The notes below the pieces were generated by a model, which saw only the letters and a program-made list of their open reading frames with translations, was not told the DNA's origin and made no database searches. The position numbers were made by a program, and so were the translations under genes. A stretch of DNA of 64,000 bases, taken from the NCBI GenBank assembly GCA_045598865.1, contig JAZRVA010000058.1, positions 15,300-79,299 of the forward strand, given 5' to 3'. Below are positions 1 to 64,000 of the stretch, in pieces. Each line of letters begins with the position of its first letter. Position 1 is the stretch's first letter. The stretch is from Clostridia bacterium. Its GTDB lineage: Bacteria > Bacillota > Clostridia > Christensenellales > UBA1242.

Positions 1-116
1 TGCCTTTAAATTAAAAGATAAAATTTTTATTCTAAAAAATAAAGGTTACATAAAAAAGTTAACAAAAGAATTTTTAAAAGCTGATTAAGTAAAAGATTTA
101 ATTGTGTATTTTTTAC

Positions 117-151
117 AAAAAAAAGAACTCTAAAATTAAGAGTTCTTTTTT
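117..151. terminator. Bidirectional rho-independent terminator hairpin abutting the tRNA-Leu 3' end
   Basis: Stem agaactc (124-130) pairs with gagttct (140-146) across a 9-nt loop. An A-run lies on the left and a T-run on the right. The hairpin directly follows the CCA end (152) of the minus-strand tRNA. Confidence 0.6.
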
Positions 152-234
152 TGGTGCGAATGGTGGGAATCGAACCCACACGGTCTCCCACACGCCCCTT
201 AAACGTGCGCGTCTACCAATTCCGCCACACTCGC
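152..234 (-). tRNA. tRNA-Leu (class II, 83 nt, CCA encoded); the hand fold reads anticodon AAG
   Basis: The reverse complement GCGAGTGTGGCGGAATTGGTAGACGCGCACGTTTAAGGGGCGTGTGGGAGACCGTGTGGGTTCGATTCCCACCATTCGCACCA folds into a cloverleaf. Acceptor is GCGAGTG/CATTCGC. The Leu-type D arm GGCGGAATTGGTAGAC is present. Anticodon stem is CACGT/GCGTG with loop TTAAGGG. There is an 11-nt extra arm and a T arm GTGGG-TTCGATT-CCCAC. The anticodon was read by alignment to the E. coli tRNA-Leu layout; G37 fits a CUN reader. Confidence 0.85.
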
Positions 235-383
235 ATATTTTTTAACTGAAATATATTCTAGCAAAAGAGATTTGAAAAATCAATAAAAATTATTTAAACT
301 TTTTAAAATTGCAATACAAAAGAAATAAAATGTGATACAATTTATGTGCAATTTAATATTTACATTGCAAATTTTGTTATTGT

Positions 384-458
384 TGGCGTTCCCAGAAGGA
401 TTCGAACCCTCACTAATGGTTCCGAAGACCATTGTGCTATCCATTACACCATGAGAAC
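384..458 (-). tRNA. tRNA-Arg (anticodon TCG), 75 nt, CCA encoded
   Basis: The reverse complement GTTCTCATGGTGTAATGGATAGCACAATGGTCTTCGGAACCATTAGTGAGGGTTCGAATCCTTCTGGGAACGCCA folds into a cloverleaf. Acceptor is GTTCTCA/TGGGAAC. Anticodon stem ATGGT/ACCAT is perfect, with loop CTTCGGA. T arm is GAGGG-TTCGAAT-CCTTC. Confidence 0.8.
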
Positions 459-534
459 AAATTGATTACTTTAAAGTTTATTTTATATTCATAAAATTTG
501 CAACAAAAATATTTTAAAAATTTAAAAGAGAAAA

Positions 535-702
535 ATGTATAAAGAAAGCGAAAAAATAACCACAAAAAAAACTCACGCATGCGGCGGAAACAACTGGACA
601 ATAATTAGAGTGGGTGCGGATTACAAGATAAAATGCGACCAGTGCGGCAGGGTTTTAATGTTAACTAAGGAAAAATTGGATAAAATAATAAAAAAGGTTT
701 AA
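535..702 (+). CDS. DUF951-family small protein (55 aa), absent from the ORF track because it is under 60 aa
   Basis: Translation is MYKESEKITTKKTHACGGNNWTIIRVGADYKIKCDQCGRVLMLTKEKLDKIIKKV. The HxCG..W.I.R.G.D..IKC..CGR..M pattern matches the B. subtilis YyzM-type DUF951 family. The stop codon lies 2 nt before the lepB ATG. Confidence 0.7.
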   Translation: MYKESEKITTKKTHACGGNNWTIIRVGADYKIKCDQCGRVLMLTKEKLDKIIKKV

Positions 703-704
703 AA

Positions 705-1436
705 ATGGAATTTGAAAATTTTTTGGCACAAAAAAACAAATTATATTCCACAACGTCAAAAGTAGAAAAATTTTTTGACAAGTTTTTTAATATAGTTTTT
801 TATGTTTTGACCATATTTTTTGTCTTGTATTTTACATTTAACATTATGTTTATTCAGGCCAGAGTTGTGGGAATATCTATGGAGCCAACATTTAATAAAG
901 ATTTGGTTGCAACTCAGGTGTATGACGAAAGTTATTACGAAAACTCAATTTACAAAGATTATATTTATGCAAACAGGTTTGATAAAGGCACAAATGGTGA
1001 TGTGGTTATTGTTAACATTGATAACCAACTTGTGGTTAAAAGAATTATTGCCACGGCAGGACAAGCCCTCATGTTAAAAAAGGGGCAAGACGGATATTAC
1101 TATTATTATGTTAATGGGCACATAATTGATGAACCATATATTTATGCTAGGGAAGATATGAATTTTTCTTATTACCAAGCGTTTAGCTCAACTCCGGTTG
1201 AACAAAAGCAGGTTGATGGGTTTGTTAGCACAACAATTGTGGTGCCAGAAAATTGCGTGTTTGTTTTGGGAGATAACAGGTTTACGCAGTATACATCTGG
1301 TGTTATTGCCAGCAAAGATAGCAGATTTTATGGCGCAGTTAGCAAAGAAAAAATAGTAGGCAAAGTTAGTTTTTACCATGCCTACAATAAAAATTTTTTT
1401 GAATTTTTGTTTGAAAACGTAATATCTATTTTTTAA
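705..1436 (+). CDS. lepB: Signal peptidase I (S26 family)
   Basis: N-terminal TM helix. Catalytic Ser box GISMEPTF, Lys box VVKRIIATAGQ and C-terminal GDNR...SKDSRFYG box are all present. Confidence 0.85.
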   Translation: MEFENFLAQKNKLYSTTSKVEKFFDKFFNIVFYVLTIFFVLYFTFNIMFIQARVVGISMEPTFNKDLVATQVYDESYYENSIYKDYIYANRFDKGTNGDVVIVNIDNQLVVKRIIATAGQALMLKKGQDGYYYYYVNGHIIDEPYIYAREDMNFSYYQAFSSTPVEQKQVDGFVSTTIVVPENCVFVLGDNRFTQYTSGVIASKDSRFYGAVSKEKIVGKVSFYHAYNKNFFEFLFENVISIF

Positions 1437-2235
1437 TTAAATCGTTAAAATTTGGAAAGTCACCATCGCTTTGTGCATAAACAAAATCGTTTGTGCCAAG
1501 CAAGGTGCTTTTTAATTTTCCAAATGGATTGTCGTTTGTGTTATAGCCAAGCAAATGGTGGTGAAAGAAGGAATAATAACCCTCAGGAGAAACAATTATG
1601 TGGTCGCAAAGTTTTATGCTAAGAGACATTAAAATTTCATAAAGGTCATTAGTAAAGGCAATGTCGTTATCCGATGGTTGTGGCTTACCATTTGGGTGAG
1701 TGTGGCAGATTACAACGGATTGTGTAGGATACTTTAAAATTTGGTTTATAAACTCTCTTTTGTTAACATAAAGCTGAGATGATGAACCACTGCCCAAGGT
1801 TTTAAAACAAAGCAAATCGCCCTTTTCGTTTAGGCATAAATAATAAAACTTTTCGATTGCTGTAAAGGTTACAGTGTTTAGTATGTATTCAATAATTTCC
1901 TTTGCTCCTGGCAAAGTAATTTTTGTTTTTGCACGGCTATTTTTGTAAATTTCTGGCAGAATTGAACAGAAATTTAAAAAACTTGCAACCACTTCGCCAA
2001 CACCCTCAACCTTTACTAGCTCTTCTGGCTTTGAATCAAAAACATTTGCTAGTGTGCCAAATTCTTCCAACAATTTATGTGCTAGAGGGTTAACATCTTT
2101 TTGAGGCAAGACATATGTTAAAACCAACTCCAAAATTTGATGTTCTGGCAGAGAGGCAACATCTGTGTTTAAAATTAAATTTCTAAGTCTGGACCTGTGC
2201 CCAGAGTGAGAATGAGATTGATTTGTTTTTTCCAT
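1426..2235 (-). CDS. RadC-like JAB/JAMM domain protein
   Basis: JAMM motif HTHPNGKPQPSDND (HxH-x7-S-xx-D) plus an N-terminal HhH-like region. Start moved to the ATG at 2235 (MEKTNQSHS...), which has aggaa 7 nt upstream. The ORF-track start at 2280 has no SD. Confidence 0.75.
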   Translation of the reverse strand: MEKTNQSHSHSGHRSRLRNLILNTDVASLPEHQILELVLTYVLPQKDVNPLAHKLLEEFGTLANVFDSKPEELVKVEGVGEVVASFLNFCSILPEIYKNSRAKTKITLPGAKEIIEYILNTVTFTAIEKFYYLCLNEKGDLLCFKTLGSGSSSQLYVNKREFINQILKYPTQSVVICHTHPNGKPQPSDNDIAFTNDLYEILMSLSIKLCDHIIVSPEGYYSFFHHHLLGYNTNDNPFGKLKSTLLGTNDFVYAQSDGDFPNFNDLIKK

Positions 2236-2374
2236 AAAAATTCCTATTACTAAACTTTTAGATATTTTAACATATAACAAAATCTTTTGTTAACAAATTG
2301 ACAAAAATTTTTTTATGTGTAATATTTATCTTACCAAAGAAATAATTAATTTAATATTTTGCAAGAGGTAAAAA

Positions 2375-3238
2375 ATGGAAATTCAAGTAACTGCTGATAG
2401 CACGTGTGATTTGACACCAGAACTTATTAAAAGGTTTAACATTAAAGTTTTTCCACTTGTGGTAACGCTTGGAGATGAAACATATTTTGACGGTGAAGAC
2501 ATAAAACCAGATGATATTTATGCTTACTTTAAAAAAACGGGAGAGCTTCCAAAAACCGGCGCAAGAAGCATTGAGGACTACAAGGATTTTTTTAAACATT
2601 TTACGGAAAAAGGCAAGACTGTTGTTCATGTTAGCGTTGGCTCGGATTTGTCGAGTGGATATTCAAACAGTACGGTTGCCGCAAAGGAAGTAAAAAATGT
2701 GTATGTTGTGGATTCCAAAACCCTTTCTTCTGCGGTTGGACTTCATGCAATGTATGCTGCAGAACTTGCAAAGCAGGGCAAGCTTTCGCCGGAAGAAATT
2801 GTTAAAAAAGTGGAAGCGAGGGCTGACAAATGCCAAGCATCTTTTGTTATTGAAAAACTAAAATTTTTGGCAAAAGGTGGCAGATGTTCCCGCCTTGCTG
2901 CTTTTGGTGCAAATATTTTGGGCATTAAGCCAAGTATTCAGGTTGTTAACGGCAAAAACGAAGTTAGCAAAAAATATATGGGGAAATTACTTAGTTGTAT
3001 TTCAAAATATATTGATGATATTTTGGCAAAATACAACACTCCAGACACAACAAGGGTTATGATAACATATTCCACCGCCACGCAAGAGATGATAGACCTT
3101 GCAAAAGCTAAATTAGAGGAGTATGGCAAGTTTAAAGAAATTATGGTAACCCAAGCAGGAAGTGTTATTAACTGCCATTGCGGCGAAAACACTCTTGGAA
3201 TTTTGTATTTTAATGATGGAGATAAAACCCATTACTAA
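2375..3238 (+). CDS. degV: DegV-family fatty-acid-binding protein
   Basis: N-terminal ADSTCDL motif, typical DegV length (287 aa), and agaggt SD upstream. Confidence 0.8.
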   Translation: MEIQVTADSTCDLTPELIKRFNIKVFPLVVTLGDETYFDGEDIKPDDIYAYFKKTGELPKTGARSIEDYKDFFKHFTEKGKTVVHVSVGSDLSSGYSNSTVAAKEVKNVYVVDSKTLSSAVGLHAMYAAELAKQGKLSPEEIVKKVEARADKCQASFVIEKLKFLAKGGRCSRLAAFGANILGIKPSIQVVNGKNEVSKKYMGKLLSCISKYIDDILAKYNTPDTTRVMITYSTATQEMIDLAKAKLEEYGKFKEIMVTQAGSVINCHCGENTLGILYFNDGDKTHY

Positions 3239-3295
3239 AATTTGCTAAAAGACTGTTTTTAATTGCAATATACAAGTTTTTCAAAAAAAATAATA

Positions 3296-3324
3296 AAAGC
3301 CTTACTAAAAGTTGGGCTTTTTTT
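3296..3324 (+). terminator. Possible terminator after degV
   Basis: aaagcc...gggctttttttg: a short GC stem (agcc/ggct) followed by T7. The stem is weak. Confidence 0.35.
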
Positions 3325-3508
3325 GTTTGCTTTTTTGCAATATGGTGCTGTTTTTGGTTGTAAAAACCCTTAAAAACGGCTAAACATAAGCAAAATAGGG
3401 CTTTTTTATTAAAAAAATGGTTAAATTTGTTAGGAAAACTAAAAAATATATGTTAAAATTGGGTAACACTAAAAAAGTGGAACCAAAATAAAAGGAGATT
3501 ATTCTATT

Positions 3509-3781
3509 ATGAACAAAGGTGATGTTGTAAGCGCAATCGCAAACAAAGCAGGCTTTACACTTAAAGATGCAGACGATGCATACAAAGCATTTGTTGCAAC
3601 AGTTGCAGAAGCACTTAAAAAAGGTGAGGAAGTAGCACTTGCTGGCTTTGGAACATTCAAAGTTAAAACAAAAGCAGCAAGAAAGGGCATCAACCCACAA
3701 ACAAAAGCTGTTATCACAATTCCAGCAACAAAAGCACCAAGTTTTAAATTTGGCAAAAGCTTTAAAGATTTAATTAAATAA
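3509..3781 (+). CDS. hup: DNA-binding protein HU
   Basis: The 90-aa product MNKGDVVSAIANKAGFTLKDADDAYKAFV...GFGTFKVKTKAARKGINPQTK is a near-canonical HU/IHF fold sequence. A strong aaaaggaga SD is present, and an extended -10-like tgttaaaat lies at 3451-3459. Confidence 0.92.
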   Translation: MNKGDVVSAIANKAGFTLKDADDAYKAFVATVAEALKKGEEVALAGFGTFKVKTKAARKGINPQTKAVITIPATKAPSFKFGKSFKDLIK

Positions 3782-3804
3782 GTTTAATAAAATCAAATAA
3801 AAAA

Positions 3805-3840
3805 GCACCTGTTTGCAGTTTGCAAGTGGGTGTTTTTTTT
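3805..3840 (+). terminator. Rho-independent terminator of hup
   Basis: 12-bp stem cacctgtttgca / tgcaagtgggtg (with G-U pairs), 3-nt loop, followed by T8 (3833-3840). Confidence 0.8.
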
Positions 3841-3865
3841 GTGCAAAAAAATGTTTTAAAAACGC

Positions 3866-4185
3866 ATGATACTTTCTTTTGCTCGGACAAGAAAGCGTTG
3901 CCAAAGAGCCCGCCACGTCGTGGCACAAGCGTTTGGTTGCAAGGCAAATAAAATTTGCCACAGGCAACACTTATGCTTGACCACTCCTTTATCCCACAAC
4001 TCACGGTGGCTCGTTGTGGGAGCCCTTAAAGGCGATTTCCCCCGGAGCCCCTTAAAACGCTTTCTGATAGGTTGTAAAAAATTTGTAGAGTTTGTGTTTA
4101 ATGTGAACAAAAAAATTAGTATTTTGATTTCTGCATTACATTTAGGGGAAAGTGGTGTGCAAAATTTTGTGGCAAAAAAGGGATT
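3866..4185 (+). repeat. Degenerate copy (R0) of the hairpin-repeat element family
   Basis: Same component order as the element at 22255-22522. It has the ctttctt/aagaaag hairpin (3872-3895), then aaagag plus a small hairpin gccac/gtggc (3912-3924). An 8-bp hairpin cccacaac/gttgtggg follows (3993-4020), then the box ttcccccggagccccttaaaacgctttctgataggttg (4037-4073). It ends with a decayed R-type end cattacatttaggggaaagtggtgtgc..ggcaaaaaagggatt (4133-4185). Confidence 0.5.
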
Positions 4186-4534
4186 AAAAGAACACAATTG
4201 TTATGCCGGAATTTAGGTTTTTTAGGTCTGAATCTACCAACAAATTTGGGTAAATTTTTGAGTAATTTTTAAAGGTTTTTCCGCTTCTTGCCAACGCTTC
4301 GTTGGCAAAAAAATCGGCAATTTTTCCTTGCTTTTTTAGGCGTTGCAGTAGTGTGGGCAGGGCCTTTTTTATTTGCCCGCCAACCCCACTTGAACCATAG
4401 CCGTGAATAATTTTTAGGCCGTCAATTTTGGGTTTTATTAGTTGCAAAATTTCAATTTCGGTTTCCACTTCCGCCAGGGCTTGGTCCACTGTGAAAGAAC
4501 CATTTTCCACATTGATTGTTTTAAAATTTTCCAT
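4184..4534 (-). CDS. Smr-like (MutS2 C-terminal type) small nuclease-domain protein, 116 aa
   Basis: MENFKTINVENGSFTVDQALAEVE...LKIIHGYGSSGVGGQIKKAL...NSGITIVFF resembles the Smr core (IIHGxG, C-terminal G.T.V). The canonical DLHG is replaced by VENG. The ORF-track extension to 4834 is only translated repeat DNA, so the start is placed at the ATG at 4534. Confidence 0.55.
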   Translation of the reverse strand: MENFKTINVENGSFTVDQALAEVETEIEILQLIKPKIDGLKIIHGYGSSGVGGQIKKALPTLLQRLKKQGKIADFFANEALARSGKTFKNYSKIYPNLLVDSDLKNLNSGITIVFF

Positions 4535-4540
4535 ATAAAA

Positions 4541-4569
4541 ATTATAAAATAAACGCCAAAAATACACAA
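4541..4569 (-). promoter_or_regulatory. Candidate sigma-70 promoter of the Smr-like gene (possibly giving a leaderless mRNA)
   Basis: The minus strand reads TTGTGT - 17 nt - TATAAT - 6 nt - ATG. There is no SD between the -10 and the start codon. Confidence 0.4.
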
Positions 4570-4585
4570 ATATTTTTTGTGTTTT

Positions 4586-4977
4586 AACCCTTTGGTGCGT
4601 TTGCACCAACCTTCCCCTAAAGGGGACACTGAGAGTGAAAGTTGGCAAATTGCAACCGTGCCTAAAGGGGACACTGAGAGTGAAAGTTGGCAAATTGCAA
4701 CCATGCCTAAAGGGGACACGAAGAGTGAAAGTTGGCAAATTGCAACCGTGCCTAAAGGGGACACTGAGAGTGAAAGTTGGCAAATTGCAACCGTGCCTAA
4801 AGGGGACACAGGAAGGAGAGTTGTGTTTTTCCACCGAGTCCCTAAAACGCTTTCTGAGAGGTCGTGAAAAATTAAAAAGTGTACCGTTTGGGAAAGAGAC
4901 GAAAACTTAGCCAACAATCAATCTGTGTCCCATTTAGGGGAAGGTGGTGGGCAATTTTTATTGCACACCAAAGGGTT
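4586..4977 (+). mobile_element. MITE-like non-coding element R1 bounded by inverted hairpin ends
   Basis: Left end (4586-4629) is aaccctttggtgcgtttgcaccaaccttcccctaaaggggacac. Right end (4925-4977) is its imperfect reverse complement, gtgtcccatttaggggaaggtggtgggcaatttttattgcacaccaaagggtt. The interior holds a 45-bp array plus the conserved box ttccaccgagtccctaaaacgctttctgagaggtcg (4829-4863). TTTGTGTT occurs on both flanks (4576-4583 and 4978-4985). Confidence 0.55.
4616..4810 (+). repeat. 45-bp tandem repeat, 4.3 copies
   Basis: The unit is cctaaaggggacactgagagtgaaagttggcaaattgcaaccgtg, starting at 4616, 4661, 4706 and 4751, with a partial unit at 4796. Units differ by 0-2 substitutions. 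The period is a multiple of 3 and at least four reading frames stay open. Confidence 0.95.
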
Positions 4978-5195
4978 TTTGTGTTGTAACAAAAAGCTGA
5001 TTTCGCCCAATTGGACGGCGGGTGCCAAAATTGCCACAATCCGCTAAAAAAGCGGGAAGTATAAAATTTTTAAAACTATTTTTGTTTTTTTGTAAAAATG
5101 TTTGGTTTTATGCACAAACTATTGTAAAATATTACTTGTAATATTATATATTGCGGGCGTGTATGCACATGCGCGAGCTTAAAATGCGCAAATGT

Positions 5196-5371
5196 AACCC
5201 TTTGGTGCTGTTGCACCAACCTTCCCCTAAAGGGGACACTGAGAGTGAAAGTTGGCAAATTGCAACCGTGCCTAAAGGGGACACAGAGAGTGAAAGTTGG
5301 CAAATTGCAACCGTGCCTAAAGGGGACGCAGAGAAATAGTGATGAAAGCACAATTCCCCTAAATGGGACAC
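5196..5371 (+). repeat. Element copy R2 in the leader region of giant gene 1
   Basis: L-type end at 5196-5239 differs from R1 only in the hairpin loop. The same 45-bp unit occurs 2.3 times (5226-5330). An R-type core in flipped orientation, cccctaaatgggacac, follows at 5356-5371. There is no complete right end. Confidence 0.7.
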
Positions 5372-5412
5372 AAAATGTTTTTTTGCAAAGAGAGTTTTTA
5401 TAAAAAACTAAT

Positions 5413-5443
5413 GCACTTTCTTTTGCCAGTTATAAGAAAGTGC
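5413..5443 (+). promoter_or_regulatory. Conserved 10-bp-stem hairpin (HP1) in the leader of giant gene 1
   Basis: gcactttctt-ttgccagttat-aagaaagtgc. Homologous hairpins lie at 22255-22285 and 3872-3895. There is no T-run after it, so it is not a classical terminator. Confidence 0.5.
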
Positions 5444-5509
5444 AAGATGTTTTTAAAAACAACTTTTTGAAAAAAGGTGTTAGAAAAATTTTGTTTGAGG
5501 TAAAGTTTT

Positions 5510-8500
5510 ATGAAAACAAACATTTTTAAGAAAATTTTAAAAGTCGTTGCGGGAATGGCAGTTGCGTTGGCCATGGTTTTATCCAACCCTTTGGTGCTGT
5601 TGCACCAACTTTCCCCTGCAGGGGACACGGAAAATGGTGGGGGGAGTTTGTATGCAAGTGCAAGTTCTGCCTCAAACCCAAATGTTGGCGCTGTTGCAGG
5701 CGTAAGTTCTTTGCAGGACTTGCTTGTTAAAACAACATTAACAAACAATGGATATAAAAATGATGGCACTGCAATAACAGATGATTTAACGACACAGGAC
5801 TATGTTTGGCTGCCAAAAAGCGGCTCTGCCAGCGATTTAACGGCTATTCAGGGCATGGTTACAAACAGCGATGCTGGCAGAATGACCACAGCCACCGAGT
5901 GGGCCCTTGCTAACAACAGCTACGTATATGATTGCTGCACAACTAGCTCACCATATTACTGGCTGCGCTCTGCTCCTTCTGCTTCTTATGTGCACCGTGT
6001 GTACTACTTTGGCAGTGTGGTTGACACCTATGTGTACTCCTCCTACGTTGCGGCGCGTCCCGCTTTGCAACTCAATCTTGCATCTATAATCTCCGCACGA
6101 AGTGCGTTGGGCATTGAAATTGATGCAACTGCTGGCACAATAATCATTCCGCAAGTTAAATACCCTCAAACGCTGGTTGACACAACAAGCGCTTTGGCAA
6201 CAACGTTAAACACCCTGGGCAACACAGACAGTTCCACTAGGGCAGTTAGTCCTTCTGGTGGAATGCTTGCCACAGGGGTATCCTATCCTGGCTACGACAG
6301 CAGTTACAAGGAATACTATTATGATGGAAACTACTATGTTCACGCTAAAATTAACAGATACTCGGGCTCGGATTCGTTGCCTTTTGCACAAGAGCAAGAC
6401 ACTGCCACTGAAGACCCAAGCACTCACAAGGTTACTTGGACTACTGCCGATGATTTGGCCAATGGCAAGTATGCATGGTTTAAGGTGGAGCCAATTGTAT
6501 GGCATATTTCTAACTTGAGTGAAATTTTAAGTGATATAAATAACAACAACACAAGCACCACAAACACAATGTATGTTATATCAAACCAAGCAATTGTGGA
6601 GATGGGACAATTTTATATCAACGGCAGTGATGCTTACCGCAGCATGTGGCAGAACTCCCGCTTAAGGGCATACTTAAACGGCTACAATTTGTTAGAAGAA
6701 AACGCAACAAACGGCAATGCAACTTACAATGCTGCGCTTGTTACAAACAACAATGCTAATTTTGACTTTTCTGGGCCAGGAAAGGGCTTTTTGCAAACTG
6801 TTTGGCATGAGGCTGTGCCTGCTAAGGTTATTTTTGACCCAGTGGGGGGAGATAGCTTTGTTGCATTACAATCAGCCTTGAATGTGGCAAGTGTTCAAAA
6901 TGTTAGGTTTGCATCAACTTTAACTGTTGATAATGCTTTTGTTTCTGCAAATGGGTCAACAATAGATTTTAAGGGCAAAACTCTTTCTGGGGTTGGTATA
7001 AACAACTGCTTAATTAACATAACAACTTCTTCTGATGTAACAATTGCAAATGCTAATTTTGCCGATTGCCCTTATGGCGCGATAGTGTCAACCGGCACTG
7101 GAAAATTAAATGTTCAAAATTGCACATTTACAAATTGCTATGTGAATTATGAACAAACGGTTACTTCAACTACAGTGGTGGAGAACAAGGCGCAAGGTGG
7201 GGCTATTAAAGTTACGGGAGATTTGAAGGCCACAAACTGCAATTTTGTGGGGTGCTATGCAAAGGCAAGCGTTACTGCAACTGGCAGTGGGGTGGTTGCA
7301 ACTGTTAGCAACCTTGCCCAAGGCGGCGCAATTTATGCCAAACCTGCCTCTGGCACAGCCAATGTGGAACTTACAAACTGCACATTTGACGGGTGTTATG
7401 CACAGTATTCTCAAACTTTAAACGATAGCGCCACGGCTAGCAAAGATTCTGTGGATTGTGGTGGAGCTGTGTTTGTTGAAGGTGAGTCAACGATTACAGA
7501 CTGCACTTTTACAGGTTGTTATGCTGCCGATGGTGGAGCAATTAATGCAACAACCACAAATGTTAAAGCATGCACCTTTACGGGGTGTTATGCCAGCTCT
7601 TCCGCTGGAGCAATTAGGGCAACCACACTTGAAACGCACAACTCAACCTTTGAGGGCTGCTATTCCCAGGCTGGTGGAGGGGCTGTGAGGTGCACAAACG
7701 CAAGTGTTTATGATACATCTTTTTATTCATGTCGCTCAAATAGTAGTGGTGGAGCAATACTTGCAATTACACTAAATCTTAACAATAGTTCATTCAACAA
7801 TTGTTGTGTTACTAGTGGCAACTCAGGTGCAGTTTATTGCGGAAGTTTGTATGGCGACGGCAATAAATTTACTAATTGTTATGCACAAAGTTATGGTGGA
7901 GCTATAAATTGTTCTGATGGTATACTTGAAATTAGTAATACATTGTTTGACAATTGCTACTCACAACTGTCTCAATATCAAGGCGGGGCAATTTCCACCA
8001 CAAATGGCTCTTACAAAAAGATTGTTAATTGCCAGTTTTACAACTGCTATTTAAACAATGCAAAAAATACAACAGACACTGGTTATGGCGGTGCTGTGTA
8101 TGTGGCAAACAATAGTTATACTTCACCAGGGGCATGTAGTGCCGATGTTAGCATTGTGGGGTGCGTGTTTGGCAAGTGGGTGGATGCTAATGGTGATGGT
8201 GTGGTGGATGCAAATGAAAATGAAATTTTTGGCAACAAGGCTAAATATGGCGGCGCGTGCTACATAAACACCACGGGCAATGTTACCATTGAGGATAGCA
8301 CATTTGTGGGCAACGACTTTAATTACAGCGGGGAGGTTTTTTTTAACGTGAACTTTATGGGTGCGGCACTTTATGTGCCTAGCGGAAATGGCAAAAACTT
8401 GATGCTTTCTAACTGCGTGTTTGAGCACAATGGATATGGGGTTATCTCTGGCTCAGATAAAGGCATTGGGACTTTGTTTGCAAGTGGTTATAAAACATAT

Positions 8501-11500
8501 ATAACAAACTGCGTGTTTGATGACTGCCGTGGAGGAGTAGCGTCTGCGCTTAAAATAAATGGAAGCGGAAATTTTGTTATGAGTAACACTATAATTAAAG
8601 ATACAACAACTGGTTATGGTGGGCTTGTGGATGTTGGAGATTTTAACTATCTTAGTGTGAGCAATTGTTCTTTTAGTGGTTATAAAAATGGGAACCATAG
8701 GAATGACGCTAAAACTCTTTACAGATTTGCAGGCAATACAGAAATTGAATTTAAAAGCAATATCATTTTTAACCATGATTACACAAGTACTACTGCGAGT
8801 GGCACTTGCGTTTCGCTTGACTCGGTAACTGGTACGGTTAAGAAGATTGAAGGCAACACCTTTGAACAAAACAAAAGCTTTACAAATGTGCTTAACGTTT
8901 TCAACAGCTATAGAGTGCAGAGCTACTTGAAAGATAACAAATTTGTGAACAACACAAACAAAGATGGTGGTGGGAACATTGTTAATGTTAACGTATACAC
9001 GTATAACAGTGTCACGTTGGATGGGGGTGACAGATTGGTGGTGGAAGATTGCGTGTTTGAGGGGAATAGTGGCAGGGCGCTTTATGCCGGGGCGCACATA
9101 AACACAATTAAGAACTGCACGTTTAGCAACAACACGCTTGCTAGCGGCAACGGCGCGGCAATTAATTTGCCTAAGCCAACGGCAGGTTCAACTGGGTTGA
9201 CAGACCCACCTTATCTCAAAACCAGCGAGAAAAACCAAATTTTGAATTGCAAGTTTAGTGGAAATTTGACGTCAGCTAATGATTCGCTGGGTGGCGCTAT
9301 TTATTCTATTGAGAATAGGGTTGACATTGTTTCTTGCCAGTTTAGTGCAAATCAGGCAAAATCCGCAGGAGGTGCTATTAGAGCTGATATAACAAATTCT
9401 GACAATAGAGAACACTGTTTGATAAGTATTTCAAATTGTCAATTCTATGCAAATGTTGCTTCTAACGGGGATGGTGGTGCTGTTTCATCTACTAACAAAT
9501 CTGAGTGTGATGGATGTTTGTTTGAGAAAAATTCCGCAAGAAAAGGCGGCGCCGTTTCTATGAACTTTGCACCGACGTTTAAAAATTGTAATTTTTATGA
9601 TAACTATGCTACAACTGAAGGTGGGGCAATTTTCAGCGGAAGCAGTGTTTCTCTTACCGATTGTTTGATTTCCAACAATTATGCTGGTACAAATGGTGGT
9701 GGTGCAAAAGGGAACGCATTTTCAATTAAGGGTGGAACACAAATTATTAACAATTATTGCGGTTCCTCTGGTTTTGGTGCGGGTGTTTATGTTAGTTATA
9801 TTGGCTTTACATTAGTTCCTAGTGCTAAGGCCATTGTTATTAATAACAATTTTGGCAATGCTGTATGGGATGACACAAACAAAAAAGTTGAGAGTTATGA
9901 CGAAAACAAACCATCAAATGTTTACAAAGTTGACCCTTATATGATTGGATTTGACTCGTCATATTTTAAATATGGCAAACCTAACATTGATGTTGGATTT
10001 TCGTTTAACAACCTTGACATCCAAAATCATATTGGTGATGGCAAGGATTATTGTTTTGTTGTACATGAAACCGAATGGGCTTATTCTGATATTTTAGAGT
10101 GTTTGCACCCAGATGTAACAACAGTTGAAATTACTAGTGGTGATAATGCCGGAATTTATGATTTGGTGCCATACTATGATAGCGCTAAATACATGTTAAA
10201 AATTATCAAGCAAGGCAGTGACAACATTGAATATGTTGCAAGCGGGTTTTATGGGCCTTATGACGGCTGGTGGCACACGGTGGATGTTAAGGTGGTTAGC
10301 CCAGATAGTGGTTACACAATAAAATATAGCAATGCCGAGAATGGCACATTTAGTGCAGATTTGGTGGAAAACCAAACTGTGTTTAAAGATGTTACGGTCG
10401 AAAGAACGGTGTGGTTCACCATTGAGGCTAGTGGCAAAACCACGGTTAAGGACAGTGCAAAAGTTACTATTATTGCAATGCCAACTCAAATTATTTTAAG
10501 TTCTGCCAAACTTACTGCCGATTTTGGCACGAGTTTTGCCGTTAACACATCACTTAACGGCTATTTAACTGGGGCTTTTGTTGTGGATGCAAATGGCAAC
10601 AATGTTGCGGGGGATTTCTATTTTAGCACAGCGCAAACCATGAGCATGCAAAGTGGTGCTATTAAGGCATTTGGTGGCAACTTGACGTTTAAACCAAGCA
10701 ACTCTAACTTTGCTGCACCTACTGCTGTGGCGGCAAGTGGAATTGCTGGGGCTGTGGTTTACACAGATTTGTGGTATTATGACGGCTATTTTTACAACAC
10801 ACTTGCCAGGGCTGCAACTAAGAGTGGAGAATCTATTACAAGTGACACAACTTATAGGGTAAGCAAGGCAGACAATGGTGCAACACTTACGGCCATGCTT
10901 AAATTTTTGCCTGCAAATGCAACGGTTTACTTCTTGACTGCTTATAACGTGGCGGCAAACGAAACTTTGGAAATTGGCACAAACAATTTTGTGTTTACCA
11001 AAATCACTGATACTAATATAGTTGGTATTATTGGTAATACTAATAATATATTTAGTATACAAAGCGGCAAAACCCTTACCATAACCACCGACAAATTTGG
11101 GCGCTTAACCATTTGCGGTGTGGGAACAGCTTCAAACAATCAGGCACTTATTGCAAACGCGGGAACACTTACTATTGATGGAAATGTGGTGATTAGTGCA
11201 AACAACACCACCGGTAACGCATCTTTGAAAGGTGCGGGAATTAGCGGGGGCACGGTGAATTTAACGGGTGTGACGCTTACTGGGCTTGTGGCGGCAGATT
11301 GCGCGGCAATTTATGCCAGCGGCAATTTAAGTTTGACAGACGTGGTTGTGAACAACTGCACAACAAACGCAAACAACAGCATTGTGTGCACAAATGGCAC
11401 GGCAACAATTAACTACTCAACAATTTCTGGCAACAGCGGCAACAACAGAAATGACGTTTTAATTAACGGCGGTGGTTCTGACGTGGTGCATGCAATAAAC

Positions 11501-14500
11501 GGCAGCAACATGGATAGTGTTTATTTTGCATCTAGTGCTGGCGGAACAATCAACCTAAGTGGAAATGTGCAAATTCCAAAAATGAGCTACTATTTTTATG
11601 AAAGTTCAACCTCTGGCTTTGCAGTTTACAATGTGGGGCTAACAGCCGCAAGCAGAATAAAACTAAATGCCACAAACTCCACTGTTGTGGGCACATATGC
11701 ATTGCGCACGGCGGTTTATAGCCTAGATGGCATTTATGGCAAAATTTTTAGCCTTCTCAACTCTGGCACGGGCATTGGCGGGCTTGGCATTTCTGGCGGA
11801 TTTATGGTGGTGCTTGCCACAAGTTCATCTTCCACAGAAGATGAAGAAGACGAAGAAGATGAATACCTTCGTGTTTTACCAACTGGCTTGCAAGAGGTGG
11901 AGTATATTGAACGTAGTTCTGGCACCATTACTTTAAACGCTAATTTTAACCCACAAACTGACATTTTTGAATTGGTCTATTCCTCCAATGAATTTTTTTG
12001 GTGGCCATATGGGATGTGGACATCAAGTAATTGTTCAGTATTTACTATTAATGGTGCAAGTCAATACTATAGCAATTTTAATGTTTCTTCAAAAACAAGA
12101 CTAACATTTGGCAAATCTCGTATTAGACTTGAAAACCTGTCGTCTGGTGCTCAAACTGGCACGTCAAATTCAGCATGGGGGACACAAACTTCTTCAAGTT
12201 TTGAATTTCTTTCGGGGAATTATTATGGATTTAAGGTTTGGTCAAATGAAATTTTAGTTCATAATCTTGTTCCATGTGTTGTTAAAGCAGATCAAACATT
12301 TACAGATTCAACAGATACAACATATAACGAGAATAAAGTTGGCTTTTATGATGTATTAACTGGAATATTTTATTGTGGTTCTGGTTTTTCTGCTAGCGCA
12401 ACCACTGGTTTCTATGAAGAAATTTACTGGGATCCAGCAAACACTAGCACAAATGCAGATGATGCAAACAATGGTTCGCAGTATGCGCCAGTGCTCAGTT
12501 TAGACAAAGCAGTAAAGTTGGCAAAACAATATGGCGCGGTTGTAAAGCAACTTAGCACTTTAACCGTTAGCACCGAAACCACCCTAGACTTTAAAAACGT
12601 GGTGCTTGGCAGAGCCAGCGGGTTTACTGGGGACCATTTGAGTGTTTCCACCACCGATGCGGTAACCGTTAACAACGTGCGTGTGGATGGGAATTATACA
12701 ACAGTGGGGGATCTGTTTGCATATAAAATTTCCACAGTGGCAGGTGCAAATGTAACACTTAATAACTTTAAAATGGACACTTTGACTTATGGTGGAATTA
12801 AATTTGCGGGAGATTCAACAACCAAAACAGCTGTGCTTAATATTAACAATGCAAAGATTAACAGCAGGTGTAATTCTATGTCAGACAACGATGAAAAAAG
12901 GTGTATAAATATTAATAACACAGAAACTGTAACCTTAACAAACTGCGACCTTAGCGGCAGTGCACAAATTTATTGCAGTGATGGCACATTGAATATTAAC
13001 AACTGCAACTTGCATGATAACTGTTTTGGCTCTGGCACGCAGGCCGTTCCTGGTGGGGCTGTAAGAGCCGCAACAGTTGTGGCTAAAAACTGCAAGTTTA
13101 TAAACAACAAAACAAGCAAGTCTGGTGGGGCGATTTATGCAAGTTCCGTAAATGCTACAAATTGCACATTTAGTGATGGAACAGTTGGTTATAATGTACA
13201 TGGTGCTGGCATTTGTTCATCTGGCAATGTAGTGGTGGAAAATTGCAGGTTTGAAAACTTGGCTTGCTCAACTTCGGGCGATACGCATGGGGGCGCAATT
13301 TCTGCTAATGGAACTGTTACGGCAAAGAGTTGTCAGTTTATTAAAACTGCGGCATACCAAGGCGGTGGTATTTTTGCCGGTGGTGACGTGTATTTAGAAA
13401 ATTGCGACTTTGATAAAATATTTAAATTTTACAGTGCAACTAATCACTGGGGTGCTGCATTTGTTCATGCTGGAAGTAACAAAATAACTGCAATTAATTG
13501 CACGTTTACAGATTCTTGGGCTGGGAAAAGTATTTTTCAATGTGGTGCAATGGTTATGGATAACTGTATTATTTCAGGTTGCTCAAATGGCACATCGTAT
13601 GGTAGTTGCTCGATACAATGTTCTTCAATTGAAGCCACAAATTGTACATTTATAGACAACAATTGTACTATAAATGAAAAAGGTATAATTTACTGCACTG
13701 GAAATGTGACACTAACAAATTGTGATATTTCTAGAAACACAACAAGAGACACGATAATTTTTGCAGACAACGCCTCTGCAAATGTGGTTATTAAAGACAC
13801 AAAGATTAATAACAACACTGTTACAGGACAAGATATTGGGCAAAATGGCTCTACAAACTGGGTGCTTAACTTTGCTGGTGGTGTGTATGTGGCAGGAACG
13901 GCCAACATAACAAACAGCGAAATTTGCAACAACTCTGCAACCAGAAAAATGACGGTTAACAACAATAGTGGTGTGGAAATAAACTGTGTTGGTGGGTTGT
14001 TTGTTAGGGGCGAAACAACATTAAGTAACGTAAAAATTAACAATAATGCATTTTCAAGCACAAACATGAATGTGCACGATAATACAACAAAAACCGAGAT
14101 AAACACTATTGGTGGTCTGCTTGTTAAGAACACACTAACTTTATCTAATGTGGAAATTAACAACAACACTGTTAATGTAACCGAAACATTAACAAATAAT
14201 GCGTCACAATCTTACACTGAGGTTGGCGGTTTACGTTCCACTAGCACGGCAACATTAACAAATGTTGAAATTTGCCACAACACATCCACAAACGGCATTG
14301 GTGGACTTTCCACCGGCGGTGGCACCTGGCTTAATGTAACCGTTGGCTATAACACGGGGTATACATATGGGGTTGGAATAACTTCTGCAACGCAAATAAC
14401 CAACTCTAACTTCTGTTACAACACTGTTACCAGAAACACAAGTGAATCAATGTCTGGATTGCATTTGAATGCAGGTAGCACATTTACAAACTGCAACTTT

Positions 14501-17500
14501 TTTGGTAATAAAAACGGAAACTGTTGTGGTGTTCATTATTCATGGAGTGGAAATGGTACTTTTTATAATTGCTCTTTCTATGATAATTATACAACAAGCG
14601 GTCATAACTATGGTGGTTGTATTATTGCAACAAACGGAGATTTGTTGAAGATGTATAATTGCAAGATATACAACAATATAAGCACAAATATGAATACTAT
14701 TGGAGTGGCCAACCAAAGTGCTTATTTCTACAATACTGAGTTTTATAATAATTCAACTAGTGGAAGTTATGTGGTTGGTAACAATTATAACTGTTCAACT
14801 GTGTGGTTTGAGAATTGTAGTTTGCATAATAATAAAGGTAGAATTATAAATTCTTATACAAATGCAAATAATCTTCTTACAATGATAAATACATCCGTGT
14901 TTGCAAATAATGATACAAATGAAAATAATTATTCCATTTCACTTTCAAAAGCCAATATAGACAATTGTCAATTTTACAATAATACAAAAAACGGTTCAAA
15001 TCCATTTATTAGAGGTGAAACAGGGGATTTTTCTGTTACAAATTGCAGATTTTACAACAATAGAGCAACCCTTATTAATAGGGCTGGTGGGGTGATAACC
15101 AATTTTTCTAACAATTACATTTCTGGCAACACTGGCGAATATATAGTTAGTGTTTCTGGAACTGTAACCAATTTTGAAAACAATGTGTTTGCAAACAACA
15201 AATTAACCAGCAACAGTTATGGTGTTGTTTACATGCCAACTGGTTCTACTGTAAAGGGTTGTGTTTTCTATGGCAACACAAACGTTTCTACGGGTGCAGA
15301 CAGCCCAATTATTTTGGTTGGCAGTGGCAGAACTGTTACGTTTGACAGTTGCTTGTTCTACGAAAACGCAAGTTTGGGCACTAGTGCCACTGCAAACAAG
15401 GTGTTTAAGTTTGTGGGCGAGGCAAACTTTAACGCTTGCCAATTTGCAAATAACTACTACTATGATTCCAACCTTTCAACCACCAAAAAATTGGCAATTG
15501 CTAGTGTTTATGTGGACGGCGGCGTGGCAACTATTGACGGCTGCGTGTTCACCCTAAACCCAAGCACTGATTTGCCTTTTGGTAATTATGGCGTGTTCTA
15601 CGTGAACAGTGGCGAACTTAACATATATGGCAAGTTTGAAAAACTTGCGCTTGGTGAAGCTAATTTGGTGGTTGTTGATGGTGGCGTGGCAAACGTTTAT
15701 GCCCAAATTTTAAGCAACACGGTAAGTGTGGCAATAATTAAGCAAAGCGGTGGCGAACTTAACTTAAAGGGCACTATAATTAGCGGAAACACTGCCACCG
15801 CGGGCAGTATTATTGAGCAATTGGGCGGAGATTTGAACATACAATCTGCCACAATTTCAAATAACACTTCTAGCCAAGGCAGTGTGATTGACGCAATTGG
15901 TGGAGATTTTAGCGCAACGGGCAGCACAATTGCAAACAACACGGCAAGTGCGGGAGCTATTTTAAAAACTGGTGCGGGTGTGGCCAAAATTTCTGCCTGC
16001 ACAATAAGCGGCAACACCACGCAAAGTGGCACAATTTATACGGGTGGCATGCTTAATTTAAAACAAAACACAATTGCAAACAACACAGGCGTAAACGGTG
16101 GCGCAATATGTGTGGGCAACGGCGGTGTGTGCGTGTTGGAAAGTGGCACACTTGCCTCCAACACTGCAACAAGCGGCGGGGCAATATATGTTGAAAACGG
16201 CGGGTTGTTCACCTTGCTTGCCGGTGTTGTGGGAGAAACAAACACAGCCTCTGGCACAAATACCTCCGAGGGCGGTGGCGCAATTTATGTGGCTGAGGGC
16301 GGCAAGGCGGTTATAAACGGCGGCGAAGTTGTGGGTAACACTGCCAAGTATGGTGCAGGAATTTATAACAACGGCACCCTTGTTGTTAATGACGGAAAAT
16401 TTTGGAAAAACAAGATATCAGTAGCTAGTGGCATGGGTGGTGGAATTTATAACTCTGGCTTGGCAACCATAAATTATGTGCAACTTTCTGCCAACAATTA
16501 TATAAGCACCAGTTCTCAAACAATTTATGGTCTTGCCCTTGCAAATAGTGGAAAACTTAACATGCTTGGTGGAATTGTTGAAAATAATTCATTTGATGCT
16601 TGTTCAGGTGCTGTTTATTGCAATGAAGGCACAGCAAACATTAGTGGTGTAACATTTGATAACAATGCAAATTACTTTGGTAGTGCAATTAATGTAAAAG
16701 CAACTGCAACTGCGAAAATTGCAAACTGCACATTTAATTTGCCAACTTCATATCGTCACCCAAGTGGTGGCAATGGTAGAGGTGCTGGATTATACTTGGA
16801 AGGCAACTTTGAAGTTGAAAACTGCCATTTCTCTGGCACCGGAACAAGCAACACAAAATATAATGGTGCTGTTTACATAATCAACACCGCTAGTGGCAAA
16901 ATGACGGACTGCACGTTTGAGGATATATTCTTTAATGGCTGCTCTGCTTTTGCAGGCACTGTGGGCGCTGGCAAAACCGTGGAAATTGTGGATTGCACAA
17001 TTTCGGGGTGCAGAAAAGACGGCACAGACAGCAGTTCAAATGTGTTACAAGCAGACGGCGAGGTTATTATTGATAATTTGCATTATGTTAATAACTATGG
17101 AACGAACTATGCTGGCTTTAATTTAAGAGGGTCTGGCAGTGTTGTTATTCGCAACAGCTTGTTTGAGGGAAATTACACTACCGCAACAAATGACAATGTT
17201 GAGTTTGTATGCGCACTTGCTTTGGGTGGCACGGCAACAAAATTGGTTGACAACTGCGTGTTTAAAAACAACAATAACTCAAGCCGTTCGGTTTCTACTT
17301 TGTATATTTCAAATACTGCACAGGATGTTACAATAAAAGATTGCACATTTGAAAACAACACCTGTTATAGTGTCATTTATACAAAAACAGCAAGTGGCAC
17401 TGCAGGTAGTTTAAAATTTGTTGGCAATAACACAATTGAAAATAATAATGTTAAAAGAAAAGCAATAGATTTCGTAAATGAAAGCACAAGTGGTTTTGGC

Positions 17501-20500
17501 ATTGAACTTGGTTTTGGTGGAAAATTGTATATTTATGACAACAAAAACGCTGGTGGTGCACAGGTTAACTTTGGTGGGTTTGATAATTTGATTAACAACG
17601 GCACTTACAATGCCCGTGTTTTAATTGGAGGCCTTGCAAATGGCAGTAAAATTGGGCTAACAATTGACGATAATGCGAAAGAAGACTTATTTGTGGGCAC
17701 AAACCCAATTTCTTCCTCCGACTTTGCATGCTTTGTAAGTGATAGCGCAGATTATGTGATATATCTAGACAGCAAAAACAACAAAATAAAATATTCCACA
17801 ATCGCCTCAGCAACTGTTGTGGCAAGTGGTGAGGTTGTGTTTGCCGATGGCTACTATCACGGCTTAACAAACAGCAACTTCCAGGTTTATGATTCTGGCA
17901 CATTGCTTGACCAAACTGACTTTGTGGTAACATACAGCACACAAGAAGATGGAATTTATACGTTAGTAAGCCCACAATATGCTTGGGTTGCCCAGAATAC
18001 CGTGTATTACAGAGTGTATAAAACTGCGGATTATGAGGCAGACCCAGATTCCGCCCCATATGCAAGCGGCAGCACAAAAGTGGTTGTGGCGCAAAGATAT
18101 TTGTCGGCCTTAGTGTTGCCAAAAGCGCGCGCAGACGTGGGCGCAACACTTGCCACTGTCCTAATTTTTGGTGGCGAAGTGGTGGATAACTTTGGCTCCC
18201 CAGTTGCAGGCACTTGGGCGTTTGCAGATGGCACGGCAATAGCCACAAATGGCGGAAAGTTTGATGTAACCTTTACCCCAAGTGTGGCGGGTGTTTACGC
18301 AAACGAGGGTGGCATTTTGGGCGCAATATCTGTGGAATATAAATTTGATTTGCTTAGATATAAAGTGGATGAAGATGACTCCTCCAAAACCGCTTTCTAC
18401 TCTGGTGCAACAAAAACAAACCTAGAAACATTACAACAGGCAATGCCACTTGTGGCAAATGGCGGCAGAATTGTGTTTGACACAAATTACAAGTTTGTTT
18501 CATCCGAAAGTGTAACTACCTCCGGCACGGTTTATATCTGCAAGGGTGTAGATTTAAGAGGCAATATGTTTGTGGTCTCCGATGAAATGGAAAACTTGGC
18601 AGTAACCTTCTCTGGCAACATTGTGTTTGATGGCGCGTGGGTGGAAGGGATTAATTTAAATAAAGAATTAATATTACCAAAAACTTTCCAGCAAGTTGAA
18701 TATTTGGAAGGCACAGGTACTCAATATATTGAAAACATATGGGATATAGGTGACCACACAATTGAATTTGACATAATGCCTATTGATATGAGTGGTGGAT
18801 TTAGCAACTGGTTATTTGGTTTATATGATACGTCTGGAATAGGGTTAGATCCGTGGACTTATGGTATAACAATAAGTAATTCTACATTAACTCAAGTCTA
18901 TGCTGGAACAGTAACTCCAACTAGAGCAGCAGAAGGTGTAAGAGAAAAATATACATTTGTAACCAGAGCAGGAGCTTATTCTACTGAAAAATTAGGTTTA
19001 TTCTTTGAAACTGGATATTACGATAGAATTTTTAAAGGTAGAGTTTATTCATTTAAAGTTAAAAGAACAAGTGACGATGAATTGATACGAGATTTAATTC
19101 CTTGCTATCGTAAATCAGATAATGTAATAGGTATGTATGACATTATTAATGATGTATTTTACACTAATTCGGGAATTGGAACATTTACAAAAGGGCCAAA
19201 TGTTGGCTCTCACAATTGGGGTGTGGCGTATGATGACCGCACACAAGAAGTGCTTGATGCCGGCTTACTACCTGTTGATTATATAGAAAGTAATGGCACA
19301 CAATATATTGACACGGGTTATGTGCCTAAGAGTGATACTATTGTTGAAATAAGTTTTGAGAAAACAAGTAACAGAACACAGTATGATCAAATATTTGGGC
19401 GATTTGATGATACAAACACTAAATTTTATTTAGAATTTTATGGCGGGCACATGTATCAGCAAATTGGGAATGGTAGCTATACTTATTCTAATGCTCAACT
19501 TAATACCAGATATGATGTTACCATTTCTACAAAAAAATTTACCGTTAATGGAACAGAAAAAACGGGAAACCTAACCTTTACTCAAAACAGTTCCACCTTG
19601 CATTTGTTTGGAAGAAATGGCACCAACACCAATAACACTCAATACAACGCTGCAATGAAACTTTATTATTTTAGAGTGTATGAAGGCACCACACTTGTTA
19701 AAGACCTTGCTCCGGCTTACAACCCAAGCACTGGCAAGGCAGGGCTTTATGACTATGTTTCCAAAGCGTTTATGACAAGTGCCAACTCTGCAGACCTATC
19801 ATATGGCTCTGTTACGCTAGCAAATTTCGCTGGCGCTACTACTACTACTACTAGCTCTTATTTAGCCATAAACGGAAACAACAATTATATAGATACTGGC
19901 ATTAAATTTAACGACACCTCTAAAATTGAAATAACCTTTAGTGGCACAACCGGCGGCCAGGGCAACGGCATGGTGTTAACTGGAAACACCGGCACTAGCA
20001 GCAGTGATCATAGCGGTTATATCAATGCAAGTGGTTGGGGCTATAGTGACTTTAATTCTAACGGCACAAGAACTGGTGAGAATATTGGCAGTTTTGCCCA
20101 AGTTTTTGATGGTACTAAAAAAACCATTACTTTTAGTGGTTATAGGCATAGCAACAATTCAGCAAAAATCTGCACTGGTTATTGGGTTGATAGTTATTAT
20201 GGCAGAGAAATGTATTGGTATAACATGAAAATTTGGAACACATCTGGCGATTTAATCAGAAACTATTATCCTACAGTATCAGGTGGGCAGGGTGGCTTCT
20301 GTGACTTAATAACCGGCGAGATAAGACTTTGCACAGGAACGGCAGATGTGGCAAATTCCTATATTGTTCCAGAACATACTTATAGTAGAATTAATCTTAA
20401 CGAAGGATACAATGGTTCCGGCTTATTTAGAGTTAAGGAGGGTAGCACGCTTAACTTAGAAGGTGGTGTGAGGTTTGAAAATTGGAATAGAACAGACGGC

Positions 20501-21163
20501 TATTCTTTCATTTACAACCAAGGCACTTTGAACATAAACGGTGCAAGTTTTGTGGGCAACAGTGTGACATCAAATGGCACAGATGACGTTTATGGCGGGC
20601 TGGTTTTGAACACGGGCACAGTTAACATAAACTCTGGCACGTTTGTAAACAACAAAGTTGAGGGCTCAGGTATGGCGTTTGGTGGCATTGTGTGCAACGC
20701 TGGTGGCACCGTTAACATTAACGGCGGCACATTTGTGGATAACAAAATTTCGGCCACAAACGGCGGACATGGCGCAGTGGTGTTTAACACAAATGGTGGA
20801 ACAACCAGTGTGTTTGGCGGCGAGTTTGTTAGAAACTCTGCCAACTATGGTGGCGTGGTGGCAAACGGAACTGGCACACTTGTGTTTGCCGGTGGCACAA
20901 CCAGTATGAACGTGGCAACCGTTAGCAATGGTGGCGCAGTGGTTAATGGGACAAATGTTGATGGAATTTCTAGCATAATTTATTTGGGTGGAGAAATGGT
21001 TGCAAACAGCATTCTTGCAAACGGGCAGCCAATCCCACAAAAAACAAACGTTGAAATCGCCGGCACAAACCATGCTCTTTGGGCTTGCATTGTGGCGCTT
21101 TTGGGCGCAGTTATTGCCTTTGTTTTTTGGAGAGTTTTAGAGCTTTCAAAAAGGAAAAATTAA
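5510..21163 (+). CDS. Giant secreted, C-terminally membrane-anchored beta-helix repeat surface protein (5,217 aa), putative adhesin
   Basis: Uninterrupted 15,654-nt ORF with gaggt SD 8 nt upstream. Signal peptide is MKTNIFKKILKVVAGMAVALAMVLS. A DUF6273-like segment is present (YYWLRSAPS...AARPALQLNL). Many GGAI/GGAV rungs (AQGGAIKV, DGGAINA, GGGAVRC, YGGAINC) resemble polymorphic-membrane-protein or pectin-lyase-like beta-helices. Four jelly-roll-like modules are present. The C-terminal helix LWACIVALLGAVIAFVFW is followed by RVLELSKRKN. Confidence 0.9.
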   Translation: MKTNIFKKILKVVAGMAVALAMVLSNPLVLLHQLSPAGDTENGGGSLYASASSASNPNVGAVAGVSSLQDLLVKTTLTNNGYKNDGTAITDDLTTQDYVWLPKSGSASDLTAIQGMVTNSDAGRMTTATEWALANNSYVYDCCTTSSPYYWLRSAPSASYVHRVYYFGSVVDTYVYSSYVAARPALQLNLASIISARSALGIEIDATAGTIIIPQVKYPQTLVDTTSALATTLNTLGNTDSSTRAVSPSGGMLATGVSYPGYDSSYKEYYYDGNYYVHAKINRYSGSDSLPFAQEQDTATEDPSTHKVTWTTADDLANGKYAWFKVEPIVWHISNLSEILSDINNNNTSTTNTMYVISNQAIVEMGQFYINGSDAYRSMWQNSRLRAYLNGYNLLEENATNGNATYNAALVTNNNANFDFSGPGKGFLQTVWHEAVPAKVIFDPVGGDSFVALQSALNVASVQNVRFASTLTVDNAFVSANGSTIDFKGKTLSGVGINNCLINITTSSDVTIANANFADCPYGAIVSTGTGKLNVQNCTFTNCYVNYEQTVTSTTVVENKAQGGAIKVTGDLKATNCNFVGCYAKASVTATGSGVVATVSNLAQGGAIYAKPASGTANVELTNCTFDGCYAQYSQTLNDSATASKDSVDCGGAVFVEGESTITDCTFTGCYAADGGAINATTTNVKACTFTGCYASSSAGAIRATTLETHNSTFEGCYSQAGGGAVRCTNASVYDTSFYSCRSNSSGGAILAITLNLNNSSFNNCCVTSGNSGAVYCGSLYGDGNKFTNCYAQSYGGAINCSDGILEISNTLFDNCYSQLSQYQGGAISTTNGSYKKIVNCQFYNCYLNNAKNTTDTGYGGAVYVANNSYTSPGACSADVSIVGCVFGKWVDANGDGVVDANENEIFGNKAKYGGACYINTTGNVTIEDSTFVGNDFNYSGEVFFNVNFMGAALYVPSGNGKNLMLSNCVFEHNGYGVISGSDKGIGTLFASGYKTYITNCVFDDCRGGVASALKINGSGNFVMSNTIIKDTTTGYGGLVDVGDFNYLSVSNCSFSGYKNGNHRNDAKTLYRFAGNTEIEFKSNIIFNHDYTSTTASGTCVSLDSVTGTVKKIEGNTFEQNKSFTNVLNVFNSYRVQSYLKDNKFVNNTNKDGGGNIVNVNVYTYNSVTLDGGDRLVVEDCVFEGNSGRALYAGAHINTIKNCTFSNNTLASGNGAAINLPKPTAGSTGLTDPPYLKTSEKNQILNCKFSGNLTSANDSLGGAIYSIENRVDIVSCQFSANQAKSAGGAIRADITNSDNREHCLISISNCQFYANVASNGDGGAVSSTNKSECDGCLFEKNSARKGGAVSMNFAPTFKNCNFYDNYATTEGGAIFSGSSVSLTDCLISNNYAGTNGGGAKGNAFSIKGGTQIINNYCGSSGFGAGVYVSYIGFTLVPSAKAIVINNNFGNAVWDDTNKKVESYDENKPSNVYKVDPYMIGFDSSYFKYGKPNIDVGFSFNNLDIQNHIGDGKDYCFVVHETEWAYSDILECLHPDVTTVEITSGDNAGIYDLVPYYDSAKYMLKIIKQGSDNIEYVASGFYGPYDGWWHTVDVKVVSPDSGYTIKYSNAENGTFSADLVENQTVFKDVTVERTVWFTIEASGKTTVKDSAKVTIIAMPTQIILSSAKLTADFGTSFAVNTSLNGYLTGAFVVDANGNNVAGDFYFSTAQTMSMQSGAIKAFGGNLTFKPSNSNFAAPTAVAASGIAGAVVYTDLWYYDGYFYNTLARAATKSGESITSDTTYRVSKADNGATLTAMLKFLPANATVYFLTAYNVAANETLEIGTNNFVFTKITDTNIVGIIGNTNNIFSIQSGKTLTITTDKFGRLTICGVGTASNNQALIANAGTLTIDGNVVISANNTTGNASLKGAGISGGTVNLTGVTLTGLVAADCAAIYASGNLSLTDVVVNNCTTNANNSIVCTNGTATINYSTISGNSGNNRNDVLINGGGSDVVHAINGSNMDSVYFASSAGGTINLSGNVQIPKMSYYFYESSTSGFAVYNVGLTAASRIKLNATNSTVVGTYALRTAVYSLDGIYGKIFSLLNSGTGIGGLGISGGFMVVLATSSSSTEDEEDEEDEYLRVLPTGLQEVEYIERSSGTITLNANFNPQTDIFELVYSSNEFFWWPYGMWTSSNCSVFTINGASQYYSNFNVSSKTRLTFGKSRIRLENLSSGAQTGTSNSAWGTQTSSSFEFLSGNYYGFKVWSNEILVHNLVPCVVKADQTFTDSTDTTYNENKVGFYDVLTGIFYCGSGFSASATTGFYEEIYWDPANTSTNADDANNGSQYAPVLSLDKAVKLAKQYGAVVKQLSTLTVSTETTLDFKNVVLGRASGFTGDHLSVSTTDAVTVNNVRVDGNYTTVGDLFAYKISTVAGANVTLNNFKMDTLTYGGIKFAGDSTTKTAVLNINNAKINSRCNSMSDNDEKRCININNTETVTLTNCDLSGSAQIYCSDGTLNINNCNLHDNCFGSGTQAVPGGAVRAATVVAKNCKFINNKTSKSGGAIYASSVNATNCTFSDGTVGYNVHGAGICSSGNVVVENCRFENLACSTSGDTHGGAISANGTVTAKSCQFIKTAAYQGGGIFAGGDVYLENCDFDKIFKFYSATNHWGAAFVHAGSNKITAINCTFTDSWAGKSIFQCGAMVMDNCIISGCSNGTSYGSCSIQCSSIEATNCTFIDNNCTINEKGIIYCTGNVTLTNCDISRNTTRDTIIFADNASANVVIKDTKINNNTVTGQDIGQNGSTNWVLNFAGGVYVAGTANITNSEICNNSATRKMTVNNNSGVEINCVGGLFVRGETTLSNVKINNNAFSSTNMNVHDNTTKTEINTIGGLLVKNTLTLSNVEINNNTVNVTETLTNNASQSYTEVGGLRSTSTATLTNVEICHNTSTNGIGGLSTGGGTWLNVTVGYNTGYTYGVGITSATQITNSNFCYNTVTRNTSESMSGLHLNAGSTFTNCNFFGNKNGNCCGVHYSWSGNGTFYNCSFYDNYTTSGHNYGGCIIATNGDLLKMYNCKIYNNISTNMNTIGVANQSAYFYNTEFYNNSTSGSYVVGNNYNCSTVWFENCSLHNNKGRIINSYTNANNLLTMINTSVFANNDTNENNYSISLSKANIDNCQFYNNTKNGSNPFIRGETGDFSVTNCRFYNNRATLINRAGGVITNFSNNYISGNTGEYIVSVSGTVTNFENNVFANNKLTSNSYGVVYMPTGSTVKGCVFYGNTNVSTGADSPIILVGSGRTVTFDSCLFYENASLGTSATANKVFKFVGEANFNACQFANNYYYDSNLSTTKKLAIASVYVDGGVATIDGCVFTLNPSTDLPFGNYGVFYVNSGELNIYGKFEKLALGEANLVVVDGGVANVYAQILSNTVSVAIIKQSGGELNLKGTIISGNTATAGSIIEQLGGDLNIQSATISNNTSSQGSVIDAIGGDFSATGSTIANNTASAGAILKTGAGVAKISACTISGNTTQSGTIYTGGMLNLKQNTIANNTGVNGGAICVGNGGVCVLESGTLASNTATSGGAIYVENGGLFTLLAGVVGETNTASGTNTSEGGGAIYVAEGGKAVINGGEVVGNTAKYGAGIYNNGTLVVNDGKFWKNKISVASGMGGGIYNSGLATINYVQLSANNYISTSSQTIYGLALANSGKLNMLGGIVENNSFDACSGAVYCNEGTANISGVTFDNNANYFGSAINVKATATAKIANCTFNLPTSYRHPSGGNGRGAGLYLEGNFEVENCHFSGTGTSNTKYNGAVYIINTASGKMTDCTFEDIFFNGCSAFAGTVGAGKTVEIVDCTISGCRKDGTDSSSNVLQADGEVIIDNLHYVNNYGTNYAGFNLRGSGSVVIRNSLFEGNYTTATNDNVEFVCALALGGTATKLVDNCVFKNNNNSSRSVSTLYISNTAQDVTIKDCTFENNTCYSVIYTKTASGTAGSLKFVGNNTIENNNVKRKAIDFVNESTSGFGIELGFGGKLYIYDNKNAGGAQVNFGGFDNLINNGTYNARVLIGGLANGSKIGLTIDDNAKEDLFVGTNPISSSDFACFVSDSADYVIYLDSKNNKIKYSTIASATVVASGEVVFADGYYHGLTNSNFQVYDSGTLLDQTDFVVTYSTQEDGIYTLVSPQYAWVAQNTVYYRVYKTADYEADPDSAPYASGSTKVVVAQRYLSALVLPKARADVGATLATVLIFGGEVVDNFGSPVAGTWAFADGTAIATNGGKFDVTFTPSVAGVYANEGGILGAISVEYKFDLLRYKVDEDDSSKTAFYSGATKTNLETLQQAMPLVANGGRIVFDTNYKFVSSESVTTSGTVYICKGVDLRGNMFVVSDEMENLAVTFSGNIVFDGAWVEGINLNKELILPKTFQQVEYLEGTGTQYIENIWDIGDHTIEFDIMPIDMSGGFSNWLFGLYDTSGIGLDPWTYGITISNSTLTQVYAGTVTPTRAAEGVREKYTFVTRAGAYSTEKLGLFFETGYYDRIFKGRVYSFKVKRTSDDELIRDLIPCYRKSDNVIGMYDIINDVFYTNSGIGTFTKGPNVGSHNWGVAYDDRTQEVLDAGLLPVDYIESNGTQYIDTGYVPKSDTIVEISFEKTSNRTQYDQIFGRFDDTNTKFYLEFYGGHMYQQIGNGSYTYSNAQLNTRYDVTISTKKFTVNGTEKTGNLTFTQNSSTLHLFGRNGTNTNNTQYNAAMKLYYFRVYEGTTLVKDLAPAYNPSTGKAGLYDYVSKAFMTSANSADLSYGSVTLANFAGATTTTTSSYLAINGNNNYIDTGIKFNDTSKIEITFSGTTGGQGNGMVLTGNTGTSSSDHSGYINASGWGYSDFNSNGTRTGENIGSFAQVFDGTKKTITFSGYRHSNNSAKICTGYWVDSYYGREMYWYNMKIWNTSGDLIRNYYPTVSGGQGGFCDLITGEIRLCTGTADVANSYIVPEHTYSRINLNEGYNGSGLFRVKEGSTLNLEGGVRFENWNRTDGYSFIYNQGTLNINGASFVGNSVTSNGTDDVYGGLVLNTGTVNINSGTFVNNKVEGSGMAFGGIVCNAGGTVNINGGTFVDNKISATNGGHGAVVFNTNGGTTSVFGGEFVRNSANYGGVVANGTGTLVFAGGTTSMNVATVSNGGAVVNGTNVDGISSIIYLGGEMVANSILANGQPIPQKTNVEIAGTNHALWACIVALLGAVIAFVFWRVLELSKRKN
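5585..5634 (+). repeat. In-frame copy of the L-type repeat end inside giant gene 1 (codons 26-42)
   Basis: aaccctttggtgctgttgcaccaactttcccctgcaggggacacggaaaa has 3 mismatches to the 44-nt end at 5196. It is translated as NPLVLLHQLSPAGDTEN, immediately after the signal-peptide h-region. Confidence 0.85.
11876..12400 (+). other. Jelly-roll/LamG-like module, giant gene 1 copy 1, preceded by the acidic linker TEDEEDEEDEY (11834-11866)
   Basis: Starts LPTGLQEVEYIERSSG and ends KVGFYDVLTGIFYCGSG. It shares the start and end signatures of the other eight modules. Confidence 0.5.
18674..20350 (+). other. Three tandem jelly-roll/LamG-like modules near the C-terminus of giant gene 1
   Basis: Module starts are LPKTFQQVEYLEGTGTQYIEN (18674), LLPVDYIESNGTQYIDTGY (19265) and SSYLAINGNNNYIDTGI (19853). 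Module ends are GMYDIINDVFYTNSGIGTF, GLYDYVSKAFMTS and GFCDLITGEIRLCTG. Confidence 0.55.
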
Positions 21164-21169
21164 AAATTT

Positions 21170-21328
21170 AAGTGTCCCATCAAGGGGGTTGCTATATGAT
21201 TTATTAAGTGTCCCCTCAAGGGAAAGGGGGTATATAAGTTAAAAGTGTCCCCTCAAGGGGAAGGGGGTATATAAGTTAAAAGTGTCCCCTCAAGGGGAAG
21301 GTGGTAGGCTTTTGCCTACCAAAGGGTT
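21170..21328 (+). repeat. Tandem array of the R-type core (about 36-37-bp period, three units) ending in a complete R-type end
   Basis: The unit aagtgtcccctcaaggggaagggggtatataagttaa starts at 21170 (diverged), 21206 and 21243. The complete end gtgtcccctcaaggggaaggtggtaggcttttgcctaccaaagggtt follows at 21282-21328. The array begins 7 nt after the giant-gene stop codon. Confidence 0.85.
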
Positions 21329-21332
21329 AAAA

Positions 21333-21689
21333 ATGTTAGAACTAAAATACAACCAAAAAAACATCAATAAAGGCAAAGAGTTAAGAAAAACCATGACCAA
21401 AGAAGAACGTAAACTTTGGTTTGAATTCTTAACAAACTTGCCTATAAAAATTTACCGGCAAAAACTTATTGGAAATTTTATTGTTGATTTTTATTGCCAC
21501 AAAAAGAAAATTGCAATTGAAATTGATGGCAGTCAGCACTTTTTTGATGACGAAAAGCACAAAGACGAATTGCGGACGGAATATTTAAATTCGCTTGGAA
21601 TAACAGTTTTGAGGTATTCTAATTTGGATATTTCTAAAAATTTTAGTTCTGTTTGCAAAGATATTTATAATAAAATTTTTGAGGATTAA
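21333..21689 (+). CDS. DUF559 (Vsr-like, PD-(D/E)xK fold) endonuclease-domain protein, 118 aa
   Basis: ELRKTMTKEERKLWFEFL...YRQKLIGNFIVDFYCHKKKIAIEIDGSQH...ELRTEYLNSLGITVLRYSNLDI matches the DUF559 consensus (LR...T.aE..LW, FRRQ.piG.yIvDF.C, viElDG.qH, vlRf.N). The start is set at the ATG at 21333. The ORF-track start at 21282 lies inside the repeat. Confidence 0.85.
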   Translation: MLELKYNQKNINKGKELRKTMTKEERKLWFEFLTNLPIKIYRQKLIGNFIVDFYCHKKKIAIEIDGSQHFFDDEKHKDELRTEYLNSLGITVLRYSNLDISKNFSSVCKDIYNKIFED

Positions 21690-21704
21690 TTAAAACTTTT
21701 TTTA

Positions 21705-21962
21705 AACCCTTTGGTGCTTTGCACCAGCCTTCCCCTAAAGGGGACACTGAGAGTGAAAGTTGGCAAATTACAACCATGCCTAAAGGGGACACGGAAAAAA
21801 AGTAAACTCAATTTTTCCAGTTAGAATATATAAACATGTGTGTGTAATTTTTTCAGTTAGAATACGAGGAAAGTTGTCCCACCTCTAAGGAAAATACTAA
21901 AACTTGTATTAATTTGTGTCCCCTCAAGGGGAAGGTGGTAGGCTTTTGCCTACCAAAGGGTT
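21705..21962 (+). mobile_element. MITE-like element copy B bounded by inverted hairpin ends
   Basis: L-type end at 21705-21747, 1.3 copies of the 45-bp unit (21734-21792), and an internal direct repeat cagttagaata (two copies). The R-type end at 21916-21962 is identical to 21282-21328. Confidence 0.6.
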
Positions 21963-21986
21963 AAAACTCGCTCATAAAACCAATAA

Positions 21987-22016
21987 AACCCGTGGTGCGA
22001 CCCACGGGTTTTTTCT
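21987..22016 (+). terminator. Rho-independent terminator closing the giant gene 1 / DUF559 unit
   Basis: 9-bp stem aacccgtgg / ccacgggtt, 6-nt loop, followed by a T-run (22009-22014). Confidence 0.8.
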
Positions 22017-22254
22017 ATTTTTATTACCAAACAAAAAACACTAAACAAAATTGTTACATGTGGCTAAAATAGCAACTTGCACAAACTTTTAACTTTTTAA
22101 AAACTTTTGGGTTTTTGTGGCAAAAAATTGCGTTTTTTGTTTGGTGAAATTGCCTTTATATAATATAATTATTCTTGTATAATTATACCCACTATGCTCA
22201 TTATAACTTTGAGGGTTAAAGTTCTTTTGCAAAAGACGTTTCAAGAAAAGCATT

Positions 22255-22285
22255 GCCCTTTCTTGTAACTGGCAAAAGAAAGGGC
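22255..22285 (+). promoter_or_regulatory. HP1 hairpin copy upstream of giant gene 2, with its loop inverted
   Basis: gccctttctt-gtaactggcaa-aagaaagggc. The loop is the reverse complement of the loop at 5423-5433 (10 of 11 nt). One stem pair is changed from A-T to C-G. Confidence 0.5.
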
Positions 22286-22293
22286 GCAAAGAA

Positions 22294-22522
22294 AACCCTT
22301 TGGTGCTGTGCACCAACCTTCCCCTAAAGGGGACACAACAAGTGTTATGTTGCCATAAAGGGGACACGGCAAGAGTGTTTGGCAAGTGCAAACATACCCA
22401 AAGGGGATGCGGAAAAAAGAAATTGCGATTCCCAAGAGACCCCTAAAACGCTTTCTAAGAGGTTAAGAAAACTAGAAAAGTGTCCCATTTAGGGGAAGGT
22501 GGTGCGAAGGCACCAAAGGGTT
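22294..22522 (+). mobile_element. TIR-bounded element R4 in the leader of giant gene 2 (MITE-like; an invertible segment cannot be excluded)
   Basis: Left end (22294-22336) is aaccctttggtgctgtgcaccaaccttcccctaaaggggacac. Right end (22480-22522) gtgtcccatttaggggaaggtggtgcgaaggcaccaaagggtt is its reverse complement apart from the loop, one indel and one mismatch. The interior has diverged aaaggggacac units and the box attcccaagagacccctaaaacgctttctaagaggtt (22429-22464). Confidence 0.6.
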
Positions 22523-22601
22523 GCAGCAATTGCACAAAAAAATAATGAGAGAGGGTTTTAAATATACAAACTTTTTAAAAAAGGTAATTTGGTAAAGAAT
22601 T

Positions 22602-25600
22602 ATGAAAACAAATTGTTTTAAAAAAGTTTTGTTCTGCTTTGTAAGTGCAATGTTTGCGCTTGCAGGGTTTTTTGGTGGTGGAGTGCTTGCAGTTAAAACA
22701 GCGGGCGCTGGTTCTGCCACGGCCGGAACAAACAACCTTGGCATAACCGCCGCATCAAAAAACTCTTTGCCAATGGCTTATCAAGAACTTGAATATATTG
22801 AGTCTACTGGTGAGCAGTATATTGATACAAACACCTTTTATTCATCTGCTGATTATGCAATAGAAGTTAAATGCACGGTTACAACTTTGTCACAAAACCA
22901 ATATGCTGCGATTTTTGGAACAATTGAGAATAATGAATCCAATCCTGCTTTTGTTTTGTTTGGAATTAATAGTATTTCAGGAAGATTTGGTAAATGGACA
23001 TCAAGTTCTGACAACACATTGAGTTCCGGCGTCCAATGGGTTGTTGGAGAAACCCATATAATCAAGGCAACAACCGGAAGATTGGAACTTGATGGGCAAG
23101 AGTTCGAAAATGGGCAAGAGTTTTCATTTGTATCCTCTTCTATGAAGCTATTTTGTCGTGGCGGATATAATTCGGCAGTATTTTATAATAGTGCTTATGA
23201 AAAATGCAGAATATACTATTGCAAAATCTTTAATGGCAATATCTTGGTTCGTAACTTTGTGCCATGTTATGAAAAGGCAACGGGCAAAGCCGGGCTTTAT
23301 GACACAGTGGAAGGCAAGTTTTATGCAAATGCAAACACCTCTGCTAGTGTAGACTTCACCCGTGGCCCAGAAATCAAAACCACCGAAAAGCTTGTAAACC
23401 AAGCCCGAATGCTTAGTGGTAATACTAGTATACCATCTTATTTGACTCCTGTAGAATACATAAAGAGCACAGGCACGCAATACATAGACAGTGGCTTTGC
23501 CCCACAGGGTGGAGTTGCCTACAAGGTTGAGGTTGACTTTCAATTAAATTATAACGGTGGTGAAAATTGGGCATTTGCTATGTATTCCGATCCATACACA
23601 TGGAGGTGTGGTGGTTCTGGTTCACTTCATACTGACAGTTACTTTACTTACTCTCAAAGCACATGGAATGTTAGAACTCTTGGCAAAAGCAGTGTTACAC
23701 TTTCTGGTTCTAACAGCAACAATAGAACGGTGCTTTTCTTTGGCCAAAGAGAAGCAGGCATTGCCTACCACGTGGCAAACAGTCGTTTAACATTTTATAG
23801 TTGCAAAATTTGGGCTGCTGGGAAATTGATCCATCAATATATTCCAGTTAAGACAAATGCTGAAACTGAGGCGTATATTGGCTTTACACAAACAACTGCT
23901 GCTGCAGGCACCGCTGGCCTTTATGATATTGTTGATGGCAAGTTTTATGTTAATGCTGGAACAGGCACCTTCCAAGAAGGAACAGAAAAACCAAGTGTTG
24001 TTTCAGAAGTTAGTTTGGAAAGAATAACGGGTGGCAAGTTTACAACTTTGGCTGCAATTGAAAGTACCGGAACACAATGGATTGATACGGGATTTAAGAT
24101 TGGTACAAATAGTCAATTAAAGGCAGATTTTCAATTTTCTGGAACAACAAATCAAGTTCTTGTTAGTGGTGGTAGTCAAATAATTCCCATCGCTGTTTAC
24201 GGTAATTACTTGTCTTTTTGGGTAGATGGTGGGGATTCTTATCCAAGTATGCAAACTATTTCTGCAAATACAAGATACAACGTTGATTATAATTTTAAAA
24301 ATAAATATGTGAACGTTAATGGCACTAAAGTTTATGATATGACTTATTCAAGTTCAAAAACTGCGAATATAGACTCTGCTATATTTGTGAATAGGTATGG
24401 TGGTTCTAATTCTTTTGATAGGTATTGTTCCTGCAAATTATATTATCTTCAAATTTTTGATGATAACAATATTGTTCGTAGCTTTGTTCCTGCTATGGCT
24501 AATGAAACTATTGCGACAGCCTACAATGGCACAAGCACTGTTAGCAATGTGGCTGCTGGCACTGTGGGGCTTTATGACACTGTTGAAAACAAATTTTATG
24601 TTAACTCTGGCAGCAACGTATTTTTTGCTGAGGAAAACTTTGACTTGGTTTTGGAATATGATTCCACAAAAGTAAATTCTACCGGTGGTGGTGAATATGG
24701 TTTGGTTGCGGTTGAGGATAACGGAGATGGCTCATACACTCACGTGGTTGAGGCAGATTATACAACCCAACCTGCTGGTGGATTGTTTGCCAAAGTAACC
24801 GACCCAAGTGGGGAGTTGGTGGCACAAGGCATCATTGCTTCAGTGGAGGCGGGCGATAGTGGTGTGACATACTTTAAATTTAACTATTCAAGCAATGTTC
24901 CTACATACAAAATAAGCATTTGGAGTTATGATTCACAAGGTTATTACACCAGCAATATGACAAAGGCAAGCACAATTGTTTATTTGAACGGGCAAGATGG
25001 CGTGGACGGAGAAGGCTATGGCATAGAATACGACAAGCCAGTTAAGAGCCTTACCAAGGCCTTCCAGATTGCAAACGGCTTGGCTGCAAATGACGTGACA
25101 ATTTGGGTTACTGGAAACAACTTCTACGTTGGCAATGAGGTGGACCGCAATGGCAATGGTGGAGAACCAATTAAACTTGAAACCAACAAAAACATTAACA
25201 TTTTTGTGGCTTCTAGTGCAAACCAAGCATTTTTTGTGTTTGACGACCAAGACAACACAAAGGAATATCCAACCTATGAAATAATTTTTGGTGACGAAGA
25301 TGGCATTGGCAGTATTGTGTTTGACGGCACTTACTGCACCGGCGATCTTGAAGCTGTGTTTGACTTGACACCAAACAGGTTTGAAATTGTTGAGTTTTTG
25401 AGCGGGGTGGAAATTAAAAACTTTGAGGTAGAATATATTTTTGATTTGGACGTTGGCCAAAACACAAGCGGGCACGACGTTGTGCTTATTGACGGCGTTT
25501 TGTTTGAAAACAACACGGTTGACGCTGTTGTTTATGTTGAAGATGATGGAATTGCAACTGTGCAAAACAGCCAGTTTGTTAACAACACAACCACTAAGGG

Positions 25601-28600
25601 GTGTGTTTTGGTTGACAATGGTGGTGTGGCCACAATAGAGAATTGCGTTTTTGATGGCAACGCAAACAACACTGGCTATGCTTTGGCAATTAACGCAAGT
25701 GGCGATGTTACAATTGAGGGTTGCGAGTTTTTAAACTCCAATTCAACCATGCCGGTTATTCTTGTTGATGGTGCAGAAGCAACTTTGACATCACCTTTAA
25801 TTTCTGGCAACACTTTGCAAAATGTAATTAAACTACAAAACGGTGCAAGCCTTGTTATTGATGGTGATTTTGACGCAGCAAACAACACAATTTCCGGCAA
25901 TATTATTAATTTGACAAATTCTGACCTAACTATTAACGGCGGTGTGTTTTCCAACTTTGTTTTGGGCGACAAATGTGTGATTGATGCAAATTTTGACGAT
26001 GCACAAACACACACAATTGCCTTAACCGGCGGAAAATTTAATGGCAATATTGGCTCTGTTTTGGGTGTGGCTTCCACAAACGCTTCTGGCAAAGTTTTTG
26101 TTAACATAACCGGTGGCGAGTTTGAGGGCAACAGCGCACAAAATGGTGCTGTTCTTAATTTGACTGGTTTAAACAATGTTTCTCTTAATGTGGAAGGACT
26201 TATATTCCAGCAGAACAGCACCACACTTCCAACCTCTTTCGGTGGCGTTTTATGGGCTGACGGATTGAAGATTATTAACTTTGAAGATTGTCAGTTTGTG
26301 TGCAATACTTCTGCTAGCGGAGCAGTTTTGTGGGCTAACAACTGCGCAGAAATTGCCATTGAAAACTGCACATTTAAGCAAAACGTTGCAAATGGTTTGA
26401 AAAACCAAGATGCTTCTGCTGTGGTTATTAGCAACAACTCTTTGGGCACAACGGCAACCATAACTGGTAGCACATTTAAAAATAACTCTGCCGTTGCTGG
26501 CGCCGTGATTGCCGTTTTGGGCAAAGTGGATTTGACACTTGACAGCACAATTTTTGATGCCAACACAACAAGCCAAAATTTGGCTGAAAACGCAAATGTT
26601 TTGTTTGCAATAAATAACGGCGCAAGCAACTTGCCAAGCATTAGCTTTGTGGGTGGTCAAATTGTTAACACAACAACAGCAACTATCGTTGTTCTTGATT
26701 ATTTTGCAAACTTTAGCATTGATGGGCTTGTTGTTAAAGACAACTCTTGCCTTGGTTTTGTTAACAACAATGGCAATGTTGCAGATTGTGTGGCAGAGGT
26801 TAAAAATGTTCAAATTTTAAATAACCAATTTGAACAAAATTATTTGTTTAATGGCTTTGACGAAGCAAATGTTGAAGGCACAACAATTTCTGGCAACAAA
26901 ACAAATGGGATTTTAAACAAAGAAACTTTGAAATTTGTGGTTTCTAACACACAAGTTTTGAACAACCAGTTTGAAAACTTTGCATTTGCAGTTTGCAACA
27001 CAAATCAACTTTTTGACACTGTTGTTTTTGATTCCAACTCCTTGGGTTTTGGTGCAATTTACTTTAACACATGCGATGTAAACACAGCAATTTCTCAATA
27101 TAAAATTGAAGGAATAAAATTTTTAAACAACACATCAAAAAATGGTGTGATTAGTGATCTTAACGGCATGGTTAGCAACTTGATTGTGTGCAACAACATT
27201 TTCTCGGGCAACACAGCCTGTTTGGGAGGTGGTGCAATCTCCACATTTGGCGCGAAAGTTAGTATTTTTGACAACAACTTTATCGGCAACCAAAGTGTTG
27301 TGGGGGCAGAAGGCCCATATGTTGGTCTTGGCGGAGCAATACTAAGTGGCAATAACGTTATAGATATAGATTACAATATTTTTGATAGCAACCTGGCAGA
27401 AAAATCTGGCGGTGTTTTGGCAGTGGTTGGCGCAACAAGTGTTAACATTGGCAAAAATGCAAGCGTTGCACCAGAATTTGTAAACAACATGGCAAAATCC
27501 ACACAAAATAGTGTTTTTGGCGGTGTAATTTATATTAACAACGTTTCTGCAGGTTTGGAAATTTATTGCGGAAACTTTACAAACAACAAAGCTGAATCTG
27601 GCACATCTTTCCTAGCAAATGGTGGTGTTATTTACACAAATGCAAACACCAGAATTTACAGCGCAAATTTTGTTGGTAACTCCTCAACCACAAACGGTGG
27701 CGTTGTTTATTTAAACGATATAGACCCAACAAGTTTGTATATAGATGCAATTTGTGCAAGAGGCAACATATCTGGCAACGGTGGTTTTGCTTCCACAAGG
27801 AGCAATGATCAAACAACCATTACAATTTGTGACGGGATTTTTGAAAGCAACCAGGCATCTCAAAACGGCGGCGTTATTTACTTAATTCGTGGCGTTTTAA
27901 AAATGTTTGGTGGAACATACAGCCAAAATAGTGCAGCAGGCAACGGTGGTGTTTTCTGCCTTGTTTCTTCCTCTAGCATAATGGCAACAATAATAGATTG
28001 TGAATTCTTGCAAAACACAGCAGGCAACGGCGGTGCAATTTACTTAGAAAAAACTTTGACTCTCAACTTAAAACAAAGCACATTTTTGGGCAACAACGCT
28101 TTGCAGGCAGGTGGCGCGGTTTATTATGACGGCACAAACTACAACGTAAGCCAAAAAACAGGTGGCAAACTATATTTAACCAACACAACTATTAGTGGCA
28201 ACAACGCCGTTCAAAATGGCGGTGGTATATATTATAAAAAGCAAGCACTTTTAAGTCTTGCAGGCGAAATTGTTGTTGATGCAAACACCAAAAACGGCAC
28301 GTTTAACACCGAAACTGGTTTGTATGAAGGCACAAACAACAATAACCTAGAAATAGTAAAATATGCAACAAACGAAAACTTTAACAGAAACAAAACAATT
28401 ATTGCCGCAGCTCTAACAGAAGGCAGCAAAATTGGCGTTACAACGGCTTTAGATTCTGGCGCAATTGAGGTTGTAGATGTAACCAGCACGGTTAACACAA
28501 ATTACACCCCAATCTCGTCAGATTATGATTACTTCACAGCAGATGACTCAGCAAACTATGCATTATTTGCAGATGCGTCAGCACTTAAAATTCAAAAATT

Positions 28601-31600
28601 AGCAAACAGCACAAGCCAAGTTGTGGCCGTTGCATCAAATGCAGTTTATGAGTATGACGGCGAATATCACGGAATAAAAATTGACGTGCTTGGCTACAAC
28701 ACAACAGCAGGCTATCAAATATATTTAAATTCAAGCAGCACAGGCAGTTATGCTTTGTGGTATACAAGTTCAACAAACATATATGAAGACCTTGGTGAGG
28801 TTGCAACCGACACAATTTTTGCAAAAGACGTTGGCACAACCAAAACAATATACTATGCAGTTCAGTCCACAGGCAGAACTCAGGCCACAGGCAGTGCCAC
28901 AGTGACCATTGTAAAATCCAGAGTTTATGTTAAGGCAGAACCAATTGTAACCAACTTGTATGTTGGTCAAGCACTTTCCACCGCCACAGTAACGGGCGGC
29001 GCAGTTGCAAACTTGCAAAACGAAATTGCCGGCACTTGGAGTTGGAAAGATGGCAGCATAACCCCAACAGCCATGGGCTATGCATATTTTGATATGACCT
29101 TCACCCCAACCAACACAGCAGAATTTGCCACACTTAACGTGCCAGTTTTGTGCTGGGTTAACGGTTATGACGAAATTTATTTCTATGCAAATAGAGGCGA
29201 AGTTAACGGAAGAAACGTGTTAACATATGAAGCAACCGATTCAACTGGCATACAAAAATGTATAGACGCCTTAAACGATGGCGGCAAGTTGTATTTTGCA
29301 AGCTCAATAAATATAAACAATTACTCAGCCGACCTTAATATAGTTGCAAATAACAAAACGGTTTATATAATTTCAACTTTAAGCAACTACCCAATGATTT
29401 CAACAGGAAATTTAAATTCTAACAATATAAAAATAAATATTGGCATGCCAAATATGACCGGAAAAATTGTTTTGTCCACAAACAGCACAACATATCCAAA
29501 AATAATTTTCTCTGACGCAAACACAACGCTTAATATTTATGATGGTGTGGAAATTTGCGGCATAACTTCCACAGACACAGATAATGTAATAATAGATATT
29601 CGCAATTCAACCTTAAATATCTATGGGCTGGAAATTTACAATTGTAACTTGGCTAATGACGTTGCATATTTTGGCAATTCTTCCATTGTTAACATATATA
29701 ATATGTCTGTTCACGATTGCAATATTAGTGGCGATAATTACACAATGCTCTTTGCTGGCACAGCAAATATCTATAATTTGCAGGCGTATAACAACACAGC
29801 CGGCCTTGGTGCAGGCTTGTGCATAAACAGCGCAAACGTTAGTTTGTTTAATGTTAAAGTTCACCACAACACAGCCTCAACTTATGGCGGCGGAATTTAT
29901 TTAAGTCAAAACCCAAAACTTATAGAAAATTTGGAAGTTTACGAAAACGCAGCAGTAATGGGCGGTGGCATTTACGTTAACGCAAATAGCGGCAAAATTT
30001 CCAGCACAAAACAAAATGGCATAAAGTTGTATAACAACCGTGCAATCGGTGCAGAACTCACAGAAGGTGTATATACCGAAGGTAACGGCGGCGCAGTGTA
30101 TGCCACAAAAGATTTTACCATCAAAAACGCCCAAATTTCTGGCAACATCGCCTCTAATAACGGCGGTGGCATTATGGCAAAGGGCAACCTAACAACAAAC
30201 AACGTGGAAATTACAAATAACCAAGTTCTAACCACACAAGAGATTAGTGCAAGCAGCAGCGTTGGCGCTTATCAGCAGGTAGAATATATTGAAAGCACAG
30301 GTACACAGTGGATTGATACTGGTTTAAAAAGTACTACAAAAACAAGATTAGAGATCACTTTGTTGCCAACAAACCAGAATGCAGACGAAAGATTTTTTGG
30401 AGTATATCCAAATGGTTTAATTTTGGCTCAATATATGGGTAGGTGGAGATATGGTGCAAACCTTGATAGTATCGATGTTGAAATAGATTATGAAAATCCA
30501 ACAACAGTAATAGTTGAAAACGGCCATTGGTCTTTTAACAGCAATAATAACAGTGTTAATAAAAATAGTTCAGGCCCTCAAAACTCAAATTGTGATCTAC
30601 CTGTTTTCAATTCAATTTATAACAATAACTATCTTGGTAGTGTTTCTATGAAACTTTATTCATTAAAGATATATGAAGATGGCGAATTGCTTAGAAATTT
30701 TGTTCCAGTTTATTGCATTTCTGGTGAAAACGCAGGCAAGTATGGATTGTATGACACAGTAACAGAAACTTTCTTTGGCAATCAAGCCACAAGTGGCAAT
30801 GACTTTGTGGGTGGCAACCCAACTGGTGTTTACTATGGTTCTTACCAAGTTGCTGCTGGTGGTGCTTGGGTTGGCAGTGCTATAGATGCAAAATCCTCAA
30901 ACACAAGGGTAGAAAACAACGGTGTTAATGTAACAGACCTTTCTGGAACATTGGGCACAGCCGATGTTTATGCCCTTGGTGGTGGTATTTATATTGGTGA
31001 CATGGCAAATATAAATAGCACGCTTTCAAACTTTGTAGTTGCAAACAACTATATTTCAAGCAAATATGAATATGCTAAGGCCTCTGGTGCTGGCATTGCA
31101 ACAAACAACAATTTGACGCTTAGCAACACACAAGTTTATGGCTCATACTTTACTGGCAGCTTTAATGTTAACGCTAGAGGATTTGCTCAAATTGCTCAAA
31201 TAGCGGAAGGTAAAACCTTAACCATTGCAAACTCTAGCGTTACTGGTGAGGATTCTATTACAGCCGAAATTGGTGGCTACGAAGGTTATGTGGTGGAAGG
31301 CTTGGTGGATTTGTCTGCCGGTATTAACTTGTTAAATTTGGGGGATAATCCAGCCCCACTTTCTGTTGCTAGCGGCAAAATGTTAAAAGAAAACAGCAAA
31401 ATTTTTGTGTTCACAACTTCCGCAAACGCAGGCGAAAAGGTTGCCCAGGTAAGTTCAAACTCTGCCAATAACGCAAATCTTCTTTCTGCACTTAAAGTGT
31501 TTGGTAATTCTGGCTACTTTGACGTTGAAATTAGCGGGAGCTTTGTGGTGCTAAAAGTCCCAGCAAAGCGCACAGAAGTGTATATCAACACAAATAGTGG

Positions 31601-34600
31601 CAATATTGATGGTGATGGCAGCGACTCTTCAAAAGTTAAAACTTTGGGCAAGGCCTTATCTCTTGCTGCAAATGGCGCCACAATTTATGTTGAAGGCAAA
31701 ATTACGATTGGCAGCAGCAATCCAAACGAAAACATAACTCTTTCTGATCAGTTAAAATTTATACATTTAGATACAAGCGTAACAATGTTTCATGTGTATA
31801 GTGGTTCCACGTTGACATTGCAAAACGTTTGCTTAAACGCAAATAACCAATCTATTTGCCTTGTGCAGGTGGATGCGGGCGCAACCTTAAACATTTGCGA
31901 CGGTGCAAAAATAACAGGCTCAACAACAACAAACATTGGCAGTGGCGCAATTTTAAACAAAGGCACCACAAACATTTTTGGCGGCGAAATTTCGGGCAAC
32001 ACAAGCACAAACCTTATTTATAACGAAAGTGTTCTTAACATAACCGGCGGCGTTATTACAAACAATAGTGTAAGTTATTGCATAAACTCTAAGGGCGGCA
32101 GCGTAAACATTTCTGGCCTAACCGTTTCTAACAACGCAGTTGTTGGCGGCGTGGTGTATGCCACAAACTCAGCCAATGTTTCAACTCACCAGTCTGCAAA
32201 CTTTATTGGCAACACTCTTACCACTTTAAACCACGCAACAATGGGCATTTTCAACATTGTTTCCTCTACTCTCACAATAGATGGTGGCTTGTTTGAAAGC
32301 AACATAGGCAGCGTGATTTATGCCACAAAGGCAAACAGCGGCGAAAAGAGCAATGTAACCATTGCAAACGCCACATTCCTTTTAAATTCCACCACAGAAA
32401 ATGGTGCCGTGGTGTGGGTAAAAAATGCACTTGTAACCTTGAATCAAGGCAACTTGTTTGAGGGTAACACAGCAAACAAATTTGGTGGCGCAATTTATGT
32501 TGAATGCGGCGAAGTTAGCTCAATCACAGGCAAAATAACCAAAGGTCTTATTGTAAACGACGGCACATTTGTAAATAACACGGCAAACCAGGGCGGCGCA
32601 ATTTGCTTTGATAAAGATGCACAAGCCGTTATCAAAAACGCCTGCTTTAATGGCAACACAGCCGGCACTGGCGGCGCAATTTGCTTAAAAGGCACCACAG
32701 GTTTTGTGGTTGAAAATGCATCGTTTAAAAACAACCACGCCGTGTATGGCGAGGGCAAAGATGGCAAGGGCGGCGCAATTAGCGTTGTGGGCGCAGTGGA
32801 CAACGTGCAAAATGCAAACCCAACAACAAACTTGATAGTATTTAACGCAAATATTGTTGGCAACACAGCCGGCAAATTTGGTGGCGCAATTTACTTAGAG
32901 TATGCCGTGGCAACAATACAGTATGCCACAATTTCTGGCAATTCAGCCACCGAAAGTTCTGCCAAAGGTGGCGCAATGGCAGTTATGGGCAGCGTGCTTA
33001 ATATTGTTAGTGGCAATTACTTGCAAAACACAGCCTCTGGCACTCTTGGCAAAGGCCACACAATTTATGTGGATAAGGCAGATAATGGAGATGCAGTTTC
33101 TTCCACTCTTAACATAACCGGTGGCACAATAATAAGCCAAGAAACCACCCCATTTGCCTCAAACACAGGCAGTGTGCACGTGGCAAACGGCACCACAAAC
33201 GTGGGTCAAAACGCCTACATTTTTGGCAACACCCAAAACTTGTTCTTAGCACCAAAAGGTATTTCAATACCAGGTTTCCAAGCTGTGGAGTATATACAAA
33301 GTAGTGGAGAACAGTATATTAATACAAATTATACATTGAATTCTCCAAATATTGAATTAAATTTTGAAATGGAATTGATAGGAGATAATGTTAGAAATAT
33401 AGTCCAAATCGTACCAAATGTTACAGGTTCATATTTTGGTTGGGGAAATGATGCTGGTGGTAACAATTATAATTTGTTTTTGAATACCGAATACGTAAAT
33501 GATGTTCATTATATTAGTTTACGACATTCTGCAGGTATGTTGAAAATTCCAACTGGTAATACAAAACATTTTAATGCAAAATTTGTTGCTAATAGCAGCA
33601 GTATGGAGTTTTCTGTAAATGGAGAAACAGAATCAACCTCTATAAGTCATGTTAGTTATAAGGGAAATATTTATCTCTTTCAATCAAATGGTGGCAGTGC
33701 ATATGGCAGGGGTCATCGAGCTATTAAATTGTATAGGTGGACTCTTTACAACAATTCAACCCTCGTTCGTGATTTCATCCCAGTAAAAGCCACACAAGCA
33801 GTTGATGCAAGCAAAGTTTCCACAGGCGTTGCACAACCAGCCGGCACTGTTGGTCTTTATGACTTAGTAAACGAAATTTTCTATGTAAACTCTGGCACCG
33901 GCACTTTTGAAGGGCCTGTTAAAGGTGGTGTGGAAGAATCTCAACCACTTGTTATTACCGAGGCTTTTGAAGAGGGTGCAAAAGTTGGTGTAACCACTCA
34001 AAACACAGGCAGTTACACATTGTTTGGTTCTGCTTCTCATGTTGCAACTTTAAAACAAGCCGATTATGCCGCTTTTGTGGTTGCAGACGACACAACAAAT
34101 TGCCGCATAGATTTAAACCAAAACAAACTTTATATGGCCAAAAAACAAGCCGATAGTTTAAGTTATGTTGCAACAGATTATATTGGTCAATATGATGGCG
34201 CATCTCATGGTATAGATTTTGCCTTTACTTATCAACCAGCAAATGTAAATGATGCCGTGTTTGCAGAGGCCACTTTGGATTCCTCTGGCAATTTGGTTGT
34301 GCCAACCTCTTGGGTAAACGCTCAGCCTGCTTTTGATAGCGGCAGCCACATTGTTGCCTTTAAAATTTCCGGCAGTGCTTTGTCTGAACCTATTATAGAT
34401 TACAGAAAGGTTGTTATAACTAACGCCGAACCAGTTATTGTGCAAAACCCAACTGTAAATTCACTTTTATATAATGTAGATTACGGCCAGGGAGGGCGAA
34501 CCCCACCTAGCTTTATTGGCGGCCGCGCCGAATATAACGGCAGGATTGTTTCTGGCAGATTCAGCTGGACTCAAACCTCATTTAGATATGACAACATTGG

Positions 34601-37600
34601 CGATCAAACTGCCTATGTAACTTTCACTCCAACCAACACAAAGGCTTATGGTTCCGTAAGCTTTGAAATGAACGTTAAGGTTAAAGCCGAAAATGTTTAT
34701 TACAAAGATGGGCACTTCTATTTGGATGCAGATTGCACACAACAAACAGATTTGGCAAACATGCAAGATGCAATAACCAGCCTTGTTGCAAATGGCAAAG
34801 TTTATATTAGATCTACTTATTCAGTTTCTTCCACCGAGTATTGGGTGCCAGATAATAATGTAACCATTGTAAGGCACAATTCATACACCTCCGGCAACTT
34901 AATTGAAGTTGAAAGCGCAGGCAATCTTACAATTGGCAGAGATGAAAATGGTGATGTTTCTGTTTACAATCTCACGTTGGCTGGTGGCGCAGTAATCAGC
35001 GGCAGCACAAACAGCGGGTTCAAAGCCACAAGCGGAAGTTTAATTTACACAACCGACAATGCAAAACTTAAAATTTGCGGAAATGTTTTTATTAATCAAA
35101 GCGAAAGTGAAGCAAACGCAGCAATCTATGTGAACGGTGCATCCGAGTTTGGCATTTATGGCTACAAAGACCAAGAAAATCCAAACACTGTGCAAATTAC
35201 AAACAACTGGGCAAAAAATGGTGCTGCTTTGTATGTTAAAAACTGCTCAAATGCCGTTATAGATGGTGTTTTGATTACTGGAAACAAAATGACAAGACAG
35301 GAAAGTTCCTCTGGTGTTATAACATTTGAAGATAGTTCCGTGCTTATAAAATCTGCAAACATTACTTCCAACACTTCTGCAAACAAAGGTGGCGCAATGG
35401 TGTTAATCTCAACTGATGCTGCAACCCCTTGCACTGTAGAACTTAAACCAGACACTTTAAACAAGGAAATTTCCGTAACATACAACACTTGCATTAGCAA
35501 CACTTTTGATATTGGCGAAAATTGCTACCTTAAAGTTTATTCTTGCATTGTTGAAGACAATACCTCTTCAAGTGGCGACGGCAGCTTTGCAGCAATTAGC
35601 GCAAATTATGATGCAGCAAACGCAAAAAGCGGATTAATGTTCCTAGCAAATGATGAAGGCAAAAATTCTTCAATCCTTGTTAGAGGTAGTGTTTATTTAA
35701 CATACCCAGTTTCCGGTTCCGATTTGCCAGTTATTGTTCAAAAAACAAGTTTGGATAGTAATTCCGAAATAACAATTCAGGTTAGTGACCTAGCAAGAAT
35801 TAGTGTGGGAACAATGTTTGTTAAAAAGGTTGATTTCACCGATGCGATTTTGGATGAATATGGCCTTAGCGTTTACTCACTTGCAACTAATTTGCAAAAT
35901 GCAGATTGGTATATTGCAGAAATCACACAGCACAACACGGCTTCTGTTTCTGGCACAACAAACAACAGCCTTGAATTTGGTCAAGATTTCACCTTGCAGG
36001 TTTACAACAGACAAGGGGATTCAAATGCTTATGAAGAACTAAACGTTAAATACGGGAAGAAATATTCCGATTATTTCTCATCCACTCAAATTTCAGACGG
36101 CACAAACACTTACAGTTTATCTTATTCCGGCTTTGAGGTGGATGGCTTTAAATTGCGCACTGGTAATACCATCGAGGTTTATATTCCATACAACCTAGAC
36201 GATATAAACGACCAGATTTATTGTGGTAAGAATATTCATGTTTCATGGAAAGTTTCAAACCCAATTGTTCAGTTAACAGTAAACACGTTAACAGCAACCT
36301 ATGGCGAACAAGTTGTTTTAACTGCAAATATTTTAAATTATAATGATAGCGGTGTTTTTGAATACGAATATAATTGGTTTTATTGTGCAGCTGGCGCTGA
36401 TAGTTTTGATTATGAAGAAAGCCTTGGTCACGGTAATTCATTAACATTAACAACAGTTGCAGAAAGTGGAAAATACCATGTTGCTGTTACTGCTAAATAC
36501 AAACTTACAGGAAATGATTATTTTGGCACTTCAAATGATTTAGAAATAACAATCAGCCCAAAAAATGTTAAGATTAATTTGCAAAAGCAAGAGTTTGAAT
36601 ATACTGGCTTACAAATAGACGTTAGATATTTAAACGGAGCAAACTCTACAGATGGTAGCAACATTATTGTTGTTGAAGGTTTAGCTTACTCAGAAGACGA
36701 AAGTGTTTTGGGTTTAACATATTCTGGCAACCAACAAACCAATGCAAATCCTAGCGGGTATTATGAAGTTACAATTAATTGCAGTAGTCAAAACTATCAA
36801 ATTGTTAACACTAGTGGAGAGGTTAATAATGTTTTTGCATGGCGCATTACCCCAAGAGTTTTGCAAATTGCAAATTGGGTTGACGCTTTGCACAGTAATG
36901 ATGTTTCACACGAATTAAATATTTACTCAATGGCTTATGAGACAGATGAATTTAATCGCCATATTGTAATGCCTGCATGGCAGAATGTTTATAGTAGTGA
37001 CGTTGTTGTTGTAGAAGCACAAGTAAAGGACAATAGCAATGTAGTTGTTGGAACGTATTATTTCTATGTTTCATCAACCACAACCTCAAGCGCTTTTGTT
37101 AGCGCGATAGATAAAAACCCATTGGAGCCTTCAAATATTCTTAATGTTACAGGTTTTTATCAGGTTGGTCGTTATACCACAGAGTTAACGGGCGTTTGTT
37201 CAAACACAAATTACACGGTTGATTTAAATAATGCATCTTTTGTATGGAACATCACGGGTGCACAGGCGTTTATTGATTTGTGGCAAGTAGAAGGTGGCAG
37301 TTACCCTCACAGCACCTATTCATCTTCCGGCATAAGTGTTGACTATACTGGCAATAATTACAAAATTGCTGTTTCAATGAAAGATTCTAGAGGCAACTCA
37401 ATAACTTCTAATTTAACAGTTAGAGTAACAATTTCTGGGCAAGAAGCAAATGGTTTATCTTCTTCCGGTCAATTTGAAGCAGGAACAACAATAGAACCTA
37501 TCGTGTGGGAATATAACGTTTCTAGTTTAGTAATAGTTGGAAATTCCATAAATCTAGATTTAAGTTCTGGTTGCATAGGAAACATAAAAAATGCCGGAAC

Positions 37601-40600
37601 ATACACAATATCTGTTGATATTGTTGCGGAAGAGTCATATTATTTTAAAGCAAGTGAGGCTTCTTATCAAATTACTCTTACAATTAATAAGGCAAAAGTT
37701 CAACTTGATTGGGGTATTTATACTTATGTAAATAATAAAAATTCAGCAGATATTGGCTCATATTATTTCTATACCGATGTGGAAAATCACCCACAAGCAA
37801 GCGGAAGTTACGACCCAACCAAAACTTATTATTTCATAAAAGTTCCTTCTTACACTCTAGAAACAAACAAAACGCAAGAAGATTTTGATGCGGGATTGTA
37901 TTTCGTTTACGTAAATGATACATATAGAAAGGCAAATTATGGCGGTGCAACGTTTGATGTAAATGTTGCTTACTATACTTGCGACAACACAGTTGTATAT
38001 TCTGCTCAAAACAATCGTCTAGGAATAGAAAAGGTCACATTATCATCAAGCACAACAACTATTGATTTTGGAAACTTTGGTTTTAATGTGTCTGGAGATT
38101 ATAATTTGATTAGGAATGCAGGAAATTACACGGCTTATGCACAAATTTGGGGTGAAAATAGCCATAACTATGAAATTGCAAACGGTTCAGATGAATTTAA
38201 CTGGCAGATAACTAAGGCATATTTAGAAATATCTTGGCCAACACAAACCGTTTACGAATTCTCTAATTCAAATGTTGATTTTAAACCAACAATAATCGGA
38301 TTAAAGAGTGCAGATACACACAACTTGTTAATAGAAAATAGTTGTACTTCAGATGTAACAAACAATTCAACAAGTGCAATTGGCGAATATACTTGCACAA
38401 TTGAACCAACTAATTTAAATTCAAATTACACTTTGGGCGAACAAGGTTTGTCACAAAACTGGAGTATTATTCAAAAGGTTTTAAGATTTGAATGGTATGA
38501 ATATGATAATGGTGTTGAAACTGGAAATAAATACATTCCAACAAGCACAGATTCTGTTTGGAATCCATATTATGATGGAAAAACAAAAGAATTAGTTCCA
38601 AGAATTAAAGATAAAGTTCCAGGTTTTGAAGATGTTTATTTCACTGTGGCAACGTCAAACAGCGGGTTTAGAAATGCCGGAGATTATTCAAAGAGTATCG
38701 ATAAAAATGTGAGCATAACAGGAAATGACGCGCTCTATTATAGTTTTGCAGAAAATGATGCTTCTTACCTTGCAAATTGGAGGATATTGCAAAAAGAAGT
38801 GACGTTTACATGGTCTGAAAGCACCCTTGTTTATTCAAAATCAGAGCAATCCGTTGTGGCAACAATTGTGGGTATTGTAGAGGGGGACTCTGTCAATATT
38901 GTTTATTCCACAGATACTATCCCAGACACATCAAACAGATACACACAAGCAGCAAGCCAAGTTGGAAATTACGTTGCAAAAATTGCTTCTTTGGAAAACC
39001 CAAATTATACTTTCAATCAAAACGGTGATACTATTTATTGTGCTTGGAGTATAGTTCCAAAGGCGATAGAAATTACTTGGAATTTAGTTGGTTTTTCAGG
39101 CAATAGTGGCATTTATTCTGGTAGCGCTATCTATGTTGATAGTGCAATAGCAAAAACTGGTGAGGTTTTTGAGGGTGAAGATGCTCAAATTGGTTTAACC
39201 TATTATTTAGGAGACACGGTCATAGGTTCCAAAACAAACATAATAGACGTTGGCACTTACAGAGCAGAGGCATCTATTACTGGTGCAAATTCTACAAACT
39301 ATGTTTTAAAAGAAGGTTTTACAGAATATACATGGTCAATAACACCTCTTCCATTGCAATTCTCTTGGAGTTATATTGGAGATACAACCTATTATGATGC
39401 AAGTCTTAGCAATGGTGGTTCACCAGCAGCAAGGTATTATAAACCGGAGATTTCAAACTTAAAAACACGAGATGCTCTCACAATCACTGCAACATTTAAC
39501 GGATTTGACAAATTAATACCAGTAGATAGTGGTAATTATACTTATGACGAATATGATAGTGCCTTGTTGGCGGGTGCAATAAATGCTGGGATATATCAAG
39601 TAGATATAACGGCAATTTCTGGCACAAACAGCGCAAACTATACCCTAGAAGGCGCAACCGGAACAAGTAAACAGTGGAGAATTGATCCAGCTACGTTAGA
39701 TATTGCAGATGGATTATTCACTGTTATATACACAACCTCAAATCCAACTTCAACGCCTTATATTTACAATTCATTTAATCAAACAGTGGAGATTACAGTT
39801 AAAAATACTCACAAAACCGACGCTGTGTTAACTGTAAATGCTGATTATTGGGTTTCAAATAATACCCAAACCGATGCTGGAAATTATAACGCAACAGTTG
39901 AATTGAGTGGTAACTTTAAGTTTGTAAATAGCGGAACGGAGCTGAAATCTTATTCTGTTCCATGGCAAATAGACAAGAAAACAGTTTCACTCACATGGTC
40001 TTACACACAAACACAGTATAATGGCGGTGTTATAACCAATGTTGCCACCGTTATTGACACCTGTGGCAGCGACGTGGTTAATGTTTCAGAATATGCCACC
40101 ACAAGTATTTCTGCTGGCCATGCAAATTATGCACAATATAAAGTTAAAAACTATGCTTACACTGCAACTGATGTAGGAAAATATTTGGCAAAAGCAAATG
40201 CGGTAAATAATACAAACTACAAGTTGCCAGATAGCGCAGAGTCCTGTGAAAAAGAATGGGAAATAACTGCAAGAAACGTTACCATAAACTGGGTTGGCGT
40301 AAACATTACAACAGATTCGAAAGTTTATGATAAAACGGCTTCTTATTTCTCACCAACCATAGAGGGAGCAATAAGTGCTGCAACAGTGGTTTTAGAAACG
40401 ACTTATTATTATTACGATTCTGCAAATACAACATGGAAGGAATGCACCAACGGGTATGCAGATTGCGTAAATGTTAATAGGTATAAATGTGCAACAAGGC
40501 TTGATTCTAGTGCAGGGAGCCAAAGTTATATTCTTGCTGGCACGGTTGAAAAAGAATGGGAAATCACACCAAAAGCGTTAAATTTTGTTTGGAGCGGAAC

Positions 40601-43600
40601 AACATTTATTTATAACAGCACGCAAATAAGCCCAACGGTTTCTTCAATCACAGGCGTGTGTGCAGGCGACACTGTGAGCTCTGCAGATATAATCCTTAGT
40701 GGTGATACAAACAGGAGTAATGTTGGCAATTACACAACAACAATTTCAGGAATAAGAAATAACAACAACTACACAGCAACGGGTAGCACAACAGCCACAA
40801 TAAATTGGAGCATTATTCCAAAACAATTAAAAATAGAGTGGATCACAGTTGGAGTTATTTCAAATAATTGGATATATAATGTAACTGCAAAGTATTATAA
40901 ACCTCAAATAAAGGCAGGCGATGTAATTGGTTCCGAGCAGGTTAATTTGTCATATTCCATCTCTTACACAAATCCTAGTGGTACTACACAAAACTTTACT
41001 GTTTTTGACAATTGTATTAATGCTGGTTCATACACATTAACAGTTTCTGTGCTAACGGGTGATAATGCAGGCAATTATTCTATTTCAGAAGTTCAATCTG
41101 CCGATATGTCAAGAGTGTGGACTATTTCTCCAAAAGATTTAACCTTCACATGGGGTCAAAGCACTTTCTCATACAACGGGCAATATCAAAGCGTTTCTGC
41201 CGAAATAAACACCAGCGTTTTAGATTCTATTTATCAAAACGATATTCAAAGTAGTGGTGTGGGTATTACATCAGATGGTTACACTGGTCACACAGGTAAA
41301 GATTGTGGAAGTTACACTGCAATAATCACAAAGTTAAACAACACCAATTACACTATAAGCACAAATAGCGGTTCCGGCAGCACACTTAATTGGAGCATTA
41401 CTCCACTTACAGTTGTTGTATTGTGGACGGGTGTTAATATAGATGACGTTGCAGTTGGCACACCTTCTGCGGTTTATAGCAAACAAACAATAGAGTTTAT
41501 ACCAACTGTTGCAAATGTTTTGCCTGTTTATGTGGATGATGGCACTGGCGGTTATACTACACAGTTAGACGGAAATGGTAATGTTATTAAAGAACAAGTT
41601 TATATTAATTATCAAACAACTTATGGTTTAACACCTGTTACCGAATATGTAAGTGCAGGTACTTACACAAGAACAATCCAAGCGGGCAGTGTTTCATTAA
41701 CTGGCACAAATGCAGGAAATTATACAGTAGAAAATATTATTACAAAGTCATGGATTATTTCTCAAATTAATGTTAAATTTAAAAACCCATCAGCGGCATA
41801 TCAGTATAATGGGCAAGAACAAAAATTAACTGTTTCCTTGGTTGATCCAACAACCGAAAATGATGTAATTATAACAGGAGATTCTGTTTATGCAACATAT
41901 ACAGATCCTGGTGAATCTGCGGTTTCAGATTACAGAAAGAAAGATGCGGGAACTTATACCCCAACTATTGCGCTTGGTGGTTCAAGCTCAGCAAACTATA
42001 ATCTTGTAACAACTGCCACAGGGACAACTGCAAGCTTTGATATAACAAAAGTAACATTAAGTGTATCATGGGAACAGGAAACATATTCATATACATACTC
42101 TGGCTTGGCACAATACCCAACACCAACTGTAACAGGTGCTCAAGGGAATGATAGACCTTACATTTTTGTTTATTATTACGATAAGGGTTCTAACGATTGG
42201 CAATCATATGCTGCTCAACCAACATTGGCTGGAAGATATAAGGTTGAAGTTGAATTAACCAGTGAAGCTATAACCAATTACAATATTACTGGCGATTCAA
42301 AAACATTTACAATTGGTTCTGCAAGCGTAACCTATGAGGTTGTTCCTTTGAAAATGGGAGACTTAGATGCACACGATAACACAATTCTAATGGTGATTAT
42401 TTATGGCTTGCAAGAACAAACCGCACAAAGCCCAGCCGGAGATGTAAGTATTAATTACATTACACCTCCAACAGGGTTAATAAATGCTATTGAACCAGGA
42501 ACATTAAGCAGCACAAATATTACTCAAACTCCTTATTATGTGAATTACTCCGATATTATAAACACATATTTAACAGGCAACTATTCATATGCATTTATCG
42601 AGTATGCAGAGTATAACGATGCAGCAAATGGTTATGAACCAGAAATTACATTTGTTTCTAGTAGAAATGATGTAAAAGGTTATAACTATGCCGATATTTC
42701 CAACTTTACAGGAATTGGCAAAACTTTGTATCCAGCAAATTCACCACAAGCACAAGTTAATACTTTCTATTACAATAGTTTGGATAATGAATTTGTGTTG
42801 TTAAATTCAAGTTCTGCGTTAACCGTAACATATGCCGATACAATAAGTTTTTATGTAACAGGCGGAACAAATTTGTCTGCAAACGACTATCAACTTCAAA
42901 TTAACAATGTTTTGGCATCATGTTCTAACGGCACTTCAAATTATATTGCAATTGATGGCGGATATTATTTTGTAAGAGTTGTTCCTTATGCAAGTGGTTC
43001 AGAGTTAAGTTCATTTGCAAACGCCACTTCATATACAAGTGGTGGCGGCATTGTTTCAAGCGCACCAATGTCAGTGGGTGCTGCAAGGTTTGACGTAACG
43101 TTTACTTACTCAAATAGCAGTGTTGGCAATATGGATTTAAGAATAGGTGGCTACAAGTCAGAGGGTGAAATACTAAATGGCCCATCTTATAACTACGCAG
43201 TTTCAACCAGCGTTTTGGTAACAGTTAACAAAAAAGAAGTTTCAATGAAGGCTCCAAATGCAACAATGGTTTACAAAACTCCTGGGCTTGAAATTGACGC
43301 TGGGCAATCTATACAAATTCTTTCCGGTGCATTACCAGCAGATGAAGCTTCAATTATTGCAGCAACAGAAGTTATTTTGGCAACAGGCACTTATGACATA
43401 AAACCTGCGGGCGTTGATGATAATGGCATATCTCTTGCCTTAAATCATCCTAACTATGTTTTAAATGGTGTTACTTTGGGCAAATTAACAGTAACAGGCA
43501 TGCCTCTTACAGATGGTATGGACGGAATTGTAATACATGTTGACGATTCAAATTGTATTTATAACGGCTTCGCACAAACCCCATCAGTCACAGCATCATA

Positions 43601-46600
43601 CAATAGCGTTACGCTAACATTTAGCCAAACTTTGGTTTATGAAAACAACATAAACGCAGGTGATGACGCGGTTGTTAAACTAACATTAACAGGTAATTAC
43701 ACGGGCACGCTGTCAGCCAAATTTACAATCCAAAAAATGAATATTGCTAGTGCTGTTTTTGATTCTTATTTAACATCATCAGAGGCATACACAGGTTCAA
43801 ACATAACAAAACAATTGGTAAACAATAATATAAGTTATGTTAAAACAGCCAATGGTGCAGATTTGTTAGAAGGCGTTTCAAGAGATTTCACTGTCTCATT
43901 TGTAAACAACTTAAATGCTGGCACGGCAACAATAATTTTCACCGGGTCAAATAATAACGTAACAGGCACAACAACGTTAAATTTTGCTATTACTCCAAAA
44001 GTAATTTCAGATGCAAACTTTACCTATACTTTTGATTCCGGCTATGCCGATAAAACATTTGTGTTTACAGGCGGAATAATAAAACCAAAGGTAATTTATT
44101 TGTTCAGTGCACAAGAAGGCATATCATTTAAGTTTGACGGCAATAGTTACAAATATTATGTAGAAGGTCAAAGTGTAGAAAGCAACCCAATTAGTGTTGG
44201 CAATTATGTGGTAACTGTAACAATTTTGGGCGATGCAAATTCTGTGTTTAATAACTATACCGGCACGGCCTCTCTTGCATTTAGTATTGTTCCTCTTGAT
44301 ATCACAGGAAATCAAAATTTCTATATTTCAGATATCGCAAATCAAACTTATCAAATAGCGGCAATAGAGCCAACAATATTTGCTTATTGGAAAACCTCAA
44401 CAATTCCTTCCGAGTCACCAAGGTCAGCTACATATAATAGCACGGAGGATGCATATCAGTTAACCTTTAACGACGACTATACCATAACTTACGAAAATAA
44501 TACAAACAAAGGCACAGCTGTTGTTAGATTAACTGGGCAAAATGATTTTAAAGGCACAATATCAAAAACCTTTACAATTGTCGCCAAAAATATTTCCGCA
44601 GAGGATCCAAATATTATTTGTTCTGTTTCAACAACTTTCCATTACACAGGCAGACAAATAACTCCAGCCGCACAGGATATTTTGGCAACATATGCAGCAG
44701 CGGGATCCAATACAAATATTACGTTTGATATTTTAAATTATGCAGAAAATATAACTGTTAGAACAGCAGCTCAAATAGCAAACGGCGAAAATATTGCAAG
44801 CGTAACAATTTCCGGAACCGGCAACTACACAGGCACAAAAGTTATTCCATTTACAATTTATCAAGCACAATTAAATCAAGATTCTGCTTTGAGCATTAGT
44901 TTGGAATATGGCGTTTATCAATATACTGGTTCTGCTATTACTCCAAACATAGAAACAATTAATTACAGACCAAGTGGTGCAAATTACACATTGTATTTGC
45001 AATCAACAGACTACGAAATTGATTATTATCAAAATAACGTAAACGTAAGCGCTATTGGTGCAACAATTCACATATTGTTTAAAGGGAACTACACCGGCTC
45101 ATATGACTATACATTTAATATCCAAAGCAAGCCATTTGATCCAAACGAATATGTAATAACTGCAGTTAGCCATGATTTAGAAACAACAGCCCCTGATACA
45201 GATTTGGGTTCAAAAACTTATGTTTACACAGATCCAGCTTCAAGTGGAATAACACTAGATAACATATATGTTTATAAATTCTCTGAGGATGGCGGCACAT
45301 ACACATATACCAGACTTACAGAACTAAGTGATTATGAAGTTGTGTATGAGAATAATAAAAATGCAGGAACTGCTTATGTTCGCGTGTTAGGGCGCGGAAA
45401 TTATTCCGGCGAGTTGTCAAATTTATTTGTAATCAACCCAGCAAATATTACAGATATTTCTGTGTTGTTTGATGAATTACAAAATCAAATTTACACAGGG
45501 TTGTCAATAGTTCCAGAGGTTCATGCAAGTTATAATGGATATGCTTTGCAACTTAATAAAGATTACGTAGTTTCAATAACCACTGGTAGCACAAATATCA
45601 ATGTCAGAACAGCTGCTCAAATAGCAAGTGGTGAAAATATTGCAAGCATAACAGTAGAGGGAACAAACAACTTTACGGGCACAAAGAACTTAACCTTTAC
45701 CATAGATCCAAAAGATATTAGTGATCAAATTGTTGTAGAGTTAGAATCTAACGAACAGCAATACACAGGATTTGCAATTTATCCGAATGCAAAAGTTTAT
45801 TTCCTAGACACACAAACAATTTTGATTCTTAACGCAGATTACGAAGTATCTTATGGCCAAAACACAAATGCCAACACAAGCGGCACTGTAACAGTAAATG
45901 GTATTGGAAATTACACTGGTTCAAAAACTGCACAATTTAGCATAGTTCCAAGAAGTTTCGAAACCAATGTTAACGACTTTGTTTTTGGTATGAATGCGGG
46001 TAAAACAATTTATTACACCAAAAACCCAATCACATTTAATGCTTCCACATTTGCAGAATATTTCACAATTCAATATGTTAAACAATCAGGAGACCTGCTA
46101 GTTGCAGATATTCAAAGAGATTTGGTTTGTGGAACAGACTTTGAAATTGTTGAAAACAGCTTTACAAATAACACAAATGTTGGCATAGCAACGTTTACAA
46201 TAAGAGGCCTTAATGCTGACTTTACTGGCGATTATACCTGCTCATTTGTAATAACTGCAAGACCTTACGCAGACGATGAAAATTGGACAGTAGAATTACT
46301 TGAAAACAATTATGTTTCTAGTCAAGATTTGTATGTTTATAGATACACCGGCGTTCAAATAAAACCAAAACCAGTTGTAAAATATTTTGGCGGTCAGGCA
46401 CTTGAAGAAGGTGTTGATTATACTCTCAGTTATGTTTACAACCAGTCAATTTCTCATACTTTGGAAGACACAACTTGGCAACAAAAAGCAGGATTGTCTG
46501 GATTGCCAACAGTTACAATAACATTCAAAGGCAATTATTCAGGTGTTGCAAACAAAACATTTGCAATTGCTCAAAAACAATTAACTTTAAGCGACTTAAC

Positions 46601-49600
46601 AATAAGAACAAGAGAAAATGTTATTTACTATACAGGCAGTCAAATAAAACTTGATTTTGACGACTTAATAATAGTTGTAAATGCAACAGATGGCTCACAA
46701 GCATATCAAATTACACAAAACGATATAGACGTTAACCAAGATGGTTCATTAAAAATTGAGTGTAATGATGACAACCTTAACGTTGGTCCAGCCTCTATGA
46801 AAATTTACTTTGGCGGCGAAGTGTTCACTGGCGAGGTGGTGTTTGGCTTTGAAATTTCAAAAGCAAATATTCAAAACACACACGTTATAGATAGTATCTT
46901 TGATTCCGAGCTCTACACAGGTGCGCAGATAACCAAGAATTTTGAAAACATTATTTTCTTAGGTTCTCTTGCCTTGGTAGAAGATAATGACTTTACAGTA
47001 GAATACACAGAAAACACCAATGTTGGCACAGCTTTTGTTACAATAACAGGCATAAACAACTTTGAAGGAACAAAGTTAATTAAGTTTAATATCCAACCAA
47101 GAACTCTTTCTTCAACAGAAATTAAACTTGATAACATTCATGATGTTGTTTATAACTACGGCAAAGAAATTACAATAGAAGATTTAACTTTATATTATGT
47201 AGATAATAGTGTAGAACCAGAACGAGAAATTGAAGTTGAAAATTTTGAAGTGTTCTTTACTCTTGGCCAAGAAGAAGGCGATGATTACAGAACAGCAAGA
47301 AAACTTGTTATGGGAACAGACTATGTAATTTATGAATACAGAAACAACATTAATATTGGCGAAGCTACAATAGTATTAAGTGGTATAAACAATTTCAGAG
47401 GTGTGTTCTTTAAAACGTTTAATATTGTAACAAGAAATATTAATCAGTTAGATAATCAAATTGTTTTAAGCCAAAGTTACGATCATGTGTTTACTGGGGA
47501 AGAAATAGAGTATGATTCTTTCAGTGTTGAAATAGACCAAAAAGAAACCATACAAATAACAAATGTAACCTATCAAAACAATTTGAATGTTGGCACAGCC
47601 ACAATAACATTTAGTTTGTCTGGAAATTACACGGCAACAGATATTGAGCTTAGCTTTGAAATTTCTCAAAAACAATATGATTCAAGTGAGTTCACAATTC
47701 CATATATTTCAAATCAGGTTAAAAGAGTTCCAGCTGTAAGAATAGAGCCAGTGTTTGGCAATGCAACTTATACAACAGAAGAAATTTCATTTGTCAACGA
47801 AAGTGGAACAACAATTATTCTAGTTCAAGATGTAGATTACACACTTGACTACCCAGAAGAGGGTAACAAAGAATTTGGCTTAGGGTATGTGTATATAACA
47901 TTTATTGGAAATTACACCGGTTCCGCAACAAGAGGTTTCTCCATTGTAAAAGGCACTCCATCTCAGGCAGAGTTTGAGGCAACGATTGGTGACTATTACG
48001 TTATACCAAAAGATGCATTAACAATAAGAAATGCAAAATATGGCGAAGTTTCTACTTTGGAAGATTTAATCATTGTAAATTCTTCCGGAATAGAAATAGA
48101 AAGAAATGTTTTGTATTGGAATAACAAAAATCAACTTGTAATTGGTGTGGGCGAAATCACTGCAAATGCAACGTTTAATCCTAATAGGGAAGATTATAAC
48201 GATTTAACTGTTGTTTTAACGTTTACAATAGAAAAGGGTGAATATAAGAACATAAACCCTTATGAAGATGTAGCTACCGAAGGGTATTTAGAAGTCCCTT
48301 ATCGTTTTGGTTTAACCTTAAGCGACATTGCCCTTCCAAGAGGATTTAGTTGGCAAACCCCAGAGGAGAACTTAACAAACACAATAATTCAAGCAGAAGA
48401 ACAATATAAACAGTTTGTATTTACAGCAGATTATGATAGATTCCCAGAGTATTACAATAAAACTTCAGTAAGTGTTACTTTAAGAATTGTTAGGGGCACA
48501 TTAAACGCAAAAACATTTGAACATCCAGCCCTAACTATTCCTTACAGAGAAAACTTAAAACTTGCCTCTATTGGCATAGTAACACCAGGTTATAGTTGGA
48601 TAGATGATGAAAACCAAAGTTTGCAAGATTTGTTGGTTGTTAATGGCAGTGAAGGTGAATATTTCAGAATGTTCTACAACCCACAACAAGATACAAACTT
48701 TGTAGAAAGCGTTTTTGGTTCAAAAACAAATTACAATGCAATGGAAGTTAATGTAAGAGTTTATGTAACCAAGGCCACATATCTAAGGCAAACAGTTCTA
48801 AAAGCTCTTGGCAACTTTGAGGTTGAAAACAAGCCATACAAAGAAGGTTTAACTCTTGGCATGCTCAACATAAATCTTCCACAAGGCTTTGTGTTTGCAA
48901 ATCTTGGTCAAATGTTGTATTTTGGTCAAAACGAATGCCCAATAGTTTATAACTACAATTCATCTGTAAATCCAAACTATAATGCCTATGGCGAGGATTT
49001 GTCAGAAAGAATAACAATTACCATAAACGTGGTTTCTCCAAGAATTAAGTCAACCTTAAAACCAACAGATCCAGAGGTTGTAGAAACACAAAATAGTGAA
49101 TTTGCAATTTCTAGAACTTGGAACACTAATTTGCAAAATAATGGAGCAAGCGTCCCACTTGTTGTATATTATTATGATGAGTATGAAGATGTGTGGACGG
49201 AAATCTCTGGCAGTGCAGTTTGGTATTCTGGCGAAGAACTATTGCAAACTGTTGGTTATATAACCAGACAAGCCAAGTTTGTGGCAGACAATAAAAACTT
49301 CACAGAAAATAAGGAATTCTTATTGCAAGATGTAACGGTATTAATTAAAGGCGAAAATGTTAGAAATTCTTTGTTGAATTTTGTAAATGATAGTTTGGTT
49401 TATTCACCAACCTCAACATTACAAAGAATGTCCAAAGTTACAACCAGCAAAACTTCACTTCAATTTATAGATTCAATCACTTATGCATATCAAAGAATTT
49501 ATACCTTTAATGGCGAAGAAATGGTGGATCCAAATGTCTACGAATTGAATTCCAGTGTAGTTCTTAATGCTGGAAAATACAGAATAACAGCTTATTTCAA

Positions 49601-50384
49601 TAGTGGAAAGTGCGTGTTCTACACATTTAGTGATGAAAATGGAGTAGATATTCAAAACTTTACAATGCAAAAAGATATAGAAATAACCAAAGCAACATTA
49701 GTTGTTTCTATGTTGTCTGTTGAAAAAACATATGGCGATTTGGATATCGAAAATGGTGAAAACATCGTTGTAACCGGCCTTGACGGAATAAACCCAAGCA
49801 ACTATGTTTTAGGTGTTTATTATGAAGAAGAAGGCATCACTCCTGTGGATATTTCAAGGTTTACAAATGCAGGAACTTACTATATTGTGTTAAAGCTTAG
49901 CAACAAACTTGCAGCAAATTACAATTATGAAGATTCAATAATGTGTGTTCCTTACAAAATAAACCCAAGACAAATTAAAGATTTTGATATCGTCTTAAAA
50001 TCTATGTTAAAGGAAGATGGCTCTGCGTTAAACGGAAAAATTTCAGTAGAATTTGACAAATCATTGTTTGTAGATGGTATTATCCCAGATTATGACTTGA
50101 TTTTCTCAAAAGACGGAAGAGATATAGATTCAGTTATTACAAGCGGAGAATATTATGTAACAGTTGTGTTTAATACAGATAACTATTACATAACCAAATC
50201 AAAATCCTTCCGGGTTTATGAGCCACAAACGTTTAATAATTTGATAATTGTTTTAATTGCTGTTGGCGTTGCGGTTGTGATCACAGTGGTTGTTATTGTA
50301 ACAATAAGAATAAACAGAAAGCGAGCAAGAAGAAGTATCAGCAAAGAAACAATAACAAAAAAGACAATAAACAAAGAGCAATAA
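22602..50384 (+). CDS. Giant secreted, C-terminally membrane-anchored repeat surface protein (9,260 aa), putative adhesin
   Basis: Uninterrupted 27,783-nt ORF. The N-terminus MKTNCFKKVLFCFVSAMFALAGFF is paralogous to that of giant gene 1. It has five jelly-roll-like modules, GGAI/GGVI beta-helix rungs (GGGAISTF, NGGVIYT, NGGAIYL, AGGAVYY) and about 14 kb of Ig-like modules. The C-terminal helix LIIVLIAVGVAVVITVVVIV is followed by TIRINRKRARRS. Confidence 0.9.
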   Translation: MKTNCFKKVLFCFVSAMFALAGFFGGGVLAVKTAGAGSATAGTNNLGITAASKNSLPMAYQELEYIESTGEQYIDTNTFYSSADYAIEVKCTVTTLSQNQYAAIFGTIENNESNPAFVLFGINSISGRFGKWTSSSDNTLSSGVQWVVGETHIIKATTGRLELDGQEFENGQEFSFVSSSMKLFCRGGYNSAVFYNSAYEKCRIYYCKIFNGNILVRNFVPCYEKATGKAGLYDTVEGKFYANANTSASVDFTRGPEIKTTEKLVNQARMLSGNTSIPSYLTPVEYIKSTGTQYIDSGFAPQGGVAYKVEVDFQLNYNGGENWAFAMYSDPYTWRCGGSGSLHTDSYFTYSQSTWNVRTLGKSSVTLSGSNSNNRTVLFFGQREAGIAYHVANSRLTFYSCKIWAAGKLIHQYIPVKTNAETEAYIGFTQTTAAAGTAGLYDIVDGKFYVNAGTGTFQEGTEKPSVVSEVSLERITGGKFTTLAAIESTGTQWIDTGFKIGTNSQLKADFQFSGTTNQVLVSGGSQIIPIAVYGNYLSFWVDGGDSYPSMQTISANTRYNVDYNFKNKYVNVNGTKVYDMTYSSSKTANIDSAIFVNRYGGSNSFDRYCSCKLYYLQIFDDNNIVRSFVPAMANETIATAYNGTSTVSNVAAGTVGLYDTVENKFYVNSGSNVFFAEENFDLVLEYDSTKVNSTGGGEYGLVAVEDNGDGSYTHVVEADYTTQPAGGLFAKVTDPSGELVAQGIIASVEAGDSGVTYFKFNYSSNVPTYKISIWSYDSQGYYTSNMTKASTIVYLNGQDGVDGEGYGIEYDKPVKSLTKAFQIANGLAANDVTIWVTGNNFYVGNEVDRNGNGGEPIKLETNKNINIFVASSANQAFFVFDDQDNTKEYPTYEIIFGDEDGIGSIVFDGTYCTGDLEAVFDLTPNRFEIVEFLSGVEIKNFEVEYIFDLDVGQNTSGHDVVLIDGVLFENNTVDAVVYVEDDGIATVQNSQFVNNTTTKGCVLVDNGGVATIENCVFDGNANNTGYALAINASGDVTIEGCEFLNSNSTMPVILVDGAEATLTSPLISGNTLQNVIKLQNGASLVIDGDFDAANNTISGNIINLTNSDLTINGGVFSNFVLGDKCVIDANFDDAQTHTIALTGGKFNGNIGSVLGVASTNASGKVFVNITGGEFEGNSAQNGAVLNLTGLNNVSLNVEGLIFQQNSTTLPTSFGGVLWADGLKIINFEDCQFVCNTSASGAVLWANNCAEIAIENCTFKQNVANGLKNQDASAVVISNNSLGTTATITGSTFKNNSAVAGAVIAVLGKVDLTLDSTIFDANTTSQNLAENANVLFAINNGASNLPSISFVGGQIVNTTTATIVVLDYFANFSIDGLVVKDNSCLGFVNNNGNVADCVAEVKNVQILNNQFEQNYLFNGFDEANVEGTTISGNKTNGILNKETLKFVVSNTQVLNNQFENFAFAVCNTNQLFDTVVFDSNSLGFGAIYFNTCDVNTAISQYKIEGIKFLNNTSKNGVISDLNGMVSNLIVCNNIFSGNTACLGGGAISTFGAKVSIFDNNFIGNQSVVGAEGPYVGLGGAILSGNNVIDIDYNIFDSNLAEKSGGVLAVVGATSVNIGKNASVAPEFVNNMAKSTQNSVFGGVIYINNVSAGLEIYCGNFTNNKAESGTSFLANGGVIYTNANTRIYSANFVGNSSTTNGGVVYLNDIDPTSLYIDAICARGNISGNGGFASTRSNDQTTITICDGIFESNQASQNGGVIYLIRGVLKMFGGTYSQNSAAGNGGVFCLVSSSSIMATIIDCEFLQNTAGNGGAIYLEKTLTLNLKQSTFLGNNALQAGGAVYYDGTNYNVSQKTGGKLYLTNTTISGNNAVQNGGGIYYKKQALLSLAGEIVVDANTKNGTFNTETGLYEGTNNNNLEIVKYATNENFNRNKTIIAAALTEGSKIGVTTALDSGAIEVVDVTSTVNTNYTPISSDYDYFTADDSANYALFADASALKIQKLANSTSQVVAVASNAVYEYDGEYHGIKIDVLGYNTTAGYQIYLNSSSTGSYALWYTSSTNIYEDLGEVATDTIFAKDVGTTKTIYYAVQSTGRTQATGSATVTIVKSRVYVKAEPIVTNLYVGQALSTATVTGGAVANLQNEIAGTWSWKDGSITPTAMGYAYFDMTFTPTNTAEFATLNVPVLCWVNGYDEIYFYANRGEVNGRNVLTYEATDSTGIQKCIDALNDGGKLYFASSININNYSADLNIVANNKTVYIISTLSNYPMISTGNLNSNNIKINIGMPNMTGKIVLSTNSTTYPKIIFSDANTTLNIYDGVEICGITSTDTDNVIIDIRNSTLNIYGLEIYNCNLANDVAYFGNSSIVNIYNMSVHDCNISGDNYTMLFAGTANIYNLQAYNNTAGLGAGLCINSANVSLFNVKVHHNTASTYGGGIYLSQNPKLIENLEVYENAAVMGGGIYVNANSGKISSTKQNGIKLYNNRAIGAELTEGVYTEGNGGAVYATKDFTIKNAQISGNIASNNGGGIMAKGNLTTNNVEITNNQVLTTQEISASSSVGAYQQVEYIESTGTQWIDTGLKSTTKTRLEITLLPTNQNADERFFGVYPNGLILAQYMGRWRYGANLDSIDVEIDYENPTTVIVENGHWSFNSNNNSVNKNSSGPQNSNCDLPVFNSIYNNNYLGSVSMKLYSLKIYEDGELLRNFVPVYCISGENAGKYGLYDTVTETFFGNQATSGNDFVGGNPTGVYYGSYQVAAGGAWVGSAIDAKSSNTRVENNGVNVTDLSGTLGTADVYALGGGIYIGDMANINSTLSNFVVANNYISSKYEYAKASGAGIATNNNLTLSNTQVYGSYFTGSFNVNARGFAQIAQIAEGKTLTIANSSVTGEDSITAEIGGYEGYVVEGLVDLSAGINLLNLGDNPAPLSVASGKMLKENSKIFVFTTSANAGEKVAQVSSNSANNANLLSALKVFGNSGYFDVEISGSFVVLKVPAKRTEVYINTNSGNIDGDGSDSSKVKTLGKALSLAANGATIYVEGKITIGSSNPNENITLSDQLKFIHLDTSVTMFHVYSGSTLTLQNVCLNANNQSICLVQVDAGATLNICDGAKITGSTTTNIGSGAILNKGTTNIFGGEISGNTSTNLIYNESVLNITGGVITNNSVSYCINSKGGSVNISGLTVSNNAVVGGVVYATNSANVSTHQSANFIGNTLTTLNHATMGIFNIVSSTLTIDGGLFESNIGSVIYATKANSGEKSNVTIANATFLLNSTTENGAVVWVKNALVTLNQGNLFEGNTANKFGGAIYVECGEVSSITGKITKGLIVNDGTFVNNTANQGGAICFDKDAQAVIKNACFNGNTAGTGGAICLKGTTGFVVENASFKNNHAVYGEGKDGKGGAISVVGAVDNVQNANPTTNLIVFNANIVGNTAGKFGGAIYLEYAVATIQYATISGNSATESSAKGGAMAVMGSVLNIVSGNYLQNTASGTLGKGHTIYVDKADNGDAVSSTLNITGGTIISQETTPFASNTGSVHVANGTTNVGQNAYIFGNTQNLFLAPKGISIPGFQAVEYIQSSGEQYINTNYTLNSPNIELNFEMELIGDNVRNIVQIVPNVTGSYFGWGNDAGGNNYNLFLNTEYVNDVHYISLRHSAGMLKIPTGNTKHFNAKFVANSSSMEFSVNGETESTSISHVSYKGNIYLFQSNGGSAYGRGHRAIKLYRWTLYNNSTLVRDFIPVKATQAVDASKVSTGVAQPAGTVGLYDLVNEIFYVNSGTGTFEGPVKGGVEESQPLVITEAFEEGAKVGVTTQNTGSYTLFGSASHVATLKQADYAAFVVADDTTNCRIDLNQNKLYMAKKQADSLSYVATDYIGQYDGASHGIDFAFTYQPANVNDAVFAEATLDSSGNLVVPTSWVNAQPAFDSGSHIVAFKISGSALSEPIIDYRKVVITNAEPVIVQNPTVNSLLYNVDYGQGGRTPPSFIGGRAEYNGRIVSGRFSWTQTSFRYDNIGDQTAYVTFTPTNTKAYGSVSFEMNVKVKAENVYYKDGHFYLDADCTQQTDLANMQDAITSLVANGKVYIRSTYSVSSTEYWVPDNNVTIVRHNSYTSGNLIEVESAGNLTIGRDENGDVSVYNLTLAGGAVISGSTNSGFKATSGSLIYTTDNAKLKICGNVFINQSESEANAAIYVNGASEFGIYGYKDQENPNTVQITNNWAKNGAALYVKNCSNAVIDGVLITGNKMTRQESSSGVITFEDSSVLIKSANITSNTSANKGGAMVLISTDAATPCTVELKPDTLNKEISVTYNTCISNTFDIGENCYLKVYSCIVEDNTSSSGDGSFAAISANYDAANAKSGLMFLANDEGKNSSILVRGSVYLTYPVSGSDLPVIVQKTSLDSNSEITIQVSDLARISVGTMFVKKVDFTDAILDEYGLSVYSLATNLQNADWYIAEITQHNTASVSGTTNNSLEFGQDFTLQVYNRQGDSNAYEELNVKYGKKYSDYFSSTQISDGTNTYSLSYSGFEVDGFKLRTGNTIEVYIPYNLDDINDQIYCGKNIHVSWKVSNPIVQLTVNTLTATYGEQVVLTANILNYNDSGVFEYEYNWFYCAAGADSFDYEESLGHGNSLTLTTVAESGKYHVAVTAKYKLTGNDYFGTSNDLEITISPKNVKINLQKQEFEYTGLQIDVRYLNGANSTDGSNIIVVEGLAYSEDESVLGLTYSGNQQTNANPSGYYEVTINCSSQNYQIVNTSGEVNNVFAWRITPRVLQIANWVDALHSNDVSHELNIYSMAYETDEFNRHIVMPAWQNVYSSDVVVVEAQVKDNSNVVVGTYYFYVSSTTTSSAFVSAIDKNPLEPSNILNVTGFYQVGRYTTELTGVCSNTNYTVDLNNASFVWNITGAQAFIDLWQVEGGSYPHSTYSSSGISVDYTGNNYKIAVSMKDSRGNSITSNLTVRVTISGQEANGLSSSGQFEAGTTIEPIVWEYNVSSLVIVGNSINLDLSSGCIGNIKNAGTYTISVDIVAEESYYFKASEASYQITLTINKAKVQLDWGIYTYVNNKNSADIGSYYFYTDVENHPQASGSYDPTKTYYFIKVPSYTLETNKTQEDFDAGLYFVYVNDTYRKANYGGATFDVNVAYYTCDNTVVYSAQNNRLGIEKVTLSSSTTTIDFGNFGFNVSGDYNLIRNAGNYTAYAQIWGENSHNYEIANGSDEFNWQITKAYLEISWPTQTVYEFSNSNVDFKPTIIGLKSADTHNLLIENSCTSDVTNNSTSAIGEYTCTIEPTNLNSNYTLGEQGLSQNWSIIQKVLRFEWYEYDNGVETGNKYIPTSTDSVWNPYYDGKTKELVPRIKDKVPGFEDVYFTVATSNSGFRNAGDYSKSIDKNVSITGNDALYYSFAENDASYLANWRILQKEVTFTWSESTLVYSKSEQSVVATIVGIVEGDSVNIVYSTDTIPDTSNRYTQAASQVGNYVAKIASLENPNYTFNQNGDTIYCAWSIVPKAIEITWNLVGFSGNSGIYSGSAIYVDSAIAKTGEVFEGEDAQIGLTYYLGDTVIGSKTNIIDVGTYRAEASITGANSTNYVLKEGFTEYTWSITPLPLQFSWSYIGDTTYYDASLSNGGSPAARYYKPEISNLKTRDALTITATFNGFDKLIPVDSGNYTYDEYDSALLAGAINAGIYQVDITAISGTNSANYTLEGATGTSKQWRIDPATLDIADGLFTVIYTTSNPTSTPYIYNSFNQTVEITVKNTHKTDAVLTVNADYWVSNNTQTDAGNYNATVELSGNFKFVNSGTELKSYSVPWQIDKKTVSLTWSYTQTQYNGGVITNVATVIDTCGSDVVNVSEYATTSISAGHANYAQYKVKNYAYTATDVGKYLAKANAVNNTNYKLPDSAESCEKEWEITARNVTINWVGVNITTDSKVYDKTASYFSPTIEGAISAATVVLETTYYYYDSANTTWKECTNGYADCVNVNRYKCATRLDSSAGSQSYILAGTVEKEWEITPKALNFVWSGTTFIYNSTQISPTVSSITGVCAGDTVSSADIILSGDTNRSNVGNYTTTISGIRNNNNYTATGSTTATINWSIIPKQLKIEWITVGVISNNWIYNVTAKYYKPQIKAGDVIGSEQVNLSYSISYTNPSGTTQNFTVFDNCINAGSYTLTVSVLTGDNAGNYSISEVQSADMSRVWTISPKDLTFTWGQSTFSYNGQYQSVSAEINTSVLDSIYQNDIQSSGVGITSDGYTGHTGKDCGSYTAIITKLNNTNYTISTNSGSGSTLNWSITPLTVVVLWTGVNIDDVAVGTPSAVYSKQTIEFIPTVANVLPVYVDDGTGGYTTQLDGNGNVIKEQVYINYQTTYGLTPVTEYVSAGTYTRTIQAGSVSLTGTNAGNYTVENIITKSWIISQINVKFKNPSAAYQYNGQEQKLTVSLVDPTTENDVIITGDSVYATYTDPGESAVSDYRKKDAGTYTPTIALGGSSSANYNLVTTATGTTASFDITKVTLSVSWEQETYSYTYSGLAQYPTPTVTGAQGNDRPYIFVYYYDKGSNDWQSYAAQPTLAGRYKVEVELTSEAITNYNITGDSKTFTIGSASVTYEVVPLKMGDLDAHDNTILMVIIYGLQEQTAQSPAGDVSINYITPPTGLINAIEPGTLSSTNITQTPYYVNYSDIINTYLTGNYSYAFIEYAEYNDAANGYEPEITFVSSRNDVKGYNYADISNFTGIGKTLYPANSPQAQVNTFYYNSLDNEFVLLNSSSALTVTYADTISFYVTGGTNLSANDYQLQINNVLASCSNGTSNYIAIDGGYYFVRVVPYASGSELSSFANATSYTSGGGIVSSAPMSVGAARFDVTFTYSNSSVGNMDLRIGGYKSEGEILNGPSYNYAVSTSVLVTVNKKEVSMKAPNATMVYKTPGLEIDAGQSIQILSGALPADEASIIAATEVILATGTYDIKPAGVDDNGISLALNHPNYVLNGVTLGKLTVTGMPLTDGMDGIVIHVDDSNCIYNGFAQTPSVTASYNSVTLTFSQTLVYENNINAGDDAVVKLTLTGNYTGTLSAKFTIQKMNIASAVFDSYLTSSEAYTGSNITKQLVNNNISYVKTANGADLLEGVSRDFTVSFVNNLNAGTATIIFTGSNNNVTGTTTLNFAITPKVISDANFTYTFDSGYADKTFVFTGGIIKPKVIYLFSAQEGISFKFDGNSYKYYVEGQSVESNPISVGNYVVTVTILGDANSVFNNYTGTASLAFSIVPLDITGNQNFYISDIANQTYQIAAIEPTIFAYWKTSTIPSESPRSATYNSTEDAYQLTFNDDYTITYENNTNKGTAVVRLTGQNDFKGTISKTFTIVAKNISAEDPNIICSVSTTFHYTGRQITPAAQDILATYAAAGSNTNITFDILNYAENITVRTAAQIANGENIASVTISGTGNYTGTKVIPFTIYQAQLNQDSALSISLEYGVYQYTGSAITPNIETINYRPSGANYTLYLQSTDYEIDYYQNNVNVSAIGATIHILFKGNYTGSYDYTFNIQSKPFDPNEYVITAVSHDLETTAPDTDLGSKTYVYTDPASSGITLDNIYVYKFSEDGGTYTYTRLTELSDYEVVYENNKNAGTAYVRVLGRGNYSGELSNLFVINPANITDISVLFDELQNQIYTGLSIVPEVHASYNGYALQLNKDYVVSITTGSTNINVRTAAQIASGENIASITVEGTNNFTGTKNLTFTIDPKDISDQIVVELESNEQQYTGFAIYPNAKVYFLDTQTILILNADYEVSYGQNTNANTSGTVTVNGIGNYTGSKTAQFSIVPRSFETNVNDFVFGMNAGKTIYYTKNPITFNASTFAEYFTIQYVKQSGDLLVADIQRDLVCGTDFEIVENSFTNNTNVGIATFTIRGLNADFTGDYTCSFVITARPYADDENWTVELLENNYVSSQDLYVYRYTGVQIKPKPVVKYFGGQALEEGVDYTLSYVYNQSISHTLEDTTWQQKAGLSGLPTVTITFKGNYSGVANKTFAIAQKQLTLSDLTIRTRENVIYYTGSQIKLDFDDLIIVVNATDGSQAYQITQNDIDVNQDGSLKIECNDDNLNVGPASMKIYFGGEVFTGEVVFGFEISKANIQNTHVIDSIFDSELYTGAQITKNFENIIFLGSLALVEDNDFTVEYTENTNVGTAFVTITGINNFEGTKLIKFNIQPRTLSSTEIKLDNIHDVVYNYGKEITIEDLTLYYVDNSVEPEREIEVENFEVFFTLGQEEGDDYRTARKLVMGTDYVIYEYRNNINIGEATIVLSGINNFRGVFFKTFNIVTRNINQLDNQIVLSQSYDHVFTGEEIEYDSFSVEIDQKETIQITNVTYQNNLNVGTATITFSLSGNYTATDIELSFEISQKQYDSSEFTIPYISNQVKRVPAVRIEPVFGNATYTTEEISFVNESGTTIILVQDVDYTLDYPEEGNKEFGLGYVYITFIGNYTGSATRGFSIVKGTPSQAEFEATIGDYYVIPKDALTIRNAKYGEVSTLEDLIIVNSSGIEIERNVLYWNNKNQLVIGVGEITANATFNPNREDYNDLTVVLTFTIEKGEYKNINPYEDVATEGYLEVPYRFGLTLSDIALPRGFSWQTPEENLTNTIIQAEEQYKQFVFTADYDRFPEYYNKTSVSVTLRIVRGTLNAKTFEHPALTIPYRENLKLASIGIVTPGYSWIDDENQSLQDLLVVNGSEGEYFRMFYNPQQDTNFVESVFGSKTNYNAMEVNVRVYVTKATYLRQTVLKALGNFEVENKPYKEGLTLGMLNINLPQGFVFANLGQMLYFGQNECPIVYNYNSSVNPNYNAYGEDLSERITITINVVSPRIKSTLKPTDPEVVETQNSEFAISRTWNTNLQNNGASVPLVVYYYDEYEDVWTEISGSAVWYSGEELLQTVGYITRQAKFVADNKNFTENKEFLLQDVTVLIKGENVRNSLLNFVNDSLVYSPTSTLQRMSKVTTSKTSLQFIDSITYAYQRIYTFNGEEMVDPNVYELNSSVVLNAGKYRITAYFNSGKCVFYTFSDENGVDIQNFTMQKDIEITKATLVVSMLSVEKTYGDLDIENGENIVVTGLDGINPSNYVLGVYYEEEGITPVDISRFTNAGTYYIVLKLSNKLAANYNYEDSIMCVPYKINPRQIKDFDIVLKSMLKEDGSALNGKISVEFDKSLFVDGIIPDYDLIFSKDGRDIDSVITSGEYYVTVVFNTDNYYITKSKSFRVYEPQTFNNLIIVLIAVGVAVVITVVVIVTIRINRKRARRSISKETITKKTINKEQ
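22767..24630 (+). other. Three tandem jelly-roll/LamG-like modules at the N-terminus of giant gene 2
   Basis: Module starts are LPMAYQELEYIESTGEQYIDTN (22767), LTPVEYIKSTGTQYIDSGF (23442) and KFTTLAAIESTGTQWIDTGF (24036). Module ends are GLYDTVEGKFYANA, GLYDIVDGKFYVNAGTGTF and GLYDTVENKFYVNSGSNVF. Confidence 0.55.
30261..30815 (+). other. Jelly-roll/LamG-like module, giant gene 2 copy 4
   Basis: Starts VGAYQQVEYIESTGTQWIDTGLK and ends KYGLYDTVTETFFGNQATSG. Confidence 0.5.
33267..33916 (+). other. Jelly-roll/LamG-like module, giant gene 2 copy 5
   Basis: Starts IPGFQAVEYIQSSGEQYINTN and ends TVGLYDLVNEIFYVNSGTGTFEGP. Confidence 0.5.
36258..42330 (+). repeat. Array of Ig-like modules joined by a W-x-I-x-P/K junction motif (protein-level tandem repeat)
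   Basis: I count about 15 junctions. Examples are FAWRITPRVLQI, NWQITKAYLEISW, QNWSIIQKVLRFEW, CAWSIVPKAIEITW, KEWEITPKALNFVW, INWSIIPKQLKIEW and LNWSITPLTVVVLW. Each is preceded by an N-A-G-x-Y...NY-x-L/I segment, which is MBG/YDG-like. Confidence 0.6.
43497..47965 (+). repeat. Array of ~85-95-aa Ig-like modules with a YTG...NN-x-N-x-GTA...GNYTG...F-x-I signature
   Basis: About 16 module ends are visible. Examples are GNYTGTLSAKFTIQKMNI, GTGNYTGTKVIPFTIYQAQL, KGNYTGSYDYTFNIQSKPF, GIGNYTGSKTAQFSIVPRSF, GINNFEGTKLIKFNIQPRTL and IGNYTGSATRGFSIVKG. Confidence 0.6.
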
Positions 50385-50392
50385 GGTTTGGT

Positions 50393-50427
50393 TAAAAAAA
50401 TACGGCAAGAAATTGCCGTATTTTTTG
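50393..50427 (+). terminator. Rho-independent terminator of giant gene 2
   Basis: 8-bp stem tacggcaa (50401-08) / ttgccgta (50413-20), GAAA tetraloop, A7 upstream and T6 downstream. Confidence 0.85.
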
Positions 50428-50455
50428 TCATTTCGACCAAAAAAACCCGCCACTA

Positions 50456-50484
50456 TTGACACTTTTCTGTTTACTATGTATAAT
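50456..50484 (+). promoter_or_regulatory. Consensus sigma-70 promoter for the GLUG-repeat gene
   Basis: TTGACA (50456-61) - 17 nt - TATAAT (50479-84), a perfect match to both hexamers with optimal spacing. The ATG at 50509 lies about 25 nt downstream and is preceded by ttggggg. Confidence 0.65.
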
Positions 50485-50508
50485 ATCATAAACAAATTGG
50501 GGGTTTGT

Positions 50509-53500
50509 ATGAAAAGATTTTTAATGTTTTTGGTAATTGCCATAGCAGTTGTTAGTTTAGGGCTTACCGTTTATTACCTCTCGGCAGACAACGAGGTAAT
50601 ATATATTAAAAGCTCTTTTTTGGTGGTTAATAAATACGATAATATTTATGTTGCCGATGGTAATAACGATTTGTTAGATTTTAAAAATAGAAGCGAGTAT
50701 ACAACTCTTTCTTACTCTTCGGAAAATGATGATGTTTTGCAGTATAACGCAAACGAAGGCTTTTTCACGGCAAAAGTTGGTGGAGAAAGCAAAATTATTG
50801 TAAAAACTTCAAACAGCAATTACGCAAGGTTAGTAGTGGATGTTTTGGTTTGTGACGGCACACCTGAATATCCATATATGATTAACTCAGAGGCAGCTTT
50901 GAAAAAAATTGGCACCACAGACGAATTTACAACAGATATGTGCTATAAGCTTTCAAACAACATAGAGCTAACAGAAAAATGGGTTCCAATAGCAAATTAT
51001 AGCGGTGTTTTTGATGGCAATTTTTATACAATTAGTAATGTAAATATAGATGATAGTTGTTTAACCACAAACACAGACGTTGGCTTTTTCTCAACTTTGC
51101 AAAAAACAGCATGTGTAAAAAATTTGTTTTTAACAAATGTAAACATAAGTGTTTCTGCAAACAACGTTGGCGCAATAGCAGGTTCAAATTCCGGCTTAAT
51201 TCAAACCAGCCAAGTGGCCCTTGCAACAATCAAAAATAGTTTGGAAAGCGGCACATCATATATTGGCGGAATTGTTGGAAGAAACCTTTATGACAATGCA
51301 GTAGAAAAAATTGATAGATGCGGTTTTGACGGAATAATAACCTTAGAAAAAACAAATAAAATTGCAGGGGGCATAGCAGGCTTAAACCAATATGGCGTTA
51401 TAAGCGAGAGTTATTCAAGAGCAGTTGTAAATAATAATGATAACAATTTTGGTGGAATTGTTGGTGAAAATAACGGAACTGCAAAAAAACTTGCAAATAT
51501 TTACGATTGCTACTATTATATGCCAGCCTTGGGTGAAAATATTGTTCCAACAAAAGTGTATGGCATAGCTTACCAAAACAAAGAAGATAGTCAAACCAGA
51601 AACATAGTAACAGGTAACTATCATGGCGGAATTTATTTAGAAGAAGCAATTGCAGGTTTAACAGCAGATTCTTTTGAATCTTCTTCAAATGGTTATTTAA
51701 ATTCTAAATTAGTTAATTTGGAACCTGTGCAATTTACAAATAAAAACAGCTTTATAACAACAAAAAGTTTGGACCAATCAAAGGAGAATAGATACTGGAA
51801 TTTTGATTCCGTTTGGGAAATTCCAAATAAATCAGATTACCCAGTTCTTAACGTTTATTCTTCTGTTGCTTCCACATATATTATCGACGTTTCAAATATC
51901 ACAACGGATAAAACAATCACAACGGCCCAAGAATTCTATGATGTTCTAGCAAGCAATACCACAGAAACATATAAACTTGCAAGGGATATTTCTTTTGATG
52001 ATTTTTATTGGGGAGATAGCACACACCCAATTCCAGAAACTTTTAATGGCAGTATCATAAATCCAAATAGTTATGTTTTGTCAAACATAAAAATCCATAA
52101 TAACCAGGAAAATGGCAATGTCGGTCTTGTAAAAGAACTATCAGCAAGTTCTGTTATAAGTGGATTGATAATTAATAAAGTTACAATAGATGGAGAAAAG
52201 GCAAGCAGAGTTGGTGTGTTGGCTGCAATCAGCCATGGCGCAAATGTTTATAACTTAACAATCGAAAATGTAACAGTTAATATCCAAGGCCAAGCTTACG
52301 GAACAGTTTTTGGTTTTGCAAAATCATATTCTGGTCATGGAATAAACGATGTAAATATTTCCGGCGTTAAAGGAGAAAACAGTTACTTCGATTATGCTGG
52401 CGGTGTTGTGGGCATAAACTTAACAGATATTACAATTGAGGGCTCAGTTTATAACAACGTTTACGCTGTAAATCTTGTTGCTCATTATTTTGGTGGAGTG
52501 GCAGGCTTAAATGGCGGGAAAATAGAAAAAACAACCGCATATAATATTACATTTGATAAAGAACAAAATGAAGATAGTTTTGCCACTATTTATAGCGGAA
52601 AATCAAACATATTCGTTGGTGGAATTTGTGCATCAAACGAAGCAAAAGTAAATTCCGTTGTAAACAAAGGCTCAGTTTCAGATGTTTATGTTTCCTTAAA
52701 AATTAACACAAAAACTGGTGTAAGCTACATTATTTATGCTGGTGGCGTTGCAGCATATAACGGAAGCAACATTTCAAGGGCTTATGTAACAAACACAAAA
52801 ATAGAGGTTGTTGGCTCTCAATCAGTTGTTGCTGGTGGTGTGGTTGGGTATAACAGCGGTTTGATAACAAAATCGGTTGTAGATAAAACTTGCAGCATAG
52901 ACACATCAATCACATCATCTGTTGGCGCAACAAAAGATAACGACAGATATATATTAAACACTAATAATTGTAGCATAGTTGGTGGATTGGTTGGCTTTGA
53001 TGCAGACACAACAAGTTCTTCCCAAACGATATATCAGTGTGCATCTTTAATGCAAAAAATCAAAGGTTATTATGCTGGTGGTATCACAGGCATTTCAAGG
53101 GGCAATATTTCTCAAACTTATTGTGGAAATAGCACCCTTGTAAATGGTGGAGTTTCCATAACGGGATACATGACAGGTGGTTTTAGTGCAGTCACTGCTG
53201 GCGGATATTTCAAAACATGCTATGCTTTCTGTGCATTAAACAGCGTAAATTATGGCGGAAGTTACAAGGATGTAACATCAGCACTCAAAATGGATGTTAG
53301 TTGCATGGGCGGCTTCTCAGTGTTTGTGTTTGGCACAGCAAGCGTGGAAAATTCATATTGCGTTGTTTCATTTAACGGAAATGGCGTAAGTTATGCATCT
53401 TGTGCACAGGGTTACAATGGCGGAACAATAAACAACTGCGCTTACGAAACTGTTGGCTCAGTTAGCACTTCATATGGCACACATGTTTTAAAAGAAAATA

Positions 53501-53634
53501 TGAAGGGTGAAGATGGTTACTATGCACTTAAAAATGCTATTGGATCTCTTCAATATTGGGAAACAACAAATGGTTACCCAACATTGTCCGGTTTGAACAT
53601 TAGAGATAAAAACACAGTTTTACCAAACTTTTAA
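50509..53634 (+). CDS. GLUG-motif repeat surface protein with N-terminal signal/anchor and a Big_2-like domain (1,041 aa)
   Basis: MKRFLMFLVIAIAVVSLGLTVYYL is a signal/anchor sequence. Recurrent G-G-I/V/L-x-G rungs (IGGIVGRN, AGGIAGLN, FGGIVGEN, AGGVVGIN, FGGVAGLN, VGGLVGFD, AGGITGIS) are typical of GLUG repeats. The start is moved from 50413 to the ATG at 50509, which lies downstream of the promoter. Confidence 0.75.
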   Translation: MKRFLMFLVIAIAVVSLGLTVYYLSADNEVIYIKSSFLVVNKYDNIYVADGNNDLLDFKNRSEYTTLSYSSENDDVLQYNANEGFFTAKVGGESKIIVKTSNSNYARLVVDVLVCDGTPEYPYMINSEAALKKIGTTDEFTTDMCYKLSNNIELTEKWVPIANYSGVFDGNFYTISNVNIDDSCLTTNTDVGFFSTLQKTACVKNLFLTNVNISVSANNVGAIAGSNSGLIQTSQVALATIKNSLESGTSYIGGIVGRNLYDNAVEKIDRCGFDGIITLEKTNKIAGGIAGLNQYGVISESYSRAVVNNNDNNFGGIVGENNGTAKKLANIYDCYYYMPALGENIVPTKVYGIAYQNKEDSQTRNIVTGNYHGGIYLEEAIAGLTADSFESSSNGYLNSKLVNLEPVQFTNKNSFITTKSLDQSKENRYWNFDSVWEIPNKSDYPVLNVYSSVASTYIIDVSNITTDKTITTAQEFYDVLASNTTETYKLARDISFDDFYWGDSTHPIPETFNGSIINPNSYVLSNIKIHNNQENGNVGLVKELSASSVISGLIINKVTIDGEKASRVGVLAAISHGANVYNLTIENVTVNIQGQAYGTVFGFAKSYSGHGINDVNISGVKGENSYFDYAGGVVGINLTDITIEGSVYNNVYAVNLVAHYFGGVAGLNGGKIEKTTAYNITFDKEQNEDSFATIYSGKSNIFVGGICASNEAKVNSVVNKGSVSDVYVSLKINTKTGVSYIIYAGGVAAYNGSNISRAYVTNTKIEVVGSQSVVAGGVVGYNSGLITKSVVDKTCSIDTSITSSVGATKDNDRYILNTNNCSIVGGLVGFDADTTSSSQTIYQCASLMQKIKGYYAGGITGISRGNISQTYCGNSTLVNGGVSITGYMTGGFSAVTAGGYFKTCYAFCALNSVNYGGSYKDVTSALKMDVSCMGGFSVFVFGTASVENSYCVVSFNGNGVSYASCAQGYNGGTINNCAYETVGSVSTSYGTHVLKENMKGEDGYYALKNAIGSLQYWETTNGYPTLSGLNIRDKNTVLPNF

Positions 53635-53711
53635 TAACAATTTAATAGTTCTAAAAACAAAATCATATCAAAGCGTTTTGGCAAAAACTTTTTTAAAAAC
53701 AAATTCAAATA

Positions 53712-53748
53712 AAAAAAGCAAGAAAGTTAACCTTCCTTGTTTTTTTTA
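53712..53748. terminator. Probable bidirectional terminator between the GLUG gene and spoVG
   Basis: Stem caagaaag / cttccttg (one mismatch), 5-nt loop, A7 upstream and T8 downstream. Confidence 0.5.
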
Positions 53749-53818
53749 GTGCAAAATAAAATTAATAGTGACTAAAACTAGCATTATCAAAAAAATATTA
53801 ACATATAGTTAGTAAAAA

Positions 53819-54088
53819 TTATTCTGCTTCTTTTTGAGCTTTTTCAAATTCTGCCAAAATAATTGACCTAATTTCTTCTCTTGTTTCTGTGTTAAGTGGG
53901 TGAACAATGTCTTTGTATTCGCCATCTAAAGTTTTTCTGCTAGGCATTGCAATAAAATATCCTTGGTTGCCTTCAATAACCTTAATGTCGTGAACAACAA
54001 AGCAATCATCAATTGTGATTGAAGCAACAGCTTTAAGTTTGTTGTCGTCCTTTTTAATAATCCTTACTCTTACATCTGAAATTTTCAA
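53819..54088 (-). CDS. spoVG: Septation protein SpoVG
   Basis: [52 protein letters not shown] is a near-canonical SpoVG N-terminus. Confidence 0.92.
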
Positions 54089-54212
54089 AGTCTCATACCT
54101 TCCTTTTTAATAGCTAGCATTACTTTCTAACCTAACAAAATTTTAAAACAAAAAATTAAAAAAAGCAAACAAATAAATAAACTTTGTTTCAAAAATTTCA
54201 TATACAAATATT

Positions 54213-55580
54213 ATGGTAAAAAATTTAAAAAACTATAACAAAATTTTTTTAGTAGGTATTGCGGGGGTTAGTATGAGCGGCTTGGCCCTAATTTTAAAAA
54301 ATATGGGCAAAAATGTTTTTGGCAGCGATACCAGCCAAAATGCCTTAACAAAAACATTAAAACAAAATAAAATCAAAGTTTTTTCAAGGCATAATGCAAA
54401 AAATATTAAAGGGGCAGATTTGGTGGTTTTTTCTGGTGCAATAGGCCCTTCAAACCCAGAAATTATTGAAGCGAAAAAACAGGGCGTGGAGGTTATAGAA
54501 AGGTCGGAGTTATTAAACTTAGTCAGCCAGCAATTTAATAATGTAATTGCCGTTTCTGGCACGCACGGCAAAACCACCACAACGGCCATGATTGCACACA
54601 TTTTTTTAGTTTGTGGGTTAAACCCAACAGTTCATTTAGGTGGCATATATGAGCAAATTGGCGGGAACATTTTTTTGGGTGGTAAAAAGTTTTTTATAAC
54701 CGAAGCCTGTGAGTTTAGAAACAGTTTTTTAACTCTCAAACCAAATGTTTCTGTAATAAACAACATAGAACCAGAACATATGGATTTTTTTAAAACCACT
54801 AAAAGCGAAAACACTTCGTTTAATGCTTTTGCAACCCAAACAAATGATATTTGTTTTGCCAGTCAAAAGTGTATAAAAAAAATGAAAAGCAACCAGGCGA
54901 ACATTAAAAGTTATGGAACAAACCCCTCTTGTTATATTCAAGCAAAAAATATAAAAAATGACGAAAATGGCAAATATTCCTTTGATTGTTATAAGCAAAA
55001 TTGTTTTTTAGGCAAAATAAAACTTAATATTTACGGCAAACACAATATACAAAACGCCCTGGCAGCAATATGTGTTTGTTTACAATATAAAATTGATTTT
55101 AATGTTATTTACTTGGGCCTAAAAACTTTTGAAGGCGTAAAAAGAAGGTTTGAGTATGTGGGGCTATATAAAAATTGCCAAATAATAAGCGATTATGCCC
55201 ACCACCCAACCGAAATTTCAGCCGCCATAAAAACTTGCCACGAAGTTTTTAACAAAAAAATAGTGTGCATTTTTCAACCGCACACTTATTCAAGAACAAA
55301 AACATTAATTAACGAGTTTACCGCTTGCTTTAAAAATGTTGACGAATTATATTTGCTCAGCACTTATCCATCACGAGAAAAATTTGATTTTTACGGAAGT
55401 GCTGAATATTTAAAACAAAAATTACTGGCGAATAATTTGCCATGCAAAATAATTGGTGTATATAAAAAAAGAACTTTTTTAAGAAAAATAAAAAAAAGGA
55501 GGTTGGCAAATCAGGTGTTATTGTTTTTAGGCGCAGGGGATATAGAAACTTTGCCTCAAAAGTTGGCAAAAAGCCCATAA
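54213..55580 (+). CDS. murC: UDP-N-acetylmuramate--L-alanine ligase
   Basis: N-terminal GIAGVSMSGLA Rossmann motif and GTHGKTTTTAM P-loop. Mur ligase length is 455 aa, with DYAHHPTEI in the C-terminal domain. Confidence 0.9.
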   Translation: MVKNLKNYNKIFLVGIAGVSMSGLALILKNMGKNVFGSDTSQNALTKTLKQNKIKVFSRHNAKNIKGADLVVFSGAIGPSNPEIIEAKKQGVEVIERSELLNLVSQQFNNVIAVSGTHGKTTTTAMIAHIFLVCGLNPTVHLGGIYEQIGGNIFLGGKKFFITEACEFRNSFLTLKPNVSVINNIEPEHMDFFKTTKSENTSFNAFATQTNDICFASQKCIKKMKSNQANIKSYGTNPSCYIQAKNIKNDENGKYSFDCYKQNCFLGKIKLNIYGKHNIQNALAAICVCLQYKIDFNVIYLGLKTFEGVKRRFEYVGLYKNCQIISDYAHHPTEISAAIKTCHEVFNKKIVCIFQPHTYSRTKTLINEFTACFKNVDELYLLSTYPSREKFDFYGSAEYLKQKLLANNLPCKIIGVYKKRTFLRKIKKRRLANQVLLFLGAGDIETLPQKLAKSP

Positions 55581-55615
55581 AAAAAAGAACAGCAATTTTT
55601 GCTGTTCTTTGCTTT
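55580..55615. terminator. Bidirectional terminator between murC and rpmE
   Basis: 8-bp stem agaacagc / gctgttct, 7-nt loop, A8 upstream and a T-rich run downstream. Confidence 0.7.
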
Positions 55616-55819
55616 TTACAAACCATGTTTCTTTTGAAATTTTTCAACTTTACCACTAGCATCAACAATTTTTTGTTTGCCAGTAAAAAATGGGTGACAT
55701 TTATTGCAAATATCAATTTTCAATTTGTCGCCTGGTTTTGTTGTTTTGGTAACAAATTTTTCACCGCATGCACATTCCACTTCAACTTCGTGATAATTTG
55801 GTTGTATTTCCTTGTTCAT
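55616..55819 (-). CDS. rpmE: 50S ribosomal protein L31 (zinc-binding type A)
   Basis: [27 protein letters not shown]...[13 protein letters not shown] has CxCG and CxxC pairs. A strong aggagga SD lies upstream of the ATG at 55819. The ORF-track start at 55891 is an upstream extension. Confidence 0.92.
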
Positions 55820-56029
55820 AACTAATCCTCCTGCAAAGACAAAATTAATTTTTACAAAGCAAAGTATAAAACAAAACGCAATAATAGTCAATATTTTTCT
55901 TTCGAAAAGTTAATAAAATATAATTTAAATGTAAATAATTAAAAAACTATTTTTGTTTGACTTTAAACCAAAATGAGTTATATAATAAATTGTTAATAAT
56001 TATTTAGTAGTATTTTGAGGAATTTTGTT

Positions 56030-56998
56030 ATGAAAAAATCAGCAGTAAAAATTTCTGGAATAATCACAACTATCATTTTTTTATTACTTTTCGCTCTTTC
56101 TATTTTAAACTTGGGCGAGTATTTTGAAATAGGTTTTTTAACAAACCTAATTTCTTCTGTCGATATTTTAAAAACCATTGTTTCGTTAGTAAATGTTGTT
56201 TTTGTGTTGTCACTAAACCTATTAATTTCACTCATAACCACAGCAATAGAAACTGCAACTGTTGGCAAAGTTGTAAGTGCTGTGTTAGCAGTGTTTTGTC
56301 TTATAATGTTTGTTTGGGGTATTAAAGAAATAACAATTTCTCACAAGGATGACGAAAGTTTTGCCCGTTGCCACAAAACTTGTGCCTTCATGGTGTTTAC
56401 AAAATTTATGTTCTTCCTATACGTTACAGTGGTAATTGCTTTAACTTTTGTTTTAGATTCATTTAAAACCCTTGCACAAAATTTCAGCTCAGTTTTAGGA
56501 CTTGAAAATGGTTTTTATTATGTAACAGGAGCTCTTGCTCTTGTGTCATTCTTGTTATTTATTTTGCCTGCTTCAAATTTTACAAAAGCAAAAAAAGCAT
56601 ATGCAAATCAGGGTGCAGAGCAATCAACATTTGCAGCTCAAAATGGTTTCCAAAATCCACAAGGTGGTTATGTTCCTCAACCAACAATGCAAGCAAATAT
56701 GCCTCCAATGCCAGGCTATGCTCCACAAACTAATGTCCAACAAACCAATTTTGCTCAACCAGCGCAAAATCCACAACCAGCAGCTGGTGTTCTACAGCAG
56801 CCAGCAGAAGTCGTGCAAAACGCCACACAAACTAATGTGGTAGAGTTGGTTCCTGGTCAAAATGGCGTTCCACAAAACATATCAGAAAAGGGCTTGCAGG
56901 ATCTTCAAAGGTTAGTAAGGCTTAAAGCCATGGGCAGTATTTCAGACGAGAATTACAATGCAATGTGGCAAAAAATTTGCCAAACCAATCTAAATTAA
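56030..56998 (+). CDS. Multi-pass membrane protein with a Q/P-rich linker and a SHOCT-like C-terminal tail
   Basis: Several hydrophobic helices are followed by QNGFQNPQGGYVPQPTMQANMPPMPGYAPQTNVQQ. The tail GLQDLQRLVRLKAMGSISDENYNAMWQKI resembles the SHOCT motif. The ATG at 56030 has gagga 8 nt upstream, whereas the track start at 56015 is a TTG. Confidence 0.55.
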   Translation: MKKSAVKISGIITTIIFLLLFALSILNLGEYFEIGFLTNLISSVDILKTIVSLVNVVFVLSLNLLISLITTAIETATVGKVVSAVLAVFCLIMFVWGIKEITISHKDDESFARCHKTCAFMVFTKFMFFLYVTVVIALTFVLDSFKTLAQNFSSVLGLENGFYYVTGALALVSFLLFILPASNFTKAKKAYANQGAEQSTFAAQNGFQNPQGGYVPQPTMQANMPPMPGYAPQTNVQQTNFAQPAQNPQPAAGVLQQPAEVVQNATQTNVVELVPGQNGVPQNISEKGLQDLQRLVRLKAMGSISDENYNAMWQKICQTNLN

Positions 56999-57015
56999 TT
57001 TGTTTGGAGATAAAA

Positions 57016-59412
57016 ATGTTTAAAAAAAGTTTTCATTTTTTAAGGTATGCTTTTTTCACATGTTTGTTGTTTGCAGCAACCTTATTTTTCTGTGAAAACT
57101 TTTTTTGTTTTACTCCACAAACTTTAAAAGCCGAAAGTGTGCAAATTGCCTTTTCTCAAAACCTTTCCACATCTTCGGAGCTTGTAATAGAAAGCATAAC
57201 AGCCAAATATCCATCAAAAGTATATGACGGCACAACTTTGGTTGAGTTAGAAGTTGTTGTTTCAAATTTTGCGTTTGAAGATAACGTTTCTGTAATTGCC
57301 TATGGCAATACCCCAGACGCAAATGTGGGTGAGAATAAATATGTTTTTTTTAACACGCAGAATTTTGAAATCACAAGTTCTTTAAACAACCAATACACTT
57401 TACCAGAAAAGACAGATGATGATTTTGATAAAATACTTTTTAACATAACAAAGCAACCAACAGAATTAACCTGGGTCACAACTTTCCACCCAAGTTCTTA
57501 CACATATTCCGGACAGAATCAAATGTCAACCGTAAAAGCCTATTACGTAAAGGAATATTACCAAAGTGAACAGGCATATTTTGATAGTGATTTAAAAAGG
57601 GAACCGGTTTATTTGCAGCTTTCGTGGACGGGTAGTTGCCAAGAAGGCAACTTTAACTATGTTTACTTAAATGAGTTTAAAAATCACGGCACATACAAGG
57701 CAACCGCAATTTTAGGAGAGCAGGAAGCGAATTTTGAAATTCAAAATTCTTCTCAGTGGTTCACAATGGCAAGGGCCGAATCGCAAATAGAAATTGTGGG
57801 TAATAAAAATTTTACATACACTGGCGCAGAGCAAGATGCCAGCAGAAATGCCACAATGGCGGTGTTGAATAACCAAGAACAAACAATCACAAGTTCTTGT
57901 TATTCAAATTTTAGGTTCACCACAGTAAGTCAAGGCAATAACTTAACGGTTCAAATCAATGTTCCTCAAAGTCAAAATTATACATCAGCCGAAACAACAT
58001 ATACCATAAATGTTTCAAAAGCACCATGTAATATAAACATCGATAATATCCCAAGTTATACATACATAAAGGATACCACCCAATATGTCACAGGTGCCAC
58101 AATAGATAATACCGAGCAAGTTTTAAAATATGCCAACAATAGTTTTCAAACCGTTGCAGAGGGTAATTCTTTAATGGTTGTTGCCTATGTTGAAGAATCC
58201 GAAAATTATTTATCAAATTCTGTAACATTTCCAATTGTTGTTGAAAGGCAAATAGTAGATGTGTCAGACCTTGTTTGGAGCAGTATTAATGCAAATTCTA
58301 GTTATGACAAAACAAGAAAGTCGGTTGTTCTTGCAAATTACAATTCCGATTTAGTTTATTTGCAATATGAAAACGCAACCAAAGTTGACGCGGGAGATTA
58401 TGTTGCAAGCGTAAAAATTTATTTGGTAGACGAAGAAAATTTTGAATTAATTGGACATGTTGAAAATTTAAATTGGTCTATAAAAAAAGCAAAAATAAAA
58501 AAGCCAACAATTACAAATTTGGTTTCAAAATACACGGGATCATTGCAGTATGCAAATATCTCATCAGATACCAAAAACAATTATGTTCTTATAAATAACA
58601 GTCAAACAAATGCCGGTAATTACAAAGTAACCATAAGATTAAAAGATTTGTTTAACACCCAGTGGGCAGACGAAACCATTGATGATATTTACGTGGATTG
58701 GAAAATAGAAAAAAAAGAATTAGACACTCCACAATTCAAAAATATCTTGGTTTATAACGCAAAAAATCAAAAACTTAATATTCCAGAATCAGATTTGTAT
58801 TCTGTAATAGAAAATTATAAATCAGAAGTTGGAAATTATGAGAGTTATGTTGTCTTGTCCGACCCATTAAACTACAAATGGGCAGATAGTAGTAGCAGCA
58901 TTTTAACCTTAAAATGGCAAATCATCTCAAATGATAATTACAACACAGCCACCCCTATAATCACAATTATTATAGCGGTTATATTAGTTGCCTTGGCTTC
59001 CGTTTCCATAACGCTTCACTTCACAATTAAGGCAAAAAGAAGAAAGCACAAAAAACTTTTGCCTCAAACCGCACAGGCAGCCCAAAGCATTAGCACAAAT
59101 ACTGTAAAGAGCACTAAGTTGCCAAAACAAACCACAACCAACAAGCTAATTGCACAACCAAAAAAACAAAAAGAAATTGTAAAAAATGTTGTAAACAAAT
59201 CAAAAACAAACAAACAGCCTGTTAAAAGCAAAAAACCTAGTGCCGTTACAAACAAAAATCATGAAGAAGAAAAATCTAGAAAAAAACGTATGATTTCTAT
59301 GAAAAAGAAAGACAAACGTAAACGTCGTCAAGAAGAAATCAAAAAGAAGGTTGTTGCAAGTAAACCACCGGCAAAAAGGGGAAGACCTCCAAAAAATAAA
59401 AGAAAAAAATAG
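57016..59412 (+). CDS. Surface protein with MBG/Ig-like modules, one C-terminal TM helix and a ~125-aa Lys/Arg-rich tail
   Basis: The signal peptide region is MFKKSFHFLRYAFFTCLLFAATLFF. SKVYDGTTLVELE is an MBG-like start. Junctions NLNWSIKKAKI, VDWKIEKKEL and LKWQIISN resemble those of giant gene 2. The TM helix is PIITIIIAVILVALASVSITLHF. The tail ends KPPAKRGRPPKNKRKK. ggaga SD lies 6 nt before the ATG at 57016. Confidence 0.7.
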   Translation: MFKKSFHFLRYAFFTCLLFAATLFFCENFFCFTPQTLKAESVQIAFSQNLSTSSELVIESITAKYPSKVYDGTTLVELEVVVSNFAFEDNVSVIAYGNTPDANVGENKYVFFNTQNFEITSSLNNQYTLPEKTDDDFDKILFNITKQPTELTWVTTFHPSSYTYSGQNQMSTVKAYYVKEYYQSEQAYFDSDLKREPVYLQLSWTGSCQEGNFNYVYLNEFKNHGTYKATAILGEQEANFEIQNSSQWFTMARAESQIEIVGNKNFTYTGAEQDASRNATMAVLNNQEQTITSSCYSNFRFTTVSQGNNLTVQINVPQSQNYTSAETTYTINVSKAPCNINIDNIPSYTYIKDTTQYVTGATIDNTEQVLKYANNSFQTVAEGNSLMVVAYVEESENYLSNSVTFPIVVERQIVDVSDLVWSSINANSSYDKTRKSVVLANYNSDLVYLQYENATKVDAGDYVASVKIYLVDEENFELIGHVENLNWSIKKAKIKKPTITNLVSKYTGSLQYANISSDTKNNYVLINNSQTNAGNYKVTIRLKDLFNTQWADETIDDIYVDWKIEKKELDTPQFKNILVYNAKNQKLNIPESDLYSVIENYKSEVGNYESYVVLSDPLNYKWADSSSSILTLKWQIISNDNYNTATPIITIIIAVILVALASVSITLHFTIKAKRRKHKKLLPQTAQAAQSISTNTVKSTKLPKQTTTNKLIAQPKKQKEIVKNVVNKSKTNKQPVKSKKPSAVTNKNHEEEKSRKKRMISMKKKDKRKRRQEEIKKKVVASKPPAKRGRPPKNKRKK

Positions 59413-59445
59413 AAAAAAAGAGACACAAAAATCTCTTTTTTTTTA
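59413..59445. terminator. Probable terminator (AT-rich stem plus T9)
   Basis: aaaaaagaga-cacaaaaa-tctcttttttttt. Confidence 0.45.
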
Positions 59446-59478
59446 TCGCACTAAAACATTTAAACTATTTTTTAAATT

Positions 59479-60048
59479 TTAATTTCTAATAACATAAATA
59501 TTGTCATTCTCATTAAACTTAATGATTTTTGACGCTAAAGATTTGTTTTCTTTTAAACTTTTAAAAACGGTTACATTTTTCCCTTGTAAAAATCTTGTTA
59601 CTTCTTCAAAACTGTCTAATGGCTCTTCTTTTTCAAAGTTAACAGATGTAGAAGGCAGTGGGAAATCAATTTTTTTTAAAATTTTTTGGCACAAATCGTT
59701 TTTTGGCATTCTAAGAGCAATAGTCTCTTTGTTTTCATAAAAACTCAGCAAATTACTTTTTTTGTTAAAATCAAAAACTATACTCACTGGCCCAGGCCAA
59801 AGATTTTTTATTATGTCTTTTTTCTTCTTATTAAAATTGCATACGTATTTTTTAATGTTTTCATTGTCTTTTATTAAAAATATAAAAGGCTTTGCCAAAT
59901 CCCTTTTTTTTAATTTATATAAGCTTTCAATGGCAGATTGGTTATATGGGCTAACGCTTAACCCCCAAATTGTATCTGTTTTAAAACAAATTATTTTGCC
60001 ATCTTTTAAATCTGTTATCAATTCTTCAATGCTTTCTGTAATTTTCAT
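59479..60048 (-). CDS. tsaC: YrdC/Sua5-domain protein (L-threonylcarbamoyladenylate synthase, short TsaC type)
   Basis: KTDTIWGLSVSP...LYKLKKRDLAKPFIFLI, WPGPVSIVF, ALRMP and PLPSTSVN motifs are present. At 189 aa there is no Sua5 C-terminal domain. Confidence 0.75.
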   Translation of the reverse strand: MKITESIEELITDLKDGKIICFKTDTIWGLSVSPYNQSAIESLYKLKKRDLAKPFIFLIKDNENIKKYVCNFNKKKKDIIKNLWPGPVSIVFDFNKKSNLLSFYENKETIALRMPKNDLCQKILKKIDFPLPSTSVNFEKEEPLDSFEEVTRFLQGKNVTVFKSLKENKSLASKIIKFNENDNIYVIRN

Positions 60049-60050
60049 TT

Positions 60051-60515
60051 TTAGTTGTCATAAACTCCAAATATTTCACACTCAGCAAGAATTTTGCCCT
60101 TCATTTGTTCTTCAAGTTGATTTATCAAAAAATCTCCCCTCAAATTTAACTTGTCGTTTAACGCAAAAACCCTCAATCTGTAATTATGAGGTCTGTCTGG
60201 TGGGCAAGGCCCGCCATAACAATTCTCGTTCCAGCTGTTTTTCCCCTGCACAAAATCAAAGCTGTTCAAACTCTCGTCCTCTTCCAAATTAGTCCTAGTC
60301 AAATTGCACACTAACCAGTGAATCCACACATATCTACACACTTTAACAGAGCCCGGATCGTCAAAAATTATCGCAAAACTTTTTGTACCCTTTGGTGCAT
60401 CTTTAATTTGAATTGGCAAAGAATATGTTGGCATGCCAAATTTTTTAATATTACTTCTTTTTCCAAATTTATCCAAAATTTTCCCGTTAACAATACCTTT
60501 TGAAACAACTTGCAT
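60051..60515 (-). CDS. YbhB/YbcL-family PEBP (Raf-kinase-inhibitor-like) protein
   Basis: FAIIFDDPG...WIHWLVCN...YGGPCPPDRPHNYRLRVFAL is the bacterial PEBP signature. The start is set at the ATG at 60515 (MQVVSKG). The stop lies 2 nt from the tsaC start, suggesting an operon. Confidence 0.8.
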   Translation of the reverse strand: MQVVSKGIVNGKILDKFGKRSNIKKFGMPTYSLPIQIKDAPKGTKSFAIIFDDPGSVKVCRYVWIHWLVCNLTRTNLEEDESLNSFDFVQGKNSWNENCYGGPCPPDRPHNYRLRVFALNDKLNLRGDFLINQLEEQMKGKILAECEIFGVYDN

Positions 60516-60611
60516 TTTGTAAAACCTTCTTTCTAAGAATTTTAGCACCAAAATCCTTTTATTACAACAAATTCGTTGTTTTAAATTTTAAAATTATTTA
60601 TAATAATTTAC

Positions 60612-61253
60612 ATGAAAACACTCCAAACGGATTACAAAAATGTTGACCTGTCTATGTTCCATAATTTTAAAAATGTAAAGGTTATCGTTTTTGATTTTGA
60701 TGACACACTTTACAAATATCTGCCATGGAATAATTATAACCAGTATTTTTTAAAACGTTTTAAAAAATTGTTTCCCAACTTTTCAAAAAAGCAGTTTGAA
60801 GAATTAGTAATAAAGTATAATTTAAAAGAAACTTACAGAGTAACCGAAACAGCCGCTCAAATTATGGTTGATATGAAAATGGACACAAAACAACTAGTAA
60901 ATCTGCTAAGAAAAATAAAGTTTTCCACAGAGTGGTCCAAGGGCCAAGTTTTCCCGCAAAAAATAACGCGAGCCCTTGCCAAAAACTATAATCTTTATAT
61001 CGTGTCCAATAGTTCACCAGAAAACATAAAATATGTTTCCAGAAAACTAAAAATAAACTTAAAATACTTCAAAGCAATTCTTTCAAACAATTTTATCCCA
61101 AAAGACTTAACCAAAATGGCAAGACTTAAAGATATTTTTATTCTGGAAGAAGGCATAAAACCACAAGAGATATTAATGGTGGGAGATAGCATGCAATATG
61201 ACATTTTGCCAGCCAAAGCACTTGGTATGCAAACAATGATTATTAAAAATTAA
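60612..61253 (+). CDS. HAD-superfamily hydrolase
   Basis: Motif I VIVFDFDDTLY, motif II IVSNSS and motif IV MVGDSMQYDI. Confidence 0.7.
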   Translation: MKTLQTDYKNVDLSMFHNFKNVKVIVFDFDDTLYKYLPWNNYNQYFLKRFKKLFPNFSKKQFEELVIKYNLKETYRVTETAAQIMVDMKMDTKQLVNLLRKIKFSTEWSKGQVFPQKITRALAKNYNLYIVSNSSPENIKYVSRKLKINLKYFKAILSNNFIPKDLTKMARLKDIFILEEGIKPQEILMVGDSMQYDILPAKALGMQTMIIKN

Positions 61254-61270
61254 TTAGGAGAAAAATAAAA

Positions 61271-61747
61271 ATGTGCGAAGATAACAAATTTAAAGAACTA
61301 AAAAAGAGAATAACCTTAATTAAAAACATGAAGGGTGCCACAATCCTCTGCTTGCAAGAAGCTCAAAACACATATGGCTATTTAACACCAGAAATTATAG
61401 AGATGATTGCAGATGTTTTAGGCGTCGCAGAGGAAAGAGTGTATGAAGTTGCAAGCTTTTATTCACAATTCAAACTCCAAAAAATCGGCAAACATAGGGT
61501 TTCTGTGTGTCTAGGCACTGCCTGCTATGTTAAGGGTGCAGAAGAAATCATGAAGCAAGCACAAAAAGTTTTAAATATAGATGAAGGCGAAACAACACAA
61601 GATGGCTTTTATAGTCTAGATAGTGTAAGATGCGTTGGCTGTTGTTCATTGGCACCACTAATGATGATTGATGAAAAACTTTATGCAAAAGTTTTGCCTT
61701 CTCAGGTGCAAAAAATATTAGAAGATTTTAAAAATGAAAACAAGTAA
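61271..61747 (+). CDS. hydC: NuoE-like [2Fe-2S] subunit of an NAD(P)-linked [FeFe]-hydrogenase
   Basis: VCLGTACYVKG and VRCVGCCSLAP cysteine pairs are present. The size (158 aa) and its position directly upstream of a NuoF-like gene fit this role. Confidence 0.8.
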   Translation: MCEDNKFKELKKRITLIKNMKGATILCLQEAQNTYGYLTPEIIEMIADVLGVAEERVYEVASFYSQFKLQKIGKHRVSVCLGTACYVKGAEEIMKQAQKVLNIDEGETTQDGFYSLDSVRCVGCCSLAPLMMIDEKLYAKVLPSQVQKILEDFKNENK

Positions 61748-61791
61748 TTATGGCAGTAAAATAAAAGTGTTTTTTAAAAAGGAATATTAAT

Positions 61792-63627
61792 ATGACAGAT
61801 TTACTAAAAATAAAAAACGAATATTACGATTTAGTTTCAAACAGAGTAAGTGGTGGAAAGTATAAACAAATTTTAGTCTGTGGCGGAAGCGGCTGCACCT
61901 CTAACCATAGCAAAGAAATTCTTAAAAGATTTCAAGAGTTGTGTAAAGATATGAAAGATGTTTTCATTGTTTCGCCGGGTTGCTTTGGATTGTGCACAAT
62001 GGGCCCATCAGCCATTGTATTTCCAGAACAGGCATTTTATCACAACCTAACCCCACAAAAGGTCGATCAAATTTTCGAAAAACACATAAAAAATGGCCAG
62101 GTAGATATAGAAAATTGCTATAATGTAAAAGACGGAAAACTAATAGACCTTTACACCATGCCATTTTTCAAAAAGCAAAAAAGGATTGTACTTCATAATT
62201 GTGGCCTAACAGCCCCCGGTAAAATCGAAGAGTATATTGCCAAAGATGGCTATTTTGCCTTGCAAAAAGTTTTAACACAAATGACGCCTCAACAGGTAAT
62301 AGAGGAGGTTAAAGCCAGTGGCCTTCGTGGCCGTGGCGGTGGTGGCTTCCCTACTGGCAGAAAATGGGAACTTGCAAGCCAGTCAAAAGAAGAAATAAAA
62401 TATGTTTGCTGCAATGCCGATGAAGGCGACCCAGGTGCATTTATGGATAGGTCAATTTTAGAAAGCGACCCTCACTGTGTGGTAGAAGCCATGGCAATAG
62501 CAGGCTATGCAATAGGTGCACATCAAGGATATATCTACCTAAGAGCAGAATACCCTTTGGCAATAGAAAGCCTTAACACAGCAATAACCCAGGCAAGAAA
62601 ATTAAATTTGCTTGGCAAAAATATCTTGGGCACCGGCTTTGATTTTAACATAGAACTTCGCTTCGGGGCAGGAGCCTTTGTTTGTGGAGAAGAAACTGCA
62701 CTTATGACGAGTATCGAAGGTTATAGGGGAGAGCCTCATCCAAGACCACCATACCCAGCAGTTAAAGGTCTTTTTCAAAAACCAACCTTACTTAACAATG
62801 TGGAAACGTATGCAAACATTGCTCAAATTATCTTAAAAGGCTCCTCTTGGTTTGCCGGCATAGGCACAGAAAAATCAAAGGGAACAAAAGTTTTTTCTTT
62901 GGGCGGAAAAATAAATAATACCGGCCTTGTGGAAGTTCCAATGGGAATAACTCTGCACGATATGATTTACGAAATTGGTGGCGGAATACCAAACGGCAAA
63001 AAGTTCAAAGCCGTTCAAACTGGTGGCCCATCAGGCGGTTGTTTAACATATAAACATGAAGATGTTTTAATAGATTACGACAACCTAATAGCCAATGGCT
63101 CTATGATGGGTAGCGGTGGCATGGTTGTTATGGATGAAGATACCTGCATGGTAGATATTGCAAAATTCTTCTTAAAATTTATTGTAGACGAATCGTGTGG
63201 CAAATGCACACCTTGCAGAATTGGCAACAAAAGATTGCTAGAAATTTTGGATAGAATTACCAAAGGCAATGCCACAGAGCAAGATTTAGAAAAGCTAAAA
63301 GAACTTTGCCAACAAATAAAGCAAAATTCACTTTGTGGTTTGGGGCAAACATCACCAAACCCAACACTTTCAACACTTGCAAATTTCTATGACGAATACT
63401 TAGAACATATAAAACACAAACATTGCCCAGCAGGCGTTTGTGAAGCACTCAAAAAATTTGAAATAGATAAACAAAAATGCGTGGGTTGCACACTTTGTGC
63501 AAGAAATTGCCCAACAAAAGCAATCTCAGGCGAAGTTAAAAAACCACACGAAATTGACCAAACAAAATGTATAAAATGTGGTTTGTGTTACAAAAATTGC
63601 AGATTTAGTGCAATAAAAAAGGGTTAA
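61792..63627 (+). CDS. hydB: NuoF-like flavoprotein subunit (FMN/NADH-binding, Fe-S) of [FeFe]-hydrogenase
   Basis: GLRGRGGGGFPTGRKW, CNADEGDPGAFMDR and ESCGKCTPCR motifs are present. There is an N-terminal thioredoxin-like 2Fe-2S region and two C-terminal ferredoxin motifs, CVGCTLCARNCP and CIKCGLCYKNC. Confidence 0.88.
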   Translation: MTDLLKIKNEYYDLVSNRVSGGKYKQILVCGGSGCTSNHSKEILKRFQELCKDMKDVFIVSPGCFGLCTMGPSAIVFPEQAFYHNLTPQKVDQIFEKHIKNGQVDIENCYNVKDGKLIDLYTMPFFKKQKRIVLHNCGLTAPGKIEEYIAKDGYFALQKVLTQMTPQQVIEEVKASGLRGRGGGGFPTGRKWELASQSKEEIKYVCCNADEGDPGAFMDRSILESDPHCVVEAMAIAGYAIGAHQGYIYLRAEYPLAIESLNTAITQARKLNLLGKNILGTGFDFNIELRFGAGAFVCGEETALMTSIEGYRGEPHPRPPYPAVKGLFQKPTLLNNVETYANIAQIILKGSSWFAGIGTEKSKGTKVFSLGGKINNTGLVEVPMGITLHDMIYEIGGGIPNGKKFKAVQTGGPSGGCLTYKHEDVLIDYDNLIANGSMMGSGGMVVMDEDTCMVDIAKFFLKFIVDESCGKCTPCRIGNKRLLEILDRITKGNATEQDLEKLKELCQQIKQNSLCGLGQTSPNPTLSTLANFYDEYLEHIKHKHCPAGVCEALKKFEIDKQKCVGCTLCARNCPTKAISGEVKKPHEIDQTKCIKCGLCYKNCRFSAIKKG

Positions 63628-63638
63628 ACGGTAGAATT

Positions 63639-64000
63639 ATGATAAATTTAACGATTGATGGAATAAAGGTTGAAGTAGAAGAAGGTTCAACAATTTTACA
63701 GGCAAGTGTAAAAGCGGGGGTCAAAATTCCAACACTTTGCTTTTTAAAAGAGCTTAACGAAATTGGTGCTTGCCGTATGTGCCTTGTAGAAGTTGAAGGC
63801 ATGCGTGGGCTTGTAACTTCGTGTGTTTATCCAGTAAGTGAAGGCATGATTGTTCACACAAACACAGAAAGGGTAAGACAATCCAGAAAAAACACTTTGG
63901 AACTTTTGCTTTCCGACCACGAACAAAATTGTTTAAGCTGCCCAAGAAGTTTAAATTGTGAATTGCAAAACTTGGCAAAGGAATATGATTGTGATAGCCA
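63639..64000 (+). CDS. hydA: N-terminal part of the [FeFe]-hydrogenase catalytic/NuoG-like subunit (truncated by the window end)
   Basis: Translation MINLTIDGIKVEVEEGSTILQASVKAGVKIPTLCFLKELNEIGACRMCLVEVEG...LSDHEQNCLSCPRSLNCELQ shows the 2Fe-2S ferredoxin-like and His-ligated 4Fe-4S N-terminus typical of HydA/NuoG. It is not in the ORF track because it runs off the window. Confidence 0.75.
   Translation, partial: MINLTIDGIKVEVEEGSTILQASVKAGVKIPTLCFLKELNEIGACRMCLVEVEGMRGLVTSCVYPVSEGMIVHTNTERVRQSRKNTLELLLSDHEQNCLSCPRSLNCELQNLAKEYDCDS

Follow-up and report, generated by a model that had tools for sequence, protein, structure and literature searches.

Small DNA palindromes of an undescribed family occur in Clostridia of the rumen and gut; the family has a conserved secondary structure, is polymorphic for insertion and is associated with a DUF559 nuclease gene, the type of repeat matching the clade of the gene. 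On balance we lean towards a REP/BIME-like family of small interspersed palindromes in which DUF559 has a role of the RAYT type. The original prediction, made on the 64-kb stretch of DNA analysed here (the window), could place the module in none of the families that it knew. Likewise, no Rfam family was matched at gathering or permissive thresholds, and the module sequence was not found in the published literature by a literature search.

The results of repeat comparison and a covariance-model search showed that the predicted module is real and that its copies lie where they had been proposed; nine full modules of 43-53 nt were recovered in the window, five on the plus strand and four on the minus strand (Table 1), and the E values of full copies ranged from 1e-9 to 6e-11. 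The core CCTAAAGGGGACAC gave 20 matches at 2 mismatches or fewer against 0.15 expected by chance, and a 24-mer of the module gave 7 against 0.00 expected. BLAST and the covariance-model search found no copy in the window outside the two clusters, in agreement with what had been seen by eye. The R-type copy proposed at 4133 is present in the sequence but badly degenerate, and was missed by the covariance model even at E<=1; the bare core placed at 5356 in R orientation was located by core search at 5354-5371 and has the plus (L) orientation.

Table 1. Repeat modules, arrays, internal boxes and associated genes in the window
Feature	Position	Strand	Evidence or remark
Conserved internal box (CCCTTAAAACGCTTTCTGATAGGT...) of composite L-array-box-R	4032-4083	+	4032-4073 matches 22425-22464
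Degenerate R-type module	4133-4180	-	Inner end abuts Smr-like gene segment; 79% identical to 4922-4959
Smr-like gene, 116 aa, bracketed by R4133 and L4586	4184-4534	-	Pfam Smr E=9e-4, below curated cut-off
L-type module, left end of composite 4586-4977	4586-4629	+	57.3 bits (covariance model)
45-nt tandem array, 4.3 copies, degenerate L modules	4616-4809	+	TRF, 95% matches
Internal box of composite element	4840-4873	+	88% identical to 4050-4083
R-type module, right end of composite 4586-4977	4925-4977	-	54.1 bits
L-type module within 5' UTR of giant gene 1	5196-5239	+	56 bits
45-nt tandem array, 2.4 copies	5226-5334	+	TRF
Bare hairpin-2 core, closing block 5196-5371	5354-5371	+	Repeat comparison, core search
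L-type module, in frame in 5217-aa ORF	5585-5628	+	51.7 bits
37-nt tandem array, 3.7 copies, R modules without hairpin 1	21170-21306	-	TRF, repeat comparison
R-type module, ends 4 nt ahead of DUF559 start codon	21282-21328	-	51.4 bits
DUF559 (Vsr-fold, PD-(D/E)xK) endonuclease gene, 118 aa	21333-21689	+	Pfam PF04480 E=1e-27
L-type module, left end of composite 21705-21962	21705-21747	+	56.4 bits
Short 45-nt array, about 1.3 copies	21734-21792	+	95-98% identical to units of 4661-4814
R-type module	21916-21962	-	51.4 bits
L-type module in 5' UTR of giant gene 2, left end of composite 22294-22522	22294-22336	+	56.7 bits
Diverged array units	22350-22418	+	BLAST: 4749-4896 vs 22351-22498, 73%
Internal box of composite element	22440-22472	+	Seen in sequence; BLAST
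R-type module, 80 nt upstream of giant gene 2 start	22480-22522	-	52.4 bits

The module is composed of AACCYTTTGG, hairpin 1, a linker (A/AA/G)CCTT, hairpin 2 and ACAC. The base of hairpin 1, TTGGT/ACCAA, is conserved, and the sequence of its distal stem (4-21 bp) is free to vary while pairing is kept; hairpin 2 has a 4-bp stem, YCCC/GGGR, which is CCCC/GGGG in the window and TCCC/GGGA or CTCC/GGAG in relatives. The paired changes that had been noted in hairpin 1 proved to be real, as in the stem variants GGTGC/GCACC, GGTAGGC/GCCTACC and GGTGTGCAAT/ATTGCCCACC (the last with one mismatch), and among 26 copies from 9 contigs 11 of the 14 aligned helix-1 pairs have changed on both sides. In a covariation test on these copies, with shuffles (n=500) and a slid partner as controls, helix 1 was 95.8% paired, compared with 70% in the shuffles and 29-43% with the slid partner, and the observed covariation score was reached by none of the 500 shuffles. 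These results support a genuine repeat family under selection for secondary structure, as had been suggested. On folding, single modules gave z values of -3 to -3.7 (the module at 4586 folds as DNA into two hairpins, z = -3.6), and R-L units folded as four-way junctions with z values of -9 to -13. The pairs in the hairpin 1 stems comprise 341 Watson-Crick pairs out of 348, 6 G-T pairs and 1 other. In locus L005, genes of one strand are followed by units of either orientation, and at orthologous sites in L009 and L011 the units are in opposite orientation. Because G-T pairs are almost absent and neither strand is favoured, the structure is better read as that of a DNA palindrome than as that of an RNA. 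The hairpin-1 sequences of L005 are wholly different among copies of one contig, which suggests either old copies kept by selection or a mechanism that regenerates palindromes.

A module may stand alone, be part of a head-to-tail array, or form with an inverted partner a pair able to fold as a four-way junction. The original prediction had overlooked the 45-nt tandem arrays that trail the L copies and consist of degenerate L modules. The bare cores it reported at 21172-21245 are indeed present, but as units of one array of R modules without hairpin 1 (21170-21306), which begins 7 nt past the stop codon of giant gene 1 and in which the covariance model gave weak matches at 21208 and 21245. Three composite elements of 230-390 nt with inverted termini of about 44 nt were found (4586-4977, 21705-21962 and 22294-22522). 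The R module at 21282 is 100% identical to 21916-21966.

A constant neighbour of the modules, the DUF559 gene in the second cluster, had likewise escaped attention. It sits exactly between the R module at 21282 and the L module at 21705, which begins 15 nt past its stop codon. The nearest solved structure to its protein is 3HRL, an 'endonuclease-like protein' (E=2e-14), and the PADLOC HEase model shows weak similarity (E=1.7e-4). Homologues flanked by modules were found in L009-L012, where an R-L pair lies 23-26 nt past the DUF559 stop codon, and in L019-L025, laid out as R, 63 nt, gene, L, L in L019-L023 and as R-L-L, gene, L-L in L024 and L025; all covariance-model matches in these 15-20-kb loci fall within about 600 nt of the gene. 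Modules adjoin the gene in five of five lineages of the close DUF559 clade. The distant 'RQKVIG' clade (L013, L014 and L084) is flanked by a sister repeat that shares the core TCCCCTCAAGGGGAAG and has a matching layout of hairpin 2, variable hairpin 1 and inner box. Gene and repeat are adjacent in all 8 lineages examined, with a clade-specific repeat type, and the gene lies in different genomic contexts, namely after thioredoxin, inside an aro operon, after dinB or after large surface-protein genes. In 41 of 120 DUF559 homologues the terminal peptides are translations of repeat motifs. The 97 loci from IMG/VR, with 215 sister-type hairpins, contained a single DUF559 gene, which fits exactly into the gap that separates an R half from an L half. 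The public scans, with deliberately strict module patterns, yielded only 7 loci (L001-L007); these were found by DNA pattern alone and have modules, and no DUF559 gene was found in them. In E. coli, the end of the DUF559 gene ycjD falls within a C-run/G-run hairpin that has an inverted copy 154 nt away, and each genome contains the sequence of this hairpin, which may be BoxC, at a median of 16 dispersed sites; this hints at a wider generality of the DUF559-repeat pairing. Gene order across the loci shows the predicted DUF559 nuclease gene, and not the giant genes, as the apparent constant partner of the repeat family. The association rests on adjacency, and the R-side inner box may be the ribosome-binding site of the gene (possibly AAGGG in the R module at 21282) or a regulatory hairpin.

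The original prediction had confined the family to the borders of the giant genes. This did not hold, since a closely related strain (L008 and L017) keeps the order HU, Smr, promoter, giant gene and has zero modules, and in other contigs of rumen Clostridia modules are found downstream of pckA, hpt, DUF559 and a cotF-like operon. The link to the giant genes is local, and we take the clustering at their borders as a by-product. Window segments 3866-4180, 4550-4971 and 5169-5483 have no counterpart in that strain, nor has the copy at 5585-5628, which forms codons 26-40 of the 5217-aa ORF (NPLVLLHQLSPAGDT), just past the signal peptide, and is missing from the orthologous N-terminus in L017. The insertion boundary relative to L017 is at the AACCC end (4977) of the R module at 4925, and homology resumes at window position 4972. 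The promoter segment 4972-5168 is ancestral DNA, with the same orientation in the module-free relative. The Smr-like gene, present without modules at the same locus in L017 and L018, is a resident and not cargo; L017 positions 73-439 match the minus strand of the window at 4549-4183, and compared with this strain the Smr segment bracketed by R4133 and L4586 has the inverted orientation. Among L019, L020 and L022, whose DUF559 genes are 100% identical, the differences are a 175-nt module block and a wholly different left flank, which starts inside an R module. The module-free locus of the related strain implies gain and loss, and the comparison of close strains shows modules gained, lost and rearranged. 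It is mainly the insertions that make the two module-bearing intergenic regions the largest in the window. Target-site duplications were not detected; the single candidate, AAATGT on either side of 5196-5371, was not reproducible elsewhere. The window encodes neither a transposase nor a recombinase. Effects on giant-gene expression through the 5' UTR insertions and the 15 extra codons are possible, as side effects and not as the purpose.

One copy of the element carries a DUF559 gene of about 115 aa, placed in the spacer that separates an R from an L module. Insertions of modules are seen in intergenic DNA and in 5' UTRs and, in one case in the window, in frame in a coding region. For the spread of the modules we infer the following route. 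The nuclease may recognise folded modules, as single-stranded hairpins or an extruded cruciform, and nick at their conserved flanks, after which copying, inversion, deletion and tandem amplification of the modules would fall to host recombination, repair and replication slippage. With the DUF559 cassette between the two giant genes, the spread would be mostly local, into tolerant non-coding DNA. DUF559 as a stand-alone transposase was rejected: PD-(D/E)xK nucleases hydrolyse DNA, form no covalent intermediate and rejoin no strands, so that DUF559 alone cannot be a transposase. We know of no activity for the DUF559 family.

The modules might instead work as structured RNAs: in 3' UTRs they would stabilise or terminate transcripts, in 5' UTRs they would regulate the giant genes, or they would be small RNAs, and the DUF559 adjacency would reflect regulation of that gene. 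The strong covariation would be expected, many copies lie 10-30 nt past stop codons and ahead of terminators, both giant genes have copies in their 5' UTRs, and the inner box by the start of DUF559 looks like a Shine-Dalgarno sequence, with a partner that looks like the complement. We nevertheless consider this very unlikely in view of the scarcity of G-U pairs, the two orientations relative to flanking genes with orthologous units flipped, the variable presence among close strains, the head-to-tail arrays, the in-frame ORF copy and the lack of an Rfam match. Phase variation, in which inverted L and R modules serve as recombination sites that switch the giant surface proteins on and off by flipping promoter/UTR segments (4925-5239, 21916-22336 or 22294-22522) or gene 1 (5585 to 21328), would account for the bracketing of promoter-bearing segments upstream of both giant genes by inverted modules and for the inverted R4133-L4586 segment; moreover, 'DUF559 domain-containing protein' is enriched, with an odds ratio of 14, among predicted programmed-inversion targets (PMC9881135). 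Such switching is very improbable, however: there is no recombinase in the 64 kb, the promoter segment keeps its ancestral orientation, the R-L spacing in other genomes is only 12-16 nt with no surface gene involved, and homologous recombination at any inverted repeat can leave one fixed inversion between species.

That the modules are inert debris of local duplication and slippage, made by no dedicated enzyme and found near DUF559 because both gather in variable, poorly constrained intergenic regions, is difficult to reconcile with the conserved flanks and perfectly paired stems among genomes in which the DUF559 proteins share only 66-71% identity, or with the clade-specific adjacency in every lineage examined; we find it highly doubtful, even though tandem arrays and indels of the unequal-crossover type are evident and several copies are degenerate (4133, 21172-21245 and L002 2113-2157). 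It is also conceivable, if unlikely, that the R-spacer-L palindromic unit is a host element maintained for reasons of its own and DUF559 a free-standing homing endonuclease, whose cut in the AT-rich spacer of an intact unit leads repair to copy the gene into it; the nuclease would then spread itself and not the modules. Vsr-like homing endonucleases exist (I-Bth0305I), the gene lies precisely in the spacer of a unit in the window, L019 and L084, and both its changing genomic context and its weak HEase similarity would fit. Yet intact unfilled units directly adjoin the gene in L009 and L011, each locus has only one gene copy despite many potential targets, and the arrays, solo modules, ORF insertion and module gain relative to L017 would be left unexplained.

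Compared with known systems, the DUF559 protein of the window has its nuclease fold family in common with Vsr-like (EDxHD) homing endonucleases (I-Bth0305I) and the solved DUF559 protein 3HRL, and its gene, like theirs, sits inside a pseudo-palindromic site; unlike them it is free-standing, with no intron or intein, and its putative site is a 140-nt structured repeat in many copies. The in-frame copy at 5585-5628 recalls the Rickettsia palindromic elements, which insert without breaking protein-coding genes, although just one of about 10 module copies is coding, and size and sequence are unrelated. MITEs (Correia/NEMIS of Neisseria; RUP and BOX of pneumococcus) are like the composite elements in size and inverted termini, and like the modules in strain-level insertion polymorphism and insertion into UTRs, whereas the modules have no detected target-site duplication, no parental IS with a DDE transposase, structured hairpins in place of plain inverted repeats as termini, and no sequence similarity to these families. 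BoxC of E. coli comprises 56-bp GC-rich imperfect palindromes in about 20-30 copies with no assigned function (PMC2267715); it is likewise a small dispersed palindrome with a C-run/G-run hairpin, but its sequence is unrelated to the modules beyond the C4/G4 theme. From the REP/BIME/REPIN sequences with RAYT (TnpA-REP, Y1 HUH) of Enterobacteria and Pseudomonas the modules differ in their clostridial host, in lacking the GTAG tetranucleotide, in having two hairpins, one of them hypervariable, in copies far more diverged within one contig than the near-identical REPIN populations, and in flanking a Vsr-fold hydrolytic nuclease gene instead of a Y1 HUH transposase gene. Both are short extragenic palindromes that fold as hairpins, have at least two subtypes, alternating orientation and characteristic spacers, occur also singly or arrayed, and apparently far outnumber the associated genes in a genome. 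The place of RAYT transposase genes is between REP sequences; as with DUF559, inverted copies of the repeat stand on both sides of the associated gene, and the repeat type tracks the clade of its protein.

The repeat described in the original prediction was confirmed by reading positions 3600-5900 and 21000-22700 and by repeat finders, as AACCCTTTGG-T[GC-loop-GC]A-CCAACCTTCCCC-loop-GGGGACAC, a type-A module of 43-53 nt with two hairpins, named L on the plus strand and R on the minus strand and numbered by its start. It recurs far above chance, as its 14-nt core has 20 matches at no more than 2 mismatches against 0.15 expected and a 24-mer has 7 matches against 0 expected. The window holds about 10 module copies, whose positions are given in the table, and BLAST of both clusters and the covariance model returned nothing outside the clusters, as had been claimed. 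Some of the copies had to be reassigned: the one proposed at 4133 is degenerate beyond covariance-model detection, the core at 5354, taken as R-type, is actually in the plus orientation, and the cores at 21172-21245 exist but belong to a 37-nt tandem array of R modules without hairpin 1. The earlier description also did not include the 45-nt tandem arrays that trail the L copies and whose units are degenerate L modules. An L copy, an array, a conserved box and an R copy build up two longer composites, and these, like the single shorter composite, are bounded by terminal inverted repeats. Module L5585 lies in frame within the 5217-aa ORF, directly after the signal peptide. The idea that the 45-nt arrays are coding cassettes for antigenic variation was discarded, because several frames are open merely for want of stop codons in the unit, and no evidence was found for alternative N-termini.

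Positions and arrangements of the features in the window and in loci from other genomes and metagenomes (handles L002 to L026)
Feature	Sequence	Position or arrangement	Strand	Remark
L modules	window	4586, 5196, 5585, 21705, 22294	+	starts
R modules	window	4925, 21282, 21916, 22480	-	starts
Longer composite	window	4586-4977		
Longer composite	window	22294-22522		
Shorter composite	window	21705-21962		
Second small hairpin repeat	window	3872-3896	+	
Second small hairpin repeat	window	5414-5447	+	
Second small hairpin repeat	window	22253-22285	-	
Giant ORF 1	window	5510-21163		5217 aa
Giant ORF 2	window	22602-50384		9260 aa
DUF559 ORF	window	21333-21689		118 aa
Blocks extra to related strain	window	3866-4180, 4550-4971, 5169-5483		
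'Spacer' from R4925 to L5196	window	4972-5168		
Smr-like gene and promoter	window	4183-4549		
Smr-like gene and promoter	L017	73-439		related strain
Modules beside DUF559	L009/L010, L011/L012	1-2 R-L pairs		23-26 nt past DUF559 stop
Modules beside DUF559	L019-L023	R, 63 nt with consensus promoter, gene, L, L		
Modules beside DUF559	L024/L025	R-L-L, gene, L-L		
DUF559 consensus promoter	L019	5147-5210		TTGACT-17-TATAAT
Additional repeat GCTCGCAATGACAATGTG...GAGTGAGTCGTGAGG	L002	1630-1685, 1990-2045		
Additional repeat GCTCGCAATGACAATGTG...GAGTGAGTCGTGAGG	L005	13135-13160		
ycjD locus (L026)	NC_000913.3	1351190-1351830		E. coli K-12

The window also contains another small hairpin repeat, (G)CACTTTCTT-11 nt-AAGAAAGTG(C). 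Its copies at 5416-5445 and 22253-22282, which are mutually inverted, share 93% identity, and the stem shows a compensatory change (GCAC.../...GTGC versus GCCC.../...GGGC); one copy precedes the start of giant gene 1 by about 65 nt, and one is found immediately before L22294. The two giant ORFs are adjacent, with similar signal peptides (MKTN.FKK.L), C-terminal membrane anchors, GGAIY repeats of the beta-helix type and a motif, (Q/P)VEYIESTGTQYIDTG, that recurs; a homologue of more than 5582 aa in a relative (L018) matches Pfam Beta_helix and DUF6273.

The paired changes that had been proposed for hairpin 1 held up. In a MAFFT alignment of 26 copies, fitted to no structure, helix 1 was 95.8% paired, whereas column shuffling gave 70% and sliding the partner 29-43%; both sides change in 11 of the 14 pairs (68 cells), and none of 500 shuffles reached the observed score. 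A model-fitted alignment of 48 distinct copies agrees on helix 1. Hairpin 2 occurs as CCCC/GGGG, TCCC/GGGA and CTCC/GGAG, and counts over the whole stems were 341 Watson-Crick pairs, 6 G-T pairs and 1 other. DNA folding gave the two hairpins for single modules (z -3.0 to -3.7) and a four-way junction for R-L units (z -9 to -13). The hairpin 1 sequences are entirely different between copies on one contig, which, together with the near-perfect Watson-Crick pairing, suggests that the distal palindrome may be regenerated by a copying process and not by slow drift. As a separate observation, perfect covariation links position 5 of AACC[Y]TTTGG to the pair that closes hairpin 2 (C goes with C-G and T goes with T-A) in the R-L pairs of L005, L006, L007, L009 and L011; the two sites are far apart and no pairing is predicted between them.

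Species-representative genomes and JGI metagenomes, when scanned for exact patterns, gave seven loci, an underestimate, because the strict patterns required a 2-nt linker and short hairpins; the named organisms are all rumen 'Clostridia bacterium' MAGs. Copies outside the window retain AACCYTTTGGT, ACC(N1-2)CCTT, the small C/G hairpin and ACAC, with a hairpin 1 ranging from GGTAC/GTACC up to perfect stems of 21 bp. Their usual form is an R-L pair around a 12-16-nt AT-rich spacer resembling TATAAT (L005, L006, L007, L009, L011), each pair comprising a C-type module, which combines AACCCTTTGG and CCCC/GGGG, and a T-type module, which combines AACCTTTTGG and TCCC/GGGA, and L-L-spacer-R blocks are found in L020 and L022. 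The orthologous pairs of L009 and L011 were seen to be oppositely oriented. Since R-L pairs elsewhere lie, in either orientation, downstream of pckA, a cotF-like operon and hpt, the restriction to giant-gene borders in the original prediction is a local feature. We take this clustering to be incidental, because a DUF559 cassette lies between both giant genes and the surrounding non-coding DNA tolerates insertions. Synteny of giant genes with DUF559 was rejected, since in L019 and L024 the large genes that precede DUF559 are not homologous to giant gene 1, and so was a phage or plasmid origin, DUF559 relatives being rare there and type-A modules essentially absent from the viral contigs scanned. 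An additional repeat, ...GCTCGCAATGACAATGTG.ACCC.GAGC.AAC.GAGTGAGTCGTGAGG..., was noted beside type-A modules on two unrelated contigs.

The ORF between the giant genes encodes a DUF559 protein (PF04480, E=1e-27), whose nearest solved structure is 3HRL, an 'endonuclease-like protein', and whose putative catalytic residues are the D/E/D of VDFYC...IEIDG; it starts 4 nt past R21282 and ends 15 nt ahead of L21705. Close homologues (66-71% identity, motif KIYRQKLIG) from four other lineages have type-A modules beside the gene in all cases, and throughout their 15-20-kb loci every model match lies within about 600 nt of it. None of the loci L001-L007, which were chosen by the repeat alone, contains a DUF559 gene. 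In 41 of 120 DUF559 homologues, the N- or C-terminus carries a peptide translated by read-through from the repeat motifs (for example PSPQGEG, PLKGK, MRWMRC and MDEV), and at the terminus ...KPSP the loop of the hairpin itself supplies the stop codon TGA. The 64-kb window encodes neither a recombinase nor a transposase, no transposase was found next to modules in the fetched loci, and no Y1_Tnp domain was present among the window proteins scanned. We also observed that the consensus promoter of the L019 DUF559 gene lies inside the R-L spacer, and that the short spacers of gene-less R-L pairs (L005, L007, L009) keep an ATTATAA/TATAAT-like core, which makes these pairs look like deletion derivatives of a gene-bearing unit.

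More distant DUF559 homologues (57-62% identity, motif RQKVIG), found in an aro operon (L013) and after dinB (L014), have on their flanks not type-A modules but a sister unit, type-B, which reads CCTTCCCC-TTGA-GGGGAAGG, a variable perfect hairpin, GGATGAGGTGT and then the mirror half, and type-B hairpins occur nowhere in these two loci except flanking DUF559. As the type-B core TCCCCTCAAGGGGAAG is identical to the R21282 and R21916 copies and the type-A covariance model detects type-B modules weakly, we treat the two types as one superfamily. Across 97 IMG/VR loci (L030-L126), in which 215 type-B hairpins were counted in 811 kb of pattern-selected sequence, there is one DUF559 gene, flanked precisely by an R half and an L half. 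Very abundant GC-rich mosaic repeats were observed on these Clostridia-like contigs (L033, L062 and 95 more). Their modules are the hairpin CTTCCCC-TTGA-GGGGAAG, a variable perfect hairpin, (G/T)GATGAGGTG and a third type, CTCGCCCCTTGGGGAGAG...CTGAGAGGGGT; their density reaches 5 exact 20-nt pattern matches (10 with a looser hairpin pattern) per 8.7 kb, and we found no published description of this mosaic family.

In E. coli K-12 the DUF559 gene ycjD ends within a GC-rich CCCTC...GGGAGAGGG hairpin, with an inverted copy, CCCTCTCCCCAGAGGGGCGAGGGG, 154 nt away. The adjacent 61-nt piece is repeated at dispersed sites (median 16 per genome, 5426 genomes), and we take it to be BoxC. BoxC is listed as a family of unknown function (PMC2267715). 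The modules and BoxC have only a theme in common, a C-run/G-run hairpin beside a DUF559 gene. The hairpin upstream of ycjD, TCACCTCAT...ATGAGGTGA, contains ATGAGGTG, the inner box of the Clostridial type-B unit. C-run/G-run hairpins lie less than 100 nt from DUF559 genes of Neisseria gonorrhoeae and Deinococcus; none was found within 100 nt of the Synechocystis plasmid copy. A 'DUF559 domain-containing protein' is among the families enriched at predicted programmed inversions (PMC9881135), which fits DUF559 genes flanked by inverted repeats.

The locus of a related strain was available on two Logan contigs from the same sample (L008 and L017, 22-nt overlap; Smr-like protein 84% identical), where RadC, DegV, HU, Smr(+), promoter and giant gene follow in this order with zero modules. 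Compared with it, the window contains three extra blocks and a 15-codon module at the N-terminus of the giant gene, and the promoter-plus-Smr segment exactly between R4133 and L4586 is inverted. The DNA from R4925 to L5196, apparently a spacer, is ancestral promoter DNA, 83% identical and of unchanged orientation in the related strain. The L019-L023 strains, although 100% identical in the DUF559 gene and the modules next to it, differ by a 175-nt module block and also by a completely different left flank, which starts inside the loop of an R module. From these differences and those to the related strain, we concluded that the modules are sites of rapid rearrangement. Flank comparison gave no convincing target-site duplication, the sole candidate being AAATGT around 5196-5371, with none at other copies. 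The modules alter control regions and even coding sequence of two giant surface-protein genes, and the inverted repeats that they make could flip or delete large segments, which bears on strain variation of rumen Clostridia and on breaks in metagenome assembly. With regard to the Smr-like gene, the breakpoints of its inversion fall at the inner ends of R4133 and of L4586, and in L018 it lies on the opposite side of HU; as it resides beside HU and the giant gene in L017 and L018, which have no modules, it was dismissed as cargo or partner.

For a repeat family with this structure, insertion polymorphism and gene association, the best-supported reading is a REP/BIME-like DNA palindrome family with a DUF559 nuclease as partner. 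The nuclease would recognise the folded modules, and nicking followed by host recombination and slippage would allow them to spread, invert and amplify. The weak points are that PD-(D/E)xK enzymes do not rejoin DNA, the missing target-site duplication and the unlike hairpins 1 of one contig. The gene might instead be a homing endonuclease that targets a host element, and the modules might be inert debris. Another rival is a structured RNA. Rfam gave only two tRNAs in the window at gathering thresholds and nothing credible at permissive thresholds (window, L005, L011, L013), and stems almost free of wobble pairs, in modules without strand bias, are typical of a DNA palindrome and not of an RNA under selection. 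Phase-variation switches would agree with the inverted modules that bracket a promoter or UTR upstream of the surface genes (R4925/L5196, R21916/L22294, L22294/R22480); however, the 64-kb window has no dedicated site-specific recombinase, the promoter segment is oriented alike in L017, and the one inversion that was seen, that of the Smr segment, is between strains.

Known array systems were considered as well and rejected. For a Type III toxin-antitoxin system (ToxIN-like), arrays do lie ahead of DUF559 and, on the opposite strand, ahead of the Smr-like gene. Their units, however, are degenerate modules, the resident Smr gene of L017 and L018 has no arrays, and PADLOC gave no toxin match. A CRISPR array is contradicted by identical 'spacers' and the lack of cas genes, and integron attC sites by module ends (GGGTTAAAA / TTTAAACCC) that misfit the core sites RYYYAAC / GTTRRRY and by the lack of an integrase.

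The finding is thus real and goes beyond a local oddity, and its interest lies elsewhere than the original prediction proposed. The hypothesis of a DUF559 partner is testable and possibly general. With more doubt than belief, we propose that DUF559 (YcjD-like, Vsr-fold) nucleases may be dedicated partners of a second, RAYT-independent class of bacterial interspersed palindromes, comprising type-A, the type-B 'CCTTCCCC-TTGA-GGGGAAGG' repeats abundant in gut and rumen Clostridia, and possibly the BoxC-like repeats of E. coli and the C-run/G-run hairpins beside DUF559 in Neisseria and Deinococcus. If true, a very widespread domain of unknown function would acquire one, and repeat families that have gone 30 years without an origin would have theirs explained. 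Few parts of bacterial genomes are as poorly understood as small interspersed palindromes and, to our knowledge, REP is the only family of them with a known partner enzyme (RAYT); a second pairing of gene and repeat, with another nuclease fold, would demonstrate more than one origin of such associations. DUF559, which thousands of genomes carry, that of E. coli (ycjD) among them, would become experimentally approachable, the candidate substrates being explicit hairpin sequences. In the literature we found no description of a DUF559-repeat partnership, or of the module hairpins and their peptide translations.

The composites in the window resemble MITEs in the terminal inverted repeats that bound a short non-coding element, but neither the window nor the fetched loci next to modules contain a related autonomous IS encoding a transposase. 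Like invertons of the fimS and C. difficile cwpV type, the modules place inverted repeats around a promoter or UTR upstream of a surface gene, and they differ in the recombinase that is lacking from the window. The likeness to REP/BIME is in short extragenic imperfect palindromes that form stem-loops and in inverted doublets or mosaic clusters with conserved spacers. REP elements number tens to hundreds in a genome, and about 10 module copies lie in the window. Unlike in REP/RAYT, no GTAG tetranucleotide, which RAYT uses, lies 5' of the hairpin, the module flanks being AACCYTTTGG and ACAC, and the repeat-flanked gene is DUF559 (PF04480) and not a Y1 HUH transposase; unlike in REPIN populations, hairpin 1 differs completely among the copies of one contig. 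As in REP-RAYT, however, there are many repeats and few genes, the gene lies between inverted copies, and the repeat type matches the protein clade, which is the pattern that defined the REP-RAYT partnership.

Follow-up and report, generated by a model that had tools for sequence, protein, structure and literature searches.

The hallmarks of REP sequences are a single palindrome adjoined by a conserved GTAG-type head, and a RAYT gene flanked by repeats. Rickettsia palindromic elements (RPEs) are marked by recurrent in-frame insertion of whole elements (reviewed in PMC10969869), and the recombination sites proposed for the vsp and vpma genes lie in the 5′ UTR, at −1 to −72 (PMC2268961). Here we describe, in a 64-kb stretch of DNA (the window) from an uncultured member of the Clostridia, a fragment of a MITE/REP-like repeat that lies in frame in the signal-peptide region of a giant surface-protein gene. 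Most probably (roughly three chances in four), the fragment is an insertion scar with no programmed DNA-level function. The locus offers a clean, datable case of an intergenic hairpin repeat entering coding sequence, with the empty site present in a relative.

A repeat module in frame in giant gene 1

An earlier, sequence-only reading had proposed that codons 26-42 of gene 1 copy the left-type end of a local repeat plus a GGAAAA extension, with three mismatches to the copy at 5196, and our analysis bears this out. Positions 5585-5628 (AACCCTTTGGTGCTGTTGCACCAACTTTCCCCTGCAGGGGACAC) match 5196-5239, the left end of a repeat, over 44 nt with 3 mismatches, and match the copy at 4586-4629 with similar quality; no such match arose in 100 dinucleotide shuffles. 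The GGAAAA that adjoins the module on its 3′ side also follows the arrays of two other elements, and 5620-5634 is identical to 21784-21798 at 15 of 15 positions, GGAAAA coming there after the last array unit. The segment occupies codons 26-42 of the open reading frame at 5510-21163, and its translation, NPLVLLHQLSPAGDTEN, was verified.

The module's three differences from the copy at 5196 (3/44), at 5610, 5618 and 5619, are derived substitutions, and both of its hairpins are intact, as in a young copy. The fragment consists of the left end and 6 further nt, the right end being missing; no source was identified for the ATCC at the left edge of the 54-nt block. Among the copies, the one at 5196 is the closest and has an identical variable hairpin (GCTGTTGC). 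A local source for the insert is likely, judging by this hairpin, shared with a copy 389 nt upstream, and by the 15-nt exact match at 21784-21798. Features of the locus are collected in Table 1.

Table 1. Positions of the giant genes, the insertion and the repeat elements in the window
Feature	Position	Strand	Remarks
Complete element	4586..4977	+	Left module, 4 × 45-nt units, central CCCTAAAACGCTTTCTGAGAGG, right module
Promoter-like region of gene 1 (predicted)	5068..5160	+	Identity to L065, 96%; gene 2 and the L056 giant gene have similar motifs upstream
Element in likely 5′ UTR of gene 1	5196..5371	+	Left module, then slightly more than two 45-nt units
Giant gene 1, 5217 aa	5510..21163	+	Signal peptide, DUF6273, beta-helix, C-terminal TM anchor and basic tail
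Coding sequence of signal-peptide n- and h-region, 5′ of the insertion	5510..5580	+	MKTNIFKKILKVVAGMAVALAMV..
In-frame insertion, 54 nt / 18 codons	5581..5634	+	ATCC, 44-nt repeat module, GGAAAA; empty site in L065 and gene 2; gap in protein alignment
Repeat module, left-end type	5585..5628	+	5′ box AACCCTTTGG; hairpin 1 5591-5597 / 5602-5608; hairpin 2 5612-5616 / 5621-5625
37-nt right-type tandem units with right module at end	21172..21328	+	Directly past gene 1 stop codon, 4 nt before DUF559 start
Complete element downstream of DUF559	21705..21962	+	GGAAAA junction 21792-21797 matches in-gene copy
Complete element, between promoter-like region and RBS of giant gene 2	22294..22522	+	Bounded by terminal inverted repeats
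Giant gene 2, 9260 aa	22602..50384	+	Start cassette homologous to that of gene 1; coding sequence without module

The empty site in relatives

The closest available ortholog lies on a Logan contig (L065, from run SRR14630334), where Smr is 84% identical in amino acids and the promoter and start region 96-97% identical in nucleotides (97% over the first 44 coding nt of gene 1). In L065, GGTTTT runs directly into TGGTGG, whereas in the window ATCC, the module and GGAAAA stand between the two; the ortholog's single codon TTT becomes TTA TCC AAC ... GAA AAT, with a 1-nt T ambiguity in placing the 54-nt block. Because L065 has the empty site, the 54-nt segment is a derived insertion. The flanks on both sides are collinear with L065, which is the one close ortholog (a 1.7-kb contig) and is divergent in the linker past the site, so that the placing of the exact boundaries depends on two short matches, GGTTTT and TGGTGG.

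Gene 2 shows the same empty-site pair, GGTTTT / TGGTGG. That this second gene has no such insert had been claimed beforehand and was confirmed, the module being absent from its 5′ coding region. The alignment of orthologous giant genes that had been suggested as a check on the 17 codons found them absent from L065, from the distant ortholog L066 and from the gene 2 ortholog L056. Searching proteins with the N-terminal 500 aa of gene 1 returned only five cytoplasmic DUF6273 proteins of about 30% identity. Exact-protein look-ups of the window's Smr and DUF559 proteins and of the 100%-identical P0006 found them not on record, and no other assembly with the Smr and DUF559 proteins was found.

The two giant genes are related chiefly at their starts. 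Clear statistical support for nucleotide homology is confined to the stretch from about −70 to +30 relative to the ATG, and the proteins share only about 25% identity, in scattered repeats; the description of the gene 2 N terminus as paralogous thus stands for the start cassette and fails for the proteins. Each gene has its own RBS, ATG and signal peptide. As a description, the view that cassette and repeats are rearranged between the genes is correct: in each of them an element separates the likely promoter from the RBS, and gene 1 has an extra fragment after its signal peptide. A fuzzy scan of the giant genes for older, degraded in-gene copies found none.

Elements and a wider repeat family

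The module comprises two hairpins: AACCCTTTGGT, a variable perfect hairpin, and then ACC(A)CCTTCCCCT, a loop and GGGGACAC. It forms the terminal inverted repeat (43-53 nt) of MITE/REP-like elements of 176-392 bp, which have no coding capacity and vary in their internal tandem units. Terminal inverted repeats bound the elements at 4586-4977, 21705-21962 and 22294-22522 and two elements in L056. The flanks of 4586-4977 are TTTGTGTTTT/TTTGTGTTGT (10/10 with one mismatch) and those of 5196-5371 are AAATGT; read from the sequence, no target-site duplication was present at 21705-21962, at 22294-22522, at the L056 elements or at the in-gene fragment. The element at 5196-5371 is missing from L065. No parent IS or transposase was found for the elements. 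Giant surface-protein genes have repeatedly acquired them between promoter and RBS, which could influence how these genes are expressed.

All nine modules of the 64-kb window are grouped around the two giant surface-protein genes. They bracket the Smr-like and DUF559 genes, which are bracketed likewise in L056. Either gene was considered as the mobility gene of the family and rejected: both are merely syntenic in L056, and L065-L070 have Smr without any module.

The 31 copies that we examined (window, 9; related contigs, 22) have uncultured gut and rumen Clostridia as hosts. Only the gene 1 copy is inside a real gene, the other 30 of the 31 being extragenic, and on neither strand does any other copy run into an ORF, apart from spurious frames of 82-97 codons. 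When 30 copies were folded, hairpin 1 formed in every one and hairpin 2 in most; in six, the minimum-energy fold lacks hairpin 2 and has the 5′ box base-paired to the 3′ AAAGGG(T). Pairs 4-5 of the hairpin-1 stem occur as several Watson–Crick combinations, the stem ranges from 5 to 21 bp, and stems are genome-specific (GGTGC..GCACC here versus GGTAC..GTACC in Ga0310786 contigs). The design of the family is one of conserved boxes flanking a freely varying perfect hairpin. An integron attC site was rejected for lack of complementarity between the two conserved boxes.

Single modules, tandem modules and inverted doublets all occur, the doublets of L014, L023, L051, L057 and L059 having spacers of 12-15 nt. 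Some stand directly 3′ of stop codons within operons (L060 and L056); as a general rule this fails, holding for about six copies (L056, L060, L045 and window 21705). Rfam searches of the whole window at gathering thresholds, with permissive E-value scans of 3800-5800 and 21100-22700, returned only two tRNAs and generic hairpin noise. A DNA search with the full element gave no match in plasmids or phages, and a literature search for the motif strings found unrelated primers only. Scanning a genome collection with the hairpin-2 core yielded mostly chance matches or a different repeat of Oscillospiraceae; only L014, L023 and L026 carry the same family, and L029 has the core beside ccaaagggt. The family in uncultured gut and rumen Clostridia appears to be undescribed so far. 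Its insertions could complicate MAG assembly and annotation.

A probable tolerated insertion, and what else it could be

We propose that the fragment entered the signal-peptide coding region of gene 1 after the split from the closest sampled relative. It would have comprised the 44-nt two-hairpin terminal module, preceded by 4 nt and followed by 6 nt of element-internal sequence. Because it lacks a right end and a target-site duplication and carries element-internal sequence, a one-step non-canonical event is the most likely origin, in which a nearby element was copied by either templated repair or illegitimate recombination; we think it less probable that a whole element was transposed in the ordinary way. 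Three properties may account for its persistence: a length of 54 nt that keeps the phase, the lack of stop codons in the gene 1 frame, and a position at the boundary between hydrophobic core and cleavage region, where changes in length are presumably tolerated. The 18 extra residues would either be removed with the signal peptide or be left at the mature N terminus. If so, the insertion struck a kind of position that is scarce in a secreted protein, one at which 18 added residues do no harm. The substitutions P34L and K37A create a cleavage-like S-P-A↓G site, a hint of possible amelioration once the fragment was in place.

Exaptation of the insert under selection is an improbable alternative. 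The insert could have provided a new c-region and cleavage site (SPA↓G), or it could modulate early elongation or targeting of the 5217-residue secreted protein through a double hairpin in the mRNA, located 75 nt inside the ORF. The three changes from the source copy are all nonsynonymous and fall in two codons (P34L and K37A, the latter, AAA>GCA, accounting for two of the three). Together they create the only new (−3,−1) site, SPA↓GD, which is not in the canonical translation, and they extend the hydrophobic stretch and raise its hydrophobicity. Both hairpins, too, are intact. Three substitutions are nevertheless too few for a selection test and give no statistical power, the changed positions also vary in family members elsewhere, and ortholog and paralog work without the insert.

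More doubtful is an active recombination site that switches gene 1 on and off in the manner of vrs or an inverton, by deletion, inversion or cassette exchange with gene 2. Deletion between the direct copies at 5196 and 5585 would remove the 5′ UTR, RBS and signal peptide, and inversion could proceed against the inverted copy at 4925-4977. The clustering of all nine window modules around the two surface-protein genes is compatible with such a site, as is the presence of direct and inverted partners less than 700 nt away. One inverted repeat, 4906-4942 / 5354-5390 (37 nt at 84%, with a perfect 18 nt at 4925-4942 / 5354-5371), brackets the promoter-like region; its motif has many other copies nearby, and neither an invertase nor a flipped allele is known. 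The start cassette is also far better conserved than the gene bodies, and relatives differ in how the neighbouring Smr gene is placed and oriented. Yet L065-L070, in which Smr is rearranged, have zero modules, so these rearrangements do not need modules; partner modules differ in the hairpin that forms about a third of the site; and L065 has the same junction of cassette and body with no site.

The sequence-only reading had likened the locus to the vrs sites at which an invertase swaps one expression cassette between gene bodies, and this part found no support. Pfam scans of the 64-kb window, which covered ORFs of at least 100 aa apart from the two giant genes, together with the DUF559 ORF, revealed neither an integrase nor an invertase nor a transposase; such a gene could still lie at a distance. 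No copy is joined to an alternative, promoterless gene body, gene 2 has no in-gene site, and both genes have start cassettes of their own. The position differs as well, the proposed vsp/vpma sites being in the 5′ UTR and not past the signal peptide (PMC2268961). We give even less credence to the module as a functional recombination or regulatory signal, rather than selfish DNA, that has spread into the control regions of giant adhesin-like genes in a rumen/gut Clostridia lineage and whose in-gene copy forms a cassette switch with the direct copy at 5196 and the inverted copies at 4925-4977 and 5354-5371, served by a recombinase elsewhere in the genome. Were such a switch real, deletion or inversion of promoter, RBS and signal peptide would phase-vary a 5217-residue surface protein, and a site that recombines would add a new means of phase variation for giant adhesins.

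A scar of gene fusion, in which a formerly intergenic module marks the join of a duplicated start cassette to a separate DUF6273-type body, is very unlikely. It would fit the restriction of homology between genes 1 and 2 to the start cassette, the distant DUF6273 homologues, which are cytoplasmic and start near residue 62 of gene 1, and those modules in related contigs that lie a few nt past stop codons. In L065 and L066, however, a signal peptide is fused to the same DUF6273/beta-helix body without a module; the fusion therefore predates the module, and this explanation is already largely refuted. Least credible of all is a chimeric join induced by repeats during assembly: the source is apparently a draft assembly (a 105-kb NCBI contig) and the repeat is multi-copy nearby, but the module is merely 44 nt long, has three private substitutions, is inserted exactly in phase and has both flanks collinear with the ortholog.

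Comparison with known systems

The locus resembles the vsa/vrs system of Mycoplasma pulmonis (HvsR) and the vpma/Xer1 system of M. agalactiae in having a repeated site near the end of a signal peptide, in a large, variable surface-protein gene with a second such gene adjoining. Unlike those systems, it has no adjacent tyrosine recombinase and lacks a set of promoterless gene bodies with a site in front of each; either giant gene comes with expression signals of its own, and the site is in one of them only.

Among mobile repeats, classical MITEs (Correia/NEMIS, bcr1 and RUP) are likewise short non-coding elements with terminal inverted repeats, and the insertions between promoter and RBS in the 5′ UTRs of both giant genes are of the same kind; target-site duplication is inconsistent here and a parent IS or transposase was not found. 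The REP, REPIN and BIME sequences of Gram-negative bacteria share the arrangement of short structured modules, single, in tandem or as inverted doublets, that are mostly intergenic, and the genome-specific stems are as expected under concerted evolution. In contrast to REP and REPIN sequences, the modules described here have two hairpins and long conserved single-stranded boxes, start with AACCCTTTGGT rather than a GTAG head, vary from 5 to 21 bp in the hairpin-1 stem, reside in uncultured Clostridia and are not accompanied by a RAYT (Y1 transposase) gene in the 64-kb window.

The analogy with in-frame carriage of RPEs, raised beforehand, holds in kind (a hairpin family, an open reading frame, absence from orthologs) and fails in extent. 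In-frame insertion of RPEs is frequent, whereas a single copy in 31 is in frame here; this copy is a mere end piece (44 + 10 nt) of an element, its host region is a signal peptide rather than a folded domain, and its module is unrelated in sequence to RPEs. What the insertion in gene 1 shares with RPEs and with intragenic MITE/REP sequences (ERIC, BOX and Anabaena MITEs) is a dispersed, hairpin-forming, non-coding repeat that lies in a gene, in frame and free of stop codons, and adds a peptide to its product.

A repeat fragment in frame in giant gene 1

Giant gene 1 (ORF 5510-21163; 5,217 amino acids) opens with a GAGG ribosome-binding site and a typical signal peptide and closes with a hydrophobic anchor and basic tail, and its codons 26-42 are an in-frame copy of a 44-nt two-hairpin repeat unit (module) with a GGAAAA extension. 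With the copy at 5196-5239 (44 nt) as query and a tolerance of three mismatches, the window yielded exactly three sites (4586, 5196 and 5585), the in-gene site at 5585 with three mismatches; 100 dinucleotide-preserving shuffles gave no match to the same query. The GGAAAA 3' of the in-gene module belongs to a 15-nt stretch identical (15/15) to 21784-21798, where it comes after the final tandem unit of a different element. The mismatch search, the shuffles and the ORF frame thus bear out the sequence-only reading of a repeat end with a GGAAAA extension, three mismatches from the 5196 copy, in frame in gene 1.

In-frame carriage is not typical of the module family. Of 31 copies compared across the window and related loci, a single one, that of gene 1, lies within a real ORF; for the others, the stop-free stretch on the strand of the module is no longer than 120 codons, or the surrounding ORF (82-97 codons) is spurious. 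The canonical module is free of stops in four of its six frames, so in-frame survival is unremarkable by itself.

An empty site in orthologs

Searching with the adjacent Smr-like protein led to gene 1 orthologs on two contigs, L065 (Logan SRR14630334) and L066. The L065 Smr is 84% (amino acid) and 80% (nucleotide) identical to that of the window, and 330 nt after it lies a gene beginning MKTNIFKKILKVVAGSVVALALVFGGINLLPQNDD...SFQDLLVRTTL, the protein of which is 41% identical to that of gene 1 across about 305 residues. The promoter-like region (L065 602-694; window 5068-5160) is 96% identical and the stretch from ribosome-binding site to codon 15 (745-813; 5484-5553) 97% identical, compared with 63-64% (nucleotide) and 41% (amino acid) for the remainder of the gene. 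At the insertion site, L065 reads GCTTTGGTTTT/TGGTGGC and the window GCCATGGTTTT/ATCC-module-GGAAAA/TGGTGGG, which places a 54-nt, 18-codon insertion at 5581-5634 of the window, with a one-T ambiguity. Gene 2 has the identical GGTTTTTTGGTGG at the corresponding site. No module was found in the distant L066 ortholog (5,582 amino acids; DUF6273 and beta-helix) or in the gene 2 ortholog of the syntenic contig L056. The proposed check on whether the 17 codons occur in orthologs therefore finds 17-18 codons absent from L065 and L066, not conserved. Neither the 5196-5371 element nor the 5' UTR hairpin segment is present in L065, so several repeat pieces were gained around the gene 1 start in the window lineage.

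The insertion separates the hydrophobic core (VVAGMAVALAMVL) from a G/S/A-rich region holding the ASA/S site. Each of the three substitutions relative to the source copy is nonsynonymous: CCT to CTT gives P34L, and two changes within one codon, AAA to GCA, give K37A. Where the canonical module would encode ..HQPSPKGD.., gene 1 has ..HQLSPAGD.., with a longer hydrophobic stretch, and the sole new small/small (-3,-1) site made by the substitutions is SPA/G. P34L and K37A are suggestive of amelioration, a hint that carries no statistical weight.

Origin of the fragment

The variable hairpin of the in-gene copy, GCTGTTGC, is common only to the copy 389 nt upstream; other window copies differ. The right edge of the fragment is element-internal sequence (GGAAAA) rather than a right module, the left edge carries four further bases (ATCC), and the flanks show no target-site duplication. 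A one-step event is the more parsimonious explanation; the alternative would require a whole element to insert and a later deletion to restore the flank exactly. We infer that the left part of a nearby element was copied in, by templated repair or illegitimate recombination. The in-gene copy is a single, recent, fragmentary insertion at a permissive spot.

The position of the module had also been likened to that of the vrs sites of Mycoplasma vsa/vsp loci, at which an expression cassette is swapped between gene bodies. A role in recombination could draw on the concentration of modules at the giant genes, an 18-nt perfect inverted repeat (4925-4942/5354-5371) around the promoter-like region, conservation of the start cassette (promoter-like region, ribosome-binding site and signal-peptide start) far above that of the surroundings, and the variable order and orientation of Smr among relatives. 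However, relatives L065-L070 lack any modules, so the Smr variation is independent of them. Pfam scans of ORFs of at least 100 amino acids outside the giant genes, plus DUF559, detected no integrase, invertase or transposase; the families found were LepB, RadC, DegV, Smr-like, DUF559, GLUG protein, MurC, YDG protein, Sua5, PEBP, HAD and NuoE/F-like proteins, and three scanned ORFs had no family match. (Similarity to L056 revealed HU, encoded between DegV and Smr.) None of the remaining modules runs on into a gene body, each giant gene has its own start signals, and the ortholog has the identical cassette-body join without the site. Moreover, the analogous vsp/vpma sites lie in 5' UTRs, with a tyrosine recombinase adjacent (PMC2268961). 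The vrs-like model is thus not supported, and we give it a small probability.

Surroundings of the giant genes

The start cassettes of genes 1 and 2 are about 80% identical and the gene bodies about 25%, which, with the 96-97% identity to L065, indicates either strong constraint or exchange between genomes and genes. A 37-nt inverted repeat (4906-4942/5354-5390; 84% complementary, 18 nt perfect, GTGTCCCATTTAGGGGAA) encloses 411 nt including the gene 1 promoter-like region, an architecture that appears inverton-like. Homologous hairpins with 10-bp stems lie 5' of gene 1 (5413-5443) and gene 2 (22253-22283), and L065 lacks the hairpin; their 11-nt loops are mutually reverse complementary (TTGCCAGTTAT versus GTAACTGGCAA), reflecting either loop inversion or a segment in opposite orientation.

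In both the window (21282-21748) and L056 (9521-9037), the DUF559 (Vsr-like endonuclease) gene has a right module close upstream of it and a left one close downstream. The right module lies 4 nt from the ATG in the window and about 44-47 nt in L056, where the TAA stop overlaps the first AA of the downstream module; what sets the two downstream modules apart is a stem pair changed from G-C to A-T, a compensatory difference. Relatives differ in how HU and Smr are ordered and oriented between DegV and the giant genes (window 3481-4534; L056, L065-L070), and in the window Smr has the left module at 4586 on one side and a decayed module of right type (4139-4183) on the other.

Coordinates of repeat features and gene orders
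Feature	Location	Detail
In-gene module copy	5585-5628	AACCCTTTGGTGCTGTTGCACCAACTTTCCCCTGCAGGGGACAC
Element bounded by oppositely oriented modules	4586-4977	
Element bounded by oppositely oriented modules	21705-21962	
Element bounded by oppositely oriented modules	22294-22522	
176-bp element without right module	5196-5371	
Right-type 37-nt array	21172-21328	ends in right module
Inverted doublet	L014 3922-4048	
Inverted doublet	L023 3459-3597	
Inverted doublet	L051 12927-13067	
Inverted doublet	L057 6395-6540	
Inverted doublet	L059 447-583	
Gene order	L056/L070	HU> Smr>
Gene order	L066-L068	Smr< HU>
Gene order	L069	Smr/DegV orientation as L066-L068; contig ends before any HU gene
Gene order	window	HU> Smr<
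Gene order	L065	Smr> gene1>

The repeat family

Each module has a conserved 5' box, AACC(C/T)TTTGGT, then a perfect hairpin 1 (stem sequence and length freely variable, 5-21 bp), then a conserved ACC(A/G)(A)CCTTCCCCT, then a short loop and (A)GGGGACAC, by which a small second hairpin is closed. Hairpin 1 is kept in 30/30 folded copies, its first variable stem pairs taking G-C/A-T and C-G/G-C/A-T/T-A combinations; hairpin 2 forms in most, and in six the lowest-energy structure instead has the 5' box paired to the 3' AAAGGG(T). The 64 kb contain nine modules, all of them around the two giant genes, at 4.5-5.7 kb and 21.1-22.6 kb. Inside the three module-bounded elements (229-392 bp) are a common central motif, CCCTAAAACGCTTTCTGAGAGG, and tandem units of 45 nt that all terminate with the hairpin-2 motif. 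Tandem arrays (4630-4809, 5240-5329 and 21172-21282) extend from the hairpin-2 side of modules, with that motif in every unit (left side, 45-nt TGAGAGTGAAAGTTGGCAAATTGCAACCGTGCCTAAAGGGGACAC; right side, 37-nt GTGTCCCCTCAAGGGGAAGGGGGTATATAAGTTAAAA). Possible target-site duplications flank 4586-4977 (TTTGTGTTTT/TTTGTGTTGT at 4576-4585/4978-4987) and 5196-5371 (AAATGT/AAATGT at 5190-5195/5373-5378); none were seen at the other elements.

Members of the family were also seen in MAGs of uncultured Clostridia and in metagenome contigs, among them buffalo-rumen RGIG8191, CAMORY01, ODAI contigs and Ga0310786, where modules stand alone, in tandem or as inverted doublets spaced by 12-15 nt. The ODAI and CAMORY doublets pair two diverged module types (AACCTTTTGGTAC../AACCCTTTGGTAA..), with 5' boxes facing one another over the A/T-rich spacer, often with TATA(A/T)T. 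A different repeat, widespread in Faecousia/Oscillospiraceae MAGs (L002, L003, L013, L018, L019, L037, L039 and L040), shares a 20-nt core, CCTTCCCCT(T/C/G)GAGGGGACAC, followed by cccagggtggc.tctcttgcc....ggcaattcacct, and has no AACCCTTTGGT box; the two families may be related or may have converged.

The repeat matched no Rfam family, no plasmid or phage record and, by motif string, no paper. In L060 (10313-11455), single modules lie 1 and 4 nt past the stop codons of two successive same-strand genes, a REP-like, intra-operon placement. The family seems undescribed, though of a familiar, MITE/REP-like kind, and the suggested parallel with Rickettsia palindromic elements was right in kind: a repeat-family fragment is carried in frame in gene 1.

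Follow-up and report, generated by a model that had tools for sequence, protein, structure and literature searches.

A DUF559 nuclease gene embedded in structured intergenic repeats, a pairing that recurs across bacterial lineages

Introduction

What relationship joins a small nuclease gene to the hairpin repeats that frame it? The question is raised by a 64,000-nt stretch of DNA from a Clostridia bacterium (the window), in which a gene of the DUF559 family lies between two oppositely oriented copies of a structured repeat. An earlier reading, made from the sequence without database searches (the sequence-only reading), likened this arrangement to the RAYT genes that lie among REP repeats, and suggested a nuclease that acts on, or mobilises, the repeat family. 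To our knowledge, DUF559 is a very large family without an assigned role. Catalogues of the BoxC/PIT/triplex-motif repeats go back to the early 1990s, and we know of no function, means of spreading or associated protein reported for them.

Results

A small gene between two inverted repeat units

The features of the locus are as follows.

21172-21281, + strand: head-only partial units, comprising a variant head (21172-21186) followed by a tandem pair of 37-nt copies (21206-21279) leading into the R unit
21282-21328, + strand: full repeat unit in R orientation, the sequence of which folds as single-stranded DNA into two hairpins (-12.4 kcal/mol, z -3.4)
21333-21689, + strand: DUF559 (Vsr-like PD-(D/E)XK) gene, 118 amino acids plus stop codon, PF04480
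21705-21747, - strand: full repeat unit in inverted (L) orientation, beginning 15 nt past the DUF559 stop codon
21748-21792, - strand: 45-nt segment that includes a head-only partial unit (21778-21792); this module recurs in the arrays at 4630-4810
21916-21962, + strand: another R unit, a perfect match over 47 nt (51 nt with the following AAAA) and 634 nt from the R unit at 21282-21328
21985-22012, + strand: intrinsic-terminator-like hairpin and T run, with 11 pairs, 6 of them G-C

The geometry reported by the sequence-only reading is correct to the nucleotide, with the 118-residue gene placed 4 nt past one unit and 15 nt before an inverted one, and sequence identity bears out its exact 47-nt repeat of the R unit at 21916-21962. 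The R unit (GTGTCCCCTCAAGGGGAAGGTGGTAGGCTTTTGCCTACCAAAGGGTT) is followed by AAAA and then by the ATG at 21333. It is composed of hairpin 1 (TCCCC-TCAA-GGGGA), hairpin 2 (GGTAGGC-TTTT-GCCTACC) and a purine tail (AAAGGGTT) that ends 4 nt 5' of the ATG. That the end of this unit supplies the sole Shine-Dalgarno-like sequence is plausible, and equivalent purine tails (GGAGGGAG, GAGGTGG, AGGGGAG) also abut the start codon in other lineages. Further head-motif matches lie 5' of the R unit, at 21172, 21208 and 21245. A search of the interval from the upstream stop codon to the ATG gave no sigma-70-like promoter, and the hairpin at 21985-22012 probably terminates the mRNA of the DUF559 gene.

The gene encodes a Vsr-like protein with intact predicted catalytic residues

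A Pfam profile search matched the 118-residue product to PF04480 (E 1e-27, 96.6 bits against a cut-off of 20.6), with an alignment spanning positions 4-108 of the 109 in the profile. Beside DUF559, the Pfam matches were MTES_1575 and DUF2726 only, and no HUH Y1 (IS200/IS605-like) transposase was among them. The start at ATG 21333 agrees with the homologue alignment, and the stop codon TAA occupies 21687-21689; the database entry P0001, which starts at a GTG at 21282 within the repeat, is probably too long.

The protein contains the motif hhD ... E-x-D-G-x-Q-H, and D52, E63, D65, G66, Q68 and H69 are invariant in 17 of 17 homologues (51-71% identity). A structure model (pLDDT 77.8, pTM 0.72) gave 3hrl (E 4e-5) and 3r3p (E 5e-5) as the best PDB matches using Foldseek, and 3hrl was also matched at the sequence level (E 2e-14). 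The Vsr structures 1vsr and 1cw0 were weaker matches, RAP-domain mitoribosomal proteins occupied ranks 4-8, and the catalytic domain of I-Bth0305I, a homing endonuclease, has a fold matching that of the model. Thus, the protein is modelled as a Vsr/EDxHD-like alpha/beta fold with its predicted catalytic residues in place. The PD-(D/E)xK Vsr-like assignment of the sequence-only reading agrees with both the PF04480 match and the model, and the catalytic residues, which it proposed to check, are all kept in the 17 homologues (D52, E63, D65, Q68 and H69).

The repeat family of the window

Each unit consists of a C-tract/G-tract hairpin, a second hairpin so variable that nearly every copy differs, and a purine tail. 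The head motif GTGTCCCNNNNNGGG is present in 20 copies, relative to 1.0 expected, and none of 100 shuffles reached 20. All of these copies are confined to two zones, at 4.1-5.7 kb and 21.16-22.6 kb, and one lies within the start of the 5217-residue ORF. Full units number nine; those outside the nuclease locus are as follows.

22294-22336, - strand: full unit in L orientation, then a partial head (22353-22367)
22480-22522, + strand: full unit in R orientation, 80 nt 5' of the 9260-residue ORF
4586-4629, - strand: full unit of the second cluster, then four 45-nt head-only modules (4630-4810)
4925-4977, + strand: full unit with a longer, imperfect hairpin 2
5196-5239, - strand: full unit, then 45-nt partial modules to about 5330 and a head at 5357-5371
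5585-5628, - strand: full unit inside coding sequence, in the signal-peptide region of the 5217-residue ORF

An orthologue of the 5217-residue protein, in the related locus L101, has no stretch matching the unit at 5585-5628. All full units of the window are of type B. A T:G mismatch in the extruded hairpin of a type A/type B pair, as the target of a Vsr-like nickase, is therefore not a general solution.

Several known classes of repeat were considered and set aside. A known RNA family was ruled out by the absence of Rfam matches to the repeats of the window and of L090/L093, at either the gathering or the E<=1 threshold. The arrays are not CRISPR-like, since the 37-nt and 45-nt arrays have identical 'spacers' and are plain tandem repeats. 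A classical transposon or MITE was ruled out: no target-site duplication was found, the flanks differing on the two sides of units and pairs, and the Pfam search revealed no transposase domain in the DUF559 ORF. Integron attC cassettes presumably do not apply either, as integrase is absent at every locus and the units are not of the R''-L''...L'-R' type.

We searched for the family more widely. A strict repeat pattern matched only 4 loci in genome contigs. A relaxed pattern matched 72 loci in metagenome contigs, most of which are an unrelated conserved human-gut coding sequence or chance matches, and only 14 are true family members. Viral contigs gave 3 pattern matches, none of which passed the family check. 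The gene is absent from 3 of the 4 genome loci and from 13 of the 14 true metagenome loci. The units are mostly located at the 3' ends of genes.

A bracketed bystander

A second small gene of the window is also framed by units and was used as a negative control.

4184-4534, - strand: Smr-like gene of 116 amino acids, bracketed by the unit at 4586-4629 and a decayed unit at 4133-4185, outside the system

The Smr assignment (E 9e-4) falls below the Pfam cut-off. Its homologue loci L100 and L101 (53% and 84% identity) have no units and retain the synteny of Smr with the giant gene, the Smr gene lying in opposite orientation in L101. The notion that any small nuclease gene bracketed by units is a partner was thus ruled out, and Smr is a bystander. 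Bracketing at a single locus proves little, because Smr is bracketed in the window and its homologues lack repeats; the evidential weight of the gene-repeat link is in its recurrence across loci.

Recurrence of the pairing across lineages

We compared DUF559 loci from Clostridia, encoding homologues of 51-71% identity. Units lie within about 65 nt of the gene at all ten independent loci (the window, L001/3, L005-9, L012, L089, L090-92, L093-95, L096, L097-98 and L099). The neighbouring genes differ for each locus, and include an aro operon, pol IV, a HAD hydrolase, his/rnc, mutS, surE, gerA and thioredoxin. The unit sequences are lineage-specific (tails AAAGGGTT, GATGAGGTG, GGAGGGAGAGAT and ATAGGGGAG) on a constant architecture, and the repeat sequence thus tracks lineage, as in REP/RAYT. 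At L089, L096 and L099 the gene occupies tight operon gaps, in which the units are the sole non-coding content. At every locus examined the gene is intergenic and within repeats, rather than in an intron, an intein or a conserved gene, and every locus seen has one copy of it.

The same hairpins are found at DUF559 genes of Neisseria, E. coli, cyanobacteria, Deinococcus and alphaproteobacteria. When 17 loci drawn from 4 phyla are pooled, the zone reaching 150 nt from the gene covers 2.9% of the sequence and contains 30 of the 97 strict hairpins (binomial P 1.7e-22). Hairpins are scored by the strict detector at 14 of these 17 loci, and at the other three they can be seen by eye. The C-terminus of the protein is encoded by a unit in 43 of the 120 closest homologue clusters (36%), ending for example in ..SPSP* or ..TSS..PSPQGEG. 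The adjacency of gene and repeat extends to ten of ten Clostridia loci and to DUF559 genes in four phyla: the two are linked non-randomly and recurrently over many lineages and contexts. A literature search found no paper linking DUF559 nucleases with such repeats, and the candidate nuclease-repeat partnership is apparently undescribed.

The arrangement of gene and units is less uniform than their proximity. Flanking by inverted dispersed repeats (R-gene-L) was observed in the window and in L005, L012, L096 and L097, so that bracketing of other DUF559 genes, which the sequence-only reading proposed to check, does occur. It is common but not universal, as Gene-R-L, L-gene-R and R-L-gene-R are also found and the orientation of units around the gene is not fixed.

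Several observations suggest that the gene and its flanking units may travel together. The hairpin-2 stem of the R unit (GGTAGGC/GCCTACC) is common to the window and L005 and unique among 51 variants; in L005, which is not orthologous to the window locus, it also lies 5' of the DUF559 gene. In L006 a filled pair adjoins an empty one (R-GATAAG-L), and in L003 unit pairs are duplicated with exact ends. More generally, gene-less pairs are discrete elements with exact ends, unit arrays vary between strains at one locus, and the R-gene-L module is found in unrelated genomic neighbourhoods. No clean comparison of a filled and an empty pair at one orthologous site was found across genomes. For the N-terminus of the 9260-residue protein no orthologue was found (best match 35% identity), and so no orthologous intergenic region was available.

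ycjD and BoxC in E. coli

In E. coli the DUF559 gene is ycjD, and the repeat paired with it is BoxC/PIT/TMECO. At a distance of 168 nt from ycjD is a canonical TMECO, and a degenerate copy contains the stop codon of the gene. Unit tails pair with an upstream complement in both L093 and E. coli, where a 17-bp hairpin covers the ycjD start. BoxC is present in 5426 of 5426 complete E. coli genomes, at a median of 15 places, and ycjD in 3378 of them (62%); extra BoxC matches occur in similar numbers in strains without ycjD. These strains carry a different segment, eefRABC, at the site, as in strain S88, in which the ycjD segment is replaced rather than cleanly missing. BoxC/TMECO loci of E. coli are unusually rearranged (PMC4666352).

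Universal BoxC beside a ycjD gene found in only 62% of genomes argues against strict or obligate dependence of the RAYT kind, fits repeats that are independent of the gene, and argues for a gene resident in the repeats or homing into them. The sequence-only reading had counted such a case, repeats present where the gene is missing, among its possible refutations: the repeats occur in 5426 of 5426 genomes and the gene in 3378.

Discussion

A proposed selfish nuclease gene housed in repeats

We propose, with a probability of about 45%, that the DUF559 gene may be a small selfish nuclease gene inside structured intergenic repeats, which would serve as its landing pad and expression context. The nuclease would recognise the conserved shape of a unit rather than its sequence, be it that of the hairpin, of the cruciform that a unit pair could form or of a short-lived intrastrand triplex, and would nick or cut there. 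Recombinational repair off the gene-bearing copy would then move the gene into other units, in a homing-like manner, and units would be shuffled, duplicated and inverted as a by-product. The gene of the window would have no promoter of its own; it is probably read through from the 5217-residue gene, with the unit tail as a ribosome-binding site. Free-standing Vsr-like homing endonucleases are known (PMC2677866, PMC3239194).

Some observations sit less easily with a selfish gene. A fixed orientation of units around the gene is absent, and the E. coli strains that lack ycjD carry eefRABC rather than a clean empty site. In addition, the Caulobacter protein VsrA, which has a DUF559 domain, is linked to a cytosine methyltransferase, suggesting a role in repair (PMC12907096).

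Other explanations

Among the alternatives, a partnership of the RAYT kind fares best, and we consider it unlikely. A domesticated, usually single-copy DUF559 nuclease would cleave and disseminate the units, which would depend on it for long-term persistence; R-gene-L would be the autonomous copy and the unit pairs its non-autonomous derivatives. The geometry is that of RAYT genes between inverted REPs, the nuclease lineage and the repeat sequence co-vary, the gene-less pairs are exact-ended and duplicated, with the empty pair of L006 adjoining a filled one, and most repeat loci are gene-less (3 of 4 genome and 13 of 14 true metagenome loci). The E. coli genomes do not bear out the dependence, given BoxC in 5426 of 5426 against ycjD in 62% and similar extra BoxC without ycjD. 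Moreover, strand-transfer chemistry is not known for a lone PD-(D/E)XK nickase, target-site duplications are absent, and the variation of hairpin 2 in nearly all copies is a poor fit to simple copying from a master element.

Somewhat less likely still is a housekeeping Vsr-type repair nuclease that nicks T:G mismatches or other lesions genome-wide, with no enzyme-substrate relation to the units. These would be general REP-like cis elements that stabilise mRNA, insulate genes or sequester the ribosome-binding site, and that accumulate around a weakly expressed accessory gene. Consistent with this, the DUF559-containing VsrA has a functional connection to the cytosine methyltransferase ScmA (PMC12907096), unit tails resemble Shine-Dalgarno sequences and pair with an upstream complement in L093 and E. 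coli, units usually lie at gene 3' ends, and the ordinary Smr gene of the window is also flanked by units. A repair role leaves unexplained why one family among thousands adjoins repeats at all examined loci, in four phyla, and why the gene relocates between lineages yet remains within units. There is also no methyltransferase gene beside the DUF559 gene in the window.

A function at the RNA level, in which the protein binds or processes unit hairpins in transcripts like the organellar RAP-domain proteins of the same fold, appears improbable. The top structural matches include RAP-domain mitoribosomal proteins (ranks 4-8), FASTKD4 has been described as a Vsr-like RNA-binding protein (PMC11879112), and the units of the window are probably co-transcribed with the gene. 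Against these points, the units are equally conserved in both orientations and the pairs have their symmetry in the DNA, RNA does not adopt the purine-motif triplex to which the covariation points (PMC4666352), Rfam has no matching family, and the acidic catalytic residues typical of DNA nucleases are kept. Finally, a coincidence, with gene and repeats both piling up in permissive intergenic regions, as might be read from the Smr gene bracketed through chance unit insertion and from repeats restricted to two large intergenic zones, is very improbable given the pooled enrichment (P about 1e-22, which strongly disfavours it), the genes of L089, L096 and L099 in tight operon gaps whose non-coding content is units alone, and the stop codons within units in 36% of homologues.

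Wider meaning

In a broader reading, small DUF559/YcjD-family nucleases would be the missing protein partner of BoxC/PIT/triplex-motif-type repeats throughout bacteria: structure-specific enzymes that would cut the pyrimidine/purine hairpin (or a transient triplex or cruciform) and thereby drive repeat spread, shuffling and inversion and the instability reported for the genome at these loci. This generalisation is doubtful; if true, it would amount to a second REP/RAYT-like symbiosis, built on another fold and with E. coli K-12 among its hosts. The physical link from rumen Clostridia to E. coli ycjD joins the DUF559 and BoxC questions in one model organism. Were the link functional, it would provide a second independent case of a nuclease partnered with a genomic repeat family and a candidate source of structure-specific nucleases, and would account for the spurious, low-complexity extensions that many annotated DUF559 proteins show at the C-terminus (..SPSP, ..PSPQGEG).

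Comparison with known systems

Rickettsia palindromic elements (RPEs) resemble the family in that one unit lies in frame within coding sequence, in the signal-peptide region of the 5217-residue ORF. They have no sequence relation to the units of the window and no associated nuclease gene. MITEs and their parent insertion sequences share terminal inverted repeats (43-47 nt here) around a gene and shorter gene-less derivatives with exact ends. Unlike them, the DUF559 element has no target-site duplication and no known transposase class, and its ends are internally structured and hypervariable.

The Vsr-like (EDxHD) homing endonucleases, such as I-Bth0305I and those of 'fractured genes' (PMC3239194, PMC2677866), have the same catalytic fold and are likewise free-standing small selfish genes with regulatory hairpins 5' of the start codon. 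These enzymes have additional DNA-binding modules, whereas the 118-residue DUF559 protein has no obvious one, and their genes occupy introns, or lie between the split-intein halves of conserved genes, and the target is one unique site rather than a repeat family.

The repeat is not peculiar to one genome. The family shares an architecture known from E. coli and cyanobacteria, that of BoxC, PIT (potential intrastrand triplex) and TMECO elements (Bergler 1992; Hoyne 2000; Holder 2015, PMC4666352): a pyrimidine arm, a loop, a purine arm and then a purine block, in type A and type B units that form inverted pairs, are intergenic and are tied to local rearrangement. Inverted A/B pairs are found in relatives of the window locus (L001, L003, L010, L012, L043, L046, L060, L071, L073, L077, L078 and L088). 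The consensus of BoxC/PIT/TMECO, CCCTCNCCC N3-6 GGGNGAGGG N3 GGGNGAGGG, is matched beside E. coli ycjD and not by the units of the window, which read GTGTCCCC N4 GGGGAAGG (hairpin) AAAGGGTT; these fail the TMECO consensus, with a duplex arm of 4-5 bp only, and the 3-nt loop of BoxC is replaced by the variable hairpin. In L096 the tail is an exact mirror of the purine arm (GGAGGGAG), and in the window the mirror match spans 4-5 nt only. Three-way covariation was observed as C:G.G in 33 units and T:A.A in 17, with 2 exceptions, and could instead reflect two subfamilies related by descent. The putative triplex potential of the units thus draws on a partial mirror match and one covarying triple.

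Comparison with REP/REPIN-RAYT (TnpA-REP, IS200/IS605-like HUH Y1) reveals different enzymes and different units. DUF559 is PD-(D/E)XK/Vsr-like and RAYT is a HUH tyrosine enzyme; the DUF559 units have a C-tract/G-tract hairpin and a hypervariable second hairpin and do not carry the GTAG/CGTC tag; and in E. coli BoxC is universal while the ycjD gene is not. Both systems comprise dispersed, lineage-specific hairpin repeats, often as inverted pairs, with numerous gene-less copies and no target-site duplication, and in both a small nuclease gene lies between inverted copies of the genome's own repeats. Of the likeness to REP/RAYT drawn from the window, the inverted-copy flanking and the repeats that track lineage stand, and BoxC and ycjD argue against an obligate dependence of the repeats on the gene.

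A DUF559 gene between inverted repeat ends

The DUF559 gene of the window had been proposed to fit between two oppositely oriented ends of a repeat. We verified the gaps of 4 nt and 15 nt in the window sequence, and comparison confirmed a further identical copy of the upstream repeat. R and L denote the two orientations of this structured DNA repeat, hereafter the unit.

Features in the window (coordinates, strand, description)
21282-21328, +, R unit GTGTCCCCTCAAGGGGAAGGTGGTAGGCTTTTGCCTACCAAAGGGTT, 47 nt, ending 4 nt ahead of the ATG at 21333
21333 (ATG) to 21687-21689 (TAA), +, DUF559 ORF (PF04480, E 1e-27)
21705-21747, -, inverted (L) unit, beginning 15 nt past the DUF559 TAA
21916-21962, +, second R-unit copy, identical over 47 nt to 21282-21328
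21985-22012, +, terminator-like hairpin, 3' of the 21916-21962 unit
4630-4810, 5240-5330, 21206-21316 and 21748-21792, short tandem arrays of head-only unit fragments, periods of 45 nt and 37 nt
4184-4534, -, Smr-like gene, 116 aa, with a unit on one side and a decayed unit on the other, in a DUF559-like arrangement

In the public annotation (P0001, 135 aa) the gene begins at a GTG within the repeat, and the alignment of homologues favours the ATG at 21333 as the true start. No promoter was detected upstream of the window gene, and the R unit leaves no room for one ahead of the gene, which makes expression by read-through from the 5217-aa gene likely.

Residues D52, E63, D65, G66, Q68 and H69 (VDFYC...IELDGSQH) are invariant in 17 homologues, which also share a conserved N-terminal helix, LRKNMTxxERxLW. 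The structures closest to the AlphaFold model (pLDDT 77.8) are NGO0050, the crystallized DUF559 protein of Neisseria gonorrhoeae (3hrl), the catalytic domain of the homing endonuclease I-Bth0305I (3r3p) and the RAP-domain proteins of mitoribosomes. The Vsr-like fold suggested by the sequence-only reading is borne out through 3r3p and 3hrl. Vsr itself is a weaker match than these groups. Retention of the D/E motif and the nuclease-type fold of the model argue that the window gene is an intact nuclease-type gene under constraint.

Architecture and distribution of the repeat unit

The window has 20 occurrences of the unit's head motif where 1 is expected. They are confined to two intergenic zones, at 4.1-5.6 kb and at 21.16-22.6 kb, apart from a unit that falls within the beginning of the 5217-aa ORF. 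Both zones lie upstream of giant surface-protein genes (5217 aa and 9260 aa). These adjacent ORFs (5510-21163 and 22602-50384) encode signal peptides, beta-helix/PMP-like repeats and C-terminal membrane anchors. Besides the units, the sequences upstream of the two ORFs have conserved blocks in common, such as 4840-4892 and 22441-22493, and block 5413-5473 is inverted relative to 22225-22285.

The window contains nine full units, each made of three parts. In the head hairpin (TCCCC-loop-GGGGA, then AGG), a pyrimidine arm rich in C pairs with a purine arm rich in G; GGT...ACC closes the second hairpin, and the purine tail reads AAARGGTT. Folding of the units as single-stranded DNA returns exactly these two hairpins. 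Across the window and related loci, 51 versions of the second hairpin (4-21 bp) all fold, and therefore its shape is conserved and its sequence is not. The second hairpin is new in almost every copy, yet always a near-perfect palindrome with the GGT..ACC closure. It looks as if some process creates fresh palindromes between two blocks that stay conserved.

Units fall into type A (GTGTTCCC..GGGAAAGG..AAAAGGTT) and type B (GTGTCCCC..GGGGAAGG..AAAGGGTT). The three differences between the types co-vary almost perfectly (C/G/G in 33 units, T/A/A in 17, two exceptions), which could reflect two subfamilies by descent instead of a real base triple. The usual arrangement in relatives is an inverted A+B pair in which the tails face each other across an AT-rich spacer of 4-17 nt and the heads point outward. 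The pairs have exact GTGT...ACAC ends, and copies occupy different sites in one homologue locus (L003), where no target-site duplications were found at the duplicated pairs. An Rfam search with the repeats gave no family match.

Recurrence at DUF559 loci in Clostridia

The homologues surveyed (51-71% identity) come from Clostridia MAGs and metagenomes, mostly rumen or gut, and occupy ten unrelated neighbourhoods.

Neighbourhoods of the DUF559 gene (comparison loci, position of the gene)
L001-4, after thioredoxin/flavodoxin
L005-9, before gerA
L012, on a small contig
L089, between aroB and aroA
L090-92, after pol IV
L093-95, after HAD hydrolase
L096, between a his gene and rnc
L097-98, before mutS
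L099, after surE
Window, the tenth neighbourhood

Units of the same architecture lie within about 65 nt of the DUF559 start or stop codon in 10/10 neighbourhoods, and their sequence varies by lineage. The head hairpin is CCTTCYCC-TYRA-GGRGAAGG with tail GATGAGGTG in L089, L090, L093 and L099, CCTCCCTC-TGAG-GAGGGAGG with tail GGAGGGAGAGAT in L096, and CTTCCCCC-TCT-GGGGGAAG with tail ATAGGGGAG in L097. The tail, which resembles a Shine-Dalgarno sequence, stands directly 5' of the start codon in several loci. In L089 and L093 the TGA stop forms the loop of the head hairpin, and the proteins therefore end in ..SPSP or ..ASP; such unit-encoded C-termini were recognized from protein sequences alone in 43 of the 120 nearest homologue clusters. 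Within loci of 15-20 kb, units are rare at a distance from the gene. When the search started from the repeat, the DUF559 gene was absent from 3/4 genome loci and 13/14 metagenome loci that were true repeat loci, as expected if gene-less copies outnumber gene-bearing ones.

Bracketing at a single locus is weak evidence, since units can surround or enter ordinary genes, as the Smr-like gene and the 5217-aa ORF illustrate. No units were found around Smr homologues in two comparison loci (L100 and L101), though the position beside the giant gene is kept. The L101 protein is 84% identical to that of the window, and its gene (88-438) runs the other way with respect to the giant gene, a flip that suggests inversion between the flanking inverted units of the window (4133-4629). 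The unit at 5585-5628 lies in frame in the signal-peptide region of the 5217-aa ORF and encodes 'LSNPLVLLHQLSPAGDTENGG'. The L101 giant protein has the same N-terminus, MKTNIFKKILKVVAG, and lacks the 'LSNPLVLLHQLSPAGDTENGG' stretch; a unit thus apparently entered a coding sequence here, in the manner of Rickettsia palindromic elements. On these comparisons, recurrence across loci is what sets DUF559 apart from the bystander Smr.

The DUF559 gene and its units appear to travel as a module. The window and L005 loci are not orthologous, and the second-hairpin stem of the upstream R unit, GGTAGGC/GCCTACC, is common to both and to no other unit. Near-consensus promoters occupy the gap between R unit and gene in L005 (TTGACT-17-TATAAT) and L012 (TTGACA-17-TATACT). 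Whole units distinguish the samples at the gerA locus, and L006 carries a filled pair next to an empty one (R-GATAAG-L). At an orthologous site 3' of DUF559 (3372-3517), L001 and L003 have swapped pair subtypes (A+/B- and B+/A-) and different second hairpins, apparently after a flip or replacement of this pair. In predicted programmed-inversion targets, 'DUF559 domain-containing protein' ranks with the most strongly enriched annotations (odds ratio 14.3, PMC9881135), an expected product of inverted units overlapping the gene and an independent literature hint of such units at DUF559 genes.

Other phyla and E. coli ycjD

We searched a plasmid collection, which includes some chromosomes filed as plasmids, with the window protein by tblastn. 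DUF559 genes were found in N. gonorrhoeae, E. coli, Synechocystis, Pseudanabaena, Azospirillum, Shinella, Deinococcus and Photobacterium, and hairpins with a pyrimidine and a purine arm adjoin the gene in all eight. With a strict hairpin detector applied to 17 pooled loci from four phyla, 30/97 hairpins lay within 150 nt of a DUF559 gene, a zone making up 2.9% of the sequence (binomial P 1.7e-22); plain coincidence is accordingly the less likely account. The Shinella unit has the three-part Clostridia layout, CCTTCTCCCC-AGC-GGGGAGAAGG, a small hairpin and then GATGAGGGGG immediately 5' of the ATG. In plasmids of two Deinococcus species the gene lies within the same hpa (4-hydroxyphenylacetate) operon but in different intergenic gaps (L113, 9968-10309; L117, 9968-10306), with CCTCCCCC..GGGGGAGG hairpins on both sides of each copy. 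NGO0050 is followed 3' by an array of CTCTCTCCC-TGT-GGGAGAGAG units (L114, 23 strict hairpins in 20 kb; spacing about 281 nt in the stretch examined, L102).

In E. coli K-12 (fabI-ycjD-sapF; L103, 1142-1760; L104, 4041-4828), YcjD ends in ...RRSPSP and its TGA lies in the loop of a degenerate BoxC hairpin. A perfect 17-bp hairpin encloses the start codon. A canonical BoxC/TMECO (CCCTCGCCCCTCTGGGGAGAGGGTTAGGGTGAGGG) lies 168 nt downstream of ycjD, and a remnant of roughly 45 nt, from the 3' end of another ycjD, stands between the two. MG1655 has 23 copies of BoxC (alternative names PIT and TMECO), with type A and type B units paired in inverted orientation at five loci; the element can form an intrastrand triplex in vitro and is tied to local rearrangement, with no known function or mobilising enzyme, and the main study of it names neither ycjD nor any endonuclease (PMC4666352).

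The repeat beside ycjD is present in 5426/5426 complete E. coli genomes, at a median of 15 places, whereas ycjD is present in 3378 and absent from 38%; in strain S88 an eefRABC operon replaces the ycjD + TMECO segment. Of the RAYT-like pairing proposed earlier, the physical link holds in Clostridia and other phyla, but a strict dependence of the repeats on the nuclease, although possible, is weakened by these counts.

Interpretation

Taken across loci, sequence comparison leads us to regard the DUF559-repeat coupling as established, and its mechanism we infer. We favour a selfish, repeat-nested nuclease gene, a reading that fits several observations: the fold is like that of a homing endonuclease, the gene shifts location between lineages but always inside units, unit orientation around it varies, unit arrays differ between strains, and the E. 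coli repeats are independent of the gene. The units would be landing pads and expression context for the gene, its protein would probably cut unit DNA by recognising its shape, and repair after cutting would spread and shuffle the units.

A housekeeping Vsr-type repair nuclease, with hairpins acting only in cis, is a possible alternative. Caulobacter VsrA (PMC12907096) points to such a role, but it would leave the exclusivity of the association unexplained. An RNA-level role for protein and units is less likely.

Our literature search, with older subscription BoxC literature outside its scope, found no published link between DUF559 or ycjD and repeats. The partnership deserves a direct test in E. 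coli. It resembles REP/RAYT in the manner of a nuclease-repeat partnership, and is built from different parts.

Follow-up and report, generated by a model that had tools for sequence, protein, structure and literature searches.

An inverted-repeat segment in the leader of a giant Clostridia gene is one copy of a modular repeat family that adjoins DUF559 genes

Shortly upstream of giant gene 2 (22602-50384), which encodes a 9,260-aa protein with a signal-peptide-like N-terminus and a right-handed beta-helix region, lies a segment bounded by inverted repeats (E5, 22294-22522), and the question raised by this locus is what such a segment is and what it does in front of such a gene. Positions refer to the 64,000-nt stretch of Clostridia DNA that was analysed (the window), and features are on its forward strand unless stated otherwise. 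The initial annotation had proposed either a MITE in the leader or an invertase-driven DNA switch, and its description of the segment itself was accurate. The two 43-nt arms (22294-22336 and 22480-22522) are inverted repeats with 81% complementarity without gaps and 39 matching columns of 44 in a gapped alignment. They diverge in the loop of the hairpin, at a single indel (ACCAACC vs ACC-ACC) and at a single mismatch (AAAGGGG vs AAATGGG); in 20 shuffles the highest 43-mer inverted match scored 21-24, compared to 35 here. The left arm consists of AACCCTTTGG, a first hairpin (hairpin 1, GGTGC-tgt-GCACC) and the core CCTTCCCCTAAAGGGGACAC, and the right arm of GTGTCCCATTTAGGGGAAGG, its hairpin 1 (GGTGC-gaag-GCACC) and AAAGGGTT. 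The 143-bp interior (22337-22479) was correctly called non-coding, as it holds neither an ORF of note nor a promoter-like site. A further 79 nt separate the end of the right arm from the gene 2 start codon, an ATG at 22602. Folded as RNA, E5 reaches -103.8 kcal/mol (z = -8.6), a stability matched by 0 of 200 shuffles.

What the initial annotation missed is that the arms and inner modules of E5 recur at six further sites in the window. Repeat, tandem-repeat and BLAST mapping placed arms or modules at at least seven sites in the 64 kb, and the core motif CCYWAAGGGGA was matched 27 times versus 1.5 expected, a count that none of 100 shuffles reached. A full element has the order left arm, tandem core-motif units, inner module, right arm, and is best seen in E1 (4586-4977), with a left arm, 4.3 tandem 45-nt units, an inner module (4840-4885) and a right arm (4925-4977). 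E0 (3985-4185), which abuts the 3' end of a Smr-like gene, is decayed to an inner module (4053-4083) and a right-arm remnant (4139-4185), while E2 (5196-5371), in the leader of giant gene 1, has a left arm and 2.4 tandem 45-nt units without a full right arm, and carries a right-arm-type core in left orientation (5354-5371). Directly past the stop codon of giant gene 1, E3 (21170-21328) comprises 3.7 tandem 37-nt units, every one with the core palindrome GTGTCCCCTCAAGGGGAAGG, and a full right arm (21282-21328); E4 (21705-21962) comprises a left arm (21705-21747), one 45-nt unit (21749-21792), an unrelated interior and a right arm (21916-21962). Finally, a left-arm module sits in frame within giant gene 1 just past the signal peptide (5585-5628; …VLS-NPLVLLHQLSPAGDT-ENGGG), with both hairpins kept and a core loop of TGCA, not TAAA. 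The tandem units thus vary among copies and genomes: 45 nt repeated 4.3, 2.4 or 1 times, 37 nt repeated 3.7 times, and about 60 nt in locus L023.

E5 fits into this series along its whole length. Its left arm shares 95-98% identity with those at 4586, 5196 and 21705, the first 25 nt of its right arm are the same as in the right arm at 4925, and its interior contains two decayed core-motif units (22350-22367 and about 22395-22412) followed by the inner module CCCCTAAAACGCTTTCTAAGAGGT (22441-22463) that it has in common with the other copies. Since E5 is colinear from end to end with E1 (392 bp), it is a shortened, decayed copy of the whole unit. The idea that E5 is a unique local inverted duplication or a chance palindrome without any family is already refuted by the copies elsewhere in the window and in other genomes, and by shuffles that never approach the match of its arms, and retains next to no probability. 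All copies in the window cluster around the two giant genes, and none occurs in the approximately 12 other intergenic regions; this clustering could reflect a local role or simply local duplication.

Other classes of repetitive DNA were considered for these arrays and discarded. On either strand, several reading frames run open through the 45-nt units and give ORFs of 60-216 aa (4577-4867 and 4635-4910 on the forward strand; 4184-4834, 4438-4917 and 5076-5371 on the reverse strand), but they are without start or RBS context and a coding role was rejected, the ORFs being taken as spurious. A CRISPR-like array was rejected because the cores are separated by sequences that recur as well, with a period of just 37-45 nt, and an integron attC array was rejected by eye, the end motifs not fitting and cassette ORFs being absent. 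Searches against Rfam returned only two tRNAs for the whole window at the gathering threshold and nothing credible between 21200 and 22700 at E <= 10.

Comparison of arms from the window and from related contigs revealed a common build: an invariant AACCCTTTGG, then hairpin 1, then a core of the form CCTTCCCC-NNNN-GGGGACAC. Among 44 arms, hairpin 1 occurs with 25 distinct stems (for example GTGC/GCAC, GTAC/GTAC, GTAGGC/GCCTAC, GTAGAC/GTCTAC, GTGCTGGC/GCCAGCAC and one 15-bp stem), whose pairing is kept and whose flanks are invariant, showing that the stems vary by compensatory change. The variants include no G-T or A-C pairs, so that they do not discriminate between a role at the RNA and at the DNA level. 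The arm ends come in two dialects, AACCCTTTGG and GGGGACAC in dialect a and ACACCTCATC in dialect b, and arms are found singly (L018 and window position 5585), in tandem (L009 and L029) or as inverted pairs with spacers of 15-17 nt or 120-300 nt.

The family extends well beyond the window. A scan of a genome collection with the core recovered two tandem left arms in L009, a 'Clostridia bacterium' MAG of 37% GC from buffalo rumen, and, at 16 further loci (Oscillospiraceae, Faecousia and other Clostridia MAGs), other repeat-like elements that are opened by the shared core hairpin. The elements at these 16 loci (L001-L017 except L009, from higher-GC gut MAGs) are dispersed, begin with GCCTTCCCCTTGAGGGGACAC, have structured interiors of 50-100 nt and in many cases end in a hairpin followed by GGATGAGGTG; they appear to be dispersed copies of dialect b, and no DUF559 gene, the gene to which the family is linked elsewhere (see below), lies within the stretches fetched for them. 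A metagenome scan with the full arm yielded six contigs, whereas the viral contigs, plasmids and phage records searched contained no copies. In the related rumen contigs L009, L018, L020, L022 and L023 the arms occupy intergenic regions of an ordinary kind, and neither a giant gene nor a DUF559 gene is close to them; in L023 a left arm is followed by tandem units of about 60 nt that each end in the core motif. L009 also carries a second, unrelated module (…CTCGCAATGRCAATGTG…GAGTGAGTCGTGAGG) at 1622-1684 and 1980-2042, one copy of which is fused to the arm cluster, suggesting that several repeat families share these intergenic regions. We conclude that the repeat family is widely scattered without being tied to giant genes, and that it is a previously undescribed modular repeat family of rumen and gut Firmicutes.

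This multi-copy status bears on the proposal of a MITE in the leader, of which one part stood and another did not. E5 and its relatives are short (<~500 bp), non-coding elements bounded by inverted repeats, present at at least seven sites in 64 kb, and E5 lies downstream of a conserved promoter block (see below), all of which agrees with the proposal. However, inspection by eye of the flanks of E1, E4, E5 and two elements of the related locus L021 (A and B) found no consistent target-site duplication, E1 alone among the compared elements having TTTGTGTT on both sides, with a 2-nt offset; moreover, the window encodes no transposase matching the terminal repeats, the sole linked gene being DUF559, which is not a known transposase. 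Strict MITE status is thus not supported, as the compared flanks show no consistent target-site duplication and the window no matching IS, and transposition of the element is conjectural. The variable, modular build, with single arms, tandem arms, arm pairs and tandem units, fits a repeat of the REP/BIME or BOX type better than a MITE.

To place E5 relative to the transcription of gene 2, the sequence between E4 and the ATG was inspected. A bidirectional intrinsic terminator lies between E4 and the gene 2 promoter (21985-22020; stem-loop 21985-22012 plus T tract), in agreement with the terminator previously noted at 21987-22016, and the promoter candidates suggested for 22137-22183 resolve into a sigma70-like promoter at 22155-22183 that matches the consensus at 10 of 12 positions; TGTATAAT was dropped as an extended -10 element, the scan flagging no TG in the right position. 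Both strands of 22294-22522 were scanned as well and contain no promoter-like site, as had also been stated initially. Alignment of the leaders of gene 1, gene 2 and the giant gene of L021 identified a common promoter block, TTTGTTTGGT...CTTGTAWWATTATA (5085-5160 and 22125-22190 in the window, 8690-8800 in L021). The three genes, whose products start with similar signal peptides (MKTN.FKK…), are paralogues or orthologues with duplicated upstream regions. In L021 the promoter block leads to the ATG within about 90 nt and without any element, whereas gene 1 has E2 and gene 2 has E5 in this interval; because L021 keeps the promoter block without the element, the latter is a dispensable insertion downstream of the promoter. 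The leader of gene 2 also includes a small hairpin, CCCTTTCTT-(11-nt loop)-AAGAAAGGG, at 22256-22284, and a hairpin of this type, CTTTCTT-(10-11-nt loop)-AAGAAAG, occurs three times in the window (5414-5442, 22256-22284 and 3872-3895).

From its position downstream of the conserved promoter block, E5 should be transcribed within a gene 2 leader of about 410-420 nt. Once co-transcribed, it would fold into an RNA stem of about 43 bp, which should not terminate transcription because no U-tract follows. By analogy with Correia elements, the stem could serve as an RNase III-type processing, stability or protection site, or it could have little effect: PMC2649163 describes CREE in transcribed regions as forming dsRNA stems that can be bound and cleaved or protected by RNase III and can alter the expression of the neighbouring gene. 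Like CREE and MITEs, the elements described here are small, non-coding and bounded by inverted repeats, but they vary in length, show neither a TA nor any other target-site duplication in a consistent manner and have no IS with matching ends in the window, and, unlike in CREE, the ends of E5 create no promoter-like site.

A more specific role in the leader was also considered, namely that the element is a dedicated cis-acting leader RNA of the giant genes, such as one for processive antitermination or for stability, or else a protein-binding or titration array on the AAGGGGACAC motif. Both giant genes do have an element in their leaders of approximately 350-420 nt, the fold is strong and the motif is repeated at regular spacing. 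Such a role is nevertheless distinctly unlikely, as modules occur in both orientations to transcription, past stop codons and inside a coding region, as well as in intergenic regions of relatives that are unrelated to giant genes, while they are absent from the L021 leader; in addition, Rfam gave no match and unit sequence and length vary between genomes.

Next, we considered whether DNA between the arms inverts. L021 is partly syntenic with the window, with HU, a Smr-like gene and DUF559 followed by the giant gene, and the two L021 elements flanking DUF559 (9473-9719 and 8870-9080) have interiors that are mutual reverse complements at 98 of 116 positions and align poorly in direct orientation, even though their outer hairpins keep their sides (a 5-bp GGTAC type on the left, a 7-bp GGTARGC type on the right). 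These reversed interiors are the footprint of an inversion between the arm cores. On a larger scale, the block made up of the Smr-like gene and E0 (window 3850-4585) has its orientation to HU and DUF559 reversed in comparison with the syntenic contig L021 (9730-10074), and it extends as far as the left arm of E1. On a smaller scale, the leader hairpins at 5414-5442 and 22256-22284 have flanks in direct orientation but reverse-complemented 11-nt loops (TTGCCAGTTAT vs GTAACTGGCAA), a micro-inversion at the hairpin that suggests general recombination, or template switching where repeats are inverted, and not a dedicated invertase. From the L021 interiors, the Smr-like block and the 11-nt loop, it follows that DNA bounded by inverted repeats has flipped in the evolution of this lineage.

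Do these flips amount to a switch? The switch envisaged initially, in which the 143-bp interior of E5 (22337-22479) would flip between its own arms and thereby alter gene 2 expression, has in its favour that the arms are long and similar (39/44) and that the L021 sister elements have flipped interiors; yet no promoter-like site exists inside the segment on either strand, the conserved promoter lying upstream, the interior consists of decayed repeat units, and the element is dispensable in L021, whose leader is without it. Moreover, Pfam scans of all plausible non-giant ORFs detected no recombinase, transposase, tyrosine or serine invertase or Y1 transposase in the window, consistent with the original remark that no recombinase gene is present. 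An invertase-driven switch at E5 was therefore not borne out, and the flipping of its interior as a control of gene 2 is very unlikely. The locus resembles invertons in having inverted repeats upstream of a surface-protein gene and in arm-bounded DNA that has flipped in evolution, but it differs from them in lacking a promoter between the repeats and an invertase nearby in the window, and in that the repeats are dispersed in multiple copies and are not a locus-specific pair.

A different switch would use the arms of neighbouring elements. The promoter segments 4978-5195 (between the right arm of E1 and the left arm of E2) and 21963-22293 (between the right arm of E4 and the left arm of E5) are each bracketed by inverted arms, a geometry that can be read directly from the sequence, and if such a segment were inverted, its promoter would face away from the giant gene and the terminator would come to lie beside that gene. 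The flipped arm-bounded DNA mentioned above (the A and B interiors of L021 and the Smr-like block) lends this model some plausibility, as does the fact that DUF559 genes occupy the same right-arm-to-left-arm bracket and that PMC9881135 names DUF559 among predicted, exclusively model-based, targets of programmed inversion. On the other hand, L021 has no arm between promoter and ATG, so the bracket is not conserved; both promoters face their genes in this assembly; the window contains no invertase; and two elements that flank any segment will produce such a bracket automatically. Promoter flipping is thus an unlikely account of E5, which we continue to regard as an inserted repeat copy.

A look-up of independent assemblies of the locus returned no record for the window DUF559 protein (both start versions) or the Smr-like protein. 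The HU look-up returned only L024 (Logan SRR14630334), a 2.5-kb contig from a related species that aligns to window 1365-3852 with 83% identity and ends just past the HU terminator, where the repeat cluster of the window starts; assemblers probably break at these repeats.

The gene bracketed by E3 and E4 provided the most unexpected aspect of the family. It encodes a 118-aa DUF559 protein with a Vsr-like PD-(D/E)XK fold (21333-21689; PF04480, E = 9.8e-28), whose closest solved structure, 3HRL, is uncharacterised. Its ATG follows the end of the E3 right arm at a distance of 4 nt, and its stop codon precedes the start of the E4 left arm by 15 nt. The public gene call (P0001, 135 aa) starts at a GTG within the right arm of E3, but homologues indicate that the real start is the ATG at 21333. 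DUF559 homologues at 57-71% identity, together with the window and L021, represent 10 lineages with seven different gene neighbourhoods and 36-59% GC, and each of the 10 has arm modules adjoining DUF559: seven carry them on either side of the gene, and three (P0002, P0004 and P0083) solely downstream of it. Across nine DUF559-anchored loci (74 kb), 13 of the 14 matches to the strict core pattern fall within 300 nt of DUF559 (P = 5e-14).

The arrangement of the arms around DUF559 follows the dialect. In dialect a, the window, L021 and P0005 loci have the order right arm, DUF559, left arm, the left arm starting at the TAA stop codon in the L021 and P0005 loci, while the P0002 and P0004 loci have arms downstream only, in L027 (P0004) as two pairs that each consist of a right arm, 17 nt and a left arm. 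In most dialect b loci DUF559 follows a left arm and precedes a right arm, and its TGA stop codon lies within the core-hairpin loop, an exception being L042, where a right arm, 15 nt and a left arm directly follow the stop codon. The DUF559 proteins, all of which keep IVDFYC...IE(L/I)DG.QH, cluster by dialect, with mean identities of 65% within a, 75% within b and 56% between them, a pattern that is confounded with host phylogeny. In the Oscillospiraceae- and Acutalibacteraceae-type MAGs L035-L041 (about 2850-3410), DUF559 occupies a conserved position in the shikimate operon (aroB-DUF559-aroA), and in L052 (2440-2900) it lies between genes for a HAD hydrolase and an AP endonuclease; in L035-L041 and L052 the arm supplies the final DUF559 codons (…SP) and the TGA stop.

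Identical DUF559 proteins from many contigs and samples (P0083 and P0034) sit at one fixed locus each, which argues against recent jumping of the DUF559 unit. Strains with the same DUF559 protein (P0005) differ in the number and order of the flanking modules, as seen in L029 (5554-5650), L030 (1869-2140) and L032 (1-260). Downstream of the gene L030 has an extra block of about 175 bp, made up of a right arm and two left arms, and upstream of it L032 carries a run of three left arms that a linker joins to a right arm. Judged from these contigs, rearrangement between close strains is frequent.

Does DUF559 act on the repeats? The clade of Vsr and DUF559 includes a homing endonuclease (PMC3424549), and, as a weak lead, the 'DUF559 domain-containing protein' is enriched among model-predicted programmed-inversion targets according to PMC9881135; in the literature mentioning DUF559, as surveyed, we found no discussion of repeats. 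It is possible, and we suggest it tentatively, that the DUF559 nuclease is the functional partner enzyme of this repeat family, and equally tentatively that the two constitute a REPIN/RAYT-type or intragenomic homing system across Clostridia, built on a PD-(D/E)XK nuclease and not on an HUH transposase. Cutting or nicking by DUF559 at the arms would then drive copying, unit expansion and inversion of arm-bounded DNA, which could include the giant-gene promoter segments 4978-5195 and 21963-22293. On our main reading, new copies and rearrangements would stem from recombination at the arms or from the action of a nuclease there, for which the adjacent DUF559 is the candidate partner enzyme.

The known systems closest to this one are BOX and the REP/BIME/REPIN repeats. 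Covarying hairpin stems, inverted doublets and a small nuclease gene flanked by repeats at one locus per species are features of REPIN/RAYT (PMC3337134). Like REP, BIME and REPIN sequences, the modules described here form hairpins whose stems covary beside invariant flanking bases, and occur as singlets, as tandem copies and as inverted doublets, whose spacers are variable and which can fold into long hairpins; as with RAYT, the small nuclease gene lies at one fixed locus per species, flanked by its own repeat type, and nuclease clades match repeat dialects. Several differences stand against these likenesses. In place of an HUH/Y1 transposase, the associated gene encodes a DUF559 protein of 115-125 aa, whose PD-(D/E)XK fold is Vsr-like and whose activity on the repeats is putative; the arms are longer (43-53 nt, two hairpins) than REP sequences; the hosts are Clostridia-type Firmicutes, unlike those of REP/RAYT systems; and the arms are without the GTAG or CGTC tag given for REP superfamilies in PMC3733652. 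Membership of the REP family thus fails twice, by the missing tag and by the missing Y1 transposase among the window ORFs, and the DUF559 arrangement is best described as analogous to RAYT and not as belonging to that family.

BOX elements of pneumococcus and S. suis consist of boxA, a variable number of boxB units of about 45 nt and boxC, with ends that pair into a stem-loop; their unit number varies between copies and strains, large arrays make spurious ORFs on both strands, and the elements cluster and often overlap gene 3' ends and stop codons (PMC3049150). E1 has the same layout of a 5' module, a variable array of tandem units of about 45 nt and a 3' module complementary to the 5' module, units being fewer or decayed in E2, E4 and E5, and the repeats likewise supply stop codons to neighbouring genes and create spurious ORFs. 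Unlike BOX, however, the arm modules here also occur singly. The arm motifs are, we presume, unrelated to the BOX motifs, and we know of no nuclease gene linked to BOX, whose mobilisation by ISSpn2 has been proposed only. The family is therefore closest to BOX in build and closest to REP/BIME/REPIN in genomic behaviour. Rickettsia palindromic elements are palindromic modules inserted in frame within protein-coding genes, and the module at 5585-5628 in giant gene 1 is comparable to these, although sequence and host are unrelated and only one in-frame copy was seen here.

Taken together, the multi-copy status, the modular build, the compensatory change in hairpin 1, the colinearity with E1, the absence from the equivalent leader of L021, the lack of a promoter inside E5 and the tight linkage of the family to DUF559 are direct observations, and we consider it probable that E5 belongs to an interspersed repeat family of the REP/BIME/REPIN or BOX kind, with multiple, modular copies rich in hairpins, and that it constitutes a dispensable insertion in the leader of gene 2. 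Taken alone, E5 is nothing out of the ordinary, being a copy of a repeat that lies in a 5' leader, and for annotators, E5-type repeats, the spurious ORFs derived from their units and probable assembly breaks are to be read as repeat artefacts. The new aspect of the family is its link to DUF559, with dialects that match nuclease clades. If this link is functional, it would provide a first testable role for a very large and widespread family of domains of unknown function, would constitute a second, mechanistically different partnership of a nuclease with palindromic repeats beside RAYT and REP, and would account for the way in which the neighbourhood of the giant adhesin-like genes has been rearranged and inverted.
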